Shown: one piece after another, positions 1 to 64,000 of the stretch
How positions within the stretch are numbered: position 1 is the stretch's first letter
Layout: each line of letters begins with the position of its first letter
The notes under the pieces: generated by a model
Seen by the model: the letters and a program-made list of their open reading frames with translations, nothing else
Database searches by the model: none
Told to the model about the DNA's origin: nothing
Origin: Candidatus Aminicenantes bacterium
Lineage (GTDB): Bacteria > Acidobacteriota > Aminicenantia > Aminicenantales > JAFGBC01
Reading direction: 5' to 3'
DNA length: 64,000 bases
Assembly (NCBI GenBank): GCA_963702005.1
Contig: OY969696.1
Coordinates: 3,136,001 to 3,200,000 of the forward strand
Translations under genes and position numbers: made by a program

Positions 1-39
1 AAACAGACTCGTTGTGCAATATTGTAGAGGGCATAATTT

Positions 40-645
40 ATGAGTATGAACAGGGCCACTGCCGTATTGGCGCAGGAACTTACAGAACTGCTAAGCAAGT
101 CCACTCCTTATTCCCTTTCTAGCCCTTCTTTCACGAGTCCAACATTGCATGACTTTGTTAAAGGCCTCATCCTTTCTACAAATATCGTCGATTTCATCGA
201 AAGACACCTTCCCAATGGATTCAGGGCAGACTGGGGGCAGGTAATTGACACAAAGGATGGAAACATTCTTTCGAAAGAATGTGACATAATCATATACGAG
301 GGCAAACCTCATAAGAGAATTAAGAATAGATGCATGGACTTTGTTTTAGTAGATAAGAATAAAGCTCGCATCGTAATACAGGTTAAAAGCAGTATTTCGG
401 TCGTAAAACCGGAAGATAAAGACTATTGCAGGGAGCTAAAAAAGTTTGTGCCAGAGATATGGTTTCTGTGCGAAGCCTGCATCGCTTCAAGCGATAGACG
501 AATAGTTAAAATAAAGCGTGACCTACAGTCTATCGGCTACAACCGATTTTTTTATTTCTATAAGATTAGAGATAATCCCATAGAAAGGGACATCGCGTAT
601 AAACCCTTCCTCAAATTTATAAACCTGATAAAGAAACTTAAGTAG
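40..645 (+). CDS. Hypothetical protein, PD-(D/E)XK nuclease-like (DUF6602-like)
   Basis: 201 aa ORF with GQVID..SKECDIIIY..IQVKS motif resembling a restriction-endonuclease fold; GAGG RBS; AT-rich. Confidence 0.55.
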   Translation: MSMNRATAVLAQELTELLSKSTPYSLSSPSFTSPTLHDFVKGLILSTNIVDFIERHLPNGFRADWGQVIDTKDGNILSKECDIIIYEGKPHKRIKNRCMDFVLVDKNKARIVIQVKSSISVVKPEDKDYCRELKKFVPEIWFLCEACIASSDRRIVKIKRDLQSIGYNRFFYFYKIRDNPIERDIAYKPFLKFINLIKKLK

Positions 646-654
646 TGGTTACGT

Positions 655-1653
655 ATGCATAAATCGAAGATTAACAATTCAAATAAAAGGAAAATTAATG
701 AATGGTGGAAGTCCATAGGTGAATCATTTGTCAATATAAAAATAAAAGGCCTCAGAGTTAAATGCCCGTCCTGTAAAGAAACCGGAATAATTATCACTAG
801 ATGGATTAAAGGCCCGAAACAAAAGCCTGCTTATGTATTGCATCTAAGAAGTAAGAAATTCTGTAGAATAACCCCCATTCAGTATCATAATTTGAAGAAT
901 AATATTTCTTTATTTGAGAGTGACATAAAGAACATATTGAATAAGCGAAAGTCTTTTGTTCTATTCAGCGGAGGTAAAGACAGCTTGGCAACTTTGGCTT
1001 ATCTGAAAAGTCTCACGAACGGATCAGGAAGGCATATTGCAGCTATTTATGTTGATACGACAGCAGGTCTCCCTGAAAACACAGAATATATAAAAAAGGT
1101 CTGCAGATATCTTAAGGTAAAACTGAAAATAGTAAGGCCAAAGGTTGATTATTTCACCCTCGTAAAAAAGTGGGGAATCCCAAGTTACCGATATAGATGG
1201 TGTTGCCGGGAACTAAAAATTAAACCGATTGAGGATTTTCTAGCTACCATCAAAGAACCAAAAGTAGTTTTTGATGGCATAAGGGCCGTAGAATCTAGGA
1301 TAAGAAAAGAATATATTCCTATTTGGTATCATCCTAGCTTCAAGTGCTTGTCTGTCAGTCCGATTTTCAATTGGTCTGATCAAGATGTAATATCATATAT
1401 AAATAGCAATGGCATTCCTAAAACCATATTACATTCGCTTGGTTCTTCTACTGAATGTTGGTGTGGAGCTTACAAAACCGAGACAGACTTTAGGAATTTA
1501 TATGATTTGAATAAGGTTATGTTTAAAAAATTAGCGAGAGTTGAAAAAGAGAACAAAAACCGATATACATTTCTTTATAAAAAAGGTCAAAAAATTTCCC
1601 TTAGAATTTTAGAAAAGAAGATTCTTAACGAAAAAAGGCAAGAAGCAAACTAG
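655..1653 (+). CDS. PAPS-reductase (CysH/DndC-like PP-loop) family protein with N-terminal CxxC
   Basis: FSGGKDS PP-loop, DTT, RWCCRELKIKP, GIRAVES, SPIFNWS and ECWC motifs. Confidence 0.85.
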   Translation: MHKSKINNSNKRKINEWWKSIGESFVNIKIKGLRVKCPSCKETGIIITRWIKGPKQKPAYVLHLRSKKFCRITPIQYHNLKNNISLFESDIKNILNKRKSFVLFSGGKDSLATLAYLKSLTNGSGRHIAAIYVDTTAGLPENTEYIKKVCRYLKVKLKIVRPKVDYFTLVKKWGIPSYRYRWCCRELKIKPIEDFLATIKEPKVVFDGIRAVESRIRKEYIPIWYHPSFKCLSVSPIFNWSDQDVISYINSNGIPKTILHSLGSSTECWCGAYKTETDFRNLYDLNKVMFKKLARVEKENKNRYTFLYKKGQKISLRILEKKILNEKRQEAN

Positions 1654-1727
1654 CTTTTTCCCAAAACCAGCGGTAATCCCCTCTTTCCCGCAGATTGACT
1701 ATTCGCTTTAATCCCTATCTAAAAGAT

Positions 1728-4691
1728 CTAAACATTGACACCTTGGTTCTCATAAGAACCCCAATGATAAGCTTCCTGGTCAAGGAGATTATAAAGCGGC
1801 ATCAGATCTTCTGCTTGTATTTTCTTTCCCGAAATCACTGACAACAACTTTGTATCTAACTCTACTCTTAGCCCTTTACCCTGGGTTGCTTCCTTAAACT
1901 GGTCTTGAAGAAGAGGAAATTTATCATTCTTTATCTTGTCATAAAACTTCCCAAGCTCGTCTATATCTTTGGAGCCGATTTTTGTTATGTCAAGCGTTAA
2001 CAATTTTTCCAGTCTTCCTTTTTTCATGCCTGTCCAGGGACCTTCCGTGACTTCAAGTTCTGACATTAAAAGCAAAAGTCCCGGAGTGGAATTAAGCCAT
2101 AAAGCGAAAATTTTACATGCATCTTCCGGCGTTATCTTTTCTAAGGTCGGTTTAATTGACCACCAGACATTCGAAAGGACGGGTTTTGTACAATTGAGTG
2201 CAATCAGCGGAGTTGAATTCAAACGAACTCTTTCGGCGATAATAAGGTTGCTCGAAGCTTTTATTATGGTGTTCATATCCATGCCAGGCTTTGGGGCTAG
2301 CTTTGTGTTTGGCTGAATCTCTATCTCGTTCATTTCTTTCAGCCTCCCCCAAACGCTATAGATTAACCCACCCTTGTCTACGACCTCGAAACTATCATGG
2401 ACTTGGTGCCTGTCTGGCCCGACTTTAGCAATTGAATCAAGACTTGTTAAATGCAGATCGATTTCTTTTTTCCCCGGCAACAGCAGTTCTTCTCTCGTGC
2501 GCATCGCATAAGCAATCTTAGTAATCTCAGGATTTGCAAATGCAATTATCCTGCCAAAATTATCTACATTTTCTTTTATGATTTCACTTTCAACTGAATA
2601 CAATTTAGCAACAACCTCTCCATCATTTCTTATAGTCTGAGGCCAGGCATTTGGATCCGAGAATAAATCATATGCTTCTGTTTTTTGGGCTGCATTGAAA
2701 TTACTAATAATCTGTTTTGAAAGCACAAGAGACTCAAAAACGTTACTTGGTTTTCTGTGCAATACTACAAGTATAGTTTTTCCAGGCTCTTCTTTTTCTT
2801 CTAATTTTCTTGCAACGAAAAGGCATTCGCTTAAATCAGTATTCTCGCTGAAATTATAGCTTTTAGGTTCAGCACTAACGATAATGTATTCAAGATGATA
2901 ACCGCCTTGCTCCCACTCTTTTCTTTCCCGTTCTGATGACAGCAATGCTCTAATTTTTTCCCATGAATCTCCTGAGAGCAAGTTTCGTGGCAAGACAAAT
3001 GCTATTCTTCCTCCTTTTTTAACATATTTGTCCGCAAGCACAACAAAAACCGCCCCGAGCCCTGCTTGTCCTATACCTTCGAATCCATATTTTTTCAGCA
3101 GATCGGACAAGTTCTTCTTCATCAATTCCCGTAGCTTTGTATTCTCAACATGGCCGAACATAAGATTATCTCCGCAAGAGCGTGCAAAAGGAGGATTCAT
3201 AATAATCAGATCAAACATCTGGGGATTTAATTTAATGGATTCAATTTTACGTTCTTTTACCCCAACTCTCACTGGCCCCCTTTCATCGCCGTACATTATT
3301 TTGCTTTTTAGAACCTGAGATCCGCCAGCAAGAAAATTAATGCTGCCCAAATCACCTCTTTCTCCTATGGGAAGGACATAAATGTTGGTTTTATCAAAAA
3401 TGGTTTCTGAATTATGCAAAGCCAAAGTGACAGTGGCAATATGTGCTGCATAAAGCATAACATCAAAACCATAAATTGAATTTTCAATCAAGTTCCTATG
3501 AAGGGTTTTCGTATCAATATCCTTGTCCTTTTCCGCAGAGGCTATTATGTGTTTATCTTCTATCGCCCTATAGGTCGCCGAAAGAAGAGTCCCCGACCCG
3601 CATGCCATATCTACGACTTTCAGACATTTAATTTTATCGGGGTCGGTCCAGTCAATCTTTCCCCAAAGCGATTCTTTCGTATCAAGGCACAATCTCGCTA
3701 AAAGCCACGCCGCAGGGACGCTCGTATAATATGTAGCAAGATGCTTTGCGATTTTTTCAAAAAGTAGTTTGTGATAAATCCTCCCCATAAGGTCGTGCTT
3801 GAGCAAAGCTTTTCCAGCAGCAATGTAATATGAAGTCTTTATCACTTTTTCCATTGCTATTTCAGCGACATTAGGCAACAAATCTAGCATTAGACCGGAA
3901 AGGACAAATACTGGTTCATAGTCTATCTTCAAGGCTTCTTCAAAGCTTCTTTTAAGAGTCGATATCCAGGTCTTTTCCTTCTTTTTTGTTTTATCAAAAC
4001 CCGTAAGTCCGCTTTTGTCGGAAATTACGTTATAGAATATCGAAGCGTCTAGAAGAACCAGCATTGCCATCTTTATTGTTCTAACTCGTTCGTCCCCATT
4101 TTTTGGCTTGGTTACTTCCATTACTTCGGCAAGTCTGTCAGTTAATCTCTTGACAGCATCATCTGCACCTAATCTGTGAATAATTTCTTCAGTTGCTTCA
4201 TTAATCGTATTGTTTAGTTCGTCAACGGCCTCAGTTAAAATGTCGGCGGATACAACTTCATTAATAGCAGATCTAATGATTTTGCCAAGACTATTTACAT
4301 CAACCTCTTCCCAGCTAATTTTCTGTTCTGGCTCGGACCTTCCGGGAATCCAGATTGCCACTTCATATTTTGATTTTTTTAGAATCGGCTTAAGCTCATT
4401 CATCGGGGTAAATAGCTTATCCGTCTTTGCAAGATGATAAATAACCCCGATTGAAACGTCACAGAGGCCTTCTCTCACTCTCTTGCTACATTGATCCGCA
4501 AGCTCGTTTCTTGCAGTCTGTTTTGGAAGCTTACCTTCGAGTATTACTTTTACGCCCTCTAAAAGCATAAAAACGTCGGGTTTTCGAATATCAGTTTTAC
4601 CCTTCATAACTAGCTCGCCTGCTCCGACTAAGCCATGTTTCGTTAGTAATTCGGCGAGCATTACATTCAATGCTGGTTCGCTATATTCCAT
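1728..4691 (-). CDS. Fused restriction endonuclease / N6-adenine DNA methyltransferase (type IIG-like)
   Basis: N-terminal KPDVF..EGK nuclease motif; DMACGSGT motif I; NPPF motif IV; YYT before motif I; 987 aa. Confidence 0.85.
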   Translation of the reverse strand: MEYSEPALNVMLAELLTKHGLVGAGELVMKGKTDIRKPDVFMLLEGVKVILEGKLPKQTARNELADQCSKRVREGLCDVSIGVIYHLAKTDKLFTPMNELKPILKKSKYEVAIWIPGRSEPEQKISWEEVDVNSLGKIIRSAINEVVSADILTEAVDELNNTINEATEEIIHRLGADDAVKRLTDRLAEVMEVTKPKNGDERVRTIKMAMLVLLDASIFYNVISDKSGLTGFDKTKKKEKTWISTLKRSFEEALKIDYEPVFVLSGLMLDLLPNVAEIAMEKVIKTSYYIAAGKALLKHDLMGRIYHKLLFEKIAKHLATYYTSVPAAWLLARLCLDTKESLWGKIDWTDPDKIKCLKVVDMACGSGTLLSATYRAIEDKHIIASAEKDKDIDTKTLHRNLIENSIYGFDVMLYAAHIATVTLALHNSETIFDKTNIYVLPIGERGDLGSINFLAGGSQVLKSKIMYGDERGPVRVGVKERKIESIKLNPQMFDLIIMNPPFARSCGDNLMFGHVENTKLRELMKKNLSDLLKKYGFEGIGQAGLGAVFVVLADKYVKKGGRIAFVLPRNLLSGDSWEKIRALLSSERERKEWEQGGYHLEYIIVSAEPKSYNFSENTDLSECLFVARKLEEKEEPGKTILVVLHRKPSNVFESLVLSKQIISNFNAAQKTEAYDLFSDPNAWPQTIRNDGEVVAKLYSVESEIIKENVDNFGRIIAFANPEITKIAYAMRTREELLLPGKKEIDLHLTSLDSIAKVGPDRHQVHDSFEVVDKGGLIYSVWGRLKEMNEIEIQPNTKLAPKPGMDMNTIIKASSNLIIAERVRLNSTPLIALNCTKPVLSNVWWSIKPTLEKITPEDACKIFALWLNSTPGLLLLMSELEVTEGPWTGMKKGRLEKLLTLDITKIGSKDIDELGKFYDKIKNDKFPLLQDQFKEATQGKGLRVELDTKLLSVISGKKIQAEDLMPLYNLLDQEAYHWGSYENQGVNV

Positions 4692-5220
4692 ATTTCCCTC
4701 TTAATTATCCTTTAGATATCTTCAGCTCAGGTTTAATAAAACTTTATCAGAACGCCTTAAATCTCTCAAGCACTATGATTTTGAGAAATTCAGAGGCTTT
4801 TTGCGTCTATGTAACTGAGGCGAACATCCCGCTCACGCGGTCTTTTTCGTAACCGGGAGGCCAGGGGAAACCCGGCCTCCGCCCGCCTCACTCCCTTCAA
4901 TTGGCCAAGTCTAAGCAGAATTTCGCTCTTGTTTTGATTCTACGTGTCTTTTTTGGCAGGGCCGAAGGCTAAGACCGGCCAGAAACCTGATAAAGCGCTG
5001 CTTTTAGGCCAACTCCCGGAAAAACAAGTCCCTAGAATGCCCGCAAGGCAATTTTTTCAAAGCGGTCAAGGCAACTTGCCCTAGGGATGGGGCCCGAATC
5101 GGGCTTACAGAAGGTCCGCTGACCCGATATAGCGGACCAGAGACGCCAATTCGCAGCTATCCTTGGGGATATTCATCTTCACTGGACTCGGTAGTCGCTG
5201 GCTTTGCGAAAAAACCACTT

Positions 5221-6354
5221 TCATTCCGAATCTCCTCCATTCTCTTTCTGATGCTCTTCCCTCCATTCAGGCATATAGAGATAATACAAATCAAACGAAT
5301 GTCCAACTCCTGGTTTGCTTTGTTCCGTGGCAATTCCGACAATCGTCTTGCAGTCCAAATTCAAACCTCTCGCTATAAAACAACGCACTCCGAGCTCGGC
5401 ACGTCTATATTTCCTTTCAATGGTATGAGGCAAGGCGAGCAAGACATAAATTATGCCAGAGGGAGAACGTAACATTCGAGCCCTCACCTTGTTCTGTGAG
5501 GACAGAAGAATGAATTCACGGAACAATTTCCCAAGGATTCTTCGGCTAAATCTATCTTCTCGGGCCATGGTCCTAAGAATAATGTCTCCATCGTCTGGCG
5601 AACTGCTGAATTCAAGATTTCCCTTCAATACGTCTTTTGCAATATCTTCAATTACATCGTCCCATAAATAGCTTATCTTATCTTCTTCTATTTTCCTCTG
5701 ATATTCTGGCTTTTTCGCAAAAGAATCCCATAACCCACCTTCTATATGGACAACATCATAATTCGCCGGAAGCTTTTTCCCTGAGTGCAAGTAGAGTGCC
5801 AAGAGGTTTTCTTCTCCTGCCAAAAAAGGCGTTTCTTTGCCGGCCATATAAAACTCCTCTTTTGCTGAGAGGTAACTGATAAAATCTAATATCGTATCGA
5901 GCTCTCGAAGGATTATGCTAAAAGACATCTCATCCAGAACATGAACGAATCCTTTTCCAAGATCTCCGTATATCATGGGGACCTTATCTTTGCTACCCAA
6001 AGCGACGACCACACGATGGAATTTCCGCTCATGTTCAGCCGGAAGCCTTAATTCTCGACTCCCGTTACTTTTTATTAGATGACTGGCCTTCTTAAGCCAT
6101 CGTTCCGCTCCGTAAACCTGTTTGGCGGACTCCTCTATGGCCTTGCGATTCCAGCGCTTCCAGTCTATCTGAATATCCTCACCTTCCGTTACGTTGATTT
6201 CCTTCACGCTAAAGACAACGATATCGGGTTCACAGACTATAAGAATGTCGCAGAGTTCTTTCCCGTTTTCCCTAGGGGGATTGGCATGGCTCCATAAAGA
6301 CAGAAATGTTTCTTGGCAGATATGAAAGACAAATTCTTCCGACTTGTTCTTCAT
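5221..6354 (-). CDS. Conserved hypothetical protein, nuclease-like N-terminus; possible C-terminal frameshift
   Basis: KELCDILIV..FSVK motif; an alternative frame continues to 5157 (..SEDEYPQG). Confidence 0.6.
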   Translation of the reverse strand: MKNKSEEFVFHICQETFLSLWSHANPPRENGKELCDILIVCEPDIVVFSVKEINVTEGEDIQIDWKRWNRKAIEESAKQVYGAERWLKKASHLIKSNGSRELRLPAEHERKFHRVVVALGSKDKVPMIYGDLGKGFVHVLDEMSFSIILRELDTILDFISYLSAKEEFYMAGKETPFLAGEENLLALYLHSGKKLPANYDVVHIEGGLWDSFAKKPEYQRKIEEDKISYLWDDVIEDIAKDVLKGNLEFSSSPDDGDIILRTMAREDRFSRRILGKLFREFILLSSQNKVRARMLRSPSGIIYVLLALPHTIERKYRRAELGVRCFIARGLNLDCKTIVGIATEQSKPGVGHSFDLYYLYMPEWREEHQKENGGDSE

Positions 6355-6361
6355 TCCATCG

Positions 6362-6682
6362 TTATCTCTTTACATATTCGTTATAAATTGCTTCGAGTTC
6401 CCCGTTAAGTGCTTCCATGTTCTTCTTGATAGGCTTCAGTACCGACTCTGCGCTATTTGCTCCAATTTTCCCGCTTTTTAAATCAGTTTCTAACGAATCG
6501 AGACTTGCGCAAACGCTCTTGGCCTGACTTGACAGATGCCCTATTCTTTTGATTGCGTTTTTCATTTCATTTACCAGCTTTTCATCTTTTTTATAGAAGT
6601 GATGCGAAATGAAGAATCCTATGATCCCGCCAAGTATGACGCCTGCTACTGTCGAAGTCATTGTTATGGCTAGCGCGCTCAT
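6362..6682 (-). CDS. Small membrane-anchored coiled-coil hypothetical protein
   Basis: GGAGG RBS, N-terminal hydrophobic helix, helical remainder. Confidence 0.6.
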   Translation of the reverse strand: MSALAITMTSTVAGVILGGIIGFFISHHFYKKDEKLVNEMKNAIKRIGHLSSQAKSVCASLDSLETDLKSGKIGANSAESVLKPIKKNMEALNGELEAIYNEYVKR

Positions 6683-7120
6683 GGAACCCTCCTAAATCTT
6701 ATAGGAAATAATAGGCTCTTCTGTGATATATCGCAAGGTCTTCCTTATTGACTTCGGGCAATATTTTCGTCTACGCACACTTCATAAAGATAAAATTTTC
6801 TCAGCGGAGATTCAGGTTTCCGCCTGTCTCATCAAGAAGAACTCTTGAATTTTCAGAAATATGATACAATGCATATGGCTTTCTTGAGCCGGCTGGGGAG
6901 AGCCCCCACCTTGATGGTTCCCATCAAAACCCCCCTTTTGCTGACAACAGCCGGCATCTTGGGCATCGAGAAAGCGACATGACTTTCCAGAATTCCAGGG
7001 ACGTTCCAGGGACGAAGCCATGCCAAAACAGACCAATTTTTTCTGCTTACGCCTGTCTTGGCCTAAATTGTTCTGTCAGCGATAAGTCAATCGTATCAGA
7101 GATATAAGAGGCAAAGAGAA

Positions 7121-7186
7121 TGCCGAGGGCCGGACTCGAACCGGCATGGAGCTTACGCCCCGAGGGATTTTAAGTCCCTCGTATCT
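7121..7186 (-). tRNA. tRNA-Leu(TAA) 3' fragment (att-site remnant)
   Basis: Minus strand AGGGA-CTTAAAA-TCCCT anticodon arm, long variable arm, GCCGG-TTCGAGT-CCGGC T-arm, CCTCGGCA; 5' acceptor strand and D-arm absent. Confidence 0.85.
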
Positions 7187-7319
7187 TTCAGGACAGACCT
7201 CTCCCCGTGTAACGCCGGTGTAACAGATTGTGCTAAAACTCGCCTACTTCGGACTAATGGTGCATAAAAGGAAACAAGCCAAACCCAAGGGAAATCAGGG
7301 GAAGAAAGGAACTTAAGGC

Positions 7320-7368
7320 TGGCAGCGCTACGGGGATTCGAACCCCGGTCTGATGGCTGAGAACCACC
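7320..7368 (-). tRNA. tRNA-Glu(CTC) 3' half (att-site remnant)
   Basis: Minus strand GGTGG-TTCTCAG-CCATC..CGGGG-TTCGAAT-CCCCG..GCGCTGCCA; no 5' half. Confidence 0.8.
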
Positions 7369-7440
7369 GCTTAGGCCGTATTGGAAGCGTTTCAGCGTTC
7401 GACACGACAAAAAGTAAACGATTTGCCGGCACTCGTCGGT

Positions 7441-7469
7441 TTGACTTGGCTTCCTTCCTAAGCCATAAT
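7441..7469 (+). promoter_or_regulatory. sigma70-like promoter of the flavodoxin gene
   Basis: TTGACT-N17-CATAAT upstream of AGGAGG RBS. Confidence 0.6.
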
Positions 7470-7493
7470 CGGCAGCGTCCCAGGAGGAATCCG

Positions 7494-7970
7494 ATGCCTA
7501 AAGCCCTCGTTTCCTATTATTCAAGGACGGGAAATACCAAGAAGATGGCCGCCCGGATCGCCGAGGTGCTCGAGTCGCAAGGCCTCGAGGTGGACCTGAA
7601 AACGGTAGCGGACACAGCCCCGGCTGATCTCCTCGGCTACGACTGCATCGTCCTCGGATCCCCAACTTATTACGGCTCCATGGCCTGGGAGATGAAGAAG
7701 CTTCTCGACGAGAGCGTCAAGTTCCACGGGAAGCTCCGGGGGAAGGTCGGCGGGGCTTTCACCTCTTCGGCCAACATCGGAGGGGGCAACGAGACGACCG
7801 TCCTCGATATCCTCCAGGCGCTCCTCATTCACGGCATGGTCGTCCAGGGGGATCACAGGTTCGACCATTATGGCCCTGTCTCGGTCGGCCGGCCCGACAA
7901 GAGGTCGCTCGACTGTTGCGAAGCCCACGCCAAGAACCTGGCCGCCCTAACAAAAAAACTTTTCTCTTAA
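7494..7970 (+). CDS. Flavodoxin / WrbA-family NAD(P)H oxidoreductase
   Basis: YYSRTGNTKKMA, GSPTYYG and GGAFTSS..GGGNETT motifs; start set at ATG 7494 after AGGAGG. Confidence 0.9.
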   Translation: MPKALVSYYSRTGNTKKMAARIAEVLESQGLEVDLKTVADTAPADLLGYDCIVLGSPTYYGSMAWEMKKLLDESVKFHGKLRGKVGGAFTSSANIGGGNETTVLDILQALLIHGMVVQGDHRFDHYGPVSVGRPDKRSLDCCEAHAKNLAALTKKLFS

Positions 7971-8322
7971 ATTCTCGACGCCCCGCCTTGACGGGGGGCT
8001 GTGGGACGCCCGCGGCCTACGCGAGGGCGTTGGAGGGGGTATCCAAGCGCTTTTGCATTATACTGGACCGATTTGAGGGGGGCAGGTCAATGATCAGTCC
8101 CAAACTTACTTGACATCTCATTGCGTTGTGATGTATTCGATCATTTAGGGGAAATTCATTCTGTGTGTAAACACCCACTCGGCTGACACAGCATAAAATG
8201 GATTTCCGTTAAACTATTACGGAAAAGAAGGTGAAGCATCCCCGTTATCCCAACTCCAAGGCTTCCCCACCTCTAGAGCGGAGGGCATGGCTTTAGTTGA
8301 CATATTTGCACAGGAGGCAAAA

Positions 8323-9939
8323 ATGATCAAGAAAGCTTCGGTACTTTTCATTTTTTTGCTTTTTATCCCCTACGGCAACACAGCAAGCGGACAGGATCTT
8401 AGGCTTCCCTATAAGGGTCAAATCTGCAGTGATGACGTTGCATTTAGCATCTTTAGCTTATGCAAAGGCCCTGCGGGCTATTTTTCTATTGAAGACGCAA
8501 AGAATCTTACTAGCACCTTCAAAGCGGACACGAAGGGTCTGGGCACCGCTGCGTATTTCACCATTAAAAATGAAGCCAACAAGAGTTCGGCTATCATGGC
8601 GATAACAAACGGGTTGGGACCTGCGGCGCAATTTTTGACATCAAACGTGAATACCTTTGGAGACACGCTTTTATCCGAGACCCAAGGGCGCGGGAGTTCG
8701 GCCGGGCATTTTGTCACTTCGTCAAATAAAAATATATTTGTGACACTTCGATCAGAAACTTATGGACGGGGGCCGGCAGGCCAATTCGCGGTATTCAATC
8801 CCGATAGCGATGCGAATGCGCTCATTTCCTCAACCGCAGGAATCGGTCGGGCTGGAATATTCACCTGCTACAATAGAGATAATTGGAGCCCGGCATTTCA
8901 AGCTTGGACCTCGGGGAAAGGAGCTGCTGGCTATTTTCAGATTGAAAATCCAAATAACATATTTCCCGCTGTTTATGGAACTTCAAGTGGTTTAGGAAAT
9001 GGTGTGCTTGGCAGCAGCACCGGCTCAAGCGCTGCAGTCCGTGGCTATGCAGATGGCGAAGGGAGCTCAATTTATGGGTATAAAATAGGTAATGGTAACG
9101 CCGGGACCTTCATAAATGGAGATGTAAATAACGAGTCTCCCGCGCTCCGAGTGGAAAACCGTGGGGAGCTTGGTACAGCTGCGATTTTTGAAAACTCAGC
9201 TGCAGCCTGGACCGATAGACCTACGATAGCAGCTATTAACAGAGCTGGTGGTCCTGGTCCGGCCGTGGCAGGATTGTTCTTTGGCTGGGTTGTGGTGCGG
9301 GGAAATTTACGTGCAGATAATGCTGATTTTTGGAACCTTGATGTTTATGGCACACTCACAAAATATTCGGGGAGTTTCAAAATCGACCATCCCTTGGATC
9401 CTGAAAATAAATACCTCTACCATTCATTTGTAGAAAGCCCTGATATGAAAAACGTATACGACGGAGTTGTCGCCTTGGATAAAGCGGGCGAAGCTTGGGT
9501 GAATCTTCCTGATTATTTTGAGGCTTTGAACCGCGATTTTCGCTACCAGCTCACTCCCATTGGTGGGCCCGCCCCCGACCTTCATATTGCGGAGAAGATC
9601 TCAAACAATAAGTTCAAAATCGCCGGAGGCACGCCCGGCTTGGAGGTATCCTGGCAAGTAACGGGAATACGGCAGGATGCTTATGCCAAGGCTCATCCGA
9701 TCATTCCGGAAGTCGAAAAAGAAAAAGAGAACCGTGGCAAATATCTAACACCCGCAGAATTTGGGAAACCGGATGAGTTAGGAATACACCCTAAGAAACG
9801 CGATCAAGAATATGTCAACAAGATATTGACACAATTAGAGAAGCAAAAAGAAACTGATAAGAAAGATATTGACAATTTATCTAAGGCCTTAAAGCTCCTC
9901 AAGGAACAGGGAAAAGTTTCTGATGCAGTGCATAAATGA
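8323..9939 (+). CDS. Secreted Gly/Ala-rich repeat protein with conserved C-terminal domain (GSFKIDHPLDPENKYLYHSFVESPDM)
   Basis: Signal peptide, repeated GxG.AGxF units, AGGAGG RBS; lower GC than host genes. Confidence 0.75.
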   Translation: MIKKASVLFIFLLFIPYGNTASGQDLRLPYKGQICSDDVAFSIFSLCKGPAGYFSIEDAKNLTSTFKADTKGLGTAAYFTIKNEANKSSAIMAITNGLGPAAQFLTSNVNTFGDTLLSETQGRGSSAGHFVTSSNKNIFVTLRSETYGRGPAGQFAVFNPDSDANALISSTAGIGRAGIFTCYNRDNWSPAFQAWTSGKGAAGYFQIENPNNIFPAVYGTSSGLGNGVLGSSTGSSAAVRGYADGEGSSIYGYKIGNGNAGTFINGDVNNESPALRVENRGELGTAAIFENSAAAWTDRPTIAAINRAGGPGPAVAGLFFGWVVVRGNLRADNADFWNLDVYGTLTKYSGSFKIDHPLDPENKYLYHSFVESPDMKNVYDGVVALDKAGEAWVNLPDYFEALNRDFRYQLTPIGGPAPDLHIAEKISNNKFKIAGGTPGLEVSWQVTGIRQDAYAKAHPIIPEVEKEKENRGKYLTPAEFGKPDELGIHPKKRDQEYVNKILTQLEKQKETDKKDIDNLSKALKLLKEQGKVSDAVHK

Positions 9940-9989
9940 TTATGGAACCGGCAGAAAGGCAGAGATCCGACTGCGTGATCGTCTGGCGC

Positions 9990-10215
9990 CTCGGCCCGTA
10001 GTAGCGTAACCCGCTCAAAGACACGGGACGCCGGGGGGCTTCTCCGCCACGAACGGCAACTTCAAGTGTCCGATGATCCGGTCCCCGGCGGCATACTCGG
10101 GGATAAAGGCAGCAACCTTCATTCGGCCGCTACATTTGGGACAGGGCATCGGGTTCACCTCATAGGCCTTCCGGATCATGGCCGTCTAGCCCTTTAGGAA
10201 TACCGTTGGCAGAGA
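9990..10215 (-). pseudogene. C-terminal remnant of IS91/ISCR-family rolling-circle transposase
   Basis: Minus-strand translation KG*TAMIRKAYEVNPMPCPKCSGRMKVAAFIPEYAAGDRIIGHLKLPFVAEKPP matches the WAxMIRKVYEVDPLxCPxCGGxMKxIAFI..HL tail; W replaced by TAG. Confidence 0.7.
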
Positions 10216-10222
10216 GACCAAC

Positions 10223-10437
10223 TTGTGACCAAATTGTGACTATCCCCGGTATATTTCCATATAATTTGGTACACCTCCGTATACCTAGAAACAAGTCATA
10301 AATTGTAGAAAAGACTGACTATTACTTTATAATGAGGAGGTTAGGGAAACCGGCCGGATCGGATTCGAAGTCCATCGCTCTATCCACTGAGCTACGGGCG
10401 CGCCGGAGGCGACGCACGTAAAATCAATAGGATTCTT
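10223..10437. repeat. ~215-bp direct repeat, copy 1 (arm plus tRNA-Arg half)
   Basis: Aligns by eye end to end with 14138-14353; copy at 17636-17748 has an internal deletion. Confidence 0.9.
10361..10401 (-). tRNA. tRNA-Arg(TCG) 5' half, copy 1
   Basis: GCGCCCGTAGCTCAGTGGATAGAGCGATGGACTTCGAATCC, then similarity to tRNA ends. Confidence 0.9.
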
Positions 10438-10731
10438 CCCGATTCCCGGGATGAAGTCAACCCCTTCTACCTCCAGTCATCAGGCTGCACTCACGGGCCG
10501 TTAGCACGGCTCCATGAGTACAGGCGAAGCGCCGGGACTATATAAGGGTAGTCCTGAGCCTTGCGAAGGGCAACTCCCCGAAGCCACGGCTTGAATGCGG
10601 TCCTGAAATAGAAGTCACAATTCGACCAAAATATCCTTCTGGAGCGATGCCGTCTTTAGGGGGGCGTGCTTATGATCCTGGCCGCCGCGATGATCAGGGA
10701 TGAAAATACCGTACCTCAACGCTCCCGCACA

Positions 10732-11232
10732 TCACAGCTCCTGGTCTTTCCAGGCCCCGGTGTATATCGCGGTGCCTTTGCATTCCTGAAGAACGACGTG
10801 ACAGATCCGCATTCCCGGCGTCAGCCTTATCTTATTCCGTCCGGCGTTGTAGATCTCCAGGATCTGCCTGTTCGAGATCCCCGGAGCCAGGAACGGGGCC
10901 GCGATATGGCTCATGAGCCCGATCCGGGCGAATCTCGAGCGCGAATTCAGCCAGCCGCACACGTCCCCGGGGAGAGTGATCCTCTCCTTCGTGATCCCGA
11001 GCACCAGCTCACCCGGCTCCAATAGATAGCCGTCAGTGATGTCCATGAGCTTGGCCAGAGTTTTGTAGTCTATGTCGGCCCTCGTGATGTGCTGGTCGCT
11101 ATTGAAGACGCGCAACTTGTTATCCAACGTCAGATCGATCGACGCGGGGCCGACGGCAGCCTCGTCATAGGGCTCTATCCGGATCCTGCCCTCATGGATC
11201 TGCCGGAGAATTTCGGGTTTCGCCAGGATCAT
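10732..11232 (-). CDS. dcd: dCTP deaminase
   Basis: MIL..EI..I, PASIDLTL, RSRFARIGL, LEIYN..I.LTPGMRIC motifs. Confidence 0.9.
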   Translation of the reverse strand: MILAKPEILRQIHEGRIRIEPYDEAAVGPASIDLTLDNKLRVFNSDQHITRADIDYKTLAKLMDITDGYLLEPGELVLGITKERITLPGDVCGWLNSRSRFARIGLMSHIAAPFLAPGISNRQILEIYNAGRNKIRLTPGMRICHVVLQECKGTAIYTGAWKDQEL

Positions 11233-11525
11233 CTTGAACGCTCTCTCAGGCTCATCATCGAGACCCTCCTTGACCGGAATGCGCGCCGGTCGTGCCATCT
11301 TGGCGACGGGGCGCCGGAACGAGCATCATATGCAAAACCCGAGGGTATTTCAACGGGGAGGGGTCTGCCTTCGCCGCCCTTTCCTCAAGAATATAATAGT
11401 CACAATTTGGTCACAGGATGCATCAGCCGGGGAAGAGCCTCCCCTACTTCTTATTGATAATGCAGGGGGATGAGGGGCTGTACCGGCGCAAGGACGCTGG
11501 AGGGGGTATCCAAGGATCTTGTTTG

Positions 11526-13952
11526 TTATTTCTTCAGCAGTATCTTTGAAGAATACGGAGGAAGGGTGATGCTGCCGCTGACAGCATGATCATCCAGGTC
11601 GTATAAGGTTCGCTGCAGGGCAAATTTCTTTGTTGAATTTGTTTTATTGATAAATATCAAATTACGCTTCAATGGGTCATCGTACAAGACTTTGACTTTC
11701 TGTAGGCAGATATTATCCAGCCAGTAATCCGGCGCATTCGCGTTGACATCATAATCTATGCGAGCAGGGTCAGTCCTGTAAGTGGGCGTAAAAATTATCC
11801 TATGGTCTTTTCGTTTTGAATCGACAAAGACGGTTTTATGCATTTCTAAATTCCCATAGGTTGTTGCGTCCCTTGTTTGCACGTCCACTGTGCCGGGCGC
11901 CAGAGCAATCGTGCTGAATGAGAGTTCGTATGCTTGCCCCGCCTCTAGGCCAAAATAGTTATGATTATTGCAGGCGACGCCATCATAACAGTGCAGGTGC
12001 CAGCTTCCATTGTTTAATTGATCGTTGATACCCCAGGATGAAGTGCAAGTATTGGTGGGCGACCAGCACGCCCAGCCGTCTATATTAGAATTAAAATCTC
12101 CATTCACAATGAGGTTGCCGCTTTCTATATCTATCACGGAATAAGCATTCCAGCTGACATGGCTGGACTTGGCGCTCGCATCTTTTAGGGCCTTCCACTG
12201 ACTGACCGTATACAAGAGATAGCGGTTGACTTTGTTCTTTTGGCTTATTGTAGAAATAGATAATTCATTGTAGGGGCTGCAATAATAGTTACCGGCATAA
12301 GTCGCGAAATCCAAATTCCTGTTCTCCCAATTGGTAAGCATCAAGGGATAACTATCTTCATCCACAGAATATAATATATTTTTCACAATCGTATTGTTTG
12401 ATACGGGAGTCGTGCTAATACTATCCTGGCTCATTAATATCGATCCGCCTTGGCAGTTAAATAGCGTATTTCCGTTGATCGTATTGTTGATACTGTTGTG
12501 CAGAAAAATGCCCGCGGCCGCGCAATTGACGACGGTATTATTCTGGATAAGAGCATTGCCGCTGCCATCGTCCATATAGATCCCGTCCGCACCACCAGTT
12601 TTGTCCGGCGTAGCCTGATAATTCCCGATTCCATTTTGGATAACATTATTGCGGATAACGCAGCCTGTCCCATTACGGTTGATATGGTCGTTATTACTCC
12701 AGGTATAAATGGCGGCGCCATCGTCGGTGGTCAGGCAAAACTTATTTATCAGATTATTTTCAATCCGTGTATTCTTTGAATATTTCAAACCACAATAGCC
12801 GATGCTATCCAGGCTATTAAAACTGATATTTCCATTATCGATATCGCCTTCGATCTGCATAGCGTAATAGCCAATCTCATCTTTGGTGGCCCTGCCTGCA
12901 TATAAGCCGATACGCTTTAATGTATTGTTCTGAACAATGATATTCTTACAATCCCATGTACTTATCCCCATTCCGCAAATATCCGTAATGATATTATTTT
13001 TAATGAGAACATTATCAACGCTCTGAAGAAATATAGCTTTTGAATAGATCGCATTGAAACGGCATTGCTGGATAGAAATATCGGTATAACCGTAATCCGC
13101 ATTCACTCCATTGACCTGCTGGTGCCTGAAACTGATATGGCTGATGTGGATATAGCTTACGTGCTCTATATTAATTCCATACTCGTATACGGAAGCTTCT
13201 GATGAACTGTTTGAAGGCAAAGAAGCTGACCACAGGTAGAGTTCTTGTTGTGATGGATTGAAATAAAATTCACCGGCCGTATCTAAGGCTTCCATTTTAT
13301 TGCTTAAGAAATAGCCCCAGCCGTTTGTAAAATCATATTCTATCGGGTTGGTCATGGTGATATTGCCATCGGCAAATGACTCCACTTCGTGTTCGCCATA
13401 TTGCCAGCGTACCATGCGGTTGTGAAGTGTGGCGCCGTTCCAGTATCCCTTCGTTTGCGTTAATTCCGCATCGTAAAAGCCCTTTTTGCCGTTGGCCTTG
13501 TCAATCGTTAAAAAGCCACTGTTGGGATAGCGCGCGGGCAGGCACAGCGTACTGTTATAAAAAACCATTACGGGATTTATCTTCAAGGCAGCTTTATAAA
13601 TCTTGCCTTTGTGTAGTGACCAGTTGTTGACATATTCACTGCCGCTGATTACAGGTAAAGCGCCATTGCCATAAGAGGTGATGATGATGGGCTGTGAGGC
13701 AGTGCCGGACTGCTTAATATTCAACTGCCCACGAAATGTATCGCCGCGCTTAAATAATATATTATCTCCTGGTCTCAATGCGATCGTATTAAGTTTAGCA
13801 ATTGTTTTGAATGGCGTCTTTGATGAAGTGCCGTTGTTGTGATCGTTGCCATTAGCGGCGATATAATAATCTGTTGCATAGGCTTGCAGGGATGCAGCAA
13901 GAAGGAAAATGAAAACCACAATTTTTTTTATGAATTTCCATTTATTCGGCAC
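11526..13952 (-). CDS. Secreted right-handed parallel beta-helix protein with C-terminal carbohydrate-binding-like domain
   Basis: Signal peptide, YYIAANGND.N.GTS..PFKT, PbH1 repeats (GIYMDDGS), NLIVNGDF module; AT-rich. Confidence 0.85.
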   Translation of the reverse strand: MPNKWKFIKKIVVFIFLLAASLQAYATDYYIAANGNDHNNGTSSKTPFKTIAKLNTIALRPGDNILFKRGDTFRGQLNIKQSGTASQPIIITSYGNGALPVISGSEYVNNWSLHKGKIYKAALKINPVMVFYNSTLCLPARYPNSGFLTIDKANGKKGFYDAELTQTKGYWNGATLHNRMVRWQYGEHEVESFADGNITMTNPIEYDFTNGWGYFLSNKMEALDTAGEFYFNPSQQELYLWSASLPSNSSSEASVYEYGINIEHVSYIHISHISFRHQQVNGVNADYGYTDISIQQCRFNAIYSKAIFLQSVDNVLIKNNIITDICGMGISTWDCKNIIVQNNTLKRIGLYAGRATKDEIGYYAMQIEGDIDNGNISFNSLDSIGYCGLKYSKNTRIENNLINKFCLTTDDGAAIYTWSNNDHINRNGTGCVIRNNVIQNGIGNYQATPDKTGGADGIYMDDGSGNALIQNNTVVNCAAAGIFLHNSINNTINGNTLFNCQGGSILMSQDSISTTPVSNNTIVKNILYSVDEDSYPLMLTNWENRNLDFATYAGNYYCSPYNELSISTISQKNKVNRYLLYTVSQWKALKDASAKSSHVSWNAYSVIDIESGNLIVNGDFNSNIDGWACWSPTNTCTSSWGINDQLNNGSWHLHCYDGVACNNHNYFGLEAGQAYELSFSTIALAPGTVDVQTRDATTYGNLEMHKTVFVDSKRKDHRIIFTPTYRTDPARIDYDVNANAPDYWLDNICLQKVKVLYDDPLKRNLIFINKTNSTKKFALQRTLYDLDDHAVSGSITLPPYSSKILLKK

Positions 13953-14003
13953 CTGTTCATCCTCTCCTTAAAGCTCGGAATTTATGCCTTCCATCCCGAG
14001 ATG

Positions 14004-14033
14004 ATGCTACTCTCGGCCGCGCGTCGATGTCAA
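14004..14033 (-). promoter_or_regulatory. Cassette-borne sigma70-like promoter
   Basis: TTGACA-N18-TAGCAT; homologous to 17505-17534. Confidence 0.6.
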
Positions 14034-14275
14034 GAAATCCTCGGAACGGCCAAGAAGAGTATACTTGGGGCGAAAAACCCTCCTGGACCGACTGAAAGAT
14101 GATAGACTCCAGCTTCCCTTGATAATAGGATGATCAATTGTGCCCAAATTGTGACTGTCCTCGGTATATTTCCATATACTTTGGTATACCTCCGTATACC
14201 TAGAAATAATTCATAAATTGTAGATAAGACTGACTATTACTTTATTTTGAAGAGGTTAGGGAAACCGGCCGGATC

Positions 14276-14316
14276 GGATTCGAAGTCCATTGCTCTATCC
14301 ACTGAGCTACGGGCGC
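14276..14316 (-). tRNA. tRNA-Arg(TCG) 5' half, copy 2
   Basis: One substitution versus copy 1; same breakpoint. Confidence 0.9.
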
Positions 14317-14406
14317 GCCGGAGGCGAGGGACGGAAAAGCAACTAGGATTCTTGAGGTTTACCTGCTTGGAGCGGCCGGAATATTGGGGTTGTTTTGGCC
14401 GGGTGT

Positions 14407-15234
14407 TTATTGTTCAGCGTCCGCTTTTTTCCTTCGCTTAATAATATTTTTTGAACCGATTCTTTTCAAGACCGGCATTACAACAAAGAATATTCTGGGA
14501 AAGGCCATGACCGTCCGGGCCAAAACACCCATGCCCGAAGGCACCACGATCTCCGGTTTCTTGCTGTCTGCGGCCCTGAGGATCGCCGAAGCCACCTTTT
14601 CGGGTTTCATCGCCTCTCCGATGAAGGAGAGCACGGCCTCGTCATGAAGAAGCTCATAGCGCAGCTGGGCCGTTTCCACGGAATCAGGACAGACCACGGT
14701 CACTCGAATCCCGGTTTCCTTCAGCTCGGCCGCCAGGGAAAAAGAATAACCCCGGATGGCCGCCTTGGTGGCGCTATAGACGGCTTCGCCGGGCATGGGA
14801 ACGATTCCGCCCAGGGAAGCCACATTGATGATCTTCCCGGAGTTCTGTTTCTTCATGACGGGCAAAACAGATCGGCAGCCATGGATATTCCCCATGAAGT
14901 TGACGGAAATCTGCTGGTGAATTTTCGGCCAGGGGATGGTCTCGGCCCCCCCGGGATGGACGACGCCCGCGTTATTGACCAGGATATCGATTCGACCATA
15001 GCGCTCGAGGACCTTTTCGACCATCGTCCGCCAGGACTCGGGATCCGTCACGTCGTGCTCGATCCCCTGAGCCTCGATCCCCTCTTTTTTCAACTCATTT
15101 TCCAGAGAATCGAGAGGTTCTTTGCGGATGTCCGCAAGAATAAGGACGGCCCCCTCTCGGCCCAGGCGACGGGCCGTGGCCGAGCCGATTCCTCCGGCCG
15201 CTCCGGTGATGATCACGACTTTGTTTTTGACCAA
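14407..15234 (-). CDS. SDR family oxidoreductase
   Basis: TGAAGGIG, NNAG and YSATK motifs. Confidence 0.92.
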   Translation of the reverse strand: MVKNKVVIITGAAGGIGSATARRLGREGAVLILADIRKEPLDSLENELKKEGIEAQGIEHDVTDPESWRTMVEKVLERYGRIDILVNNAGVVHPGGAETIPWPKIHQQISVNFMGNIHGCRSVLPVMKKQNSGKIINVASLGGIVPMPGEAVYSATKAAIRGYSFSLAAELKETGIRVTVVCPDSVETAQLRYELLHDEAVLSFIGEAMKPEKVASAILRAADSKKPEIVVPSGMGVLARTVMAFPRIFFVVMPVLKRIGSKNIIKRRKKADAEQ

Positions 15235-15405
15235 CGGAGTCCTCCTCTAGTAAGTTATTTCGGCCGCGAGCCTGTTCGACAACTCGCTTTTAAGGATTTT
15301 ACCAAACCTGACAAGAAAATATAAGAATCCAGAATTTCGCAAGCCTGTAGGCTTCGACTCCGCTTAATTTAACGGGAGGGGATAGGGGAAAACGGGAATC
15401 TGGGG

Positions 15406-15450
15406 TGGTGGAGCTGATGGGACTTGAACCCACGACCTCTTGACTGCCAG
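15406..15450 (-). tRNA. tRNA-Ala(GGC) 3' half
   Basis: CTGGCAG-TCAAG-AGGTC-GTGGGTTCAAGTCCCAT-CAGCTCCACCA; starts exactly at the anticodon loop. Confidence 0.88.
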
Positions 15451-15527
15451 GGGAACAGTCACAATTTAGTCACAATCAGCTTCTGAGGTCAGCATCCCTC
15501 CCCTCTTTTCCTTAATAATATTGGAGA

Positions 15528-17498
15528 TCAAGGGCGCTGTGGGCGTGAGGGCGTTGGAGGGGGTATCCAATGACTATAGAGGGCGACAATCTCGAAATTG
15601 GCGGTGATCGTCTTGGGACCGTTCATCGTTATCTTCAAAGGATTCTGAAGGCTGGAGATGCTGCCGCTCCAATTCCGAAACTTGCAGCCGGCTTTAGGGA
15701 GGGCGCTCAGGGTGAGCTGGGTTCCGGCCGGGACATAAAAGACGCCAGCCCCGAGATCGGTGCGCCCGTGCGTATTCGCAGCGATCGTGAGCTTGTGGAA
15801 ACGCACGCCCCCCTTCTGTCTCTCATAGGCGCCGATATCCGTTACAGCCGTGCCATCGCCGTTCCCGTCCGCGCCCCGGGGATATCCGGCCAGATCGAAT
15901 GCCCCCGGATCCGTTCCGCTCGTCGCCCCCATGTCGATCGCAGGAGAGGTGGCGTGGAGACTGTAATCCGTCTGCGCCGGAGCGACAAACTGGGGCGACA
16001 GATAAAAGTTCCCGTTGCTCCCCCGATATCGCGCGTCTCCGAGGATACAATTTCGGACCAGGGCCGGCCTTTTGGAACCGACGATCCGGTCGTTATTCCG
16101 GTTTTTCCAAAGGATGGTGTTGGCGATTTTGATGCCGGAAACGACGTTTCCGAAACTGTTGTTATTGTTTTCGATGTTGATGCCGCCCGCCCAATCCGTG
16201 GTTTTCCCGTTCTCGACCAAGGTGTTGTTCAGAAGCGTAACGTCCCTTACGATATTATTGTCGCTGTTATCGAATCCGCCCAGCAAAACCATGCCCGCTC
16301 CGTCGTTTCGGGCGATCAGGTTATTGGCAAACTTGATCTTTTCGACCGTGTTATTCTTGGCCTTAAAGGATGCGCCCTGAATCTGAAAGCCGTTGAAGAC
16401 GCAATTCAGGATCTTGTTCCGGTTGATGAGGACATCGTCGATGCCATTGTCGTGGCCGGACATGGAGCCGCCGACCAGCATGATCGATCCTTTTACAACG
16501 ATATTTCCCTCGATGGTCGCGTGAGAGACGTGATTATCCTTGGCGTCCTTTCCCACGCCGCCGAGGACCTCGATCCCACAGTCACCCTCGGGGTTCTGAA
16601 TATAATTGTTCCTGATGAAGAGGCTTTCGATTCGGTTTCCCTGGGATTTGGAGCAGTTGGCGCCGGAGATAAGGATGGACGTGCCCTTGTGACCCCGGAT
16701 CGTGTTGTCCAAAATCTCCAGATCGGAGATGACGTTGTTTGTCGCGTTCGGCCGGGTCGCGGAGGCGAAGATGGCTCCGGTGTTGTTGCTGTTATTGGAA
16801 ATCAGATTACCCCGGATGGTGATGTTGGCGATCCGGTTGTTGGAGTTGGTCGAGGTACCTATCGCGGTGTCGATGGTGATGCCCCAACTCCCGTTGTTGA
16901 CAAGGCGGTTCTGGAGGACATCGATGTGATTGACGACCCGGTTCGAACCCGAAGCAGCGATAGAGATTCCCGACCATCCGACGGTGATCGTGTTTCCGAG
17001 AAGGGTCACCCGTTCTACCCGCGACACGCCATCTTCGGCGAAAGCCGCGACCGTAATCCCGGTCCATTCGATATCCCGGATCGTGAATCCGGCGATCGTG
17101 ACGTCGGAAGCCGTGATCCAAAAACAATCATGGGCCGTTCCCTGTCTGCCATCGAGGGTGATATCCGGCTTGCCGTCGTTGTCGATATCGCCGTTGATTT
17201 TCAGACCACCCTTTGTCAAAGCCGGCAACCCGTCGGAGACGGAGATGGTGGCGCCCTTCAAAGACGGATCGAAGCTGATCGAAAGGGATTCCACCGCGGC
17301 ATTGGCCGCGAGCATAGCTTCCCGGAGCGAGATTCCATCAGGCCCCGGGTCGTTGACCAGTGCGTCCGGACTTGATGTGTCCCCGTTCACCGTGTCGCTA
17401 TTGTTTGTAACGCGCAACGAGCTCACTTGGCTGGCCGGCGCGAAGGAGAAGAAAACGAGAATGCCTATCCATGTCGATATTCGGAGCTGGAGGGACAT
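15528..17498 (-). CDS. Secreted beta-helix protein with choice-of-anchor-Q-like and InlB-B-repeat-like C-terminus
   Basis: SLREAM.AAN, Asn-rich PbH1 repeats, SPAID.G..DIGAYE, F.NWSG..ITANF; start moved to ATG 17498. Confidence 0.8.
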   Translation of the reverse strand: MSLQLRISTWIGILVFFSFAPASQVSSLRVTNNSDTVNGDTSSPDALVNDPGPDGISLREAMLAANAAVESLSISFDPSLKGATISVSDGLPALTKGGLKINGDIDNDGKPDITLDGRQGTAHDCFWITASDVTIAGFTIRDIEWTGITVAAFAEDGVSRVERVTLLGNTITVGWSGISIAASGSNRVVNHIDVLQNRLVNNGSWGITIDTAIGTSTNSNNRIANITIRGNLISNNSNNTGAIFASATRPNATNNVISDLEILDNTIRGHKGTSILISGANCSKSQGNRIESLFIRNNYIQNPEGDCGIEVLGGVGKDAKDNHVSHATIEGNIVVKGSIMLVGGSMSGHDNGIDDVLINRNKILNCVFNGFQIQGASFKAKNNTVEKIKFANNLIARNDGAGMVLLGGFDNSDNNIVRDVTLLNNTLVENGKTTDWAGGINIENNNNSFGNVVSGIKIANTILWKNRNNDRIVGSKRPALVRNCILGDARYRGSNGNFYLSPQFVAPAQTDYSLHATSPAIDMGATSGTDPGAFDLAGYPRGADGNGDGTAVTDIGAYERQKGGVRFHKLTIAANTHGRTDLGAGVFYVPAGTQLTLSALPKAGCKFRNWSGSISSLQNPLKITMNGPKTITANFEIVALYSHWIPPPTPSRPQRP

Positions 17499-17504
17499 TA
17501 ATTC

Positions 17505-17534
17505 ATGATATTCCCGGCCGTGCGGGGGTGTCAA
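17505..17534 (-). promoter_or_regulatory. Cassette-borne sigma70-like promoter
   Basis: TTGACA-N18-TATCAT, 6 nt upstream of ATG 17498. Confidence 0.6.
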
Positions 17535-17647
17535 GAAATCCTCGGGACGGCCAAGGCGCGATTATCAGGAAATAAACCTTCCTGCGCCGCCCAAATTACA
17601 GCTGACTTATACTCCCCGTGATCATGAGATGATAATTGTGGCCAATC

Positions 17648-17688
17648 GGATTCGAAGTCCATTGCTCTATCCACTGAGCTACGGGCGC
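17648..17688 (-). tRNA. tRNA-Arg(TCG) 5' half, copy 3
   Basis: Identical to copy 2; preceded by TTGACT-N17-AAGAAT at 17748-17720. Confidence 0.9.
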
Positions 17689-17766
17689 GCCGAAGGCGAG
17701 GGACGGAAAAGCAACTAGGATTCTTCCCGATTCCCGGGACGAAGTCAAGCTAGACTTAAATCCAGT

Positions 17767-19899
17767 TCAATTTATTTTGAGCTTCGCGACGAAAGCGTCC
17801 GTGTAGCCGCCGGCGTTCCCGGCCTGGTACGGGTTGAGGACGGGCAGGTCGATGCTGTTCGTGAAGCCCGTCAGGAAAATCCCGCCCTGGGCATCCAGCT
17901 CTAGTCCCGAAAGCGCGTCCGAATAGGACCCTCCGAAGAGCGTGGAAAAGTACAGGCTCCGCCCGTCCCGCGAGAAGGCGGTCAGAAAACCGTCCCAGGT
18001 CCCCGACTTAGCGGCCTTGATGGCGTTTTTGACCGGGAAATAGACGCTGCTCGTCTCGCCCACGACATAGGCGCGCCCGTCGGCGTCGACCTTGAGGTCA
18101 AACGGAATCTCCTCGCCTTCCCCTCCCAGGTAGGTCGCATAGACGAGGGTCTTCCCGTCCGGACCGACCTTGGCTAAGAAGGCGTCGGCGGCTCCCGACC
18201 GGTTCTTGCGGAAAGCGTTCTTGACCGGGATGGTGCCGTAGGTGTATCCCGTTATATAGGCCGCGCCTTGGCCGTCGACCGCGACCGAGCAGCCGAACTC
18301 CATATTGGGACCACCCAGGTAGCTGCAGTATTCGAGATCGCCTCCGGACGGCGCCAACTTGAGGATGTACGCGTCGGTAAAGCCGCCGCCGTACTTTTTC
18401 TGGAACGCGTTCTTGACCTGCAGGTTCAAGGTGCCCGTCGACCCGATCGCGTAGACGGCCCCGGCGGCGTCGACCTTCAAGTCCGCAATCGAATTGTAGA
18501 ACCATCCGGACAGGCCAAGATCGTTCTCGTAGACCTTGGTCTTCCCATCGGCCTCGAGCTTCAGGATAAAGATGTCTGCCCCGCCGCCGATGACGCCCCG
18601 GTTGACAGGACCCCTGAACCCGCCATTGCCCTTTAGCCCCCCCAGGTAGAGAGCGCCCTTGGCGTCGACCGCCAGGGCCTCTACGGATTCCTGAAACGGG
18701 CCGCCGAGGTACGAGGAAAAGACCAGGCTTTTTCCGTTGGGGGCCAGCTTGAAGAAGAAGCCATCCATCCATCCGCCGCCGTATTTCGGCTGGTAGGCGT
18801 TTTTGACGGGGAAATGCTCGTTGTCAGTCATCCCCCCGAGGTAGGCGGCGCCCGACGGGTCGACTTTGAAGAGCGCCGCGCCGGAGTGCAAGAAGGTGTC
18901 GATGTTAACGCCGTTGAGCGGCCTGCTCCGAAGCGCGACCGGATCGGCCAGGACGCTTTCGGTCTTGCTCGCGGCCCCGATAAATCCCCAGAACCCGGCC
19001 GGGAAAAATGCCGAATACACCAGGCTCTTGCCGTCCGGCGCAAGCTTGGTGATGTAGGCGTCTATGCGCGGCTTATGGGCTTTGTTAGGGGGAAAATCGA
19101 TGCTGTCCGTGTATCCCGTGACATAGACCGCGCCGCTCGGGTCGATGCCGATCCCCCAAGCGTTGTCCATGGTTCGGCCGCCAAGGTAGGTCGAAAAGAC
19201 GAGGACTAACGGATCGATCACGAGCTCGCGGCCCCGATCATAGGGGCCCAATTCGAAACCGTAAGCGCCGCCGCTCAGGGGCCGGAACGCCGCCTCGACC
19301 TCGACGTGAGTTCCGTCGACGACCTGATAAGCGCGCGGCTTCTGGTGCTCGAGCTCGCCCGCGGCGGATTTGACGACAATCCCGCCGTCCCGATCGAGGC
19401 GGGCCTGGACGTTCCCCTCATAGCCGAACCGGATCTGACCCGGATCGGAGCCGGGCCGGACGATCCAGTCGTACTCGACCGTCTTCGCGGTCCCAAAGAC
19501 CTTGAGGTCGACACCCTCATAGACACCGCGGTAGAAAACGCCCCGCGACGTCGGGATGCCGGTGTGCCAGTCCGTCTCGTCCCGTCCGTCGAAATAGCTC
19601 ACATAATAGTCCGCCGGGTCGACAGCCCGGACCTCCACACCCGGCCGGACGTTCTCGAGGATCATCCGTGCCCCGTCGAAGAGCAGCTCGCGCCGGGTCA
19701 GCCGGAGCGTGTAGGCCGGCGTCTTGGCGTAATAAAGGGTCTCGGCATCGGTCTGCCCCTGGTTGGCGATGAAATAGAGCGGGACATCGCCGAAGCCGGG
19801 CTCGGCTTGGACCGGGAGCGTCTGTCCCGGCCGCGCCGTCGAGAGCGCCGCGACCAGGAGCAATAGACCGAGCGAAGCTGGGATGATAAGCTTTTTCAT
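17767..19899 (-). CDS. Secreted SBBP beta-propeller repeat protein, paralog A
   Basis: Signal peptide, PLYFIANQGQ N-domain, LVIDP, repeated STYLGG..AVD..G.AY.TG.T.S..FP. Confidence 0.9.
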   Translation of the reverse strand: MKKLIIPASLGLLLLVAALSTARPGQTLPVQAEPGFGDVPLYFIANQGQTDAETLYYAKTPAYTLRLTRRELLFDGARMILENVRPGVEVRAVDPADYYVSYFDGRDETDWHTGIPTSRGVFYRGVYEGVDLKVFGTAKTVEYDWIVRPGSDPGQIRFGYEGNVQARLDRDGGIVVKSAAGELEHQKPRAYQVVDGTHVEVEAAFRPLSGGAYGFELGPYDRGRELVIDPLVLVFSTYLGGRTMDNAWGIGIDPSGAVYVTGYTDSIDFPPNKAHKPRIDAYITKLAPDGKSLVYSAFFPAGFWGFIGAASKTESVLADPVALRSRPLNGVNIDTFLHSGAALFKVDPSGAAYLGGMTDNEHFPVKNAYQPKYGGGWMDGFFFKLAPNGKSLVFSSYLGGPFQESVEALAVDAKGALYLGGLKGNGGFRGPVNRGVIGGGADIFILKLEADGKTKVYENDLGLSGWFYNSIADLKVDAAGAVYAIGSTGTLNLQVKNAFQKKYGGGFTDAYILKLAPSGGDLEYCSYLGGPNMEFGCSVAVDGQGAAYITGYTYGTIPVKNAFRKNRSGAADAFLAKVGPDGKTLVYATYLGGEGEEIPFDLKVDADGRAYVVGETSSVYFPVKNAIKAAKSGTWDGFLTAFSRDGRSLYFSTLFGGSYSDALSGLELDAQGGIFLTGFTNSIDLPVLNPYQAGNAGGYTDAFVAKLKIN

Positions 19900-20127
19900 G
19901 CGATCCTCCTTAATTCCTGAAAAATTTTTCTTTTTTAGAATTTTATCGCCATTCCCTTCGCCATGTCAACCCCTCGACACCCATACTAAGCCGTTTCCGG
20001 CTTAGTATGAGGTAACATGATAGCGGAACGCACCTCCCTGACGAGTAACGCTGTGATACATTACTCGATGAATAAGAATCTCATAAGGAGGTGCGCGGCA
20101 GCCTTGCAGTACTCAGGGCTTCCATGA

Positions 20128-21165
20128 GTGATGTATTTTATAGGCGTAGACCATCACAAGCAAGTCTCGGTGATGACCGTCTTGGACGAGGATGGCCGGG
20201 AGCTGAGAAACGGTCGAGTGCTCAACCTGAGGAAAGAGCTGGGACGATTCCTGGAAGGATACCATCCGTTTACGGCTGTAATAGAGGCTGGCCGGTCGTC
20301 GTACGTTATGGCGGATCTCCTCCGGGAACTGGGCGGCGAGGTGAAGATGGCGAATGCGCTTCAGGTGAAAGCGATTGCGCATGCCCGGATCAAGACGGAC
20401 AAGCGCGATTCGAGGACGCTGGCCATGCTTCTGCGGGCAGGGCTGATTCCAGAGATCTATCAAAGGGAGGAGAGGAACCGGCGGGCGCAACGGGTGATGA
20501 GGATACGGGCTTATTGGACGCGCAAGCAAACGGAAGTCAAGAACAAGATCCGGGCGCTTTTAGCTCAGCAGAAAGAGGAAGTCCGGCTGGAAGTGGAAAA
20601 GCGGGAAGGGGGACTCTTCAGGACGAGGGGGTTGGAGTTTTTGACCAGGTTGTCGCTGGAGGGCCAGGACAAAATGGTTTTGGACGACCTGCTCCAGGGA
20701 TACAAGGAGGCCCAAGCTCATATCAGGAAGTCGGACGGACTCGTTCGTGTCCTGTATGGCGAGATCGAGGAAGCCTCTCGCATCGACAGCGTGCCGGGGT
20801 TTGCTACGACGTTGTCGGTCTTGGTGGCGGTCGAGATCGCCGACGTCCGGCGATTTTCCAGGCCGGCGGATCTTCATTCCTACGCCGGGGTGATCCCTTC
20901 GACCTACTCCTCGGGAGAGCGGACGGTTCACGGACACATCACCAAACAGGGGAACGCTTGGCTGAGATGGGCGGCCCTGGAAGCGGTCTATCCGGCGATC
21001 AAAAAAGACCTTGGGCTTCGGACTCTCTACAGCCGGCTGGCCAAAAGGAAGGGCCCGAACGCGGCCAAGATAGCGGTGGCCCGCCGGCTCCTGACCATCG
21101 TCTATCGAATCCTGACCGAGAACAGGACCTATATCCCAGACAGGATGAATCCCTCGGCTGCCTAG
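20128..21165 (+). CDS. IS110-family DEDD recombinase
   Basis: IGVDHHK, IEAG, KTDKRDS, SVPGF, YAGVIPS..SSGE..ITKQGN..LRW, AVARRL. Confidence 0.95.
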   Translation: MMYFIGVDHHKQVSVMTVLDEDGRELRNGRVLNLRKELGRFLEGYHPFTAVIEAGRSSYVMADLLRELGGEVKMANALQVKAIAHARIKTDKRDSRTLAMLLRAGLIPEIYQREERNRRAQRVMRIRAYWTRKQTEVKNKIRALLAQQKEEVRLEVEKREGGLFRTRGLEFLTRLSLEGQDKMVLDDLLQGYKEAQAHIRKSDGLVRVLYGEIEEASRIDSVPGFATTLSVLVAVEIADVRRFSRPADLHSYAGVIPSTYSSGERTVHGHITKQGNAWLRWAALEAVYPAIKKDLGLRTLYSRLAKRKGPNAAKIAVARRLLTIVYRILTENRTYIPDRMNPSAA

Positions 21166-21320
21166 AGCAGTACTTAACGGACTCGCGAGAGTCGCGTTCT
21201 CTATGAGGTTTAGGAGCCGAGACCGGATACTACAGTGCGCTCATAGGCGCGGATAGAAGGGTGGTTCAAGAAACCGAGGCAGCCATGAGGAGAAAGAATA
21301 AAAAAATGGCTTGCGGGGCT
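21166..21320 (+). ncRNA. Putative bridge/seek RNA of the IS1111-type element
   Basis: GCAGTACTT (21167-75) is the reverse complement of right junction 21339-47; TATGAGGT (21202-09) equals left junction 20006-13; GACTC-GCGA-GAGTC hairpin between them. Confidence 0.6.
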
Positions 21321-21473
21321 TGCGTTCCGCCATCATAGAAGTACTGCAAGGCTGGGCTTAGTGTCGGCGAACGGGTCAAGATAGAGCAGGGTTGTTTTCT
21401 CGGGCCGAGGTGACGATGGCCTCCCGGACGGCGTCCGTGACGATGGTATGGACGGAGACGACGTAGATCCGGT

Positions 21474-23606
21474 TCAATCCTTCTTAAGCTTCGCGACTAA
21501 AGCGTCCGTGTAGCCGCCGGCGTTCCCGGCCTGGTACGGGTTGAGGACGGGCAGGTCGATGCTGTTCGTGAAGCCCGTCAGGAAAATCCCGCCCTGGGCA
21601 TCCAGCGCCAGTCCCGAAAGCGCGTCCGAATAGGACCCTCCGAACAGCGTGGAAAAGTACAGGCTCCGCCCGTCCCGCGAGAAGGCGGTCAGAAAACCGT
21701 CCCAGGTCCCCGACTTGGCGGCCTTGATGGCGTCCTTGACAGGGAAATAGACGCTGCTCGTCTCGCCCACGACATAGGCGCGCCCGTCGGCGTCGACCTT
21801 GAGGTCAAACGGAATGTCATCGCCTTCCCCTCCCAGGTAGGTCGCATAGACAAGGGTCTTCCCGTCCGGGCTGACCTTGGCCAAGAAGGCGTCGGCCGCC
21901 CCTGTCCGGTTCTTGCGGAAAGCGTTCTTGACCGGGATGGTGCCGTAGGTGTAGCCCGTCATATAGGCCGCGCCCTGGCCGTCGACCGCGACCGAGCCGC
22001 CGAAATCCATGTTGCGACCGCCCAGGTAACTGCAGTATTCGAACTCGTCTCCGGACGGCGCCAGCTTGAAGATGAACGCATCGGTCCAGTCGCCGCCGTA
22101 CTTTTTCTGGAACGCATTCTTGACCGGCAGATTCAGGGTGCCGGTCGAACCGACCGCGTAGACGGCGCCGACGGCGTCGACCGTCAGGCCCGAAAGCGAA
22201 TCGAAGAACCATCCGGACAGTTTCAGATCCTTCTCGTAGACCTTGGTCTTTCCATCGGCCTCGAGCTTCACGATATAGACGTCTCCCCCGCCGCCGATGA
22301 TGCCCCGGTTGACGCGCGGAGAGATGGCCACATTCCCCTTTTGCCCCGCCAGGTAGAGAGCGCCCTTGGCGTCGACCGCCAGGGCCGCTAGGGATTCCTG
22401 AAACGAGCCGCCGAGGTACGAGGAAAAGACCAGGCTTTTTCCGTTGGGGGCCAGCTTGAGAAAGTAGCCGTCCTGCCATCCGCCGCCGTAGGTCGGCTGG
22501 TAGGCGTTCTTGACGGGGAAATGCTCGTTATCGGTGGAGCCGCAGAGATAGGCAGCGCCCGACGGGTCGACTTTGAAGCGCGCGGCGCCGGAGCCCGCGA
22601 AGATTGCGATGGCGGGGCCGTTGACCGGCCTGTTCGGAAGGGGGGCCGGCTCGGCCAAGGCGCGCCCGGTCCCGCCCCCGGCCAGGTAGAATCCCCAGAA
22701 ACCGACCGGGAAAAACGCCGAATAAACCAGGCTTTTACCGTCAGGCGAGAGCTTGGTGATGAAGACGTCCATTCGCGGCTTCTGGGCTTTATAGGGCGGG
22801 AAATCGATGCTGTCCGTGTATCCCGTGACATAGACCGCGCCGCTCGGGTCGATGCCGACTCCCCATGCGTCGTCCATCGTCCGGCCGCCCAGGTAGGTCG
22901 AAAAGACCAGGACAAGCGGATCGATCACGAGCTCGCGGCCTCGATCGTAAGGGCCCACTTCGAATCCGTAACCGCCGCCGTCCAAGGGCCGGAATGCCGC
23001 TTCGACCTCGACGCGAGTTCCGTCGACGATTTGATACGCGCGCGGCTTCCGATGCTCGAGCTCGCCCGCGGCGGATTTGACGACAATCCCGCCGTCCCGA
23101 TCAAGGCGGGCCTGGACGTCCCCCTCATAGCCGAACCGGATCTGATCCGGATCGGAGCCGGGCCGGACGATCCAGTCGTATTCGACCGTCTTCGCGGTCC
23201 CAAAGACCTTGAGGTCGACGCCCTCATAGACACCGCGGTAGAGAACGCCCCGCGACGTCGGGATGCCGGTGTGCCAGTCCGCTTCGTTCCGGCCGTCGAA
23301 ATAGCTCACATAGTAATCCGCCGGGTCGACGGCCCGGACCTCCACACCCGGCCGGACGTTCTCGAGGATCATCCGTGCCCCGTCGAAGAGCAGCGCGCGC
23401 CGGGTCAGCCAGAGCGTGTAGGCCGGCGTCCTGGCGTAGAACAGCGCCTCGGCATCGGTTTGCCCCTGGTTGGCGATGAAATAGAGCGGGATGTCGCCGA
23501 AGCCGGGCTCGGCTTGGACCGGGGGCGTTTGTCCCGGCCGCGCCGTCGAGAGCGCCGCGACCAGGAGCAACAGACCGAGCGAAGCTGGGATGAGAAGCCT
23601 TTTCAT
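21474..23606 (-). CDS. Secreted SBBP beta-propeller repeat protein, paralog B
   Basis: Same 710 aa length as paralog A and closely similar sequence. Confidence 0.9.
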   Translation of the reverse strand: MKRLLIPASLGLLLLVAALSTARPGQTPPVQAEPGFGDIPLYFIANQGQTDAEALFYARTPAYTLWLTRRALLFDGARMILENVRPGVEVRAVDPADYYVSYFDGRNEADWHTGIPTSRGVLYRGVYEGVDLKVFGTAKTVEYDWIVRPGSDPDQIRFGYEGDVQARLDRDGGIVVKSAAGELEHRKPRAYQIVDGTRVEVEAAFRPLDGGGYGFEVGPYDRGRELVIDPLVLVFSTYLGGRTMDDAWGVGIDPSGAVYVTGYTDSIDFPPYKAQKPRMDVFITKLSPDGKSLVYSAFFPVGFWGFYLAGGGTGRALAEPAPLPNRPVNGPAIAIFAGSGAARFKVDPSGAAYLCGSTDNEHFPVKNAYQPTYGGGWQDGYFLKLAPNGKSLVFSSYLGGSFQESLAALAVDAKGALYLAGQKGNVAISPRVNRGIIGGGGDVYIVKLEADGKTKVYEKDLKLSGWFFDSLSGLTVDAVGAVYAVGSTGTLNLPVKNAFQKKYGGDWTDAFIFKLAPSGDEFEYCSYLGGRNMDFGGSVAVDGQGAAYMTGYTYGTIPVKNAFRKNRTGAADAFLAKVSPDGKTLVYATYLGGEGDDIPFDLKVDADGRAYVVGETSSVYFPVKDAIKAAKSGTWDGFLTAFSRDGRSLYFSTLFGGSYSDALSGLALDAQGGIFLTGFTNSIDLPVLNPYQAGNAGGYTDALVAKLKKD

Positions 23607-23750
23607 GCAATCCTCCTTAACTCCCGAATAATTTACTTATTTTATTTTATAGCCATTCCCCTCGCCACGTCAAGGCAGGGTATGCGGAGGTATACAAGTT
23701 GAAGTATCGGGCAATTTATTCGCGACTTTCCACCGTCAGCCGAACGGGTC

Positions 23751-23964
23751 AAGGGGTGACCCTACGGCGAGTGGGCAATTAGCCCTCTCCGAGAGACGAT
23801 ATGAGAAGAAATCATCACGATAATCATCCAGGGCGGTGATTGTTAGATCCCTCCGCCCACCCTATTATGACAACCGAAGCGGGCAACACGATGAACGCAG
23901 CCGAATATGAACGTCAAGGATTAGGAGGCAACCTCTCCGCCGGGCCGGTCGGCGAAGAGTTGGC
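23751..23964 (+). repeat. ~210-bp inverted repeat, copy 1
   Basis: Aligns with the reverse complement of 29846-30057 (AAGGGGTGACCCT..ATCATCACGATAATCATCCA..AGAGTTGGC). Confidence 0.88.
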
Positions 23965-24093
23965 TCGGTCCGTGAGGAGGGGAGATTTATAGCACGGAGC
24001 GGCCATTCACCGCGCTGCGGAAAAAGCAAATTCTTATACATTTTATTTTCCGATCGTTGTATACTAACTGTAATTCGGAAAAGGAGCAAAGTC

Positions 24094-26013
24094 ATGAATC
24101 GTAAAAATGTAGTCCTCTTTATTTTCATCGGCTTGATGCTTATTATGAGCGTCTCCGCTACCTTAGTATCACAAGAAAGGATAAAACATCGTTCTTCCGG
24201 CAGAGACGTCTTGCTCCTGGAATTCCTGCTAGACCACAATGAAGTTCAGCGCCGGCACGTAAGAAATTCTTCTTCAAGAACCTCACTTGAGGCGTCAGCC
24301 ACCGCCGGAAGCTATACATTTTTGAGGAAATGGGGCGTTTTTGTCGGTGGCGGCAACGGAGAATTGTCCGGTCCTCGCGTAGTAGCCGTCGATAAATCCG
24401 GTATCGTCTATGTCGCTGATACCTACAACGACCGCATTCAGAAATTCAGCAGCAGCGGCAAATTTATCGCCAAGTGGGGTTCCTATGGCACGGGAAACGG
24501 ACAATTTAATTTTCTTTGCGGTATAGCCGTCGATAAATCCGGTAACGTCTATGTCACTGATTGCAACAACGACCGCATCCAGAAATTCAGCAGCAGCGGC
24601 AAATTTATCGCCAAGTGGGGTTCCTATGGCAGAGAAAACGGACAATTTAATTGGCCTCGCGGTATAACCACTGATATCTCCGGTAACGTCTATGTAGCTG
24701 ATACCTTCAACAACCGCATCCAGAAATTCAGCAGCAGCGGCGTATATTTAGCCCAGTGGGGTTCATGGGGCACAGGAAGTAAGGGACTTCAAGCTCCTAT
24801 GGGTATAACTATCGATAACTCCGGTAACGTGTATGTGGCTGATACGGGCAATCAGCGCATTCAGAAATTCAACCTTAACGGCGTAAATCTCATCACGTGG
24901 GGTTCATCAGGCACGGGGAACGGACAATTTAATCAGCCCTTTGGGATAACTGTCGACGCCTCCGGTAACGTCTATGTCGCTGATCGCGGCAATGACCGCA
25001 TCCAGAAATTCAGCGGCAGCGGCAAATATTTAGCCCAGTGGGGTTCATCAGGCACAGGGAACGGTCAATTTATGGCTCCTTGGGGTATAGCCGTCGATAA
25101 ATCCGGTAACGTCTTTGTAGCTGATCCCGGCAACAACCGCATCCAGAAATTCAACAGCGCCCATGTTTTCATCGCCAAGTGGGGTTCGCCCTGGGTAATT
25201 GGAAATAGCGAATTTTATAGTCCACAAGAAATAGCGCACGATAGTTCGCAAAATATTTATGTAGCCGATACTGGAAATAATCGCATCCAAAAGTTCAACA
25301 GCACCGGCACATTTCTCGCCAAGTGGGGCTCTTCTGGCACAGGGAACGGTCAATTGAATGCTCCTACCGGCATAACCATCGACAGCTCCGATAACGTCTA
25401 TGTAGCTGATGCCGGCAACAACCGCATCCAGAAATTCAGCAGCAGTGGCGCATATTTAATCCAGTGGGGTTCCTATGGCAAAGGGAATGGTCAATTTTGG
25501 TGGCCTGATGCTATAAATGTCGATAACTCCGGCAACGTCTATGTAGGTGATGCCGGCAACAGCCGCATCCAGAAATTCGACAGCAGCGGCGCATATTTAG
25601 CCCAATGGGGTTCCGATGGCACAGGGAACGGTCAATTTAATGGCCCTGATGGTATAACCACCGATAACTCCGGCAACGTCTATGTAGCTGATTGGGGCAA
25701 CAACCGCATCCAGAAATTCAGCAGCACCGGCGCATTTATCACCAAATGGGGTTCATCCGGCACAGGAAACGGACAATTTGATGGGCCTGAAGGCATAACT
25801 GTCGATAGCTCCGGTAATGTATATGTAGCTGATCTCAACGACCGTATCCAGAAATTCAGCAGCAGCGGCAAATTTATCACCACGTGGGGTTCATTAGGCT
25901 CAGGAAACGGACAATTTCGATTTCCTTTGGGTATAACTGTCGATATCTCCGGTAAAGTATATGTAGTTGATGTGACAAATAATTGTATACAAGTATTTAC
26001 CAAGGGAAAATAG
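24094..26013 (+). CDS. NHL-repeat (6-bladed beta-propeller) protein, about 12 repeats
   Basis: Tandem ~47-aa GQF..P.GI.VD.SGNVYVAD.GN.RIQKF..G.F..WGS repeats; N-terminal hydrophobic segment. Confidence 0.92.
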   Translation: MNRKNVVLFIFIGLMLIMSVSATLVSQERIKHRSSGRDVLLLEFLLDHNEVQRRHVRNSSSRTSLEASATAGSYTFLRKWGVFVGGGNGELSGPRVVAVDKSGIVYVADTYNDRIQKFSSSGKFIAKWGSYGTGNGQFNFLCGIAVDKSGNVYVTDCNNDRIQKFSSSGKFIAKWGSYGRENGQFNWPRGITTDISGNVYVADTFNNRIQKFSSSGVYLAQWGSWGTGSKGLQAPMGITIDNSGNVYVADTGNQRIQKFNLNGVNLITWGSSGTGNGQFNQPFGITVDASGNVYVADRGNDRIQKFSGSGKYLAQWGSSGTGNGQFMAPWGIAVDKSGNVFVADPGNNRIQKFNSAHVFIAKWGSPWVIGNSEFYSPQEIAHDSSQNIYVADTGNNRIQKFNSTGTFLAKWGSSGTGNGQLNAPTGITIDSSDNVYVADAGNNRIQKFSSSGAYLIQWGSYGKGNGQFWWPDAINVDNSGNVYVGDAGNSRIQKFDSSGAYLAQWGSDGTGNGQFNGPDGITTDNSGNVYVADWGNNRIQKFSSTGAFITKWGSSGTGNGQFDGPEGITVDSSGNVYVADLNDRIQKFSSSGKFITTWGSLGSGNGQFRFPLGITVDISGKVYVVDVTNNCIQVFTKGK

Positions 26014-26477
26014 GAAGCCTGGGCGACGCTTTAATAAGGAGCGGGATGATCGAGATGAAGAAGAGGGGTGGTCTCTGCGTGGCCTTAATCCTATTAGGAG
26101 TCACGCTGCTGATCCCCTGGGGAGAGGGGCGTAGCCTCGCGCCCGCGGAAAAGTGGGTGGCGCGGTACGACGGGCCGGATCAGGCCGAAGATTGCGCTAA
26201 AGCCATTGCCGTGGACGCCAATGGCAATGTCTATGTTACCGGATCGAGCGGATACTACAGTATCTATTACGGGAAAGCAGACGGCACCGATGGAAGGGAC
26301 GACTATGCCACCGTCAAGTACGATACGAACGGCAAACAGCTTTGGGCAGCAAGGTATAATGGGCGGCTTAACGGCTGGGATGAGCCAAGCGCCATTGCCG
26401 TGGACGGCTCAGGCAATGTTTATGTCACCGGATATAGCATGGGCGCGAAGTCTGACTATGCCACTATCAAGTATAGT

Positions 26478-27083
26478 AAAGATCCCCGCGGCAAGCCGCG
26501 GGGCATTAGGAGCGCAGCTTCAAGGCCAGCTGCGCAGGCCCTTGCTCCAGTTCTCGGTGACTGACGATGTACTTCGCGATCACATCCCTCGTCATCCGGT
26601 CTCCGACCGTCCTTGCGAAATATCCGTCCTCCCACACTTCCCCGCCCCACAGCTTCTTTTTCAAGCCCGCAAACTCGCGAAACAACCCCCTCCCACTCAT
26701 GCTCTTTATGATCCTGACGACCTCCCCGATCGATCGCGATGGCGGAAATGATACTAGCAAATGAATATGATCTTCGGTAATTTCCATCTCGATGATTTCA
26801 ATATCGTACGATTCGCAAATCTCTCCCACGATCTGTTTCGCTCGTTCCCGGACTTCCACCCGCTCGAAAATCTTCTTCCGGTACTTCGGACACCAGACCA
26901 GATGGTAGGACGTGTCGTAGACCGAATGACTCGTCCGTTTCAGCGTCACCCATATACTTTACCACACTCCCGAGCAAGGGCCTTTGTGGATAAGGGGGAC
27001 TTTCCGGTCCCCCTTATCACCCCCTCGGCAAGGCATACATTCCACCCCGTGGCAAGCCACGGGGCAGCCTGTAAAGCTTTCGT
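26478..27083 (-). mobile_element. IS200-group element (tnpA only)
   Basis: Subterminal hairpins CCCCG(C/T)GGCAAGCC(G/A)CGGGG at 26484-26503 and 27045-27064; boundaries set by restoring the host ORF. Confidence 0.85.
26506..26949 (-). CDS. tnpA: IS200/IS605 Y1 transposase
   Basis: YHLVWCPKYRK, DHIH (HUH), W..GYF..TVG..YI. Confidence 0.95.
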   Translation of the reverse strand: MTLKRTSHSVYDTSYHLVWCPKYRKKIFERVEVRERAKQIVGEICESYDIEIIEMEITEDHIHLLVSFPPSRSIGEVVRIIKSMSGRGLFREFAGLKKKLWGGEVWEDGYFARTVGDRMTRDVIAKYIVSHRELEQGPAQLALKLRS

Positions 27084-28110
27084 GCAAACGGCAAAGAGCT
27101 TTGGGTCCAAAGATATAACGGGCCTTATGGGGATCGTTATGATCAGTCCAAAGATCAGGCTTGTGCCATTGCCGTAGACGCCAAGGGCAATGTCTATGTC
27201 ACCGGGAGCAGCTCGGACCCGCAATCCTATGATGACTACGCCACTATCAAGTACGACCGCAACGGCAAACAGCTCTGGGTCAAAAGATTTATCGGGTCCA
27301 TAGAAAGCGGTCAATATGCAGATTCCCATGCAACGGCCATCGCCATAGACGGCTCGGGCAACGTCTATGTCACCGGATATAGCGCGCGTTCAGGCGGCGA
27401 TTACGTCTACGTTACCATCAAGTACAGCACAAACGGCGACGAGCTCTGGGTCAGCAAATATAAAGGGCCGAATGGAGGCGATGGTTTTGCATCTGCCATC
27501 GCGGTCGACAGTGCGGGCAACGTCTATGTCACCGGAGAGAGCCCGGGTTCAGGCGACAATAACGACTTGACAACCATCAAGATTAACCCAAACGGCAAAC
27601 AGCTCTGGGTCCAAAGGTACTTTGGGCCGCAAAAAAAACAATCCAATGCTTCCACCGAACCGACATGCTTCATTGCCGTGGACGGCTCGGGCAACGTCTC
27701 TGTCAGCGGGACGAGCCAGCGTTCGGGCGCCAGCTGCGACTATGCCACCATCAAGTACGACACAAACGGCCGACAGCTCTGGGTCCAAAGGTACGACGGG
27801 CCGACCCAACGCGATGACCGCCCGAGCGATGTGGCCGTAGACGGCTCGGGCAATGTCTATGTCACGGGATGGAGCAAAGGTTCAAGCTACTCCGATTGCG
27901 ACTATGTCACCATCATGTACAGCCCAAACGGCAAACAGCTTTGGCTGAAAAAGTATTGTGGGCCGGGCAACGGCCATGATGCGGCACACGCCATTGCCGT
28001 GGACGGCTCGGGCAATGTTTATGTCACCGGAGAGAGTCAAAGCTCGGGCGATTGGTGGTCGTATTCAGATTACGCCACCATAAAATATTAGATAGCTCCG
28101 ATCCCGAGGC

Positions 28111-29778
28111 CTAGTTGGTGATCTTCACCTGATCCACGAATCCGGTGTCCAGGCCCGCCGAGCCGCTTGCGTTGCGCTTGAACTCCCACTTCACGACGTG
28201 ATCGCCGGCGCCGATATCGAAGGTCTTCGGCTTCCAGACGCTGATGCCGCTGAGGGTTGCTTTGGCCGTCGCATCCACATAAAAGCCGAGCTTGTCCCCC
28301 TTCTCGGATGAGGTCTTCCACCAGAATGAGATCTTCGCGGGGCCCTGGACGGAGATCGACAGCCAGCTTGACTGGTTGTGACCGAGGATGTCCGGCCGCG
28401 CCGCGTCCACGCCGTCGTGCGTCTCGGACGTCTGCCCGAGCCAGGACTGCGAGCCGCCGGTCTGCCAGGCGCCGGACTGGTCCAGGGCGGAGGGGAGCGG
28501 GACCCCGGGCCACAAACCAGGGGCCGCCTGGGCCAGCCTCAGCTCTGCCTCGTTGAGCGTGGGATTGATATAATAATACGAGAGGAAGGCGCGCCCGTCC
28601 GGGCCGAGCGCCAGGCGGCAGTCGCCGGAGCCGGTGGTCCCGGTCTTCTTGACCTTCTCCGTGACCCAGGCTTTTCCCACCTGCGCCCCGAAGACCAGGT
28701 TTAAGGACATGTCGCCGTAGGCCGCGGCAGGCCGGCCGTCGCCGCTCAACATGAAACCTAATTGGCCCGGCACGCCCTTGGCGATCGAAGCGACCTTCGA
28801 CCAGCCGCCCGCGGAGAAGCTCGCGTAGCGGAGAGCATTGTTGACGCCGTCCACCAAGAGGGTGGCGGCTACGTGAGGGTTGCCTGCGGCGTCGAGTCTC
28901 AGGTAAGTCGCTCCGTGGTAGCAGTTGTAGGGCTTGATGGCATCGACGTTCGTCTTGCTCCAGACGGCTCCGTTGGTCGACGTCGCATACCTCACGATGT
29001 CTGCATACCATCCGTCGATGATGATCCGTTCGTCCCCGCAGACGTAGGCCGCGTGAGCCCGTCCGGCGCCATCTATGGCGAGCGATACCGCCGCGCTGTC
29101 TTCCACTTTATCGTAGGGCCCGCCGGTGCTGACGTCCGTGATGACCCAGGCCTTTCCGTTCAAGGAGGCGTATCTTAATCCCACCTCAAGCGTGTCATCG
29201 TAGAACACGGTATAGAAGATGTGGGGCCGGTTCTGGCTGTCAAGCGCGATGGCGTTTTGCTCGCCGCACTGGAACTTCTGGTTGCCGTCGACGACCTGGT
29301 TGGACCACGTCGCGCCGTTATAAACGGCGTACATGAGCCGCTTGGCGGCGGCGTCGAAGTAAGCCACGTGCGGCGTTCCGGAGGCCGCGAGGGCCATCGA
29401 GATGGTATGAACCCCGTCGGAGCCCCAGCCGGGGTCATTTGCTATTTTCGAGAACTTCCAGGCACTGCCGGTCCAGGCGGCATAACGGTAGGTGTCGTTG
29501 CTTTGCGCCGTGTAGGCAAGGCGCGGAAGGCCGTTGGCGTCCACACAGAGCGCATGGTCGGCTCCGGGGATATTCCAGCGCTCTACCAGCGCGTCATGCC
29601 AGGTCCCCTCCCAGGCCGCCCGCTCCGGCTGGGATCCCGCCCCCATTCCGAAGAGCGCCGCCAGCAAGGCCATGAGGCCGATTCCCAAGCGGAAGCCCGA
29701 AGGCGGCCTCTTGCTCCGACGGCTCGCGAAGAGCTTCTGGCCAATCCATCCGAAAGAATTCGACGATAAAGCATGCAT
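28111..29778 (-). CDS. Secreted BNR-like beta-propeller protein with C-terminal jelly-roll domain
   Basis: Repeated SLA.D..G.PH..Y..L.YA..NG..W; C-terminal SFWWKTSSE..D.L.FYVD; start at ATG after GGGAGG. Confidence 0.75.
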   Translation of the reverse strand: MHALSSNSFGWIGQKLFASRRSKRPPSGFRLGIGLMALLAALFGMGAGSQPERAAWEGTWHDALVERWNIPGADHALCVDANGLPRLAYTAQSNDTYRYAAWTGSAWKFSKIANDPGWGSDGVHTISMALAASGTPHVAYFDAAAKRLMYAVYNGATWSNQVVDGNQKFQCGEQNAIALDSQNRPHIFYTVFYDDTLEVGLRYASLNGKAWVITDVSTGGPYDKVEDSAAVSLAIDGAGRAHAAYVCGDERIIIDGWYADIVRYATSTNGAVWSKTNVDAIKPYNCYHGATYLRLDAAGNPHVAATLLVDGVNNALRYASFSAGGWSKVASIAKGVPGQLGFMLSGDGRPAAAYGDMSLNLVFGAQVGKAWVTEKVKKTGTTGSGDCRLALGPDGRAFLSYYYINPTLNEAELRLAQAAPGLWPGVPLPSALDQSGAWQTGGSQSWLGQTSETHDGVDAARPDILGHNQSSWLSISVQGPAKISFWWKTSSEKGDKLGFYVDATAKATLSGISVWKPKTFDIGAGDHVVKWEFKRNASGSAGLDTGFVDQVKITN

Positions 29779-29845
29779 GAAAGCCTCCCGTCTATTGAAG
29801 GATTCCGAACGACGACTCCTCATTCCCGACAATAGGATTTTCCTT

Positions 29846-30057
29846 GCCAACTCTGCGCCGACCTGCCGGGCGGAGAGGTTGCCCCCTACTCCCTGATGTT
29901 CACATTCGGCTGCGTTCGTGATATTGCTCTCTTCGGTTCAGAATAGGTCGGGCGGAGGGATCTGACAATCACCGCCTTGGATGATTATCGTGATGATATT
30001 TTCTCCCCTCGTCTCTCGGAAGGGGCTAATTGGCCACTCGCTGGAGGGTCACCCCTT
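29846..30057 (-). repeat. ~210-bp inverted repeat, copy 2
   Basis: Reverse complement aligns with 23751-23964. Confidence 0.88.
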
Positions 30058-30621
30058 CCAGAGACGAGGGAAAAAGCGAGGGATGCGGGACATGTAATCA
30101 CGATAGGATGGGATGCGGCGCACGAGGTCGACTTCTTCCAGACGCGCCTGGACAAAGACGTAGCCCACGCAAAGACCGCAGGCGACGAGAGCCGGAACGG
30201 TGGGATGGAGGATGGCGCCGCTGAGTATTATGAGGAGGAAACCGGAGTAAATCGGATGTCGGGTGTGATTATAGATGCTTTTGATCACGAGCTTGTCCTG
30301 GGAGGTGGGTCGAAAAGACCTCATGCCCAGCAGGGCAAGCCCCCAGATCATCGGAATCAAACCAATGGCAATCAAGACCCAGCCCAAGATTTGGATCGCA
30401 GGATTTAGAGCGTAGAGATGAGGGGCGGGTTTTCGAAAGGCCAGTATCAGGCCGATGACCCAGACGGGAATGCCCAGGATATTCCGCAGGACAAAGGTGG
30501 CCGCGCGGCCGCCTCTCTCGCCTAAACGGCGCGCATAGAAATCCGTGAAAGCGCTGGCCCAGTTGAAAAGAAAGCCGATCAATAAGGGAATGAGGAAGAT
30601 AGACATGCCTTCGACCCCCAA
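30049..30621 (-). CDS. Isoprenylcysteine carboxyl methyltransferase / PEMT family membrane protein
   Basis: IY..TRHPIYSG, EE..L....Y.DY..RIPRF. Confidence 0.85.
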   Translation of the reverse strand: MGVEGMSIFLIPLLIGFLFNWASAFTDFYARRLGERGGRAATFVLRNILGIPVWVIGLILAFRKPAPHLYALNPAIQILGWVLIAIGLIPMIWGLALLGMRSFRPTSQDKLVIKSIYNHTRHPIYSGFLLIILSGAILHPTVPALVACGLCVGYVFVQARLEEVDLVRRIPSYRDYMSRIPRFFPRLWKG

Positions 30622-30822
30622 GTCCGGTCAATGACTGAGTCTTGGCTCCTATTTATATTAACGCAAAGTGGGATGATAGGTTTAGAGAAGAATTCAAACT
30701 CACGCCAGCCGCCGGCGGATAAAACAGCGAATTGAACCGGGCGGATAAATTAAGATGCATTGACAAACTCCTGGCTATTCTATACTATTACTATAGTGTT
30801 TATAGGATTATGAGGAATTAAA

Positions 30823-31365
30823 TTGAAGTTCGATTATAAAACCGTTTTAGTTGTCCTGGCTTGTGCCGTGATTCTAAGCGGGACGTTCAGGCCCGGCTAT
30901 GCTCAGACGACCGTCCAGTCCCTGTCCGTTTCCCCGAGCGCCCTCAGGCCGGCTTCCCGTGCCGCCGCCGACTTGGACTGGTTCGGGACCCAGACGGAGT
31001 TCTACTTCCTCAACCTCGATTTCGCAAACCGCTACGATGAGGAAAGCTATGCGCCGCTTTTTCTTCCCGACCGGGCGCGGATCAAGTCCCTGGTCGTGCA
31101 TTACATGGACCGGGGCTGCGCCCAGGCTCAGGAGCTCTGGGTGACTCTGGTCCGTCAGAACATGGCGAGCGGGCTGGTCCAGAAGATGGCCGAAGTCACC
31201 AGCCGGGGTCTCAAGATCGATCCGACCCGGAAAACGCTCGAAGACGCGACGATCGACAACGGCCTGGTGGATAACCGCCGCTACTCCTACAGCCTCCTCG
31301 TCAAATTCAATTACATCAAACACGACCGGGTCCGTTTCCACGGCGCCCGGATCGTCTACGAATGA
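30823..31365 (+). CDS. Secreted hypothetical protein, paralog of 34379-34909
   Basis: Signal peptide; shared LS.SP...RP, AP..LP..A.IK.L.V.Y, VDN..YSYS, RF.GA.I.YE. Confidence 0.75.
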   Translation: MKFDYKTVLVVLACAVILSGTFRPGYAQTTVQSLSVSPSALRPASRAAADLDWFGTQTEFYFLNLDFANRYDEESYAPLFLPDRARIKSLVVHYMDRGCAQAQELWVTLVRQNMASGLVQKMAEVTSRGLKIDPTRKTLEDATIDNGLVDNRRYSYSLLVKFNYIKHDRVRFHGARIVYE

Positions 31366-31501
31366 CTTGAACGGCCGCCGAATCGGCGGACCTTGACATC
31401 GGCGCGCGGCTGGCAATATTATTCCATCGTGATCAGCAAGAGAGATTCGGCGCTCGGAGCGGTGGAGGGGTGAATTAGAAAAGAGTGGCTGACACGACAG
31501 A

Positions 31502-32551
31502 ATGCTCCAGATAGGACCTAGAGACGGACCCGTTTCGCAAGAGGGGCACGTAGCCGTCATTATCGTCAATTACAACGGGGGGGACAAGATTCTGAAATGT
31601 CTCCAATCGCTTGAACGTCAAACTTACCCCAATTTTAAGGCAGTGGTCGTCGATAATCGATCCAGGGACGGATCGCTCGAGGCGGTCCGAACGCGGTTTC
31701 CTCAAGTGAGGGTCATCGAAAACGATACCAATGCCGGTTGGGGCATTGCCTGCAACGTCGGGATTGAAGCCACGACAAGCGAATACGTGGCATTGCTCAA
31801 TAACGATGCCTATCTTGACGAACGCTGCCTCGAAGAAATGGTGCGGTCCATTCAACTCCTCGAAGACTACGGCTCGTGCGCCAGCAAAATTCTTCTCTGG
31901 GACGACCCGGCTAAGATCGAAGTGGCCGGCTTGGTGATCTATCGAGACGGGCTGTCCGTCGGGAGGGGGCGCTTGCAGCCGCCGGATCGCTACAACGACT
32001 TGGAGGAAGTTTTCTGCGCCAACGATTGCTGTTGCCTGTACCGCCGAGAAATGTTGAACGATATCGGTCTCTACGATCCCGATTTTTTCATCTATGCGGA
32101 TGAGACCGATATGGGCTGGCGGCATCAGTTGGCCGGATGGAAATGCATCTACACGCCGAGGGCGATCGCCTACCATGCTCATTCAAGCGCGGCCGGGACC
32201 TATTCCGATTTCAAGGCCTATCATGTCGAGCGCAACCGCATCTATCTGTGTTTGAAATACTTTCCAATTCGAATGCTGATCGCCAGTTTCTTCGCGGCCT
32301 ACCGTTACGGCTGTCAAGTCTGGGCGGCGCGCAAAGGGCGGGGTTCGCTGGCGAAATATCGTGAACACTCTTCCCTGGGCCGCGGCTTGAGGCTTCTTTT
32401 CAAGATCCATCTTGACGCATTCCGAATGGCGCCGGTGATGCTGCGGCGGCGGCGAGACTACCGGTCCATTCGCCGCATATCGAACAACGATATTAAGGCC
32501 TTGTTCCGCCGTTATGGAATCACGGCGCGTGAAGCGGCGCGTTATGAGTAG
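31502..32551 (+). CDS. Glycosyltransferase family 2
   Basis: VIIVNYNG, VVDN.S.DGS, LLNND, FFIY.DETD. Confidence 0.92.
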   Translation: MLQIGPRDGPVSQEGHVAVIIVNYNGGDKILKCLQSLERQTYPNFKAVVVDNRSRDGSLEAVRTRFPQVRVIENDTNAGWGIACNVGIEATTSEYVALLNNDAYLDERCLEEMVRSIQLLEDYGSCASKILLWDDPAKIEVAGLVIYRDGLSVGRGRLQPPDRYNDLEEVFCANDCCCLYRREMLNDIGLYDPDFFIYADETDMGWRHQLAGWKCIYTPRAIAYHAHSSAAGTYSDFKAYHVERNRIYLCLKYFPIRMLIASFFAAYRYGCQVWAARKGRGSLAKYREHSSLGRGLRLLFKIHLDAFRMAPVMLRRRRDYRSIRRISNNDIKALFRRYGITAREAARYE

Positions 32552-32569
32552 GCCGAAGGAGTTTGGAGG

Positions 32570-33712
32570 ATGGCCATGATCCAGATTTTCTCGAACACGC
32601 TGGGGGAGGAAGAGCTCCAAGCCGTCGCGGAAGTATTCAAGACCAAGTGGGTCGGCAAGGCCAAGCAGAGCGACGAATTTGAGCGCGAATTCGCGGCGCA
32701 TCTGCGCGTGCCCCAAGTCCTGCTGCTCAACAATTGCACGGCGGCCATTTACGTGGCGCTGCGCGCCCTGGGCATCGGTCCCGGCGACGAAGTCATCATC
32801 TCAACCGTCAATTTCGTGGCCTGCGCCAACGCGGTGATTGATCTGGGCGCCAGGCCGGTGTTTGCCGATGTCGATCCGCGGACCCTCAACATCCTCCCCG
32901 GCGAGATTGAGCGGTTGACGACCAAGCAGACGAAGGCCGTGATCATTCTGCACTACGGCGGGCATCCCGGCCCGATGGATGATATTCGCGCCGCCTGCAA
33001 GGAGGGCATCGCCATTGTCGAAGACAGCGCCAACGCGATCAGTTCTTCCTACAAAGGCAAGATGTGCGGGACGCTCGGCGATGCGGGATTCTTCAGTTTC
33101 GATGCCATGAAGATTTTGGTGATGACGGATGGCGGCGCGCTCTACCTGCGCGATGAGGAAGCGCTCCAGCGAGCGAAGATTTACCGCTACTTAGGGCTTG
33201 CCCCCAAGACGACGTCGGGCAAGGATGCCCTGGGGCAAAAGGAAACGCGGTGGTGGGAGTATGAATTGGCGTCCACCTCCGGACGCTTTATTTCGAACGA
33301 CGTCATGGCGGCGATCGGACGGGTCCAATTGAAAAAGCTGCCCGGTTTCATCGCGCGGCGCAAGCAAATCTGGGAATACTATCAGCGCGAACTCGCCCGG
33401 GAACCGGGTCTCGTCTGCCCGCCCGAGCCGCTGCCGGATACGACGGCATCGTATTATCTGTACTGGGTCCAGCTGTCAAAGGGCAGGGACGCGCTGGCAC
33501 AGTATTTGGCGGACAACGGCGTGTACGCGACCTTTCGCTATTTCCCCCTGCATCTGGTGAAGTATTACGGCGCCCGCTGCGAATTGCCGAACTCGGAGTG
33601 GGTCAGCGAGAGTACGCTCAACCTGCCCTTGCATCAAAACCTGTCGGACGATGATGTCCAAAAGATCGTTGAATTGGTCAAGCGCTTCTTGACGTCCGGG
33701 AGGCCGCGATAA
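32570..33712 (+). CDS. DegT/DnrJ/EryC1/StrS aminotransferase
   Basis: GPGDEVI, IVEDSA, FSFDAMKIL...DGG, LNLPLH. Confidence 0.93.
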   Translation: MAMIQIFSNTLGEEELQAVAEVFKTKWVGKAKQSDEFEREFAAHLRVPQVLLLNNCTAAIYVALRALGIGPGDEVIISTVNFVACANAVIDLGARPVFADVDPRTLNILPGEIERLTTKQTKAVIILHYGGHPGPMDDIRAACKEGIAIVEDSANAISSSYKGKMCGTLGDAGFFSFDAMKILVMTDGGALYLRDEEALQRAKIYRYLGLAPKTTSGKDALGQKETRWWEYELASTSGRFISNDVMAAIGRVQLKKLPGFIARRKQIWEYYQRELAREPGLVCPPEPLPDTTASYYLYWVQLSKGRDALAQYLADNGVYATFRYFPLHLVKYYGARCELPNSEWVSESTLNLPLHQNLSDDDVQKIVELVKRFLTSGRPR

Positions 33713-34323
33713 TGACGGTTCCCGACGTCAACAAGGCCGAAGCGGCTCTCCGTTCGGAGGGATCCGGATGGGTCAAGAATGAAGGCGAGGGATTGCGCTG
33801 GGCGCGGCATTCCGACCTTCCGTGTATCGTCGATATGGCGATCGAGGCATTCGAGTGGTCATACGATGCCGCGCGACTCCAACATCTGTGGAGCGAAAAG
33901 CCGGAATTGAATATTTTTGTCGTTCTGGAGCACCAACAGGGGGTCGTGGGCTTCATGGAAGTGTTTTGGAAAAAAACCAAATGGCGCCCGCCGACGGGAA
34001 TCCCGATGAAAATATGGTTTCACGAATGGCTGGCCCACAAGCTGCTTTGCGACCGGCGTTACAGCAAGGATGGCCCCTATATTTTCCTGATCGCACGCCA
34101 TTCCGCTGCGCCAAGAGGCGTCGGCGCCATGATGGTGAGAGAGCTTCAGAAGCACCATGATGTTGTCTCGGTTATGTACGACCGTAGGAATAGACAGTTG
34201 GACGTCTACTATCGGGACTTGGGATTCTCCGAACGAAGAAATCCTCTTCCGTTGGCCCTGGGGCGAATGATCGATCGCAAGTATGTTTATGCCCAGTGGC
34301 GCGCAAACGCGAATCCAAAATGA
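33712..34323 (+). CDS. GNAT-like protein
   Basis: VVGF, RGVGA.M and YY.DLGF motifs; translationally coupled (TAATG). Confidence 0.6.
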   Translation: MTVPDVNKAEAALRSEGSGWVKNEGEGLRWARHSDLPCIVDMAIEAFEWSYDAARLQHLWSEKPELNIFVVLEHQQGVVGFMEVFWKKTKWRPPTGIPMKIWFHEWLAHKLLCDRRYSKDGPYIFLIARHSAAPRGVGAMMVRELQKHHDVVSVMYDRRNRQLDVYYRDLGFSERRNPLPLALGRMIDRKYVYAQWRANANPK

Positions 34324-34378
34324 CTTTGGATTGGAACCGTCTGTTGACTGGAGGACTGGAATTTCAAGGAGGAAGACC

Positions 34379-34909
34379 ATGAAAAAGCTGGCGACTGTAC
34401 TGGGAATTTCTTTTTTAGCCGTCTTGACCGCGGCCCTGGGGTGCGGCCTTTTCGCTCAAGCTACAACGAAATACCTTTCGATCAGCCCCGGAACCTTTAG
34501 GCCCATCAATTGGGACCAGATGGCCGTGCTGATGTGGTCCGGCACGGACGACGAATTCAATTTTGATACCGGCGCTACAGGAGTCTTCGAGGCCGTCGCC
34601 CCCGTATATCTGCCTCAGGGGGCCATCATCAAAAAGTTGACGGTTTACTACACGGTCAACGGCACGCACTCGAATGACTTTTTTGATGCCGTTCTCACCC
34701 GCCGTAAATTGGCCACGGGGGGGAATGGAGCCTTAGCCAGCATGACAACGCAAGCGGTCTCGCCTTCAAACGTAAGAAAATATGCCGAGGTTTTGATCAC
34801 AAAGAATAACAAAGTCGACAATCAGAACTACAGCTATTCTATCAGGCTGTTCTTCCATTCAGGAAACATTTACGTAAGATTCAACGGGGCTGTGATCGAA
34901 TACGAATAA
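34379..34909 (+). CDS. Secreted hypothetical protein, paralog of 30823-31365
   Basis: AGGAGG RBS, signal peptide, shared motifs. Confidence 0.75.
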   Translation: MKKLATVLGISFLAVLTAALGCGLFAQATTKYLSISPGTFRPINWDQMAVLMWSGTDDEFNFDTGATGVFEAVAPVYLPQGAIIKKLTVYYTVNGTHSNDFFDAVLTRRKLATGGNGALASMTTQAVSPSNVRKYAEVLITKNNKVDNQNYSYSIRLFFHSGNIYVRFNGAVIEYE

Positions 34910-34928
34910 TCTTTCAAAAGAAAAAACC

Positions 34929-37067
34929 TTACTTCATAAGCTTCGTGACGAAGCCGTCCCAGTAGCCGCCCGCGTAGCCGGCCTGGTACGGATTCAAGAG
35001 AGGAATGTCCCGGCTGTTCGTATAGCCGGCCAGATAGATCCCGCCCTTGCCGTCGATCGCCAACCCGGAAATGGCGTCCGAGTAGGATCCCCCGAAGAAC
35101 GTTGAAAGGACGAGGCTCCTCCCGTCCGGCGTGAACACGGTCAGGAAACCGTCGGTCGTCCCGGTCCTGACGCTTTTATAGGCGTCCTTGACCGGGAAAT
35201 ACTGGCTGTAGGTCTCCCCCGCCACGTAGGCCCTTCCCTCCGCGTCGACCGCGAGGTCGTAAGGAGTGTCCCAGCCTTCCCCTCCCAAATACGTCGAGTA
35301 GACGAAATCTTTTCCGTCCGGGGCGATCTTAGTCAGGAAGGCATCAATCCCGCCCTTTCGGGTTTTCCTAAACGCGTTTTTAACGGGGAAGTTCCCGAAG
35401 GTATAGCCCGTCAGATAGGCGGCGCCCTTGCCGTCAACAGCTACCCCGGTTCCGGAGTCCATGTTGGGTCCCCCTAGGTAGCTGGCATAGATGAAGGAGT
35501 CCCCGGCCGGAGCCAGTTTGACGATGAAAGCATCCATCCATCCGCCCCCGTATTTTTTCTGAATGGCGTTCTTGACCGGGAAATTCAGGTCCGCCGTCGT
35601 GCCGACGGCGTAGACGGCTCCCGCGCTGTCGACAGCCAAGTCGGCAATATTATTCATCCGGCCGGACAGGCCGAACTTCTTGGAATAAATCTTGTTCTTT
35701 CCGTTGGGCTCAAACTTCGAGATGAAGATATCGCCGTTTCCTCCGATAGCCGGCCTATTGACGGGACTATCAGCAATAAATCCGAAGGTGCTCACCCCTC
35801 CTCCCAGGTAAATTGTTCCCTGGGAATCCAGAGCAACGGCCGACAGGGTTTCCTCTCCCGTGCCGCCATAATAGGACGAGAAGACCAGGCTTTTTCCGTT
35901 GGGAGCCAGCTTGAGGAAGAAGCCGTCCTGCCATCCGCCGCCGTAGGTATCCTGATAAGCGTTTTTGACGGGAAAATGTTCGCTGCTGGTGCTGCCGACG
36001 AGGAAAGCGGCCCCCGAGGGATCGACCGTGAATCGGCCGGCTCCCCCTCCCTCGGACATAATAACCACCAAGAAGGAATTGAGAGCGCCCCTGCCCGCGG
36101 AGCCCGCCTTGGCAAAGACGCCTTGATTCCCGGCGTTATTTCTCAGGATCATCATCCCGAAGCCGACGGGGAAGAAGGCGGAATAGACCAATTGCTTGCC
36201 GTCCGGAGAGAACTTGGTGATGAACGCGTCCCCTCTGGGAAATTGGGCCCTGACAGGGGGAAAATCCATGCTGTCCGTGTAGCCCGCAACATAGACGGCT
36301 CCGGATGCGTCCACGGCGACGGAATTCGCCTCATCGTAGTCTCGCCCGCCCAGGAAGCTCGAAAAGACGAGGACCAGGGGGTCGATGACAAGCTCGCAAT
36401 TCCTGTCATACGGCCCCAGCTTGAAGCCGTAAACGCCGTCGCTAATCGGAATAAAGTTTATCGCAACGTCCGCTTTCCGCCCCTGGATGACCTGATAAGC
36501 CGTCGGCTTCCGGTGCTGGATCTCCCCCTTGTCGGTCTTGACCACAAGATTCCCGTTCCCATCCAGCCTCGTCACCGTGTCTGCCGCATACCCGAACCGG
36601 ATCAAGGTCGGATCGGCGCCGGCCTTGACGATCCAGTCGTACTCCACAACCTTACCGGTGCCGTAGAGCTTGAGGTCGATCCCCTCGTAGAGCCCTTTAT
36701 AAAGGGCCGCCTTCGAGGTCGGGATCCCGGTATGCCAGTCCCGCTCATCTCGTCCGTAGAAGTAGCTTACGATATAATCCGTCGGGTCCAACGCCGATAC
36801 TTCGGCATCGGACCGGGCGCCCGGAAACGTCATCCCGGTTTGGTCGAACCGGAGCCCCTGTCGAGTCAGCCACAGCGTGTACTCGGGCGTCTTGGCGTAG
36901 AAGAGAGCTTCCGGGTCCGCCTGCCCTTGGTTGGCGATAAAATAGAGCGGAACCTGACCGAATCCGGTCTCGGGCCTGACCTGGGAGGCCTGTCCCCGCC
37001 CCGCCATTGAAACGATAGCCGCCCAGAGCGCAAGGCCGACCACGGAAAAGACAACGATTTTTTTCAA
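34929..37067 (-). CDS. Secreted SBBP beta-propeller repeat protein, paralog C
   Basis: Colinear with paralogs A and B; 712 aa. Confidence 0.9.
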   Translation of the reverse strand: MKKIVVFSVVGLALWAAIVSMAGRGQASQVRPETGFGQVPLYFIANQGQADPEALFYAKTPEYTLWLTRQGLRFDQTGMTFPGARSDAEVSALDPTDYIVSYFYGRDERDWHTGIPTSKAALYKGLYEGIDLKLYGTGKVVEYDWIVKAGADPTLIRFGYAADTVTRLDGNGNLVVKTDKGEIQHRKPTAYQVIQGRKADVAINFIPISDGVYGFKLGPYDRNCELVIDPLVLVFSSFLGGRDYDEANSVAVDASGAVYVAGYTDSMDFPPVRAQFPRGDAFITKFSPDGKQLVYSAFFPVGFGMMILRNNAGNQGVFAKAGSAGRGALNSFLVVIMSEGGGAGRFTVDPSGAAFLVGSTSSEHFPVKNAYQDTYGGGWQDGFFLKLAPNGKSLVFSSYYGGTGEETLSAVALDSQGTIYLGGGVSTFGFIADSPVNRPAIGGNGDIFISKFEPNGKNKIYSKKFGLSGRMNNIADLAVDSAGAVYAVGTTADLNFPVKNAIQKKYGGGWMDAFIVKLAPAGDSFIYASYLGGPNMDSGTGVAVDGKGAAYLTGYTFGNFPVKNAFRKTRKGGIDAFLTKIAPDGKDFVYSTYLGGEGWDTPYDLAVDAEGRAYVAGETYSQYFPVKDAYKSVRTGTTDGFLTVFTPDGRSLVLSTFFGGSYSDAISGLAIDGKGGIYLAGYTNSRDIPLLNPYQAGYAGGYWDGFVTKLMK

Positions 37068-37303
37068 GCGATCCTCCTATTCCCGACTCAATTCCTTAAT
37101 GTTTTATCTTATATTGATTTTCTCCTCCCTGTCAAGCGAAAGCCCGTTTGGGACGTCGCCAAGCCCGGACTCGGGAATTCGGTCCAAAGACGCGACGATA
37201 ATGTATTGCCAATTTCCCGCTTTTTTTGGTATCGTATGATACTCGAACCGAGCGGACGACGCGCCGCGGCGGAATTCGTGGAAATATTTTGCAGGGAGTG
37301 CCG

Positions 37304-39358
37304 ATGAAAAAGACGCTGGGCGAGGCTTTCACCAAACCCAAGATGTTTTCCAGGAGCAAGCTGTTCCGGACCAAAACCCTGGACCAGTGCATGGAGGACT
37401 CCGAACGCCCCGAGTATCAGCTCAAACGGGTCCTGGGCCCGTTCCAGCTGATCCTGTTCGGGATCGGCGCCATCATCGGCGCCGGCATTTTCGCCACGAT
37501 CGGGACGGCCGCGGCCGGCGACGCCTACCGGCCGGGCGCCGGACCGGCCTTGATGGTCTCCTTCGTCATCACGGCCATCGTCTGCAGCTTCACGGCCCTC
37601 TGCTACGCCGAGTTCACCTCGATCGTGCCCATCTCCGGCTCGGCCTATACCTATTCCTACGCGACGCTGGGCGAGATCGTGGCCTGGATCATCGGCTGGG
37701 ACCTGATCATCGAGTACGCGGTGGGCAACATCGCCGTGGCCATCTCCTGGGCCAACTACTTCAAGACCTTTCTCAAAGGGTTCAACATCATCGTCCCCGA
37801 CTGGCTGTCGATGGACTATCGGACCGCGGCCAAAATCGTGGACTCGGCCGGGGTCAAGATCGTCTACCGCAACGCCCCCCACGTCTTCGGCTTCCCCATC
37901 ATTTTCAATTTGCTGGCCGTCGGGATCGTGACCGTCATCACCATCATCCTGGTCTGGGGAATCCGGGAGAGCGCCCGCTTCAACGCCATCATGGTCGGGA
38001 TCAAGATCACCGTCCTGACCTTCTTCATCATCATCGGCTTTTTCTGGGTCAAGCCGGCCAACTGGACGCCGTTCGCCCCCAACGGCTGGGCGGGCATCAG
38101 CGCCGGGGCGGCCATCGTCTTTTTCGCCTATATCGGTTTCGACGCCGTCTCGACCGTGGCCGAGGAGACACGGGACCCCAAACGCGACCTTCCCATCGGC
38201 ATCATCGGATCGCTCATCGTCTGCACGATCTTCTACATCGTCGTCTCGGCCGTTTTCACCGGCCTGATCTCCCATCCCGAACTCAAGCTCAAGCTGGCCA
38301 CCGAACAGGCCGAGCCCCTGACCATGGCCCTCCAGCACGCGGCGCCCAATTTGGGCTGGGCGGTCGGCATCGTGGCTTTCGGTTCGGTCATCGCCCATAC
38401 GGCCGTCCTGCTCATCTTCCAGCTGGGCCAACCCCGTATTTTCTTCAGCATGTCCCGGGACGGCCTCCTTCCCAAGACCTTCAGCCGGGTTCACAAGCGC
38501 TTCCGGACTCCCCATGTCGCCACCATCCTGACGGGCATATTCGTGGCCGTGTTCGCGGCCGTGGCCAGTATCGACGAGATGGTCGACCTGACCAACATCG
38601 GAACGCTGTTCGCCTTCATCCTGGTCTGCGCCGGGATCATCGTCCTGCGCAAGACCGACCCGACGAGACCCCGGCCGTTTAAGGTGCCGAGCGGTTGGCT
38701 CTGGAGCGGCCTCATGTTCGCCGCCCTGGCCGTGGCCATGATCTTCTTCATCCCGGGGTCGCCGATTACTAAGATCATTGTCCTGGCCGCGGCGGCCATA
38801 GGTTTCTCCGTATTCCGGAACCATCTCTTCCCCGTCCTGGGCATCCTGTCCTGCCTGTATTTGATCTTCTATCTCCCGCCCACCTCCTGGTTGAGGTTCG
38901 CGGCCTGGCTCAACTTCGGCTTCCTGATTTACGTCGCCTTCGGTTCGATCCACAGCCGTCTGATGTCGAGCGACATGAAAAAGCGAAGCCCCGAACATCT
39001 GGCCTATACGGCCCGGCTGGGAGTCATTCTCCTCATAATCGGCGACGCCATGCTGTTCCTGATGCGCGGATTCGACCTCTACCGCACGGCCCAGAGGAGC
39101 CTTGGACAACTGGCCGGCTGGGAGCGGTTCACGACGGCCCTCCACCAAACTTTGCAGGCCAAGCTCTGGCTGGAGATGTCTTGGTTCCTGGTCATCCCCC
39201 TGGCCTTGAACGCCCTGGTCCTCTGCCCGCTCATCATACGACGGGCATCCCAGGCCAACAGCCAATCCGAAGCCGATCAGCGCTCCCGGGGGGCTTATTA
39301 TGTGGCCGCCGTCGTCGCGGTGCTGAGCCTCATCTACCTGGCCGCCGTGATTTTTTAA
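37304..39358 (+). CDS. APC-family amino acid permease
   Basis: GIGAIIGAGIF, GSAYTYSY, FFAYIGFDAVST.AEE. Confidence 0.93.
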   Translation: MKKTLGEAFTKPKMFSRSKLFRTKTLDQCMEDSERPEYQLKRVLGPFQLILFGIGAIIGAGIFATIGTAAAGDAYRPGAGPALMVSFVITAIVCSFTALCYAEFTSIVPISGSAYTYSYATLGEIVAWIIGWDLIIEYAVGNIAVAISWANYFKTFLKGFNIIVPDWLSMDYRTAAKIVDSAGVKIVYRNAPHVFGFPIIFNLLAVGIVTVITIILVWGIRESARFNAIMVGIKITVLTFFIIIGFFWVKPANWTPFAPNGWAGISAGAAIVFFAYIGFDAVSTVAEETRDPKRDLPIGIIGSLIVCTIFYIVVSAVFTGLISHPELKLKLATEQAEPLTMALQHAAPNLGWAVGIVAFGSVIAHTAVLLIFQLGQPRIFFSMSRDGLLPKTFSRVHKRFRTPHVATILTGIFVAVFAAVASIDEMVDLTNIGTLFAFILVCAGIIVLRKTDPTRPRPFKVPSGWLWSGLMFAALAVAMIFFIPGSPITKIIVLAAAAIGFSVFRNHLFPVLGILSCLYLIFYLPPTSWLRFAAWLNFGFLIYVAFGSIHSRLMSSDMKKRSPEHLAYTARLGVILLIIGDAMLFLMRGFDLYRTAQRSLGQLAGWERFTTALHQTLQAKLWLEMSWFLVIPLALNALVLCPLIIRRASQANSQSEADQRSRGAYYVAAVVAVLSLIYLAAVIF

Positions 39359-39408
39359 ACGGGATCGCAGCCCCTCGACGGTTAGACGGTTAGAAGGATA
39401 GGGCGATA

Positions 39409-40845
39409 ATGTTCAGAGATACGGTCTATCTGATCCTCGGCCAGTCCGTCCTGGTCGGCTCGAGCTATGCCGTCCATATCCTGGTCGCCCGGACCCTCGG
39501 CCCGGCCGATTACGGCTTGTTCGGCGTTGTTTTATCCATCCTGGCCGTTTTCGAAGTCTTCCTGGCCCGAGGCGTCCGCGACACGGTCACCAAGTACGTC
39601 GCCGAATGCCCGGACCGGGCCGGAACCATCCTCAAAAAGGGATTCGCCCTCGAGTCCGTCCTGGCCGGCGGCTTCTTCGTCGTCTTCCTAGCCTTGGCCT
39701 CTCCCCTGGCGGCCCTCTTCCATGACCCTCGTCTCCTGACTCCGCTCCGGATCGCTTCCCTGGCCATTCTGGCCATGTCGGCTTTTTCCCTCTTTATCGG
39801 CTATCTGAGCGGGGTGGGCCTATTCGGTAAAAACTCCCTGTCCATGATCGCCCACGGCGCAGCGAAAGTGGCGGCCGTCACGGCCATCCTCTTCCTGGGC
39901 GGCGGGATCAACGGGGCCATCGCCGGCTACATTCTATCCTTTCTGATCGGCACCGCCGTCGCCGCTTGGTTCGTATCCGAAACGGAACGGCCGGGCGGCT
40001 TCTTCCCGATTTCGCTGATGATCCGGTTTTCGACGCCTCTCATCCTGTTCGCGGCCGCCTCGACCCTCCTCCTGAACCTCGACATCCTGTTCGTCAAGGC
40101 CCTGGTCAGGTCGGCCGATGAGGTCGGCTACTATATTTCCGCCTCCTCCCTGACCAAGGCGCCCTACCAGGTCCTGTTCGCATTCAGCTTGACGCTCCTT
40201 CCGGCCGTATCGAAGTCCAGCGCGGCCGGAGACGCGGAGCGGACGGCCCTTCACATCAGGCAGTCCTTGCGGTTCCTGCTGCTCCTCCTCATCCCCCTCT
40301 GTTTTATGATGAGCGGGCTCGCCCGTCCCATCGTCGAAATCGTCTACTCGGACGCGTTCCGGGCGGCCGCCGGCCCGCTCCGGATCCTCATCTTCGGGAT
40401 CGGCTTCATCTCCCTTTTCTACAACCTGGCTTCGGCCATCACCGGGAGCGGCCGCCCCAGAGTCGCCTTGGCCATCGCGATCGGAGCCCTGCCCCTGGCC
40501 GCGATCCTGAACATCCTGCTCATCCCCCGCTATGGATTGGAGGGGGCCGCCATGTCCACGACGGTCGCCTGCGGAGCGGCCCTGGCCGCAAGCGTCATTT
40601 TCCTAAGAAGGACGGTCGGGCCGGTCCTGGAAGTCCGGACTTTGCTGAGGATCCTCCTCGCCGCCTCGTTCATCCTGCCGGCCGGAGCGCTCTGGCCATA
40701 CACGGGCTGGATCTCCGTACCCTTCGCCCTGGCTCTCGGCGCTATCTACCTTGTACTTCTTCGAGTCTTGGGCGAGGTCGGGCATGAAGACTGGGTTCTC
40801 GTCAAGGATGTCCTCTCCCGTCTCCGCCTCCGGCGAACCTTCTAA
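39409..40845 (+). CDS. Oligosaccharide flippase (Wzx/MOP family)
   Basis: ARTLGPADYG, VGYY..A, LLIPRYGLEGAA; multi-TM. Confidence 0.88.
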   Translation: MFRDTVYLILGQSVLVGSSYAVHILVARTLGPADYGLFGVVLSILAVFEVFLARGVRDTVTKYVAECPDRAGTILKKGFALESVLAGGFFVVFLALASPLAALFHDPRLLTPLRIASLAILAMSAFSLFIGYLSGVGLFGKNSLSMIAHGAAKVAAVTAILFLGGGINGAIAGYILSFLIGTAVAAWFVSETERPGGFFPISLMIRFSTPLILFAAASTLLLNLDILFVKALVRSADEVGYYISASSLTKAPYQVLFAFSLTLLPAVSKSSAAGDAERTALHIRQSLRFLLLLLIPLCFMMSGLARPIVEIVYSDAFRAAAGPLRILIFGIGFISLFYNLASAITGSGRPRVALAIAIGALPLAAILNILLIPRYGLEGAAMSTTVACGAALAASVIFLRRTVGPVLEVRTLLRILLAASFILPAGALWPYTGWISVPFALALGAIYLVLLRVLGEVGHEDWVLVKDVLSRLRLRRTF

Positions 40846-40904
40846 TCGCCGCCGGGACCGCGATGCTTTACACGCCCCCGACCGGATGTTAAGATGGCCG
40901 TCGG

Positions 40905-43049
40905 ATGTTGTTGAGGATTGTTTTATCCTTATCTCCGCTGTTGCTGCTGGCGTTCCGTCCCTTGACCTCCCATATCTTCTTGGGCGATATCCGGCCTTGG
41001 CTTTTCCCTTTGGCCGTCGCGGGCGTCCTTTATCTCCAGGCCGTCCGGCTCTCGCGTCGCGCCGCGACATCCTCGATCCCGGCCCTCGGCAAAGCCCAAG
41101 CCGTCTGGCGCCGCTTCCTGGACGCGCCGCCCCAGAAAACGGCCTTTCGTCTCTTCCTGATCGCCCTCGCCGTTTATTCTCTTCTGCTGTCCGGCGCCGT
41201 GGCCCCGGTCCAGCCGTTCACCGGGGACGAGCCCCACTATCTTCTCATCGCTAAGAGTATGGCCCGCGACGGCGACCTTAATCTTTACCAGGACTATGAG
41301 GAAGAGGCTTACCGGGAGTTTTACCCCGGCCCGCTTGACTCGCACGCCTCCCCCGGGAAAAAAGGGCCCGATCATATTTATTCCAGGCATTTCCCCGGGA
41401 TCTCCTTGATCGTCGCGCCCTTTTACGCCCTGGGCAGGCTGACGGGAAATCCGCGCGCCCTCATCGCGATTGCGCGCTTCCCGATCGCGCTCCTGAGCGC
41501 CCTCCTGGCCGCACTGTTCTTCCTATTCGTTCTCGACCTCGTGCGGGACCGATCGATCGCGCTCCTCGGCTGGGGTCTGTTCGCCCTGACGACCCCCTTG
41601 ATATTCTATAGTCAGGTCATTTACTCCGAGGTTCCGGTGAGCCTGATCACGCTTTTTATCCTGCGCAAGGTCGTCCTGAACAAAGACCTATCCGCGCTCT
41701 CGCTCGGCTTGGCCGGCGCCGGGATCGGGCTTCTGCCTTGGTTCGGCATCAAATACCTCGTCCTGGCCGCCGTCGTTTTTCTCGCGGCCATCGCATCGAT
41801 CTGGACGTGTTCGTCAAGAAGGATGAAGGACGCCGTCATCTTCGCGGCGCCCGCCGCCGTCCTGATGCTGCTCCTGGCCGCCGGGCTCTGGTCGCTCTAC
41901 GGAAGCGTCTCCCCCGCCGCCGTCTATCATGGGAGTCTGGCGGGCCAGGGCGTCCTGAGAATCCGCCTTTTCAAGACTCAAGGGTTGGAGTTCTGGAACC
42001 ATCTTTTAGGCATTTTTATCGATCAGAGGATGGGAATTCTCATGTTCAACCCCGTCCTCCTCCTGTTCCTGCCGGGGATCGTCCTCGCGGCCAGGAAGCG
42101 GCGGGCCGAGACTCTCTTGCTCCTGACGCCGTTCTTCCTGTGGACGATCTTCGAGTCTGCCGTCCGCCCCTGGGGAGGCTATTGTCCGCCCGGCAGGCCG
42201 CTCCTTCCCGTCCAGGGAGTGATGGCGGGATTCGCGGCCGTAGCGCTCGCCCGCCGTGACGGAAAAACTCGCCGCATTCTGGGAGGCGCGCTGATCGCCG
42301 CCACGGTTCTGATCACGCTCGTTTGCTTGAGGAACCCGATGCTGATGTACCACGCCAACCTCTCGGAAGAGGGCGGACCGAGCGGGACTTACAGTCAGAT
42401 CCTCTCCTCGGCTAAAATCCTTTTCTTCGACGCGACGCCTTTCGTCCCCGCCCTCTCCAACCGGACGGGCCGGATCTGGCTTCCGGTCCCGTTCTGGCTC
42501 GTCGGCTTGGGGTTCGCGACCTGGCTCTGGCTGAGGCGGGGAAGACGTCCCGCCCGCGGCCCGCGGCCTCTTTTTGTCCACGCGGCCGGAGCCTTTCTCT
42601 TATCCCTGTTCGTCCTGGCCTTCTCGTTCTTCCGGGCCGGCCTCGACGCCGACCGCTCGTTCGAGATTCCGGGCGGTCGCGTCTTCTTTCAGGACGATAA
42701 TACGCAGGGGCCCGAGCTGGGCGGATTTTGGACCAAGGGACAAAGTCGGGCGGCCGTCATCGTCCGGACGCCAGCCCCTGCGACGGAGATCTCGGTCGAG
42801 GTCTCGAGCGCCGTCTCCGGGTCCGTCGAGGTGGAGGTCGGGCCGACCCGGAAAACGGTCCGGCTCGAGGAAGGAAAGCTCAAAGCGGCGCCGGAGTCGC
42901 AGCCGCCGGTCGGTTTTCCCTGGAGGGGCGGATATCTCTACAAAGTGCGCATCCTGGCCGGAAGGACATTCATCCCCCACGAGCTCAATCCGGCCAGCTC
43001 GGACGGCCGGACACTGGGCGTTTTTGTGCGGATCAGCGTCGTCCGCTAG
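40905..43049 (+). CDS. Polytopic membrane protein, GT-C glycosyltransferase-like
   Basis: GDEPHY..IA.S...DGD motif followed by many TM helices. Confidence 0.65.
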   Translation: MLLRIVLSLSPLLLLAFRPLTSHIFLGDIRPWLFPLAVAGVLYLQAVRLSRRAATSSIPALGKAQAVWRRFLDAPPQKTAFRLFLIALAVYSLLLSGAVAPVQPFTGDEPHYLLIAKSMARDGDLNLYQDYEEEAYREFYPGPLDSHASPGKKGPDHIYSRHFPGISLIVAPFYALGRLTGNPRALIAIARFPIALLSALLAALFFLFVLDLVRDRSIALLGWGLFALTTPLIFYSQVIYSEVPVSLITLFILRKVVLNKDLSALSLGLAGAGIGLLPWFGIKYLVLAAVVFLAAIASIWTCSSRRMKDAVIFAAPAAVLMLLLAAGLWSLYGSVSPAAVYHGSLAGQGVLRIRLFKTQGLEFWNHLLGIFIDQRMGILMFNPVLLLFLPGIVLAARKRRAETLLLLTPFFLWTIFESAVRPWGGYCPPGRPLLPVQGVMAGFAAVALARRDGKTRRILGGALIAATVLITLVCLRNPMLMYHANLSEEGGPSGTYSQILSSAKILFFDATPFVPALSNRTGRIWLPVPFWLVGLGFATWLWLRRGRRPARGPRPLFVHAAGAFLLSLFVLAFSFFRAGLDADRSFEIPGGRVFFQDDNTQGPELGGFWTKGQSRAAVIVRTPAPATEISVEVSSAVSGSVEVEVGPTRKTVRLEEGKLKAAPESQPPVGFPWRGGYLYKVRILAGRTFIPHELNPASSDGRTLGVFVRISVVR

Positions 43050-43081
43050 AGAATCGCCCGCTGGCGGGTCGCCCGCGATTT

Positions 43082-43495
43082 TCAGACGATGAGAGTCCGC
43101 GTGATCTTGGCCACCAGGTTCGCGGTCGGGTCGGGGCAGCGAACGTACTCGGTCGTCACGCCGTCGGGATCGATAACCTTCTCATAGGGAGTCCCTTCGT
43201 ATTTCCAGGGAAGGATGACTCCGTATTCGAGAATCCGGACGAACTCGTTGAGGCTGGCTCTCAGCCAGGGACAGATCTTCCCCCAGTCTTCGGGATACTT
43301 GAAGGTGTCGCCCTTCTTGTGGCACCAAGTGTCGGGGCGAGCTTCGTAGATCTCGATATCGATCTTGTACTTTTTCCGCTTGGGCGGCGGAAGGGGCGGG
43401 GTTTTATCCGTTTGCTGGGGCCTGACCAAACCCGGCGCGGCGGCCAAGCCGGCGACGCCGCAGAACGCCCGCTTGAAGAATTCCTTACGTTTCAC
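43082..43495 (-). CDS. TIGR04076-like protein with Tat-like leader
   Basis: C..KGDTF..ICPW..CPDP..V..I.R; MKRKEFFK leader. Confidence 0.65.
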   Translation of the reverse strand: MKRKEFFKRAFCGVAGLAAAPGLVRPQQTDKTPPLPPPKRKKYKIDIEIYEARPDTWCHKKGDTFKYPEDWGKICPWLRASLNEFVRILEYGVILPWKYEGTPYEKVIDPDGVTTEYVRCPDPTANLVAKITRTLIV

Positions 43496-43773
43496 GGCTC
43501 CTCCTCTGATGAAAACGCTACTGATTCAAGGATCAAAATGAAATCTTCAGCGCGAAGGCGTATTCGCAGGGTTTCCGGACGGGGAGATCGATGCGGAGTC
43601 CGTCCTTGCCTCGGCTCCATTTGAGCTCATCCGACCGTCTTTTCATCAGTCGCGCCGGACCCGAAGCTCGGCATGAAGGCCAAAAGCGCGAGCGCCGGCC
43701 AGACCCGATTCGACTGCCATTTCGCCATAGAAACCTCCTCCTGACGATGCCGATCAGAAGGATTTTTCTTCGG

Positions 43774-44154
43774 CTATTTCTGTTGGGCGAGTTCCAGGGA
43801 TCCGGACTCGCCGCTGGGATCGCTCCAGGTGCCGACGAGCTTGCCCTCGGTCAAGGTCAGCTCGATCGAAATCTCGGAGCCGTCGTTGATGGCGAAATTG
43901 AAGGTCACTTTGTTGTCGTTGAAGGCGAAGCCGTAGATCTCGGCTTCGGTCACCAGACCCAGGCTGTCGGAGATCTTGCCCTTATAACCCGCCTCGGCCT
44001 TCTCCAAGGTCATGGTCACCTCGTCCGTCTCGCCGGACGGGACGACGGTCTTCCCGCTCCAGGTGCCGCTGAGATCGGCCGCCTGGGAGGCCGAAAAGAT
44101 GAGGGCGCACAGAAGCACTGCGACCGCCACAAACAGGAGAATGAACTTCTTCAT
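43774..44154 (-). CDS. Secreted hypothetical protein
   Basis: Signal peptide MKKFILL, DLSGTWSG beta-rich body. Confidence 0.7.
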   Translation of the reverse strand: MKKFILLFVAVAVLLCALIFSASQAADLSGTWSGKTVVPSGETDEVTMTLEKAEAGYKGKISDSLGLVTEAEIYGFAFNDNKVTFNFAINDGSEISIELTLTEGKLVGTWSDPSGESGSLELAQQK

Positions 44155-44318
44155 CCAAAGGCTCCTTTCCAAGCTTCAATTAATATATAAGACGGATCTC
44201 CTTCCCAAAAAGTTGCGAGTTTCATGCCAAGCTCTGACTCCGTTGGGGGGATGCGGCGATAATAATCTTTACACTCCCCTATCTGATCCTTTACGCCTTT
44301 CCTGACGGGGTCCGCGCT

Positions 44319-44349
44319 AAAAAAGGGGACGGCCTCCTCGGCCGTCCTT
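44319..44349 (-). terminator. Rho-independent terminator
   Basis: Minus strand GGACGGCC-GAGGA-GGCCGTCC followed by CCTTTTTT, downstream of the beta-barrel gene. Confidence 0.7.
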
Positions 44350-44383
44350 CGTCGGTCAAGGCAAACAGAAAAGGTCGTCCTCG

Positions 44384-45397
44384 TTACAGGTCGAAATGGA
44401 AGCGGATGGTGAAAACGGCGCCGATCCGGTTCAGGTTGATCGAGGCTTTGCGAACGCTATTGACGCCCGAGCCCGAGGGCGCGTTTTCGCTAATACCCAG
44501 GGTCGCATAATCATGGTTGTAGTAGTTCGAATGCCATTTCCAGTAATAAAGATTGCCCTTTTCACTGTCCGAGCTGGTCGTCGTCTCGTCGTACCACCAG
44601 CCGAGGAGCTCGTGCCAATAGCGCGTGTGGGAGCTGCCCTGGTAGTTCATGTCGCCGTGAAAGCCGTTGAAATTGACCATCCGGCCGTAAACCTCGAAAC
44701 CGACCGAGATCATCGGGGTCAAGAGCATTTCGAGCCCGGCGCCGCCCTGAAATCCGATCTTGTTGCACTTGGCATCGTCGGTCGTGGTGGCGGTCGCGTC
44801 AATGGTTTCTTTTTGATTGTAGTAGTACCAGCTGTCGTAGCTGTAGGAGTAACTTAGCGTTTCATTGCCGCTGTGTTTGAGCTTGGCCATGTAATAGCCG
44901 AGCCCCGCGTACGCGACGAAATTGAACTTGGGCGAGAGCGGCGTCTGGAAATGAAAATTTAAGGTGATCGGGACGGCCGAACCCTTAAAATCGTGCTTGA
45001 TCGTGTACGTTTCTGTCTCGATGTCGGTACCCCACCAGTAACTTCCGCTGCTGCTATAATTGAGGGTGTAGTCGCCCTTCTTGTTGGCGATGACATAGCC
45101 GACGCCGAGCCCGACTCCCAGTTTGGGGGTGAGGTTGAGGATGACTTCCCCTCCGAACTCGGGGACCAGGGACAGCTTTTTCCAGTTGAAAGTCGAGGAG
45201 GAATAATCCTCTCCCGCCCAATCGTCGGCATAAGCCTTTTCGCCCAGCCGATACTTCTCGAGGTCTCCGGCTCCGTCGAGAAGCATGGCCGCTCCGCCGC
45301 TGAGCTTGAGGCTTAACTTAAGGGCCGCCGCGCTCGGGGACGCCAGGACCGCGACCAAGAAGGCCGCCAGACAAACACACCCTAATTTCTTTTTCAT
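44384..45397 (-). CDS. Outer-membrane beta-barrel protein
   Basis: Signal peptide, amphipathic strands (VGLGVGY, YAGLGYY, GFQGGAGLE), C-terminal IRFHF. Confidence 0.75.
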   Translation of the reverse strand: MKKKLGCVCLAAFLVAVLASPSAAALKLSLKLSGGAAMLLDGAGDLEKYRLGEKAYADDWAGEDYSSSTFNWKKLSLVPEFGGEVILNLTPKLGVGLGVGYVIANKKGDYTLNYSSSGSYWWGTDIETETYTIKHDFKGSAVPITLNFHFQTPLSPKFNFVAYAGLGYYMAKLKHSGNETLSYSYSYDSWYYYNQKETIDATATTTDDAKCNKIGFQGGAGLEMLLTPMISVGFEVYGRMVNFNGFHGDMNYQGSSHTRYWHELLGWWYDETTTSSDSEKGNLYYWKWHSNYYNHDYATLGISENAPSGSGVNSVRKASINLNRIGAVFTIRFHFDL

Positions 45398-45509
45398 CCG
45401 CTCATTCTCCTCACAAAAAAAGGCGCCCAAACTATATAAAAAAACGGAAGAATTTGTCAATACAAACTCGTTTGACCGGCTGCCCGGTTTTGCATACGAT
45501 GAATGCGTC

Positions 45510-47210
45510 ATGCCGATCGCACGTCCGGATTTCTACGACATCCAGGAGTCGCAACGGGCCAAGACGTTGGGCCTGTTCGCGGTCCTCCTCCTCTTCTATG
45601 TCTTTGCCATCGGCCTGAGCGCCCTGGCCCTTCTCTTGAGCTTCGGACTCCTCGTCACCGGCGCCGTGTCCCTGTCCGGACCGTTCCTGGTCAAGTTCGG
45701 CCTGGCCGTCCTGGCCTTCTCGTTCCTCATCGCCGTCCTTCATTTTCGGGACGCGCGGCGTTCCGGGGCGGCTTACATCCTCAAGCGTCTTCAAGCCGCT
45801 CCCCCCGAGACCGGCGACCGCTATCATGTCCGGTTCGCCGATACCGTGGACGAGATCAGGATCGCCGCGGGACTCGCCCGGGTCCGGCCCTACATCCTCC
45901 CCGCCTTCGCCGTAAACTCGCTGGCTCTCATCGAGGCCGACGGAACCCCGGCCGTCGTCGTGACCGAGGGACTCTTGGCCGATTTCGCGCGGGACGAGCT
46001 CCAAGCCGTCGTCGCCCACGAGCTGGCCCACATCGTCCGCGGGGACGCCTTCTATCTGACCTTGGTCTGTTCGCTGGCCAACCTGTTCGAGCGTTTCCGC
46101 GAGTCCCTCGAGCCGGACCTCGACGAGCCCCAAGACGGCCGCGACGGCTCGGGGCGGGGCGCCGGACCCCCCATCCTCATCTATGTCGTCGTCGTCATCT
46201 CTTCGATCATCATGAAGCTGCTCAGCACCCTCATCAGCCGGGAACGCGAGATCCTGGCCGACGCGGCGGCCGTCGAATTGGGGCGCGATCCCGCCTCCCT
46301 GGCGCGCGCCATTTATAAGGCCCATCTCAAGAATTCCTTCGTGGGCGATTTCTCGGCGAGCTACGGCCCCCTCTTCATCGTCCCCCCCGCGCCCGAGCCG
46401 GAGTCCGAGGGCTTCTGGAGCCGGCTCTTCTCGACCCACCCTCCGGTCATGAAGCGCGTCAGGCTGCTGGCGGCCATGGCCCACAAGAGCGGCGCGGACA
46501 TCATCCATCAGGTCACGGAGGAAGCCGGGGAAATGGCGAAAGCCAGGACCGAGCTCCATGCGAGCGGCGGCGGGACCCCGGAGAGAGGGCCGGATGACGC
46601 CGGGGACAAGGTCTGGCTTATCCGAACCCCGCGCGGCCTGTGGGAAGGCCCGTTCAGCCTCGAGGAGCTTTTATTTCAGCCCGGCTTCACTCCGCTGGTC
46701 AGGATCAAAGACGAAGCGGAGGGCATCGAGGCCCGCGCCCGGGAATTCCCGGCCGTCCGCGACGCCCTACGAAACCTGAACCGCCGCCGGCCGGTCCGGG
46801 AGGAGCGAGCCAACGCCTGTCCGCGCTGCCGCACCCCGCTCGGCGAAGTGTTCTACGAGGGCGTCGCCGTCAAAGCGTGCCCATCCTGCGGAGGGAAGCT
46901 TGTCGACTCAGGGGCGATGGACCGGATCCTGGCCAGGCGTGAGGTCGCGTTCGGAGCCGATCTTGTCTCCAAAGCCCGCGCCTTCCAGGAGCGTTTCATC
47001 GAAAATCCGACGGGGACCCGGAAGATCGGCGAGGCCCAAGCGCGGCCGGCGTTCGTCTGCCCGGGATGCGGGTACCGAATGGCGCCACGGCCCTACAACT
47101 ATCAGTACTTCGTCCCCGTCATTAAATGCCTCTCCTGCCGAAAAATCTGGTTCGACGCGGACGAGCTCGAGATCCTCCAGATCCTGGTTGAGCGAAAGGG
47201 CCGGCCTTAG
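45510..47210 (+). CDS. M48/HtpX-like metalloprotease with C-terminal zf-TFIIB-like zinc ribbons
   Basis: VAHELAH, SREREILAD, STHPP..R; four CxxC pairs, IWFDADELE. Confidence 0.85.
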   Translation: MPIARPDFYDIQESQRAKTLGLFAVLLLFYVFAIGLSALALLLSFGLLVTGAVSLSGPFLVKFGLAVLAFSFLIAVLHFRDARRSGAAYILKRLQAAPPETGDRYHVRFADTVDEIRIAAGLARVRPYILPAFAVNSLALIEADGTPAVVVTEGLLADFARDELQAVVAHELAHIVRGDAFYLTLVCSLANLFERFRESLEPDLDEPQDGRDGSGRGAGPPILIYVVVVISSIIMKLLSTLISREREILADAAAVELGRDPASLARAIYKAHLKNSFVGDFSASYGPLFIVPPAPEPESEGFWSRLFSTHPPVMKRVRLLAAMAHKSGADIIHQVTEEAGEMAKARTELHASGGGTPERGPDDAGDKVWLIRTPRGLWEGPFSLEELLFQPGFTPLVRIKDEAEGIEARAREFPAVRDALRNLNRRRPVREERANACPRCRTPLGEVFYEGVAVKACPSCGGKLVDSGAMDRILARREVAFGADLVSKARAFQERFIENPTGTRKIGEAQARPAFVCPGCGYRMAPRPYNYQYFVPVIKCLSCRKIWFDADELEILQILVERKGRP

Positions 47211-47944
47211 CGGCCCGATCCGTCGAAGATCAACTCCAGGGCTTGGTAGCGGGAGTGAACCAGCTCGACTCCTTTCTCGATGGCCGGTCCGGACCCGGCG
47301 GCGCAAGCTTCTTCGAGCTTTCGAGTCGCCTCCAGGAGCTTACCGGCGGCTTCCTTGTAGACGTCGGCTTTGGATTCCAAGCGCTTGGAGAGAGTCGCCT
47401 TGGTCACGGCTTCGGCTTTGAGCCTGAGGTCGGCGGCCACGGCCTTGATCTCGCCGTATTTTTTATCCGGCAGGTATTTATGGACGATGACGTAGAGGAC
47501 CTTGTGAAACTCGTCGACCTCCTTGAGGACGGGACGGATGTCCCGGACGAGCATCTCGTACCTGGCGTGAAGAGTTTCGGCCGCGTCGAGAAGGGCCTGA
47601 TCGTCGGTCCCGGCGGCCGCCGTTTTATAGGCCTCGACCGATTTCTTGAACTCGGCGACGCCGGACGTCCACTTGGACTCTTTATCCCTCAAGATGCCGG
47701 GGAGTTTGGCGGTATAAATTTTTCCGGCCAGTGTCTCGATCTCTCCGACGAAACCGCGTAGGGCCGCGACGTCCTTGCGGGGATAGGCCTCGTGCCAGAT
47801 CGGATAGATGATCTCATGAAATGAGTCGAGCTCGGGGACGATGCTCTCCGTTTCCGAGGATTCCTGCCCCCGTGCGAATCCGGGCGCGTAGACGGCGAGG
47901 ATTAAGAGGGCGGCGGTCGCTGCGATGACGGCTTTTTTTACCAC
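47207..47944 (-). CDS. Secreted helical hypothetical protein with internal duplication
   Basis: Signal peptide; two similar halves (ELDSFHEIIYPIWH and EVDEFHKVLYVIVH). Confidence 0.7.
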   Translation of the reverse strand: MVKKAVIAATAALLILAVYAPGFARGQESSETESIVPELDSFHEIIYPIWHEAYPRKDVAALRGFVGEIETLAGKIYTAKLPGILRDKESKWTSGVAEFKKSVEAYKTAAAGTDDQALLDAAETLHARYEMLVRDIRPVLKEVDEFHKVLYVIVHKYLPDKKYGEIKAVAADLRLKAEAVTKATLSKRLESKADVYKEAAGKLLEATRKLEEACAAGSGPAIEKGVELVHSRYQALELIFDGSGR

Positions 47945-48130
47945 AGGCTGACTCCTTTCAGCAATTCCCGAAAAAGGGAATACTTTATACACTATTCCTT
48001 TTCTAAAAATCAAACGATGGTGCCGGCGGCAGGGCCGTCGCCGCCAAGGCAACCCCAAACGTAATCGCCGCTCAAATTCTTGCGCTCCGTATGGCCTGAC
48101 CGGGAGACCGGAGAATCCCGTTCCCCGCCG

Positions 48131-50692
48131 CTATTGCTGTTTAATATAGAGCTTGACGGTCTTGATCTCGTAAGGCTCGAGGGTCAAAGACAGCGAGGTC
48201 CCCGAGCCGAGCGACTTCCCGCCCCCGGCCGGCCGCTCGATGAGGTCGGTCTCGACGGCCTCGACCGGCCAGGGGAACTCCAGCCGGGCCTCGGTCTTTT
48301 CCCCGAAGGTCTCGTAGAGCCTGACGACGATACCGCGTTCGGCGTAACCCATCTCCTTCTTGAGCGCCGAGAGGACGACGTTATCGGGCCCGACCCGGAT
48401 GAAGGAATGGACCGGGGGGAGCGGGCCTCCGTGGACCAGGGGCGTCCGGACGATCAGGGGATTGTTGAGCTCCAAGGCCCGCCGGATCGTCCCGGCCTCC
48501 TTCCAAGTTCCCGGGTGGGGATAAAGCGAATAGAGGAGCTCATGCCGTCCCCGGTCAGCCTCCGGGTCGGGCGAGGTCGCGCCGTGGATGACGGAGAGCC
48601 TCAGGACATTGTCCTTGACGTCGAATCCGTACTTGGAATCGTTGAGGAGGCTCAGGCCGTATAAGTCGGACGCGTCCGAAAGGTCGATCCAACGCAAAGC
48701 CGGCACTTCGGTTCCGTCGGTCGGGCGGCCGACCGAACCGTAGGGAATCTCGAAGCGGGCCGTCCCGTTCCGGACGTTGGCGGGAAAAGCCGCCTTGATC
48801 ATGAGGTTGCGCTCCTGCCAGTCAAGCCGAACCCGGCAGTCGAGGCGCGCCAGGCCCCGGTAGAGGATGAGGTCCTGCTCGAACAGGGAGTTCCGGAAAG
48901 GGCTCCGGACCCGGACGACGGCCCGGACCGGCCCTTGCTCGACGACCTCGACCAGGGCGGCCGTCTCGCCGATCCTCCCGACCGTCTCCTTGAGGCCGAG
49001 CTCCCAGGCCGACATCGACTCGGGCTCATCGCGGATCGCTTCCAGGACGTTCCCGGCTCCGCCCAGGACTTCGCGGCCCGAGCGCTTGTCGATCAGGCTC
49101 GTGATCCAGCCGGAGGCCGGATCGAGGGCGACCTTGAAGATCTCGTTCTCGAGCTCGGAGGACGTCGCCCGAACGGCGGGCGCCGCCGCGCTCTCCGAGG
49201 GCGACACATGATAGAGCCGGTACCCGAAGGACGGAACGGATTCGGCGATGAAGACAATGCGGAACACCGTGAAGTGGTCCTCGGTGCGCTTGTCGAGGAC
49301 CTGGACAGGGACGTCCTTTCCTTCGCTGTCCGTGATCCGAACCGTGCCGGGCCAAGCCTGGGTGGCCTTGGCGTCGGGAGAAATAGCGACTTCGGCGAAA
49401 ACCGGGTCGGTCCTCTCCCAAAAGAGAGGGTTGGCGACGAGAAGCGGGCTTCCCGCGCCTCGCGTGTCGATCGCGTTCGAGATCGTCTCCAGCGAAAAAT
49501 CGAGCGCCCTTTGGGCCCGGGCTTGGGCCTCGGAGTAAAACTCCCGGACCTCGTCGTAGACGGGGCCGATGCTCGACCCGTCCAGGATGTCGTGGAACTG
49601 GTTGCGCAACACGATCTTCCAGGCTTCATCCAGGTCCCGCTCCGGGTAGTAATCCCGGTAGCCGGACGCGACGGCCAGGGCCGAGAACCGCTCCGCGGTC
49701 AGCAGGAGGCTTTCGGAGCGGCGGTTGTTCTTTTTGACCTCGGCCTGGGTCGTATAGCAGGCCGGAAAAGCGAAGTTCAGCTCGCGGCTGACGACGGGGA
49801 AACCCGCCGCTTGCGAAGCGATCTTCTTGAAATAGGCCTCGGGGACCACGAATTCGAGCCGGGGCTGGCTCGGGTCCGAGCGGAGCCTTTTAATGGCCCC
49901 GACATCGCTGTCGCGGGGGCCGCCGCCGTGATCTCCCGCGCCGTAAAGGAGCATGAAGTCTTTGACGGGCGTGTTTCGCGAGGCGTCTCCAAGGATGTCC
50001 CGGACGCCGTCCTTGAGGTCGACCAGATACCAGCCCGGAGGCACATAGCCCAGGACCCGAGACCCGTCTTGGCCCTCCCACCAGAAGAAGTGAGTGGGCC
50101 GGGGATCCGGAGGGCAACGCTCGAAGACGTAGGAATCGAGGCCGGCCCTTTTAAAAATCTGGGGCAGCTGCCAGTTATGGCCGAACGAATCGGGATTCCA
50201 GCCGACCTTGACATCGATCCCGAACTTGTCCAGGAAATAGCGTTTCCCGTAGAGAAGCTGGCGGGCCAGGGATTCGCCGTCGGGCATGTTAAGGTCGGGC
50301 TCGACCCACATTCCGCCGACGGGCGCCCAGGTCCCTTCCTTGATCTTGGCGGCGATGCGGCGGAAGAGCTCGGGATCCGTCCTTTCGACGGCCTCATAGA
50401 TCGCGGCCTGGCTCTGGGCGAAGGTCAGTCCGGGAAGCTTGTCCATCTGGCCCAGCGTCCCCTGGAAGGTGTGGGTCGCGATGTCGGCAACCGTTTCTTC
50501 CCAGCGCCAAAGCCAGCTCAGGTCGATATGGGCATGGCCGACGAGATGAGCCGTGTAGGAACGGGGATTAACCAGGGCGGGGGGAGTTTTTGCCGCCTTC
50601 TCGTCCTGTCCGGCCCCGAGGGGGGTCAGGACGGTTAGGACGGCGGCCAAGACCGCGCAGAAAGAGAAGATTATCGGATTGCGGGGCTTCAT
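48131..50692 (-). CDS. Alpha-mannosidase, GH38
   Basis: GHAHIDLSWLW, GGMWVEPDLN, PDSFGH, GDHGGGP, NQFHDIL. Confidence 0.95.
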   Translation of the reverse strand: MKPRNPIIFSFCAVLAAVLTVLTPLGAGQDEKAAKTPPALVNPRSYTAHLVGHAHIDLSWLWRWEETVADIATHTFQGTLGQMDKLPGLTFAQSQAAIYEAVERTDPELFRRIAAKIKEGTWAPVGGMWVEPDLNMPDGESLARQLLYGKRYFLDKFGIDVKVGWNPDSFGHNWQLPQIFKRAGLDSYVFERCPPDPRPTHFFWWEGQDGSRVLGYVPPGWYLVDLKDGVRDILGDASRNTPVKDFMLLYGAGDHGGGPRDSDVGAIKRLRSDPSQPRLEFVVPEAYFKKIASQAAGFPVVSRELNFAFPACYTTQAEVKKNNRRSESLLLTAERFSALAVASGYRDYYPERDLDEAWKIVLRNQFHDILDGSSIGPVYDEVREFYSEAQARAQRALDFSLETISNAIDTRGAGSPLLVANPLFWERTDPVFAEVAISPDAKATQAWPGTVRITDSEGKDVPVQVLDKRTEDHFTVFRIVFIAESVPSFGYRLYHVSPSESAAAPAVRATSSELENEIFKVALDPASGWITSLIDKRSGREVLGGAGNVLEAIRDEPESMSAWELGLKETVGRIGETAALVEVVEQGPVRAVVRVRSPFRNSLFEQDLILYRGLARLDCRVRLDWQERNLMIKAAFPANVRNGTARFEIPYGSVGRPTDGTEVPALRWIDLSDASDLYGLSLLNDSKYGFDVKDNVLRLSVIHGATSPDPEADRGRHELLYSLYPHPGTWKEAGTIRRALELNNPLIVRTPLVHGGPLPPVHSFIRVGPDNVVLSALKKEMGYAERGIVVRLYETFGEKTEARLEFPWPVEAVETDLIERPAGGGKSLGSGTSLSLTLEPYEIKTVKLYIKQQ

Positions 50693-50766
50693 GGCAGAGC
50701 CTCCTTGGAAGGAATCGGTTCAGGCCGGACCATATCCCGATTATACTCTGAATCCCCCGGCCCGCT

Positions 50767-53700
50767 TCAACAGGTCGTGACGGCGAGGCCTTCGTCGCTG
50801 ACGCGGAAATCGAAGAAGCGGGCACGGTCGTTGGGCGGTTCCCCGTCCAGGCCGGCGCGGATGGAAGCGGCGTCGGCGGCCGACTTAGCTATGAACAGCA
50901 GGAATCCCCCGCCGCCGGCGCCGAGAATGGTAGCGCCGTGGGAGCGGGACCGAGTCCGGTCCAGAATCCTTTCGATGACGTCGTTGGTCGAATCAGGGTC
51001 GATCTCCTTTTTGAGCGCCCAGGCCGCCTCGATGAGTTCGCCGAAACGGGCAATGTCCTTGGCGGCCATGGCCTCGACCATCCGGGGCGGAAATCCGTGT
51101 ATCTCGCGGAGGACGGCCAGCCCGGTCCGATCGCGGTCCAGGTAGCGGCCGACGACTTCATGGAGGATGTTCTTGGCGAGCCGGCGCAGGCCCGTATAGT
51201 AGAGCAGAGTCCGGCCGCCGTTCAGGACCGGATCCAGGACGTCGGGAGGAACGAAATGGAGGCGGGGGTCGGGGACCATGCCCGGCCCGGTCGTGATCAT
51301 CTTGACGCTTCCGACCGCGCCCCCGACCTGGTCTTGCCAGCCGCCCCCGGTCGTCAGCTCCTGCTCGAGCCTGAGGACCTCATGAAAAAGTTCCCGGGAG
51401 GTCAGGCTCCGCCCGATCATCCGCCGGATGACCGCGATCAGGACGGCCCCCATGATGCTCGAGGTTCCCAGTCCGCTCCCGCTCGGGATGGCGGCCAGGG
51501 TCGTTATTTCGATGCCGCCTCCGAACAGGCGGAGCATGCCGTCCAGTCCGCGGGCCGACGCGGGCCAATCCGACGCGTCGGGGGCGAATCCGGAAAGGGC
51601 CAGCGCCGCCTTGGCCAAGCCGAACGCGCTGGTCGGCTTCCGGTAGTCGAGAAGCTCGTCGAGACCGCGGATGACGATCCGCTGGCCGTGGTCGATCGAT
51701 CCGATCCGGATCTCCGTTTCGGGAATGACGCGGGCGTAGGCGTGGATGGGAGGCTGCCCGTTGAGCGTCACGGCCGCATTGAGGACGCATCCGCCGTTCT
51801 CCAGCGTATAGGGCGGCGTATCCGACCAGCCGCCGCAGAGGTCGAGGCGTGCCGGCGCCCGGCCCCAGATAATTTCATCGGAGCGGAGGGCGCTCCGCGG
51901 AGGCCCGGTCCGCTTGTCCCTGCTGAGTACGATGGCGCGGCTCATATTCTCGAAAGCCGCCTCCCGGGCCGAAGCCCCCCAAGCGGAGGGAGTCGGCGAT
52001 CCCTCGAACGCCAGCCCCAGCGAGACGAGCCAAGCCTTCTCGGCCTCGGTCAGGCCGGCCCCAACGTCCGCGAGGAAGGCTGCTCCGCCCGGAGCGTTTC
52101 GGAACGCTGCCAGGACCGCCGATCCCGCCGTATGAAGGATCCTGGACAGTTCGAGCCGCTCGACGTCGGTCCGGCGCTCTTCGCCCCCGAAATGGCGGAA
52201 GGCCGCCTTCAGCAGCTCTCGGAACCAGCCGCTGCGCTCCTCGGGGGGCAGGTTGGCGAGGATCCAGGCCAACTCGAGAGCGGAAAACCCGCTATCGGGC
52301 CTGAAGATGCGGTCCAGGGAGCGCCGCAGCCCCTCCGATCTCGCCACCAGCCGCCGGGCGTGAAAATCCTTCTGGGAGACGAGAAGGGCCATCTCGGAGA
52401 AACTGAAGCGGTCCGCGGAGCGCCAGGCTTTCTTTTGCTCCGGGGTTGCGCCGGACGGATCGAACATCCACAGCCATTCCCGGAAATCGGCGTGGCTGAG
52501 GACGGCCGGAAAGAAACGGCCGTTCCAGACCTGGCGCTCGGCGTCCGGAATGGCCGGGTCCCAGACATCTCGGACGGAGGCGTCCAAGGCGGTCAGCCAT
52601 TCTTCAAGGAGGAGGCCGGCCAGACGGGCACCGGCCGCGGCGGGAACATGGAGGACGTCGTTCGTGCCGTAGGCGCGCACGAACCAGACCTGATCCCCAT
52701 TCCGGTCGCGGCCCGGAAGGATATCCAGGACGGCCTTCTCGGGAAGCTCGAGATCTTCATCCACATCAACGCCGCAGACAACGTCGTCCCCGCCCAAGCG
52801 GAGGGACGCCCGGACCCGGCAGCCCTCGACCCAGGAGTTGGAACCAACGACCTCTCCTCCGTTCCGGATGTCGGTGTTGACGGCGAGGCAGGTCTGGCCG
52901 GCCGAGAGCGCGCCGTCGCGGCGGAGAAGGTCCAGGCCGCTGGTGATGAGCTGGCGCGGCGTCCCGAAATGAAGGAATCCGCAGCGGGGCAGAAGCTCGA
53001 CCGAAAAAGGGACGCGGGACATGATATCGAAGATACGCTCCAGGACGGGCGTCTCGAGGCGGGCGCCGCAAGCCCGGACGGCCCGGATGTAGTCCCCGCG
53101 GTTCGCCTCCGTTCCCATGGCGCAGCAGACCTCACGGTAAAAATCGAGCCCGTCGGCTTCGATCGCCCGGGCAGCGGGTCCGCCCCAGACGAGGACGCCC
53201 GACGGATGGGCTTCGACGTCGCAGAGCCCGATAAGCGCGACGGCCGCCGCCGCATCAAGGCTCATGACGCCGATATCGAGGACGGACTGGCCGTGGCGTT
53301 GGATGGCCCGCTTGGCCTCTTGCTCGGCGGGGCTAGGCTTCTGAAGGAAAAGCCTTACGTGCCTGCCGTCCGGGTCGAGGCAGAAGACGCCGTGGCGGCT
53401 GGCTAAATCGGGCGATGCGTAGCAGCCCAGCCCCGTCGTCCCCGCGCGGGACAAGTCGACCAGGGCCGCGTCGAAATCGAGGAGGACGTCTCCGCTGGTG
53501 ACGACGACCTGGCCCCGGCCGGACTCGCCGGCCGGAAGGCTCAGGTAGACGGGAAGCAGCCTATCGAGAAGCGTCAGCCCCAGGGCCCGGTCCGACTCGC
53601 CCGGTACGGGTATAAAGATTTTTCCACAGGCTCCATAGGCCGGGATCCGCTTGGAATCCCCCCCGGCATGAACGATCAAGATCCGGAGGCGCCGAAGAGT

Positions 53701-53955
53701 CTCAAGCCAGGCGGCGGGATCGAGCCGCCGAGCATCCGAGAGGACGATCTCACGGCCCAGGATTTCCAGGAGGCAGTGGATTGTGCTCCCGCCGCTCCCC
53801 ACCCTCCGTCCGTCCGGATCGGGTACGGCCAGGACCCGGGTCGTGCCCGGGATGAAGCCGAGCTCTTGCCGGAGCCGAAGCTCTTCGCGGTAGGCCGAGG
53901 CTTGGCGCTCGTTCGCGGCCGTGACGAGGAGATAGTCCCAGGCGCCGGTCCTCAC
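50767..53955 (-). CDS. fkp: Bifunctional L-fucokinase / GDP-L-fucose pyrophosphorylase-like
   Basis: RVGSGGST, HAGG.SKR.P; GHMP motifs PARLDL.GGWSDTPP, PSGSGLGTSS, GGGWQDQ, GAGGGG. Confidence 0.88.
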   Translation of the reverse strand: MRTGAWDYLLVTAANERQASAYREELRLRQELGFIPGTTRVLAVPDPDGRRVGSGGSTIHCLLEILGREIVLSDARRLDPAAWLETLRRLRILIVHAGGDSKRIPAYGACGKIFIPVPGESDRALGLTLLDRLLPVYLSLPAGESGRGQVVVTSGDVLLDFDAALVDLSRAGTTGLGCYASPDLASRHGVFCLDPDGRHVRLFLQKPSPAEQEAKRAIQRHGQSVLDIGVMSLDAAAAVALIGLCDVEAHPSGVLVWGGPAARAIEADGLDFYREVCCAMGTEANRGDYIRAVRACGARLETPVLERIFDIMSRVPFSVELLPRCGFLHFGTPRQLITSGLDLLRRDGALSAGQTCLAVNTDIRNGGEVVGSNSWVEGCRVRASLRLGGDDVVCGVDVDEDLELPEKAVLDILPGRDRNGDQVWFVRAYGTNDVLHVPAAAGARLAGLLLEEWLTALDASVRDVWDPAIPDAERQVWNGRFFPAVLSHADFREWLWMFDPSGATPEQKKAWRSADRFSFSEMALLVSQKDFHARRLVARSEGLRRSLDRIFRPDSGFSALELAWILANLPPEERSGWFRELLKAAFRHFGGEERRTDVERLELSRILHTAGSAVLAAFRNAPGGAAFLADVGAGLTEAEKAWLVSLGLAFEGSPTPSAWGASAREAAFENMSRAIVLSRDKRTGPPRSALRSDEIIWGRAPARLDLCGGWSDTPPYTLENGGCVLNAAVTLNGQPPIHAYARVIPETEIRIGSIDHGQRIVIRGLDELLDYRKPTSAFGLAKAALALSGFAPDASDWPASARGLDGMLRLFGGGIEITTLAAIPSGSGLGTSSIMGAVLIAVIRRMIGRSLTSRELFHEVLRLEQELTTGGGWQDQVGGAVGSVKMITTGPGMVPDPRLHFVPPDVLDPVLNGGRTLLYYTGLRRLAKNILHEVVGRYLDRDRTGLAVLREIHGFPPRMVEAMAAKDIARFGELIEAAWALKKEIDPDSTNDVIERILDRTRSRSHGATILGAGGGGFLLFIAKSAADAASIRAGLDGEPPNDRARFFDFRVSDEGLAVTTC

Positions 53956-54917
53956 TTGCGGGGGGCCTCGACCTGGGACTTGATCCAGGGGTAGGTCCGG
54001 GACAGCCCGTCCCGGAGGGAAAACCGGGAATTCCAGCCGACGGCGGCGATCCGGTCGGCCCGGAAATTGCGGGCCTTGACGCCGACCGGACCTTCAATAT
54101 GCTTGACGGAAACGGTCTTCCCGGCGATCGAGGCGATCGTCCGGACGAGATCGTTGACCGATACGTACTCGCGGCGTCCGATGTTGACGCCGTCCTCAAG
54201 GTCCGAACCCATGAGCAGGATGATGCCGTCAAGGAGGTCGTCGATATAGGTGTAGGCCCGCATGGCCGTTCCGTCCCCCCAGATCTCGATCGTCCCGCCG
54301 TCCTCGACCTCGGCGATTTTGCGGCAGAGCGCGGCGGGCGCCTTTTCGCGGCCGCCCCGCCAGGTCCCCTCGGGACCGTAGGTATTCTGGAAGCGAGCGA
54401 TCCGGACAATCATGCCGGTGCGCCGCCCATAGGCCATCGCCATGCGCTCGGCGTAGAGCTTTTCCCAGCCGTACTCGTTGTCGGGTAGCGCAGGGTAGGC
54501 TTCCGCCTCGCCGAGCTCGGGTTCGTCGGGCCGCATATCCCGGTAGACGCAGGCCGAAGAGGAAAAGAAGTAGCGTTTGGTACCGGCGTTCGCCGCGGCC
54601 TGTGTCATATGGATGTTGATCAGGGCGCTGTTCCGCATGATCTCGCACTCGGCGGCGTGGATGAATCCCATCCCGCCCATGTCGGCGGCGAGCTGGTAGA
54701 CTTCGTCGAATCGTCCGCCCCGGGGCGCCGCCAAGGCGGCGCGACAGTTCGATTCCTCCCGGAGGTCGAGGAGGAGAAACTCATCGGCCGCCGTCGCGGA
54801 GAATTCGGGCCGCTTGATGTCCGCGCCGCGGACCCAAGCCCCGTCTTTCTTGAGACGCTTGACAAGGTGACTTCCGATGAATCCGCCCGCTCCGCAAACA
54901 AGCGCGTTCTTGCTCAT
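53952..54917 (-). CDS. NAD-dependent epimerase, GDP-mannose 3,5-epimerase-like
   Basis: GAGGFIG, LAADMGGMGFI, SSSACVY, YGWEK, GGREKAPAA.CRK. Confidence 0.88.
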   Translation of the reverse strand: MSKNALVCGAGGFIGSHLVKRLKKDGAWVRGADIKRPEFSATAADEFLLLDLREESNCRAALAAPRGGRFDEVYQLAADMGGMGFIHAAECEIMRNSALINIHMTQAAANAGTKRYFFSSSACVYRDMRPDEPELGEAEAYPALPDNEYGWEKLYAERMAMAYGRRTGMIVRIARFQNTYGPEGTWRGGREKAPAALCRKIAEVEDGGTIEIWGDGTAMRAYTYIDDLLDGIILLMGSDLEDGVNIGRREYVSVNDLVRTIASIAGKTVSVKHIEGPVGVKARNFRADRIAAVGWNSRFSLRDGLSRTYPWIKSQVEAPRK

Positions 54918-54988
54918 GCTTGCAACCTTCCGTCAGGGATGAATGCGGAAGGTTTTATACCACAGACGAGGGGCGAGTTCAATAAAGC

Positions 54989-55441
54989 TCATCTCAGCTG
55001 AGAGGTGCACTGGGGACAGCGCCTGGCCTTGAGGGCGATGACGGACAGACAGAAAGGGCACTCCTTGGTGTCGGCCGGGGGCGCCGCGGGGGCCTCCTGC
55101 TTCCGGCGCAGCCGGTTCACGCTCTTGATGACTAGGAATAGGGCAAAGGCAACGATCAGCAGGCTGATGATTTTGTTGACGAACAGGCCGTAATTGAAGG
55201 TCACGGCGCCCGCCGCCTGGGCCTGGGCGAGCGAGGCGTAGGGTCCGGCGATTTTGCCCGCAGCCAGGGTGACATAGAGGTTGCTGAAATCGACGTTGCC
55301 GAGGAGGAGCCCGATCGGCGGCATCAGGATGTCCGCTACGAGCGACTGGACGACGACGCCGAAGGCCGCGCCCAGGATGATGCCGACGGCCATGTCGATG
55401 ACGTTCCCCCTCATCGCGAATTCCCGAAATTCCTTAAGCAT
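54989..55441 (-). CDS. mscL: Large-conductance mechanosensitive channel
   Basis: [20 protein letters not shown]; C-terminal CPFC..CPQC extension. Confidence 0.93.
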
Positions 55442-55637
55442 GACGGTCTCCTTTTTTCAAAGTTGGTTATCAGGCGACTATTGTAAATATAGACCTATCC
55501 AATGTCGGAAGTCCATCCTCAGAAGTTGCCCAGGTCGTCGACGGCCTTCGGTCAGCGGTTCCGGGCTTGCGCCGGGGGTGGCCTTCCACTATATTAATAG
55601 GCTCGATCCTAGAAGGAATCTTAGAGAGGAAACGCCC

Positions 55638-56552
55638 ATGTCGAACAGCCGCCTGCGAAGATATTTGATAATGCCGGCCCTGTGCCTCTCGCTGCTGGGC
55701 ATCGGCCGGGCTCGGCTCTCCGCCCAGGACCTGCCGGGCAAGGTCGTCACGACCGGATGGCTGGCCGCGAACCTCAATGCCGCCGACCTCCGGGTCCTGG
55801 ACCTGCGGACCGACATCCGCGACTACTGGGAATCCCATATCCCGGGCGCGGTCTATATCGATCCGATGGTCTTCCGCTGGACGGAAAAGGCCGTCCCCGG
55901 CAAGTTCATGCCCGCCCAAGCTTTCGCCATGCTCCTCGGCGAGCTGGGGATCAAGGAAACGACCAAGGTCGTGATCTACTCGGAGAGGAACAACTACAAG
56001 GCCACCTACTTGATCTGGGCCCTCGATTATATCGGTCACCAGAACGCCGCCCTGCTCGACCGCGGTTTCGACAATTGGCGCAAGGAAGGCCGGGCAACGA
56101 CCCAGGATTATCCTTCGATCTCTCCCCTGCCCTACCGCTTGCCGGCCTCGCTTAACGAAGATGTCCGGGCGACCCTGGACGACGTCCGGAAAGCCCTCGA
56201 CGGAAGCGCCGTCCTCATCGACGCCCGGCCGGCCGAGTTGTTCTCGGGGGATAAGGGAACCTGGAAACGGAAAGGCCACATCAAGGGCGCCCGGAACCGG
56301 GGCTGGGCGGCCGACCTCAACGAGGACGGTTCCTGGAGGCTTCCGGACGAGATCCGGCAGGCCTACGAGGGCCTGGGCGCGACGTCCGACAAGCTCATCA
56401 TCGTCTATTGCGGCCAGGGCCAGATGGCCTCTATGACCTATGTGACCCTCAAGTATGTTCTCGGCTTTCCCCGGGTCCGGCTCTATGACGGAAGCTACAG
56501 CGAATGGTCCAGCCGCGCCGACCTTCCGGTCGAAGCCGGGCCGGACCGCTGA
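55638..56552 (+). CDS. Exported tandem-rhodanese sulfurtransferase
   Basis: HIPGA, GHIKGA, YCGQG, LYDGSYSEW; signal peptide. Confidence 0.88.
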   Translation: MSNSRLRRYLIMPALCLSLLGIGRARLSAQDLPGKVVTTGWLAANLNAADLRVLDLRTDIRDYWESHIPGAVYIDPMVFRWTEKAVPGKFMPAQAFAMLLGELGIKETTKVVIYSERNNYKATYLIWALDYIGHQNAALLDRGFDNWRKEGRATTQDYPSISPLPYRLPASLNEDVRATLDDVRKALDGSAVLIDARPAELFSGDKGTWKRKGHIKGARNRGWAADLNEDGSWRLPDEIRQAYEGLGATSDKLIIVYCGQGQMASMTYVTLKYVLGFPRVRLYDGSYSEWSSRADLPVEAGPDR

Positions 56553-56573
56553 TCGTTCCGGGGATCGGCGGCC

Positions 56574-57584
56574 ATGGATGCCATCCGCGTCGAAAACCTC
56601 ACCAAGAGGTTCGACGACGTCACGGCCGTCGACGGGGTATCGTTCAGCGTCCCGGTCGGGGAGCTGTTCGGCTTGCTCGGCCCGAACGGGGCCGGCAAGA
56701 CGACCATCATCAACATGCTCTCGACCCTGCTGGCGCCGACCTCGGGCCGGGCCGAGGTCGCCGGCTATGACGTCGCCGCCCGCAAGGACGAGGTCCGGCG
56801 CAGCATCGGGATCGTCTTCCAGGAGCCGGCCCTGGAGAATAAGCTGACCGGCCGGGAGAACCTCGAGTTCCACGCCATGATGTACGGGATCGGCAAGGCC
56901 GAGCGGCGGGACCGGATGGCCGAAGTCCTCGACCTGGTCGAGCTCGGCGATAAGGCCGGAACCCTGGTCGAGAAGTATTCGGGCGGCATGAAGCGCCGCC
57001 TCGAGATCGCCCGCGGCCTCATGCACCGTCCCCGCGTCCTCTTCCTCGACGAACCGACCCTCGGCCTCGACGCCCAAACCCGCCGGCACATCTGGGACTA
57101 TATCCGGAAGCTGAACAGGGAGGGCGGCGTCACCATCATCCTGACCACTCATTACATGGAGGAGGCCGATTATCTCTGCGGCCGGACCGCCATCATCGAC
57201 CACGGCAAGTTCGTGGCCCTCGACGCGCCGGATCGGCTCAAGGACATCCTGGGCGGCGACGTCGTCTCGCTGGAGATCGAAGGCGATCCGTCCCGCCTCG
57301 TCGAAGCTCTCGACCGGACGCCCTGGATCAAGACCTCCAAGCGGCACGACGGAGTCCTGAGCCTGACCATGGAGAAGGGCGAGCGCCGTATCCCGGAGCT
57401 TATCAACAAAGCCCAGGCCCTGGGCCTGACGGTCGCCTGCGTACACCTCCACAAGCCGAGCCTCGAGGACGTTTTCATCCACTTCACGGGGCGAACCATC
57501 CGCGACAAGGAAGGGGGGGTCGAGGAACGGAATCGGATGATCATGCGGAGCCACCGCCGAGAGCCGCGCGGAGGACGATCGTGA
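56574..57584 (+). CDS. ABC-2 (DrrA-like) ATP-binding protein
   Basis: GPNGAGKT, YSGGMKRR, LFLDEPT. Confidence 0.95.
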   Translation: MDAIRVENLTKRFDDVTAVDGVSFSVPVGELFGLLGPNGAGKTTIINMLSTLLAPTSGRAEVAGYDVAARKDEVRRSIGIVFQEPALENKLTGRENLEFHAMMYGIGKAERRDRMAEVLDLVELGDKAGTLVEKYSGGMKRRLEIARGLMHRPRVLFLDEPTLGLDAQTRRHIWDYIRKLNREGGVTIILTTHYMEEADYLCGRTAIIDHGKFVALDAPDRLKDILGGDVVSLEIEGDPSRLVEALDRTPWIKTSKRHDGVLSLTMEKGERRIPELINKAQALGLTVACVHLHKPSLEDVFIHFTGRTIRDKEGGVEERNRMIMRSHRREPRGGRS

Positions 57585-58345
57585 CCGGCGCCACCGCCGT
57601 CTACGTCCTCTGGCTCCGGGAGATGAAGCGCTTCCTCCGGGCCAAATCCCGGATCGTCGGCGCCCTGGCCATGCCCCTGTTCTTCCTGGCCTTCCTGGGG
57701 ATGGGGTTCAACCGCATGGCCATCCCAGGGTTGGGCGGCGGCGTCCGCTACATCCAATTCCTCGTGCCCGGAATTCTCGGGATGAGCCTGCTCTTTTCCT
57801 CGACGATGGCCGGGCTGTCCGTTCTCTGGGACCGCGAGTTCGGGTTTCTCAAGGAAATCATGGTCGCGCCGGTCAGCCGGGTCTCGATCGTCATGGGCCG
57901 GATCGCCGGGGGGATGACGACGGCCCTCATCCAGAGCGTCCTCATCCTGGCGATTTCGTTCCTCCTGGGGTTCAAGGTCCTCAGCCCGGTCAAGCTCCTG
58001 CTCGGCCTCATGTTCATGCTTCTCATCGCCGTGACCTTCATCGGATTCGGCCTCATCTTCGCCTCCAGGATGCGGGACATGCAGGGGTTCAGCATCGTCA
58101 TGAATTTCGTCATCTTCCCCCTGTTCTTCCTGTCGGGCGCCCTCTATCCTCTGGCCAACCTCCCCCGCGCCGTCAGGATTCTCGGCTACGCCGACCCGCT
58201 GACCTACGGCATCGACGGGCTGAGGGGGACGCTGGCCGGCGTATCGTCCTTCCCGGTCGCCCTGGACTTGGCGCTCATGGCGGGATTTTCGGTGGTGATG
58301 ATCGTCCTGGGCGCCTACTTCTTCGAGACGAGCAAGAGCGTCTAA
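57581..58345 (+). CDS. ABC-2 (DrrB-like) permease
   Basis: DREFGFLKE..APV, PLFFLSGALYP, PLTY.IDGLR. Confidence 0.92.
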   Translation: MTGATAVYVLWLREMKRFLRAKSRIVGALAMPLFFLAFLGMGFNRMAIPGLGGGVRYIQFLVPGILGMSLLFSSTMAGLSVLWDREFGFLKEIMVAPVSRVSIVMGRIAGGMTTALIQSVLILAISFLLGFKVLSPVKLLLGLMFMLLIAVTFIGFGLIFASRMRDMQGFSIVMNFVIFPLFFLSGALYPLANLPRAVRILGYADPLTYGIDGLRGTLAGVSSFPVALDLALMAGFSVVMIVLGAYFFETSKSV

Positions 58346-58483
58346 ACAGATCCCTTCGCATCGCGGCCTCCGCTCAAGGCCGCCGAGCTTGACAAACGCC
58401 GATTCCCTTCCTATCCTTTAATATAGCCGCGTGGCAACTCGCTTGCTCTTCGAACCGCCGGCCTAATAAATAAGGAGGGAGAG

Positions 58484-60616
58484 ATGAAAAAGATTGTCCT
58501 GATTCTGGTCGTCCTTTTGAGCATCGCCCTATTCAACACGACGGGACCCGCCGCGGGCCGATATCCAATCCCGGCCGCCGGTTCGTCTGCCCCTTCTCTC
58601 GGCCGTCCCAACCTCAGCCCGGAATTCGGGACGATCCCGCTCTACTTCATACCCAATCAAGGCCAAGCCGGCCGCGAGGTCTCGTTCTACGCTAAGACAT
58701 CCCGATACATGCTGGGGATCAGCCCGGAGGGATTTGTCTTCTCGGACGGCCGCTCTTGCTCCAGAATGACATTCCCTGGGATCGGCCGGAATGCCAAAGT
58801 CAGCGCCGTCGACCCGGCCGATTATACGGTCAATTACTTCATCGGGAACGATCCGTCGCGCTGGCGAACCGATATCCCGACATCCAAGGCCGTTCTCCTG
58901 GACGGCCTCTACCCGGATATCGACCTCAAGGTCTACGGGATCGAACGGCAAGTCGAATATGATTGGATCGTCGGGCCGGGCGGCCATCCCGAGGCGATCC
59001 GGATGGAATACTCGGGCGCCGGACAGGCCCGATTGGACGAAGACGGGAATGTGAAGATTCCGACTCCCTCCGGGGTTCTGATCCAAAGGAAGCCCATCAG
59101 CTATCAGGTCATCGATGGGCGTAAGATCCAGGTCGACTCCCGTTTCCGAAGGACGGGCCCGGAATCATTCGGAATTGAGGTCGGAGATTACGACCGAGGC
59201 CATCCCCTGATCATCGACCCCGTCGTCCTGGTCCAATCGAGCTATCTGGGAGGAAGCCAGTATGATGACGCCCACGCCCTGGCCGTCGACGCCGACGGAG
59301 CCGTCTACGTCGCCGGATCGACGGAATCCCTGAATTTCCCGACCAAGGCGGGGTTTGATAAATCCTTCGGCGGCTCTTATGACGCTTACGTCACCAAGTT
59401 TGCTCCCTCCGGGACGTCCCTCGTCTATTCCACATATCTCGGAGGCGGTCTCAGCGAACATCTCTATGGAATCGCCCTGGACGGGACCGGCGCCGCCTAC
59501 GTCACGGGCTCGACTTTGAGCCCCGGCTTTCCCACCAAGAACGGATACGATGATTCGTTCAACGGTTTGGAAGACGGCTTCGTCACCAAGCTAAACGCCA
59601 AGGGCAACGGCCTCGTCTTTTCGACTTTTATCGGGGGGTCCAACACGGATACTCCCTTTGATATCTGCCTCGACAGCCATGGCGCCGTCTACATCGTCGG
59701 CTGGACCAAGTCCTCCGGATACCCGACTAAGAACGCCTTTGATGCAACCCACAACGGGACTTATGACGCTTTCCTGACCAAGCTCACGCCGGAGTGCGAC
59801 GACCTGGTCTATTCGACTTTTCTGGGCGGGACTTGGCAGGATTGGGCCTACGATGTCGCGGTCGACAGCCGCGGATATGCTTATGTAGTCGGATCGACGG
59901 AATCCAAGAACTTCCCGGTCAAGAACGCTTATGACGCGACCCAGAACGGCCAGAACGACGCCTACCTGACGAAATTCTCCCCGACGGGGAAATCGTTGGT
60001 TTATTCGACTTTTATCGGCGGCAGTAGAAATGATTCAGCCTTGAGCATCGCGATTGACGCAAGCGGCGCCGCTTATATCACGGGAGAGACGGTCTCCCCC
60101 AATTTTCCGATCAAAAAGGCTTATAAAAGCGTTTACGGCGGTAGCTATGGAGACGGCTTCGTCCTCAAAATGGCCGCCAACGGAAAGGACCTGGTCTTCT
60201 CCACCTTCCTCGGCGGATCCGGCTACGACAGCGGGATCAGCCTCGTCTTGGACAGCGCGGGGAATATCTTGGTGACGGGCCAGACCGAATCCCGGGATTT
60301 CCCGATCAAAGACGCCTATCAAAGCACTCACCGGGGGGGCGTGGTGGATGCTTTTCTTACCAAGCTGAATCCCCAGGGCAACGCGCTTGTTTATTCCACT
60401 TTTCTCGGCGGCGGCGGGAGGGATTGCGGGATGGACGTCGTCACGGATTCTTCGGGCGCAGCCTATGTCACCGGATTTACGAGCTCTCCCAATTTCCCGA
60501 TTCGCGGCGCTTACGATCCTTCCTTAAACGGCAAATTCGACGCCTTCGTCGCCAAGTTGACCGATTCCTTGACAGAGGCGAAAAACACCAAACGGAGCGG
60601 CCCGCCGGAACGGTGA
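58484..60616 (+). CDS. Secreted SBBP beta-propeller repeat protein, paralog D (7 regular repeats)
   Basis: PLYFIPNQGQ N-domain and repeated YSTFLGG..D.F.TK. Confidence 0.9.
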   Translation: MKKIVLILVVLLSIALFNTTGPAAGRYPIPAAGSSAPSLGRPNLSPEFGTIPLYFIPNQGQAGREVSFYAKTSRYMLGISPEGFVFSDGRSCSRMTFPGIGRNAKVSAVDPADYTVNYFIGNDPSRWRTDIPTSKAVLLDGLYPDIDLKVYGIERQVEYDWIVGPGGHPEAIRMEYSGAGQARLDEDGNVKIPTPSGVLIQRKPISYQVIDGRKIQVDSRFRRTGPESFGIEVGDYDRGHPLIIDPVVLVQSSYLGGSQYDDAHALAVDADGAVYVAGSTESLNFPTKAGFDKSFGGSYDAYVTKFAPSGTSLVYSTYLGGGLSEHLYGIALDGTGAAYVTGSTLSPGFPTKNGYDDSFNGLEDGFVTKLNAKGNGLVFSTFIGGSNTDTPFDICLDSHGAVYIVGWTKSSGYPTKNAFDATHNGTYDAFLTKLTPECDDLVYSTFLGGTWQDWAYDVAVDSRGYAYVVGSTESKNFPVKNAYDATQNGQNDAYLTKFSPTGKSLVYSTFIGGSRNDSALSIAIDASGAAYITGETVSPNFPIKKAYKSVYGGSYGDGFVLKMAANGKDLVFSTFLGGSGYDSGISLVLDSAGNILVTGQTESRDFPIKDAYQSTHRGGVVDAFLTKLNPQGNALVYSTFLGGGGRDCGMDVVTDSSGAAYVTGFTSSPNFPIRGAYDPSLNGKFDAFVAKLTDSLTEAKNTKRSGPPER

Positions 60617-60665
60617 TTGATCGGCGGACAAGGGCTCGGATGCGGGTGGCGGCGTTTATGGCCGG

Positions 60666-61463
60666 TCAAGGCTTGCGGACGGCGCAGGCGATGAGATAGC
60701 CTTGTCGCTTCAGGAGGCGGCTCCGCCGGTAGAGCCAGGCGAAGGGCGCGATGAGAGGCCACATCAGGACCGAGGCGGCCGGCCACTTCACATGAAGGGC
60801 GAGGTCGAACATGCGCAGCCAGCCGGGCATGAACAGGATCCCGGTCCGGGCCCGGATTTCGAAACCGGCCGCGCGAAGCATGGCCTCCAATTGGGCCATG
60901 GTGTAGGAATCCTCGTAGCCGTAAGCATAAAGGCCCAAGCCTTGCAGGACCGAGACCATGAGCGGCCTCAGGAAGACGTCGGCGCGGTTGGGAACTCCGA
61001 TGACGGCCAGGCCTCCCGGCTTCAAGACCCTGAAGCACTCGGCGATGGCCGCTCGGGCCTCAGGGACATGCTCGCAAGTGCCCATACTGTAGAGGGCGTC
61101 GAACGTCCCGTCTCGAAAGGCGATGGCGCGCACGTCCGAAATGACGGACTTGAGGTCGACTCCCCTCGATTTGAATTGGCGCCGGGCTTGGTCGAGGATC
61201 GGCAACGAAATGTCCATCCCGACGGCCTCGGCTCCGCGCCGGGCGCCGGCCCATTCTAGGATGCGGGTATTCTTGGCCTCGTCCCAGAGGTCGGTCTTGA
61301 GGATCTTCTTTCCGCTTAAATCCCCCAGATAATCATCGAACAAGGCCTGTTCGCAGTCCCGGTAGTATCGCGTCGAGGGCGCTCCGAAAAAGGGCGGGAT
61401 ATCGCCGCCGGCCGTCTCCCAAAAACGACGCTGGGAGCCTCGGCCTCCCTCGCCTGCCTTCAT
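60666..61463 (-). CDS. Class I SAM-dependent methyltransferase
   Basis: GMDIS, SDV..I.F.DGTFD, EH, RVLKPGG. Confidence 0.85.
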   Translation of the reverse strand: MKAGEGGRGSQRRFWETAGGDIPPFFGAPSTRYYRDCEQALFDDYLGDLSGKKILKTDLWDEAKNTRILEWAGARRGAEAVGMDISLPILDQARRQFKSRGVDLKSVISDVRAIAFRDGTFDALYSMGTCEHVPEARAAIAECFRVLKPGGLAVIGVPNRADVFLRPLMVSVLQGLGLYAYGYEDSYTMAQLEAMLRAAGFEIRARTGILFMPGWLRMFDLALHVKWPAASVLMWPLIAPFAWLYRRSRLLKRQGYLIACAVRKP

Positions 61464-61551
61464 AGACCGAGGAGTATCAATTTCGGGTCGTTGCTGTCAA
61501 GGCCAAAATGGCCCTCCTTCCGATTGACCGCGCCAGCGGCGCTCCATTACA

Positions 61552-62805
61552 ATGGCGGCGGCAACAACCATGGCCATCAGGGATTTGATCGATCACTCCA
61601 CGCGGCGCCGGTCCGTCCTCAAGGCCCTTCTGGCCGGGGCGGCACTCCCCTTCCCCCTGATCAAGATCGCTGAAGCCCGGCAGGCCGAGCCCTTCCGGAT
61701 TGTCAAGGACGGCATGGCCTACCGCCGCTTGGGGAGGACCGGGCTCAGGGTGTCCGAGATCGCCCTGGGCGGAAGTCCCCTTCCGGATTGGGACCTCCTC
61801 CTCCGGCTTGCCGAGCGCGGCATCAACTACATCGACACGTCCCATGCCTACGACAACGGGAACAGCGAACGCATGATCGGACGGCTGTTCAAGGCCGTCG
61901 GACGGGACAAGGTCGCCGTTTGCACGAAGTTCCACGTCGAAGGGGCTTGGAGCGAGAAAAGCATCGTCGCTTCCGTCGAAGGCAGCCTGCGCCGTCTCGG
62001 CACGGACGTCATCGATGTCCTGGCCATCCACGGAGCGGAGAATGCGGACGACCTGACCGACGAACGGCTTCTGGCCGCCTGGGACAAGCTCAAGTCCGGA
62101 GGCAAGTTCCGGTTCCGGGGATTATCCTGCCACTCGAACCATCAAGCCGTCATTTCCCGTGCGATCGACTGCGGGCTCTATGACATGGTCCAGCTGGGCT
62201 ACAACGTCTTCGACATCCAGGAAACGGAGAAGGATGTCAAAACCTACGGGGACTACGCCGGGGAGAGCGGTATCGGGGCGCTCATCGAACGCGCCCACGG
62301 CCGCGGCGTCGGCGTCATCGCCATGAAAGTCCTCAAGGTCGGAGGTCGAAGGCAGGACTTGGCCGCGATCCAAACCGGAGGCATCTCCCTCATCCAGGCC
62401 ATGCTCAAGTGGGCCTTGGCAAACGAAAAGCTGACAGCGGTCGTGACCGAGATCCTGAACTACGAGCAGATGGAGGATGACCTGAACGCCATCGGCCGTC
62501 CCCCCACGGCCGCAGAACGTGCGACCCTATTCGCCCACCTGTCCGCCTCAAAGAAGGATTTTTGCCATATGTGCGGGCTGTGCCGGGCGGTCTGCCCGGC
62601 CGGCATACGAACCACCGATATCCTCAGGGCGCTGGCCTACGCCGAAAGCTACGGCAAGGACCAGCGGGCCCGCCGGGAATACGGGGAGATACCCTCCGGC
62701 AAGTCCGCGCCCGCCTGCCGGGATTGTGGAGCCTGCGAGAACGTCTGCCCCTACGGACTTCCCCTCAGGCAAAAGATCCGCCGGGCCGAAGCCCTTCTGG
62801 GCTGA
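61552..62805 (+). CDS. Aldo/keto reductase with C-terminal 4Fe-4S dicluster; Tat-like leader
   Basis: YRRLGRTGLRVS, IDTSHAY, CHMCGLC..CP and CRDCGAC..CP. Confidence 0.9.
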   Translation: MAAATTMAIRDLIDHSTRRRSVLKALLAGAALPFPLIKIAEARQAEPFRIVKDGMAYRRLGRTGLRVSEIALGGSPLPDWDLLLRLAERGINYIDTSHAYDNGNSERMIGRLFKAVGRDKVAVCTKFHVEGAWSEKSIVASVEGSLRRLGTDVIDVLAIHGAENADDLTDERLLAAWDKLKSGGKFRFRGLSCHSNHQAVISRAIDCGLYDMVQLGYNVFDIQETEKDVKTYGDYAGESGIGALIERAHGRGVGVIAMKVLKVGGRRQDLAAIQTGGISLIQAMLKWALANEKLTAVVTEILNYEQMEDDLNAIGRPPTAAERATLFAHLSASKKDFCHMCGLCRAVCPAGIRTTDILRALAYAESYGKDQRARREYGEIPSGKSAPACRDCGACENVCPYGLPLRQKIRRAEALLG

Positions 62806-62812
62806 GACCGGC

Positions 62813-64000
62813 TTAAGACCCCGTGACCCGCGGAAAAACCGAGATGCGGAGCCGGGCGCATCCCATCGGAATGAGCGTCACCTCCTCGGCCGGCTCGGCG
62901 GAAAAGACCGGCCCGGCAGGGAGCTTGCCGACCATTTTGCCTTCCGCTTTCCAGCCGGGAAGCCGCCGCGCGGTGGCCTTGAGGACGAGAGGGGCGGAGT
63001 CCGGAGTGAACGGCTGATAGGCCGGGGCGGCTTCTCCGGCGACCCGGATCGAATCCTCGGGCCGGGCGGGATCGACGATGAGCCCATAGTTCCAGGGCGT
63101 GGTCGGAAGGATTTCCCAGGCCGGCCAATCGTCCGTCCCTCCATAGCGCTTCCATTCCTCTCCGATTTTAAGGGAATACCAGAGCGGGCCGCGCCTGACC
63201 GAGACGGCGTTTCCGAGCGTCTCCCAGACCTTGACCTCGATCCTCTGCGGGAATTCGAGGCCGACCCGATCGCCGTTCTTCCATGTCCGGTTGACGACGA
63301 CATAGCGGCCGGCCTGGGCGTCGGCCGCCAGGTCCCGGCCGTTGAGGGTAAGCTTGGTCCCGCCGGCCCAGTCCGGGATCCGTAGGTAGAGGGGGAAGGC
63401 GACGGGCTTCGCCGTCCAGAGCGTAAGATCCACCGCCCCGGCGAAGGGATAACCCGTATCTTCGGCGATGGTGACCTCGGTTCCGTCTCCGGCTTTGGCC
63501 CGAACCTGGCAAGGCGCATAGAGAGCCGCGGCCAAGCCGTCGTCGAGGGTCCCCATCCAAAGATGCTCGGCGTAATAAGGCCAGCCGAAAGCGACGTTGT
63601 GCTGGCAGCAGCGATAGCTCCAGGGGTCGTAGGAGACGAGCGTTCCTCCGTTCTGAAAATCATGCTCGCCGCTCGCGTCGCAAGAGATGAGGTTGGGCGC
63701 GGTCAGGTAGTGGAGCGCCTTGAAGTCGGGCGTGAGCGCCGCGGGCAGGGAATTGAAGGCGATCTCCTCGGTCCGGTCGAGGTAGCGGCCCTCGCCCGTG
63801 ATGCGGGCCAGGGATTCGTCGCTGAACATAAGCTCGACCATCGTGCAGGTCTCGGCGCCTTGGCGGGGATCGCCGTGGCCGGGCCTGATGTTTTCGTCGG
63901 CGCCGAACATGCCGCCCGGTTGCCGGCCGTAAGCATCCATGATCGAACGGTAGTTCCGCTCGACGGCAGCGAGAAGCTCCGGGTCCTGCGACTGCTGAAA
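62813..64000 (-). CDS. GH127-like beta-L-arabinofuranosidase (5' part outside the window)
   Basis: AETC, E.IAFN.LP, RCCQHN, TGYPF, LRIPDW, RGPL.Y. Confidence 0.85.
   Translation of the reverse strand, partial: FQQSQDPELLAAVERNYRSIMDAYGRQPGGMFGADENIRPGHGDPRQGAETCTMVELMFSDESLARITGEGRYLDRTEEIAFNSLPAALTPDFKALHYLTAPNLISCDASGEHDFQNGGTLVSYDPWSYRCCQHNVAFGWPYYAEHLWMGTLDDGLAAALYAPCQVRAKAGDGTEVTIAEDTGYPFAGAVDLTLWTAKPVAFPLYLRIPDWAGGTKLTLNGRDLAADAQAGRYVVVNRTWKNGDRVGLEFPQRIEVKVWETLGNAVSVRRGPLWYSLKIGEEWKRYGGTDDWPAWEILPTTPWNYGLIVDPARPEDSIRVAGEAAPAYQPFTPDSAPLVLKATARRLPGWKAEGKMVGKLPAGPVFSAEPAEEVTLIPMGCARLRISVFPRVTGS

Follow-up and report, generated by a model that had tools for sequence, protein, structure and literature searches.

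Cis-mobilisable elements (CIMEs) are small, att-bounded elements without recombination or transfer genes that lie in tandem with integrase-bearing relatives and have been proposed to move by means of a helper integrase. Both CIMEs and accretion at att sites belong to streptococcal ICEs, and CIMEs derive from conjugative elements at the 3′ end of a protein gene. The pile-up of islands at a tRNA gene is also of an already known kind. In Table 1 of Islander, 159 of 3919 islands have a 5′ tDNA fragment and 2083 islands an anticodon-centred site, and tandems of at least two number 125 (PMC4383910). For Prochlorococcus, the account of tycheposons describes new arrivals that push older ones deeper, leaving partial tRNAs and degenerate elements (10.1101/2020.12.28.424599). 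Here we analyse three integrase-less units from Candidatus Aminicenantes and find that they are probably (we put this at roughly 0.6) att junctions of islands which target tRNA genes, belong to the minority class in which 5′ tRNA fragments are displaced, and were stacked by serial integration. The array is unusual because its small islets lack a recombinase and its arm is conserved order-wide. A preliminary description had not recognised the units as a described element, which was too strong, since both 5′-fragment, anticodon-centred islands (Islander) and stacked elements with partial tRNAs (tycheposons) have been described.

The units lie within a stretch of 64,000 nucleotides (the window; contig OY969696.1, positions 3,136,001 to 3,200,000). 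All five flank features that the preliminary description had placed in the region 7993-17748 are present there, in the same order in the three units, and their repeats are genuine, far above the expectation from shuffled sequence. On the minus strand, each unit runs from a promoter-like block into positions 1-41 of tRNA-Arg(TCG) and then into a joined arm:

About 7993-10460: unit 1.
About 11399-14353: unit 2.
About 15458-17748: unit 3.
10402..10460, minus strand: unit 1 upstream block, conserved and containing a promoter-like site (repeat D9; TTGACT-17-AAGAAT at 10460-10432).
17691..17748, minus strand: unit 3 conserved block 5′ of the tRNA fragment, with the promoter-like site TTGACT-17-AAGAAT (repeat D9, 97% identical to 10428-10460).
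10361..10401, minus strand: unit 1 displaced tRNA-Arg(TCG) 5′ fragment, positions 1-41 of 74 (100% identical to the intact gene).
14276..14316, minus strand: unit 2 displaced tRNA-Arg(TCG) 5′ fragment, positions 1-41 of 74 (97.6% identical to the intact gene).
17648..17688, minus strand: unit 3 displaced tRNA-Arg(TCG) 5′ fragment, positions 1-41 of 74, outermost in the array (97.6% identical to the intact gene).
10223..10357, minus strand: unit 1 complete 135-nt arm (92% identical to the unit 2 arm).
14138..14272, minus strand: unit 2 arm, complete at 135 nt, which contains an IHF-like site and, as repeats, four of the GTATAC type and two of the GTCACAAT type (repeat comparison and alignment).
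17636..17647, minus strand: unit 3 truncated arm, with the last GGCCACAA-type repeat only (about 125 nt deleted relative to units 1 and 2).

Among the repeats, one of 205 nt (10223-10427 versus 14138-14342) is 92% identical between its copies, one of 81 nt occurs in three copies (10358, 14273 and 17645; 84-99% identity), a 51-nt block (D4; 14004-14054 versus 17505-17555) is 84% identical, and a junction block (D3) occurs once per unit. Three inverted pairs (I3, I5 and I6) span 22-25 nt and are 88-92% complementary. The promoter-like site in the unit 3 upstream block (17748-17720) scores 9/12.

Identity of every tRNA fragment to the intact gene stops after ...CTTCGAATCC, that is, the anticodon loop plus 3 nt, and ARAGORN called no tRNA at any of the three fragments. 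The sole intact tRNA-Arg(TCG) of the genome lies at c[3079782-3079855], 56 kb left of the window. Upstream of it and on the same strand are four 5′ fragments (positions 1-41; genome 3081709, 3146401, 3150316 and 3153688), each of which breaks off at the anticodon loop, one of the recognised sublocations of crossover. The DNA between these fragments and the intact gene is foreign in composition and content: GC in 3-kb bins is 0.38-0.57 over genome 3076001-3153000 and 0.60-0.61 from 3154001 (genome mean, 0.604), returning to the mean directly beyond the unit 3 tRNA fragment. The interval of about 74 kb from the inner to the outer fragment is low in GC and holds mobile (integrase) and defence genes, its 39 ORFs of at least 150 aa including three with Phage_integrase matches, two HerA-like genes, Abi_C, NERD, an Eco57I-type methylase, ParB and RadC. 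In the favoured reading, the three units would be the outermost members of this stack of foreign DNA of about 74 kb upstream of the intact tRNA-Arg(TCG).

This array shares with Islander-type islands an intact tRNA, co-oriented upstream 5′ fragments, a break in the anticodon loop, low-GC and gene-rich intervening DNA, and tandem stacking. By contrast, a member of an Islander tandem needs its own integrase, whereas a profile search of the unit region (7993-17748) gave no Phage_integrase match, so that all three units are integrase-less as first described; the three matches of the 74-kb array lie elsewhere in it. A further difference from Islander islands is that the stubs on the other side of the units stem from different tRNAs (Ala and Glu). 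The islets also resemble tycheposons, which are tRNA-targeting tyrosine-recombinase elements with cargo, although tycheposons as defined include an integrase and, in most cases, a replication module, and the units have no integrase. Tycheposons moreover belong to a different phylum and have different integrases, and the long conserved arm with 2 + 4 repeats sets the present units apart.

The 135-nt arm consists of an IHF-like site, four phased GTATAC-type repeats and, at its far end, two GGTCACAAT repeats 11 bp apart. The inverted arm reported at 10223, 14138 and 17636 is thus present in all units, but the unit 3 copy is a deletion derivative that keeps the last repeat. In its layout the arm may be likened to lambda attP: about 115 nt separate the GGTCACAAT repeats from the crossover, with a WATCARNNNNTTR-like site and the phased repeats in between, and the whole site would measure roughly 240-300 bp. 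GGTCACAAT was compared with the lambda arm-type consensus C/AAGTCACTAT, and both the IHF-like site and the putative binding roles of the arm repeats are drawn by analogy. The left flank misfits the lambda spacing. Overall, the evidence supports the earlier view that the flanks are att-type DNA of a tyrosine integrase.

The arm is conserved throughout an uncultured bacterial order. Arm matches that extend beyond the tRNA part occur in 10 of 41 related genomes, with diverse neighbours and often several to a contig, 2.7-10 kb apart. Metagenomes yielded 74 distinct arm copies beside very diverse genes, and named records with the same arm carry the label Candidatus Aminicenantes. A tRNA-Arg-like 5′ half is present on 42 of 71 metagenome copies (24 CCG, 12 TCG), and the double repeat lies at a fixed 101-102 nt in 52 of 69. 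An alignment of 48 arms has a mean column identity of 81%, and similarity ends directly after the double repeat.

Integrase-bearing elements of the same build exist in the order. The genome G023 contains an element of about 10 kb with an integrase adjoining tRNA-Arg(TCG), an HTH_17 protein and a displaced 5′ half, and both of its arms contain the same 11-bp double repeat in direct orientation. At G019:C34, the stop codon of an integrase gene precedes a degenerate core and a full copy of the arm by about 20 nt, and integrases of one family adjoin arms in both G019 and G017. An integrase ORF in G032 overlaps the start of an intact tRNA-Arg(CCG). Displaced halves are found in two further arrays: two halves upstream of an intact tRNA-Arg(TCG) in G028, and four halves plus an intact tRNA-Arg(CCG) across 43 kb in the complete genome G017, where the double repeat lies 107 nt upstream of the intact gene. 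The motif is itself linked to integrases. GGTCACAATTTGGTCACA occurs in more than 119 loci of many phyla, against about 17 expected by chance from an arithmetic estimate, and 11 of 82 instances have at least 100 in-frame codons upstream. Eight of these 11 frames match Phage_integrase, seven above the curated cut-off, and the motif reads G-H-N-L-V-T near the C terminus; the double repeat is found in many phyla and can there encode the C-terminal tail of tyrosine integrases. In the present genome, none of 13 motif sites (up to three mismatches) lies within 2 kb of any of its 12 Phage_integrase matches.

On the other side of the units, the left flank consists of a junction core and, in two units, an inverted double repeat, with tRNA stubs nearby:

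8031..8049, plus strand: unit 1 junction core, with no double repeat after it (68 nt match the sister-species copy at 92.6% identity).
11498..11516, plus strand: unit 2 junction core, 10 nt past the cargo 2 stop codon (three-copy junction repeat).
15555..15573, plus strand: unit 3 junction core CGTTGGAGGGGGTATCCAA, start of the genus-specific left flank (three-copy junction repeat).
11399..11415, plus strand: unit 2 left-flank double repeat GTCACAATTTGGTCACA (inverted pair I3, 92%).
15458..15475, plus strand: unit 3 left-flank double repeat GTCACAATTTAGTCACAA, in inverse orientation to the arms (inverted pairs I5 and I6).
15406..15450, minus strand: tRNA-Ala(GGC) 3′ fragment, positions 32-76 (97.8% identical to the intact tRNA-Ala(GGC)).
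7320..7368, minus strand: tRNA-Glu(CTC) 3′ fragment, another stub of att type, where unit 1 has its inner end (comparison with intact tRNAs).

The junction cores at 8031, 11498 and 15555 were borne out as a three-copy repeat: TGGAGGGGGTATCCAA has three matches in the window against 0.00 expected (100 shuffles) and no other sites in the 4.31-Mb genome. The double repeat was correctly reported at 11399 and 15458 and as missing from unit 1, and GTCACAATTTGGTCACA with up to two mismatches has four matches against 0.00 expected from shuffles. The similarity was said to end at TATCCAA, which holds among the three copies, but unit 1 shares a further 45 bases with the sister-species copy. The tRNA-Ala(GGC) and tRNA-Glu 3′ stubs are additional to the features first described, and the former starts with the first anticodon-loop base and lies 8 nt from the unit 3 double repeat. 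The left flank was matched in 3 of 41 related genomes, in one of these by the 25-nt repeat alone. From junction to inverted double repeat, it is restricted to the genus and has the look of a relict second att junction.

The flanks enclose unrelated cargos, and other genes separate the units:

8287..9939, plus strand: cargo 1, a 550-aa protein with no Pfam match, on the strand opposite to the other cargos (GC 0.44-0.50).
11526..13952, minus strand: cargo 2, an 808-aa right-handed beta-helix protein, GC 0.38-0.47 (Pfam Beta_helix 2.2e-15, NosD 2.2e-08).
15528..17534, minus strand: cargo 3, a secreted-looking protein with a C-terminal Flg_new_2 domain (Pfam PF18998, E 3.1e-11).
14004..14056, minus strand: unit 2 shared hairpin and promoter-like block before cargo 2 (repeat D4).
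17505..17556, minus strand: unit 3 terminator-like hairpin and promoter-like block before cargo 3 (repeat D4, 84% to 14004-14054).
10732..11298, minus strand: dCTP deaminase gene (dcd) between units 2 and 1 (Pfam DCD, E 2.2e-41; single copy in the genome).
14407..15234, minus strand: short-chain dehydrogenase (SDR) gene between units 3 and 2 (Pfam adh_short, E 3.1e-57; GC 0.57-0.58).

As reported, the cargos are unrelated: BLASTP among the three proteins gave no similarity (best E 0.055, 4.9 and 0.43). Cargos 1 and 2 are low in GC (0.38-0.50 versus the genome mean of 0.604), and candidate signal peptides were judged by eye from hydrophobic N-termini; the true start of cargo 3 is likely an ATG near 17499. 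The promoter-like site before cargo 2 (TTGACA-18-TAGCAT) scores 10/12 and that before cargo 3 (TTGACA-18-TATCAT) 11/12, with hairpins at 14056-14038 and 17556-17540, and this block has three further copies in the sister species. Units 2 and 3 have exact common cargo borders, the -10 box at one side and TATCCAA at the other. In the sister species, the same flanks (promoter block and left flank) enclose a different 7.4-kb cargo. That description called the spacer genes ordinary, and Pfam confirms both identities, but dcd is a doubtful case: it was found in 2 of 5 related genomes searched, its DNA is 87% identical to a copy in the genome of another family, and it is patchy in relatives and was probably itself transferred.

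We propose that a lambda-type tyrosine integrase would insert elements of this family with the anticodon loop as the crossover site. In contrast to most tRNA islands, the incoming element would provide a new promoter and a new tRNA 5′ half, and the old 5′ half would be displaced upstream, still joined to the 135-nt arm of the incoming element. The arm would serve as a protein-docking platform, with the two GGTCACAAT copies as putative arm-type repeats beside the IHF-like site, and the four phased GTATAC-type repeats may bind an accessory or excision factor. Repeated insertion would line up 5′ fragments in one orientation, with an arm behind each of them and the cargo of its element behind the arm. 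Each unit in the window carries one acquired secreted-protein gene behind a shared promoter-like block, with no recombinase. We infer that the array arose by such serial integration and that the three units have become immobile, or could at best be moved by an integrase from another source.

Several observations stand against this reading. No unit has matching halves; the 3′ stubs by the left flanks come from tRNA-Ala(GGC) and tRNA-Glu and not from tRNA-Arg, and simple one-site accretion fails to explain the left flank. The left double repeat is only 8 nt away from the break in the anticodon loop, a distance too short for a lambda-like arm, and its orientation is opposite to that of the right arm, unlike the direct repeats of the bona fide G023 element. 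The exact cargo borders common to units 2 and 3 would not result from independent decay of three islands; they look more like gene exchange between fixed borders. Finally, the region upstream of this genome's intact tRNA-Arg(TCG) lacks the double repeat, the left flank is confined to the genus, and this genome has neither an integrase match within 2 kb of a motif site nor a close relative of the arm-linked integrases.

One alternative, which we consider unlikely though worth weighing, is that the units are active non-autonomous cassettes, CIME- or integron-like, and that an integrase encoded elsewhere putatively excises them as circles and re-inserts them at tRNA-Arg or another att copy. Unrelated genes within the same flanks, the sharp common borders, the exchanged cargo of the sister species and the strong conservation of the arm would all fit, as would the integrase family that adjoins arms in G019 and G017. 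Arms also far outnumber linked integrases: the first ORF is an integrase at 0 of 59 metagenome arms on the downstream side and at 1 of 44 on the upstream side, and the 43-kb array of G017 contains no tyrosine integrase among 35 ORFs of at least 130 aa. In 5′-type elements, however, the integrase sits at the end far from the arm, so its absence beside arms is partly expected. The arm copies in this genome are only 84-92% alike, indicating no recent movement here; the unit 3 arm is truncated, unit 1 lacks the left double repeat, and the genome has no close cognate integrase, its best counterparts of the arm-linked integrases from elsewhere being 31-34% identical. A specific form of the idea, equally tentative, is that a conserved att module of about 290 bp (inverted double repeat, promoter, tRNA-Arg 5′ half and 135-nt arm) tags recombinase-less cassettes of one to a few genes, which an integrase of the G019:C34 type, seldom linked to them, would insert and remove in trans. 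If so, the tRNA-Arg genes of the order would be gene-capture platforms, forming integron-like arrays with the anticodon loop as "attI", and secreted-protein genes, Ser/Thr-kinase genes and even dcd would spread between families.

The described classes of such cassettes fit only in part. The units may be likened to CIMEs: all three have an attL-type end and no recombinase inside, while at their other end an inverted double repeat is accompanied by stubs of foreign tRNAs, and no conjugation genes were seen here. Like integron arrays, they form a row of units of one to a few genes with unrelated contents, a recombination-site-like repeat each and one fixed growth site. The integron-like mechanism first suggested did not hold up: the repeat is an unstructured 135-nt arm plus a tRNA half, and not a folded attC (RNAalifold predicted 0 pairs and 0 kcal/mol for 48 arms, in an RNA-parameter fold of one strand, hence no attC-type fold); the units have their own promoter-like blocks; and the ORFs flanking the intact tRNA-Arg(TCG) contain no integrase domain and thus no adjacent IntI gene, the nearest Phage_integrase match being 11 kb off. 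A MITE-like nature can be set aside as well, as MITEs are short and non-coding with terminal inverted repeats and target-site duplications, whereas the units carry 550-808-aa genes, a matching double repeat on the opposite (upstream) side was found in only 9 of 62 metagenome copies, and inspection of three complete copies by eye revealed no target-site duplications.

Still less probable is local duplication of an ancestral flank set followed by homologous gene exchange, with the flanks as homology arms and no present-day site-specific recombination. The flanks, 84-99% identical over 50-205 nt, would suffice for RecA-type exchange, the units are regularly spaced (3915 and 3372 nt), and the left flank and promoter block are limited to the genus. 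This account leaves unexplained why the tRNA half is broken at the anticodon loop in every unit, why the same arm lies beside tRNA-Arg halves in other families and how the array is arranged relative to the intact tRNA.

We regard as very unlikely a rolling-circle capture of the IS91/ISCR type, in which the chassis would be the truncated end of an IS91-family element that, in the manner of ISCR elements, mobilises or activates adjacent genes from an outward promoter at its origin end. One feature of unit 1 speaks for it:

9985..10176, minus strand: relic of an IS91-family (Y2) transposase gene that keeps its last 55 or so codons, immediately behind the unit 1 arm (translation and family comparison).

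This relic has 78% DNA identity (E 3e-33) to the genome's other relic, visual comparison showed the same arm-relic fusion in copies of two further families (G033 and G017), and 31 of 41 related genomes contain full-length Y2_Tnp + Zn_Tnp_IS91 genes of 422-423 aa and numerous relics. The full-length IS91 copies, however, have no arm within the stretches examined; this genome has no full-length transposase (best open frame, 223 aa); the left flank gives only marginal matches of 28-33 nt, none of them significant; and of a Y2 transposase gene the units carry nothing beyond the relic in unit 1. A by-eye likeness of the promoter block to IS91 loci was dropped after BLAST of the units 2 and 3 block against 19 IS91-bearing loci, which gave no match (E up to 0.01).

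Fainter again is the prospect that the tRNA half and arm are regulatory DNA or a non-coding RNA, a leader or operator of the downstream gene. Promoter-like sites do precede the tRNA halves, and the commonest downstream neighbour is a zinc-ribbon Ser/Thr kinase (7 of 59, always co-oriented), which also lies downstream in G022, G023 and G017 and at genome 3.53 Mb. Against this, the neighbours are otherwise unrelated, the first downstream ORF is on the other strand at 22 of 59 copies, the arms have no consensus RNA fold and their Rfam search returned tRNA pieces only, and neither the tRNA break point nor the integrase links have a place in it. The least credible option, raised in the preliminary description, is that the repeats are chimeric joins of the assembly; nothing was found in its favour, and it sits badly with a genome in a single 4.31-Mb contig, with repeats that are short (at most 216 nt) and diverged (84-92%), and with the presence of the same architecture in other assemblies.

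The preliminary description had drawn three repeated units in the window, each with one cargo gene and sharing five flank features. Repeat search and sequence inspection found all five features where they had been placed, confirming the repeated units.

Repeats, tRNA parts and cargo genes of the units (repeats by repeat search; domains by Pfam)
10223-10427 and 14138-14342: 205-nt repeat, 92% identical
10358, 14273 and 17645: 81-nt repeat, three copies
Each junction: junction block, three copies
14004-14054 and 17505-17555: 51-nt block ahead of two cargos, 84%
Both sides of cargo 2 and of cargo 3: inverted pairs of the GTCACAATTTGGTCACA-type double repeat
7320-7368: tRNA-Glu 3′ part
15406-15450: tRNA-Ala(GGC) 3′ part, starting at the first anticodon-loop base, 8 nt from the double repeat
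Cargo 1 (unit 1): 550-aa protein without a Pfam match
Cargo 2 (unit 2): 808-aa beta-helix protein
Cargo 3 (unit 3): 668-aa protein with a Flg_new_2 domain

Read along the minus strand, a unit starts with a promoter-like block, followed by positions 1-41 of tRNA-Arg(TCG) and a 135-nt AT-rich arm, which is truncated in unit 3 and whose far end carries two 11-bp-spaced repeats (the double repeat). A hairpin and a promoter-like block (units 2 and 3 only), the cargo gene and the junction come next, and about 80 nt further on the double repeat recurs in inverted orientation. The cargo borders are exactly the same in units 2 and 3. The window has three copies of the 16-mer TGGAGGGGGTATCCAA, versus 0.00 expected, with zero further sites in the 4.31-Mb genome, and four of the 17-mer double repeat at up to two mismatches, again versus 0.00 expected.

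We read the units as a stack of tRNA-Arg-targeting island junctions, the three outer members of which are small and integrase-less, and give this reading a probability of about 0.6. A single intact tRNA-Arg(TCG) is present in the genome; it lies on the minus strand (3079782-3079855), 56 kb to the left of the window. The unit fragments are 97.6-100% identical to bases 1-41 of this gene, identity stopping three bases past the anticodon loop, and ARAGORN accepted no unit fragment as a tRNA. A fourth 5′ fragment is found 1.8 kb upstream of the intact gene, from which one SBBP-repeat gene separates it, and all four fragments are co-oriented with the intact gene and upstream of it. The tRNA-Ala and tRNA-Glu stubs, which the preliminary description had not listed, sit at the inner ends of units. 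An intron or a split tRNA was rejected, given the intact gene and these other-side stubs, which come from other tRNAs. GC content in 3-kb bins is 0.38-0.57 across genome positions 3076001-3153000, compared with a genome mean of 0.604, and is back at 0.60-0.61 from 3154001, directly beyond the fragment of unit 3. Between the inner and outer 5′ fragments lie 39 ORFs of at least 150 aa. Tyrosine integrases (three) and HerA-like ATPases (two) are among them, as are proteins of the Abi_C and NERD kinds, a methylase of Eco57I type, a PAPS-reductase-like protein, ParB and RadC. Left of unit 1, window 1-6354 and genome 3090001-3136000 form a defence-rich mosaic of the PAPS-reductase-like gene, the 987-aa Eco57I-type methylase, NERD, Abi_C, both HerA-like ATPases, a Cdc6-like AAA protein, ParB and RadC.

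Searching relatives for the flanks, as had been suggested, proved productive: with the unit 2 arm as query, matches extended past the tRNA part in 10 of the 41 related genomes, spanning four families (f1, f4, f7 and f9) with one partial match in a fifth (f3). Contigs of these genomes often carried two to four copies, 2.7-10 kb apart. All 41 genomes fall below 98% ANI to the Aminicenantes genome. A metagenome search with a pattern from the most conserved block of the arm yielded at least 117 stretches, of which 80 were fetched and 74 were distinct. A tRNA-Arg-like 5′ half was present in 42 of the 71 copies with enough upstream sequence (anticodons: 24 CCG, 12 TCG, 1 CTG, 1 TCA and 4 unread), the double repeat stood at a fixed 101-102 nt in 52 of 69, and an inverted double repeat lay upstream of the arm in 9 of 62. 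In 8 of the 29 copies without a full 5′ half, tRNA likeness begins, by eye, at ATAGAGC and is preceded by other 11-bp-spaced repeats, the appearance expected of a site borne on an element and not of a host junction.

An alignment of 48 arm sequences had a mean column identity of 81%. In the consensus, ...TAACCTCCTGAAAACAAAGTAATAGTCAGTCTTATCAGCAAnTTAC... is followed by four GTATAC-type repeats and these by GGTCACAATTTGGTCACAAT; likeness ends directly after the last repeat. The repeat classes are a GGTCACAAT pair, the GTATAC-type quartet and an IHF-like site, TATCAGnnnnTTA, which we take to match the IHF consensus. The GTATAC repeats are GTATGCC in some genomes and, by eye, vary as direct repeats rather than as complements. 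From its sequence, the arm appears to behave like protein-binding DNA. Structured RNA was considered and rejected: RNAalifold gave zero pairs, and the only Rfam hits at E up to 1 were tRNA or tmRNA-like pieces.

The double repeat shows a link with tyrosine integrases. Its exact 18-mer occurs at more than 119 loci of the species-genome collection, in many phyla, compared with about 17 expected by chance (our own arithmetic for 596 Gb). Among 82 instances in 80 fetched loci, 11 had at least 100 in-frame codons upstream, and 8 of these 11 frames were Phage_integrase proteins (7 above cut-off), the motif being translated as GHNLVT at the protein tail; other instances stood, by eye, 100-150 nt from tRNA 3′ parts. 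Integrase-bearing elements of the 5′ design occur within the order. In one relative (G032) an integrase ORF overlaps the first bases of an intact tRNA-Arg(CCG). An element of roughly 10 kb in another (G023) comprises an integrase beside tRNA-Arg(TCG), an HTH_17 protein and a displaced 5′ half, with the same GGGCACC double repeat in both arms, direct, at about 95 and 165 nt. On G019:C34 a degenerate core about 20 nt from an integrase stop codon is followed by a full copy of the unit-type arm. The complete genome G017 has three integrases 0.9-2.5 kb upstream of arms; tRNA-Arg or tRNA-Ala(GGC) 3′ parts directly follow two of the three stops, the third belonging to a truncated 224-aa frame. The tRNA-Ala stub of unit 3 is comparable to this arrangement.

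Motif sites with up to three mismatches number 13 in the Aminicenantes genome, versus 1.7 by a composition-based chance estimate. All 13 are more than 2 kb from each of the 12 integrase matches in this genome, and its nearest relatives of the arm-linked integrases are 31-34% identical. At genome 3090860-3090880 (L045), a variant 11-bp-spaced double repeat, GGTGACACAAAAGTGACACA, stands about 190 nt past the stop of the 353-aa array integrase; this variant suggests that every integrase lineage may have its own arm-site dialect. A phage carrying the arm was rejected, with 0 matches in viral contigs. The bare 18-mer was present in 16 viral contigs, in mixed contexts. One viral contig has at least seven tandem GGTCACAATTT units (L335:2001-2090), and in two others the double repeat immediately precedes an ORF beginning MASLRKRGKSWQIDYY, a start that we presume to be integrase-like.

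In G017, an intact tRNA-Arg(CCG) shares a 43-kb stretch with four displaced 5′ halves; none of 35 ORFs of at least 130 aa there is a tyrosine integrase and three are Ser/Thr kinases. The front half of the intact gene may have been supplied by the last arrival; a double repeat and promoter, as expected in that case, lie 107 nt upstream of it. In the metagenome copies, none of 59 first ORFs after the arm was an integrase; 7 were zinc-ribbon Ser/Thr kinases, 19 had no Pfam match, and the remainder were of many unrelated kinds. Before the arm, 1 of 44 first ORFs was an integrase. This scarcity is partly expected, because 5′-type elements have the integrase at the end far from the arm. Among the genes that directly follow the arm, the commonest encodes this Ser/Thr protein kinase, whose zinc ribbon is N-terminal, and it is always co-oriented (L038:7437-9701, L041:6984-10055, L004:6556-8118, L142:2086-4017 and 7 metagenome loci).

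The cargos had been described as unrelated signal-peptide proteins. BLASTP bore out their lack of relationship, and their N-termini resemble signal peptides as judged by eye only. The GC content of cargos 1 and 2 is 0.38-0.50, and that of dcd and the SDR gene is near 0.57-0.59. The genes between units had been called ordinary, a label that did not hold for dcd (window 10732-11298). This gene is single-copy, was found in only 2 of 5 related genomes searched, and was not detected in two complete genomes of the order or in the same-genus genome. Its DNA is 87% identical over 520 nt to that of a genome from a different family (L358:9507-10026), whereas gene matches to the same-genus genome reach 77% at most. 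On these grounds we read dcd as probably transferred DNA too, despite its first look as host backbone, and the comparison suggests a recent horizontal transfer of this nucleotide-metabolism gene. The DUF7948/SBBP beta-propeller protein adjoining unit 3 is one of a very large set of paralogues (full-length tblastn matches exceed 40, at 31-86% identity), with three tandem members in the window (17767-19899, 21483-23540 and 34938-36995) and about 40 other genome sites.

The preliminary description had proposed cassettes that still move, mobilized in trans. We consider live cassettes rather unlikely, and several misfits keep the idea alive. The left flank, from the junction to the double repeat, was found in this genus only. 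In the same-genus genome, contig G001:C192 has the left flank and the same tRNA-Ala stub with a different 7.4-kb cargo and a promoter-block copy. The left-flank double repeat, 8 nt from the loop break, is inverted relative to the arm, unlike the direct repeats of G023. The tRNA halves on the two sides of a unit come from different tRNAs, the cargo borders of units 2 and 3 are shared, and the integrases of the genome are neither close in sequence to the arm-linked ones nor near its motif sites. Simple accretion at a single tRNA therefore does not account for the left flank, which may be what is left of a second junction, directed at tRNA-Ala and carried along. Elements bounded by att sites and without a recombinase are known as CIMEs. 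The two same-genus genomes, too fragmented and diverged for synteny or empty sites to be read, gave no DNA match to cargo, dcd or SDR gene. An origin of the junction and left flank as an integrase 3′-end remnant was rejected (best tblastn E 0.11, six integrases against six left-flank copies).

In unit 1, the last ~55 codons of an IS91-family transposase gene follow the arm, with 78% DNA identity to the other relic in the genome. Relatives have full-length 422-423-aa genes with Y2_Tnp and Zn_Tnp_IS91 domains (L064:5590-6861 and L065:4785-6053). The family is widespread in the order, for the most part as C-terminal relics, which occur in 31 of the 41 related genomes, with up to 19 matches per genome. 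By eye, the fusion of arm to relic is also present in copies from two other families; in G033 (L039 near 8283), the arm is joined inside the zinc-finger region of the transposase. A by-eye impression that the promoter block is an IS91 3′ end was rejected, with no BLAST match at E up to 0.01 among 19 IS91-bearing loci. Ends of Tn7-like or other DDE transposons, considered from the TGTGAC termini, were set aside on the anticodon-loop breaks and on the tracking of the motif with tyrosine integrases.

Table 1 of Islander gives a 5′ fragment for 159 of 3919 islands, an anticodon-centred site for 2083, 125 tandems of two or more, and 4 tandems of three or more (PMC4383910). By that table, the array geometry is the signature of a minority class, combining 5′ fragments with anticodon-centred sites. 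The account of tycheposons describes stacking in which older elements are pushed inward and partial tRNAs are left (10.1101/2020.12.28.424599), and in this respect, stacking with leftover partial tRNAs, the array is like them. The literature found on this lineage that concerns integrases and tRNAs included no paper on the subject by title or abstract. What is new here is an arm of 135 nt that extends across the order and has separable repeat classes, integrase-free arrays that recur, and sharp cargo borders in common. If the arm is a working recombination handle, it would give a sequence tag by which the flexible genes of this widespread, uncultured sediment lineage could be found, a natural case of recombinase-less cargo serviced in trans at a tRNA gene, and a small att site whose repeat classes separate clearly. 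Should the units be scars and no more, the finding still accounts for the low-GC region of 80 kb, for three 'broken tRNA' calls and for the odd position of dcd, and it warns annotators that a tRNA-Arg 5′ half with its own promoter marks an island junction, not a gene.

Additionally, the 90 nt immediately to the left of the second DUF7948 gene (window 20007-20096), which match at least 10 separate G001 contigs at 84%, are an unrelated short dispersed repeat. We also found a second small locus with the same parts as the units at genome 1791925-1794429 (L002 about 7925-10429). It has an inverted double repeat, a tRNA-Glu 3′ part that ARAGORN called as a 68-nt tRNA, a tRNA-Arg 5′ half whose arm shares 92% identity with the unit 2 arm and, 1.7 kb further, a third double repeat; an ORF with a phage-tail-collar domain adjoins.

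Follow-up and report, generated by a model that had tools for sequence, protein, structure and literature searches.

The window analyzed here, a 64,000-nucleotide stretch of the genome of a Candidatus Aminicenantes bacterium, carries on its minus strand three co-oriented copies of a 41-nt string that corresponds to positions 1 to 41 of the genome's tRNA-Arg(TCG) (Table 1). Copy 1 is identical to the intact gene at 41 of 41 positions, and copies 2 and 3 each agree at 40 of 41, with the same single change. As a preliminary description of this DNA had reported, all three follow the intact gene as far as TCC and stop at position 41, 3 nt beyond the anticodon loop. ARAGORN calls no tRNA at any of these 5′ halves, and their Rfam tRNA scores (23.4 to 25.2 bits) fall below the gathering score of 29. 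The single tRNA-Arg(TCG) gene of this genome, at 3079782-3079855 of the contig (minus strand), is located 66 kb from the copies, downstream in tRNA orientation, with a fourth fragment in between. All four minus-strand 5′ fragments (contig positions 3081669, 3146361, 3150276, and 3153648) are upstream of the intact gene and co-oriented with it, and each begins at tRNA nucleotide 1 and matches at 40 or 41 of 41 positions. Eight copies are present in the whole genome; the dispersed copies at 1792570, 2367913, and 3531406 are not upstream of their cognate intact gene.

Table 1. Features of the three tRNA-Arg(TCG) junctions and the units between them, in tRNA orientation (window coordinates).
Feature	Position	Strand	Remark
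Copy 3 promoter-like site (TTGACT-N17-AAGAAT) and 31-nt leader	17689..17748	-	Directly after the stop of a 710-aa DUF7948/SBBP gene
Copy 3 5′ half (positions 1-41, G26A)	17648..17688	-	Outermost fragment; far boundary of the composite island
Arm X remnant at copy 3: GAT, then last motif repeat (TGGCCACAA)	17636..17647	-	126 nt between them deleted
Terminator-like hairpin, then TTGACA-N18-TATCAT promoter	17505..17556	-	Precedes the 668-aa cargo gene
Cargo gene of the copy 3-copy 2 unit: 668-aa protein, C-terminal InlB B-repeat (PF18998)	15528..17534	-	
Conserved unit end: inverted P-type motif (15457-15475; TTGTGACTAAATTGTGACT in tRNA orientation) and ~80 nt	15457..15573	-	
tRNA-Ala(GGC) 3′ fragment, positions 32-76, 97.8% identical	15406..15450	-	6 nt from the P-type motif
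Short-chain dehydrogenase (SDR) gene, 275 aa	14407..15234	-	Between the Ala fragment and copy 2
Copy 2 leader, -10 element only	14317..14353	-	-35 region missing in this genome
Copy 2 5′ half (G26A)	14276..14316	-	
Arm X at copy 2 (P′-type): four GTATAC-type and two G(T/G)CACA repeats, ~11 bp apart, behind an A/T-rich block	14138..14275	-	
Terminator-like hairpin, then TTGACA-N18-TAGCAT promoter	14004..14056	-	Precedes the 808-aa cargo gene
Cargo gene of the copy 2-copy 1 unit: 808-aa right-handed beta-helix protein	11526..13952	-	
Conserved unit end with perfect inverted P-type motif (11398-11416)	11398..11516	-	
dCTP deaminase gene (dcd), 188 aa	10732..11298	-	Between the P-type motif and copy 1
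Degenerate P-type motif with a single good GTCACAA repeat	10613..10632	-	
Copy of a dispersed ~125-nt intergenic repeat	10456..10581	.	Inserted directly upstream of the copy 1 -35 element
Copy 1 promoter-like site (TTGACT-N17-AAGAAT) and leader	10402..10460	-	
Copy 1 5′ half (41/41 versus the intact gene)	10361..10401	-	
Arm X at copy 1 (P′-type), ending GTCACAATTTGGTCACA	10223..10360	-	

The upstream promoter-like sites of copy 1 (10460 to 10432) and copy 3 (17748 to 17720) agree with the consensus at 9 of 12 positions. At copy 2, similarity ends at 14353, directly upstream of AAGAAT. The preliminary description had noted the promoter at copies 1 and 3 and the cut at copy 2, and both points hold. 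The loss at copy 2 is strain-specific decay; metagenome contigs from related strains (runs X2 and X4) carry the full copy 2 promoter, then 17 nt, then position 14354, with a joint from 17750 to 14354. The intact gene, whose upstream region had been singled out for comparison, lacks the promoter and leader that copies 1 to 3 share (92 to 99% identical), and so does the fourth fragment. The promoter at copy 3 is probably the original chromosomal promoter of tRNA-Arg(TCG), and beyond it a GC content typical of the genome resumes. The dispersed repeat next to the copy 1 promoter has 15 further matching places in the genome.

On the other side of each 5′ half is the sequence that we call arm X. The 138-nt arm common to copies 1 and 2 sits within a larger 205-nt repeat (10223-10427 and 14138-14342, 92% identical), and the alignment of copy 3 with copy 2 has one 126-column gap within the arm that spares the last motif repeat, in keeping with the earlier estimate that about 130 bp are absent there. 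A metagenome contig from a related strain joins 17635 to 10223, the end of arm X; this joint is weakly documented, by one contig from one run. The arm contains four GTATRC and two GGTCACA direct repeats spaced ~11 bp apart. Their variants co-vary by lineage, with GTATAC in some genomes and GTATGC in others, and the arm starts at the same tRNA position in all copies. A 17-nt arm motif is more frequent than chance would give, with 15 genome matches at ≤3 mismatches compared with 0 for the reversed control. The outward GTCACAATT motif near 10614, which had been suggested as the other arm, is indeed present, but it is degenerate, and the motifs that begin at 11398 and 15457 are clearer inverted partners. 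About 80 nt of the unit end that holds the latter are 72% identical to 11438-11516. The distance from P-type motif to 5′ half is 0.65 to 1.2 kb in this genome, with the dcd or SDR gene between, versus ~60 to 110 nt in relatives.

The two units between the junctions of the window are short (3.4 and 3.9 kb), with one large secreted-protein gene apiece. The dCTP deaminase gene is the sole match of its protein in a tblastn search against its own genome, and GC around the 808-aa gene is 42 to 43% over the surrounding 12 to 14 kb. From the intact gene to copy 3, a 74-kb interval is foreign in composition, with a GC content of 48.3%; the 40-kb flanks have 60.0% and 60.3%. When window positions 6000-24000 were compared with two genomes of the same genus, only repeats, the arm, and genes beyond copy 3 gave DNA matches. 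Genes matching the tyrosine integrase family PF00589 occur in only one of the four intervals between fragments, which is 64.7 kb long (3091140, 3109245, and 3128743), and none adjoins a junction. The other three, copy 3 to copy 2 (3.4 kb), copy 2 to copy 1 (3.9 kb), and fourth fragment to intact gene (1.85 kb), contain no PF00589 or PF00239 match.

The three 5′ halves are most likely the junction scars of mobile elements that inserted successively into the tRNA-Arg(TCG) gene. More specifically, we consider it likely that they are tandem att scars of integrative elements that target the anticodon loop and restore the tRNA 5′ end, most of which are now devoid of an integrase. Such elements would recombine with tRNA-Arg genes in or beside the anticodon loop and end up upstream of the gene. 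Because the attP would carry an arm-type motif, a promoter, and a tRNA 5′ half on its P side and the 138-nt arm X on its P′ side, integration would rebuild a working gene whose promoter and 5′ half come from the element and whose 3′ half is that of the chromosome. The older promoter and 5′ half would be displaced and end up joined to arm X. A series of insertions, perhaps with later unequal exchange between repeats, would yield the order copy 3, copy 2, copy 1, fourth fragment, intact gene. In refinement of the attP-like junctions suggested earlier, the junctions would be attL-type or hybrid scars, and most of the intervals are without integrase; the short units of the window, which have none, might be decayed elements or cargo-only elements moved in trans. 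The arrangement of the fragments, the foreign base composition, the unit's conservation in several genomes, the phased repeats of the arm, and an integrase clade of matching geometry are all observed; the crossover in the anticodon loop and the order of arrival of the elements are inferred. Several features speak against the model in its simple form. Three of the four intervals have no integrase, copies 1 to 3 share a promoter and leader that the intact gene lacks, the P-type motif is farther from the 5′ half than in relatives, and the three dispersed copies do not lie upstream of their intact gene. The copy 3-copy 2 unit, moreover, has an Arg 5′ half at one end and a tRNA-Ala 3′ half at the other, a combination that one simple integration cannot produce. 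The tRNA-Ala(GGC) fragment represents the classical kind of att scar, that of a tRNA 3′ end. We saw neither an empty site nor a circular junction nor an excision product; metagenome contigs of related strains show joints at repeat borders but no circular form.

In a local segmental duplication, unequal crossing-over would have made two or three copies of one scar (promoter, 5′ half, and arm) with its neighborhood, these would have decayed afterward, and no separate integrations would be needed. The promoter and leader common to copies 1 to 3 and absent from the intact gene also fit local duplication or gene conversion. The units behind copies 2 and 3 also share their P′ end up to the cargo promoter, where the hairpin and promoter module at copy 3 is 84% identical to 14004-14054, as well as the ~80-nt P end, and neither contains an integrase. 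However, the cargo is unrelated (BLASTP finds no match between the 808-aa and 668-aa proteins, and dcd bears no relation to the SDR gene), and the arm copies differ from each other by 8 to 9%, about as far as each differs from the distant copy at 1792570. Moreover, the unit and the array geometry recur in other families with different cargo. Local duplication is thus an unlikely explanation of the whole, and at most it accounts for the expansion step, not for the origin of the scars.

The case for successive integration draws in good part on related genomes. The 5′ half and arm unit has 21 arm-bearing matches, at 68 to 84% identity, in 9 of 40 related genomes and 5 of 9 families, where the arm is joined to Arg(TCG) or Arg(CCG) halves. 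Co-oriented arrays upstream of an intact gene are found in G028 (two units, then the gene) and G017 (four units, then tRNA-Arg(CCG)). In G017, each of the three dispersed units is preceded, on the same strand and at a distance of 0.9 to 2.1 kb, by a tyrosine integrase gene. Of the 20 integrases in genome_contigs that are most closely related to these, 13 are encoded 40 to 122 nt ahead of an intact co-oriented tRNA gene, and a convergent tRNA gene follows none of them. At three loci of this integrase clade, 5′ fragments covering positions 1-41, 3-41, and 1-44 lie 2.6 to 5.6 kb upstream. We inspected by eye the arms of three integrase-bearing elements with 5′ fragments: L040 has paired 11-bp direct repeats in each arm ~100 to 135 nt from the crossover, L115 has related TGTGRC-type motifs in both arms, and no arm repeats stood out in L082. 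Mobility is supported by a cassette of unit plus kinase gene that two genomes of different genera, G017 and G023, have in common (91% identical over 1635 nt, 97% over 913 nt). Of three scanned loci of relatives with an intact tRNA-Arg gene, two (L025 and L032) have the inverted motif ~60 and ~107 nt upstream of the gene and one (L037) has none. The motif also lies upstream of four unit copies, whereas a genome-wide scan of the present genome (G000) found none next to its own intact gene, the nearest being ~5 kb away.

The phased repeats have a ready counterpart in lambda-type attP, which carries arm-type sites for heterobivalent tyrosine integrases. As there, direct repeats about one helical turn apart are found ~100 to 140 bp to either side of a short core, and phased motifs are present on both sides. 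The putative core here is a palindromic anticodon stem with a 7-nt loop, and the repeats of the two arms are mutually inverted, although they are direct in the related L040; binding by an integrase is putative. We infer that the arm repeats may bind the integrase. The arm could conceivably serve instead as an array of operators through which a transcription factor controls the downstream gene, the tRNA half being a passenger. A response regulator that binds 11-bp-phased direct repeats is an example of such a factor. The ~11 bp phasing would suit this function, as would the inverted motif copies upstream of dcd and the SDR gene and the presence, at 8 of the 21 copies, of a Ser/Thr kinase gene in first or second place among the co-oriented genes behind the arm. 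Nevertheless, a regulatory module of this kind is very unlikely, given that the downstream genes at the other 13 copies are non-kinase and widely varied, that the arm always starts at one tRNA position, and that the inverted motif is found upstream of intact tRNA-Arg genes. The repeat pairs at ~100 to 135 nt from the crossover in both arms of L040, the only closely examined element with clear pairs, likewise speak against it, as does the separate strong promoter between arm and cargo gene in the window.

The preliminary description had weighed tandem att junctions against a SINE-like, tRNA-headed RNA, in which the promoter drives a chimeric transcript of 5′ half and arm that is functional or spreads as a repeat. 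The promoter-like sites retained at copies 1 and 3, the conservation of a 180-nt unit, and the terminator-like hairpins after the arm at copies 2 and 3 would be expected of such an RNA. Yet the RNAalifold consensus of the 21 copies reaches only -6.68 kcal/mol over 189 columns, with a covariation term of -1.35, and double changes occur in just 4 of 20 predicted pairs, so that the conserved fold with covariation expected of a structured RNA is not seen. In addition, this genome holds only 8 copies, and the promoter is lost or truncated in several. Because there is no conserved fold, because the arm matches no Rfam family, and because its phased direct repeats are typical of protein-binding DNA, this half of the earlier interpretation is not supported and seems highly improbable. 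The other half, tandem att junctions of a 5′-restoring element, is favored by where the intact gene lies, by the break in GC at copy 3, by the arrays elsewhere, by the inverted motif upstream of intact tRNA-Arg genes in relatives, and by the geometry of the integrase clade.

If the scars are those of integrative elements, the units without integrase might constitute a cassette system that is moved in trans by an integrase encoded elsewhere and stacked at tRNA-Arg genes, a proposal that we regard as possible but doubtful. One or two cargo genes would lie between the P′ end (arm X and the terminator/promoter module) and a conserved P end consisting of motif, promoter, and tRNA 5′ half. Candidate examples of 2.7 to 3.9 kb occur in this genome and in G022, G033, and G010. 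In operation such a system would closely resemble an integron array, although a tRNA gene would be its base. The units also resemble CIMEs, which are cis-mobilizable elements formed by accretion next to integrative elements, a term that comes from streptococcal ICEs using the 3′ end of a protein-coding gene. Like CIMEs, the units here are short att-bounded segments without recombinase genes, stacked beside an integration site; mobilization in trans is putative.

Integration that leaves a tRNA 5′ fragment is the rarer geometry, as had been stated at the outset: Table 1 of the Islander report (Hudson, Lau and Williams 2015, PMC4383910) gives 159 of 3919 islands with a 5′ fragment and 3760 with a 3′ fragment. 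Under the correct-side rule, which we took from the Islander configuration filter, a 5′ fragment belongs upstream of its tDNA, and all four fragments lie there. As in the islands that this report describes, foreign DNA separates an intact tDNA from end fragments of the same tDNA, which lie upstream of it in the same orientation. The tandem stacking, and fragments that stop just beyond the anticodon loop, likewise match its islands with anticodon-centered att sites. The tandem arrays that it lists, including four of at least three members, are required to have an integrase in each member, whereas three of four intervals here have none; four fragments in a row are rare by that listing. Relative to the islands described there, the element in our case must supply the promoter, and the arm family spans several families of an uncultured lineage and two Arg isoacceptors. 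In the account given of Prochlorococcus tycheposon islands (Hackl et al., 10.1101/2020.12.28.424599), arrivals at the tRNA site push older elements inward, and degenerate remnants, together with additional partial tRNAs, are found dispersed within the island. Both traits are shared with the region studied here, which differs from tycheposons as portrayed there in host lineage, arm sequences, and cargo (here Ser/Thr kinases and large secreted repeat proteins).

Successive insertion with a new promoter and 5′ half each time is a known but uncommon route of island growth, and this locus works through one case of the uncommon, reversed geometry in which elements integrate at tRNA genes, leaving the general understanding of island formation unchanged. 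This reading accounts for a 74-kb low-GC region and for several tRNA fragments at risk of being miscalled by annotation pipelines. As a practical probe, the conserved 138-nt arm can serve to find the element family in uncultured relatives, together with its cargo of Ser/Thr kinases and large secreted repeat proteins. If the cassette proposal is true, each cassette must carry a promoter that keeps the host's sole tRNA-Arg(UCG) gene expressed. If the model of stacked integration is true, that single gene would now be transcribed from the promoter and 5′ half of the last element to arrive.

The only tRNA-Arg(TCG) gene of the Candidatus Aminicenantes genome under study (G000, GCA_963702005.1) is intact, and its positions 1-41 recur at three sites in the window, termed copies 1, 2, and 3 (see table). 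This 41-nt string spans the acceptor strand, the D arm, the 5′ strand of the anticodon stem, the loop with TCG, and three further bases. At the three copies, no tRNA is called by ARAGORN and Rfam gives only sub-threshold tRNA scores. A split tRNA or an intron was rejected because the intact gene is present and none of the copies is followed by a matching 3′ half. With 40-41 of 41 positions identical, the 5′ halves and common cut point reported in the preliminary description are borne out, as are two further details of that report. Specifically, TTGACT-N17-AAGAAT lies upstream of copies 1 and 3 whereas copy 2 retains only the -10 element and leader, and the loss of about 130 bp of arm from copy 3 appears as a single 126-column gap, inside the arm, in its alignment with copy 2. 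Similarity between these two restarts at the last motif repeat and runs to a common hairpin-plus-promoter module. Two other promoter-like sites, opposite the tRNA half, use GTGACT of the arm motif as -35 and TATAAT or TATACT as -10, and are directed into the antisense of the tRNA half. An intergenic repeat of ~125 nt, inserted beside the copy 1 promoter, is found at 15 further places in the genome, including a cluster of six near 1.489 Mb.

Features of the array, the genome, and related loci (window coordinates unless G000 or a locus is named)
Feature	Location	Strand	Detail
Copy 1, 41-nt 5′ half	10361-10401	minus	identical to intact gene positions 1-41
Copy 2, 41-nt 5′ half	14276-14316	minus	sole difference from intact gene G26A
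Copy 3, 41-nt 5′ half	17648-17688	minus	sole difference from intact gene G26A
Fourth 5′ fragment	G000 3081669
Intact tRNA-Arg(TCG) gene	G000 3079782-3079855	minus
Arg(CCG)-linked arm copy	G000 3531230-3531406
Promoter-like sites	10236-10265; 14151-14180	plus
~125-nt intergenic repeat	10456-10581
tRNA-Leu(TAA) gene	7121-7209	minus	second intact gene
tRNA-Glu(CTC) 3′ fragment	7320-7368		positions 28-76, 100% identical
tRNA-Ala(GGC) 3′ fragment	15406-15450		positions 32-76
710-aa genes	17767-19899; 21474-23606		DUF7948, SBBP, PD40 repeats
Second arm family	G000 3079679-3079756; 1789926-1790101; 347301-347378; 2217394-2217478
tRNA-His composite	L009:10852-11210; L034:12440-12810
tRNA-Ala(GGC) with arm-like stretch	G000 3870934-3871309		intact gene
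tRNA 5′ fragment	L040		positions 1-41
tRNA 5′ fragment	L082		positions 3-41
tRNA 5′ fragment	L115		positions 1-44
Tandem repeat array	L118 3001-3090

The window occupies positions 3136001-3200000 of G000. Read in the orientation of the tRNA, copy 3 comes first, followed by copy 2, copy 1, a fourth fragment, and the intact gene, with successive spacings of 3.4, 3.9, 64.7, and 1.85 kb. Between the intact gene and copy 3, GC content is 48.3%; the 40 kb on either side have 60.0% and 60.3%, and it is at copy 3 that GC climbs back to the genome-typical level. Three tyrosine recombinase genes occur in the 64.7-kb interval, together with an AEP-like primase, a patatin-like gene, and an rve transposase, and a recombinase is absent from all three short intervals. 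We consider it probable that the copies are stacked att scars of integrative elements that enter the anticodon loop and restore the 5′ end of the tRNA. The preliminary description had proposed a comparison with the intact gene, and the promoter common to copies 1-3 is absent from it and from the fourth fragment. This detail fits poorly, and might reflect sibling elements, gene conversion, or unequal exchange.

Several observations concern the island and its edge. Window positions 1-7000 have a GC content of 36-44% in a 60.4% GC genome, and no other part of the 64.7-kb interval is as foreign. A 550-aa ORF (8287-9939) was rejected as a novel recombinase, as it has no Pfam match and is unlike a 560-aa ORF beside the unit copy at G000 1792570. 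Two paralogous 710-aa genes lie just outside the island. In G001, a genome of the same genus, many places match the short stretches at 20008-20097 and 21222-21343 with 80-91% identity, often at contig ends (about 18 contigs for the latter). The two stretches probably represent the termini of an insertion sequence or of some other dispersed repeat.

When the promoter, 5′ half, and arm were searched together against 40 relatives, the tRNA part matched almost everywhere, and 21 matches in nine genomes of five families included the arm (68-84% identity). Depending on the genome, the arm is joined to Arg(TCG) or to Arg(CCG) halves, and one Arg(CCG)-linked copy resides in G000 itself. Two units (5′ half plus arm) lie ahead of the intact tRNA-Arg(TCG) gene, on the same strand, in the relative G028, and four lie ahead of the intact tRNA-Arg(CCG) gene in the relative G017. 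G017 and G023, two genomes of different genera, have in common a unit-plus-kinase cassette with 91% identity over 1635 nt and 97% over 913 nt, and this likeness argues for a recent transfer. Within the window, copies 1 and 2 both lead into one 138-nt arm (arm X), and the enclosing 205-nt repeat is 92% identical between them. Set beside the matches in nine genomes, an origin of the copies by local duplication seems unlikely.

Alignment of the 21 copies reveals a variable ~15 nt past the junction, then conserved blocks TAACCTCC and AAAGTAATAG, four GTATRC repeats, and two nearly invariant GGTCACA repeats, with all six repeats spaced by about 11 bp. The arm motif bears a resemblance to a Pho box, and a Pho-box-like role would be at most a candidate reading. 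GTATAC and GTATGC variants switch together within a lineage, the pattern expected if the sites co-evolve with a protein that binds them. Because RNAalifold yielded almost no common structure for the 21 copies (-6.68 kcal/mol, covariation term -1.35), the arm is more suggestive of a function at the DNA level. Of the two readings in the preliminary description, tandem att junctions are the best explanation; a SINE-like, tRNA-headed RNA, to which the promoter-like sites might lend some appeal, is very improbable given the near lack of a common fold. A regulatory DNA module would accommodate the phased repeats, and we give it little credence beside the tRNA cut point shared by the copies.

A second arm is also predicted for the att scar reading. 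The 17-nt motif of the arm, inverted, is located about 60 and about 107 nt upstream of the intact tRNA-Arg genes of G028 and G017, where it directly precedes a conserved promoter (TTTACA ... TGTAATAT), and it is also upstream of four unit copies. This is the expected place of the second attP arm, whose P side would carry the promoter and 5′ half. A transposon with terminal inverted repeats was considered, since copies 1 and 2 and the 1792570 copy are flanked by inverted motif pairs; it was rejected on two grounds, as the interiors show no relationship and the motifs sit 105-140 nt inward of the junctions. The 18-nt motif is present in 16 IMG/VR stretches, sometimes as tandem 11-bp repeats or beside tRNA-His, and these stretches match the motif only and not the arm, so they offer at most a hint. 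One viral contig (L118) carries three GTTCACACTTT repeats and, after them, six or more GGTCACAATTT repeats in tandem, with the same 11-bp motif in iteron-like use.

At each of three G017 units outside the array, a tyrosine integrase gene lies 0.9-2.1 kb upstream on the same strand, and two of the three proteins are 43% identical to each other. Genome contigs were searched with an alignment of these integrases, and the best 80 loci were kept. In 13 of the 20 most similar loci, the integrase gene is followed after 40-122 nt by an intact tRNA gene on its own strand, and in one more the distance to a co-oriented tRNA is 1257 nt. The other six loci lack a tRNA, and a convergent tRNA is seen in none of the 20. 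The classical convergent arrangement occurs at 26 more distant loci within the best 80. Furthermore, three loci with a co-oriented, integrase-adjacent tRNA (L040, L082, and L115) carry a 5′ fragment of that tRNA 2.6-5.6 kb upstream, and three convergent loci carry 3′ fragments. By eye, a pair of 11-bp direct repeats is visible in each arm of L040 and related TGTGRC-type motifs in both arms of L115, and no arm repeats stood out in L082. With co-oriented tRNAs and 5′ fragments ending at 41-44 at these loci, there is thus an integrase clade that gives exactly the cut point and geometry of the window.

Other details fit poorly. In G000, the inverted motif is 0.65-1.2 kb from the 5′ half, with the dCTP deaminase gene dcd or a short-chain dehydrogenase gene in between, and tblastn of the dcd protein against the genome matches only its own locus. 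The motif is also 6 nt from a tRNA-Ala(GGC) 3′ fragment, and thus the copy 3 to copy 2 unit has an Arg 5′ half at one border and an Ala 3′ half at the other. We can account for this only through a secondary rearrangement involving related att scars. Three copies (1792570, 2367913, and 3531406) do not lie upstream of their cognate genes. A second arm family with classical 3′ geometry and similar repeat architecture adds to the mosaic. Its copies follow several tRNA genes (Arg(TCG), Glu(CTC), and Asp), and its repeats, three of ATTARGC type and two of GTTACA, are spaced by about 11 bp, which is the architecture of arm X with other motifs.

Further tRNA-linked sites were noted. Inside the low-GC island, a tRNA-Glu(CTC) 3′ fragment lies just upstream of a tRNA-Leu(TAA) gene, and its arm is 79-81% identical to the sequence following two tRNA-Glu copies near 1.79 Mb; this site (7121-7369) is a scar of classical 3′ geometry. 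A composite conserved between G000 and G023 comprises tRNA-His (or its 3′ part), ~100 nt, TGTGACATATTTGTGACATGG, ~30 nt, an Arg anticodon stem-loop, and an arm. Elsewhere in G000, tRNA-Ala(GGC) is followed by an arm-like T-rich stretch and a gene opening with a zinc-ribbon motif, resembling the Ser/Thr kinases that follow arm X at other sites.

Decay of the array can be compared with related strains. Metagenome contigs from four runs (X1-X4) have 90% likeness, represent other strains, and cover the stretch in pieces only. In two runs, contigs join 17750 to 14354 via 17 extra letters, and a full promoter is therefore retained at copy 2 of those strains. In a single contig, 17635 is joined to the distal end of arm X, and copy 3 of that strain therefore retains its arm. 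Joints 10182>14014 and 14266>17777 were left out because of short sides or a register that does not agree with the repeats. For decay in G000, the contigs are supportive only.

Table 1 of Islander counts 3760 islands that carry a 3′ fragment against 159 that carry a 5′ fragment, which agrees with the earlier remark that duplication of a 5′ half is the rarer geometry; it also counts 2083 anticodon-centred sites, 125 tandems of at least two, and four of at least three (PMC4383910). As Islander describes its rules, the order of the fragments and the intact gene is a configuration accepted for islands that displace a 5′ fragment (PMC4383910). In the account given by the tycheposon work, incoming elements push older ones into the island and partial tRNAs are left behind (bioRxiv 10.1101/2020.12.28.424599). 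Given these counts and this description, the finding belongs to a kind already known. What is unusual here is how long the 5′ array is, that its units hold one gene and no integrase, that the element brings the promoter, and that the arm is broadly conserved.
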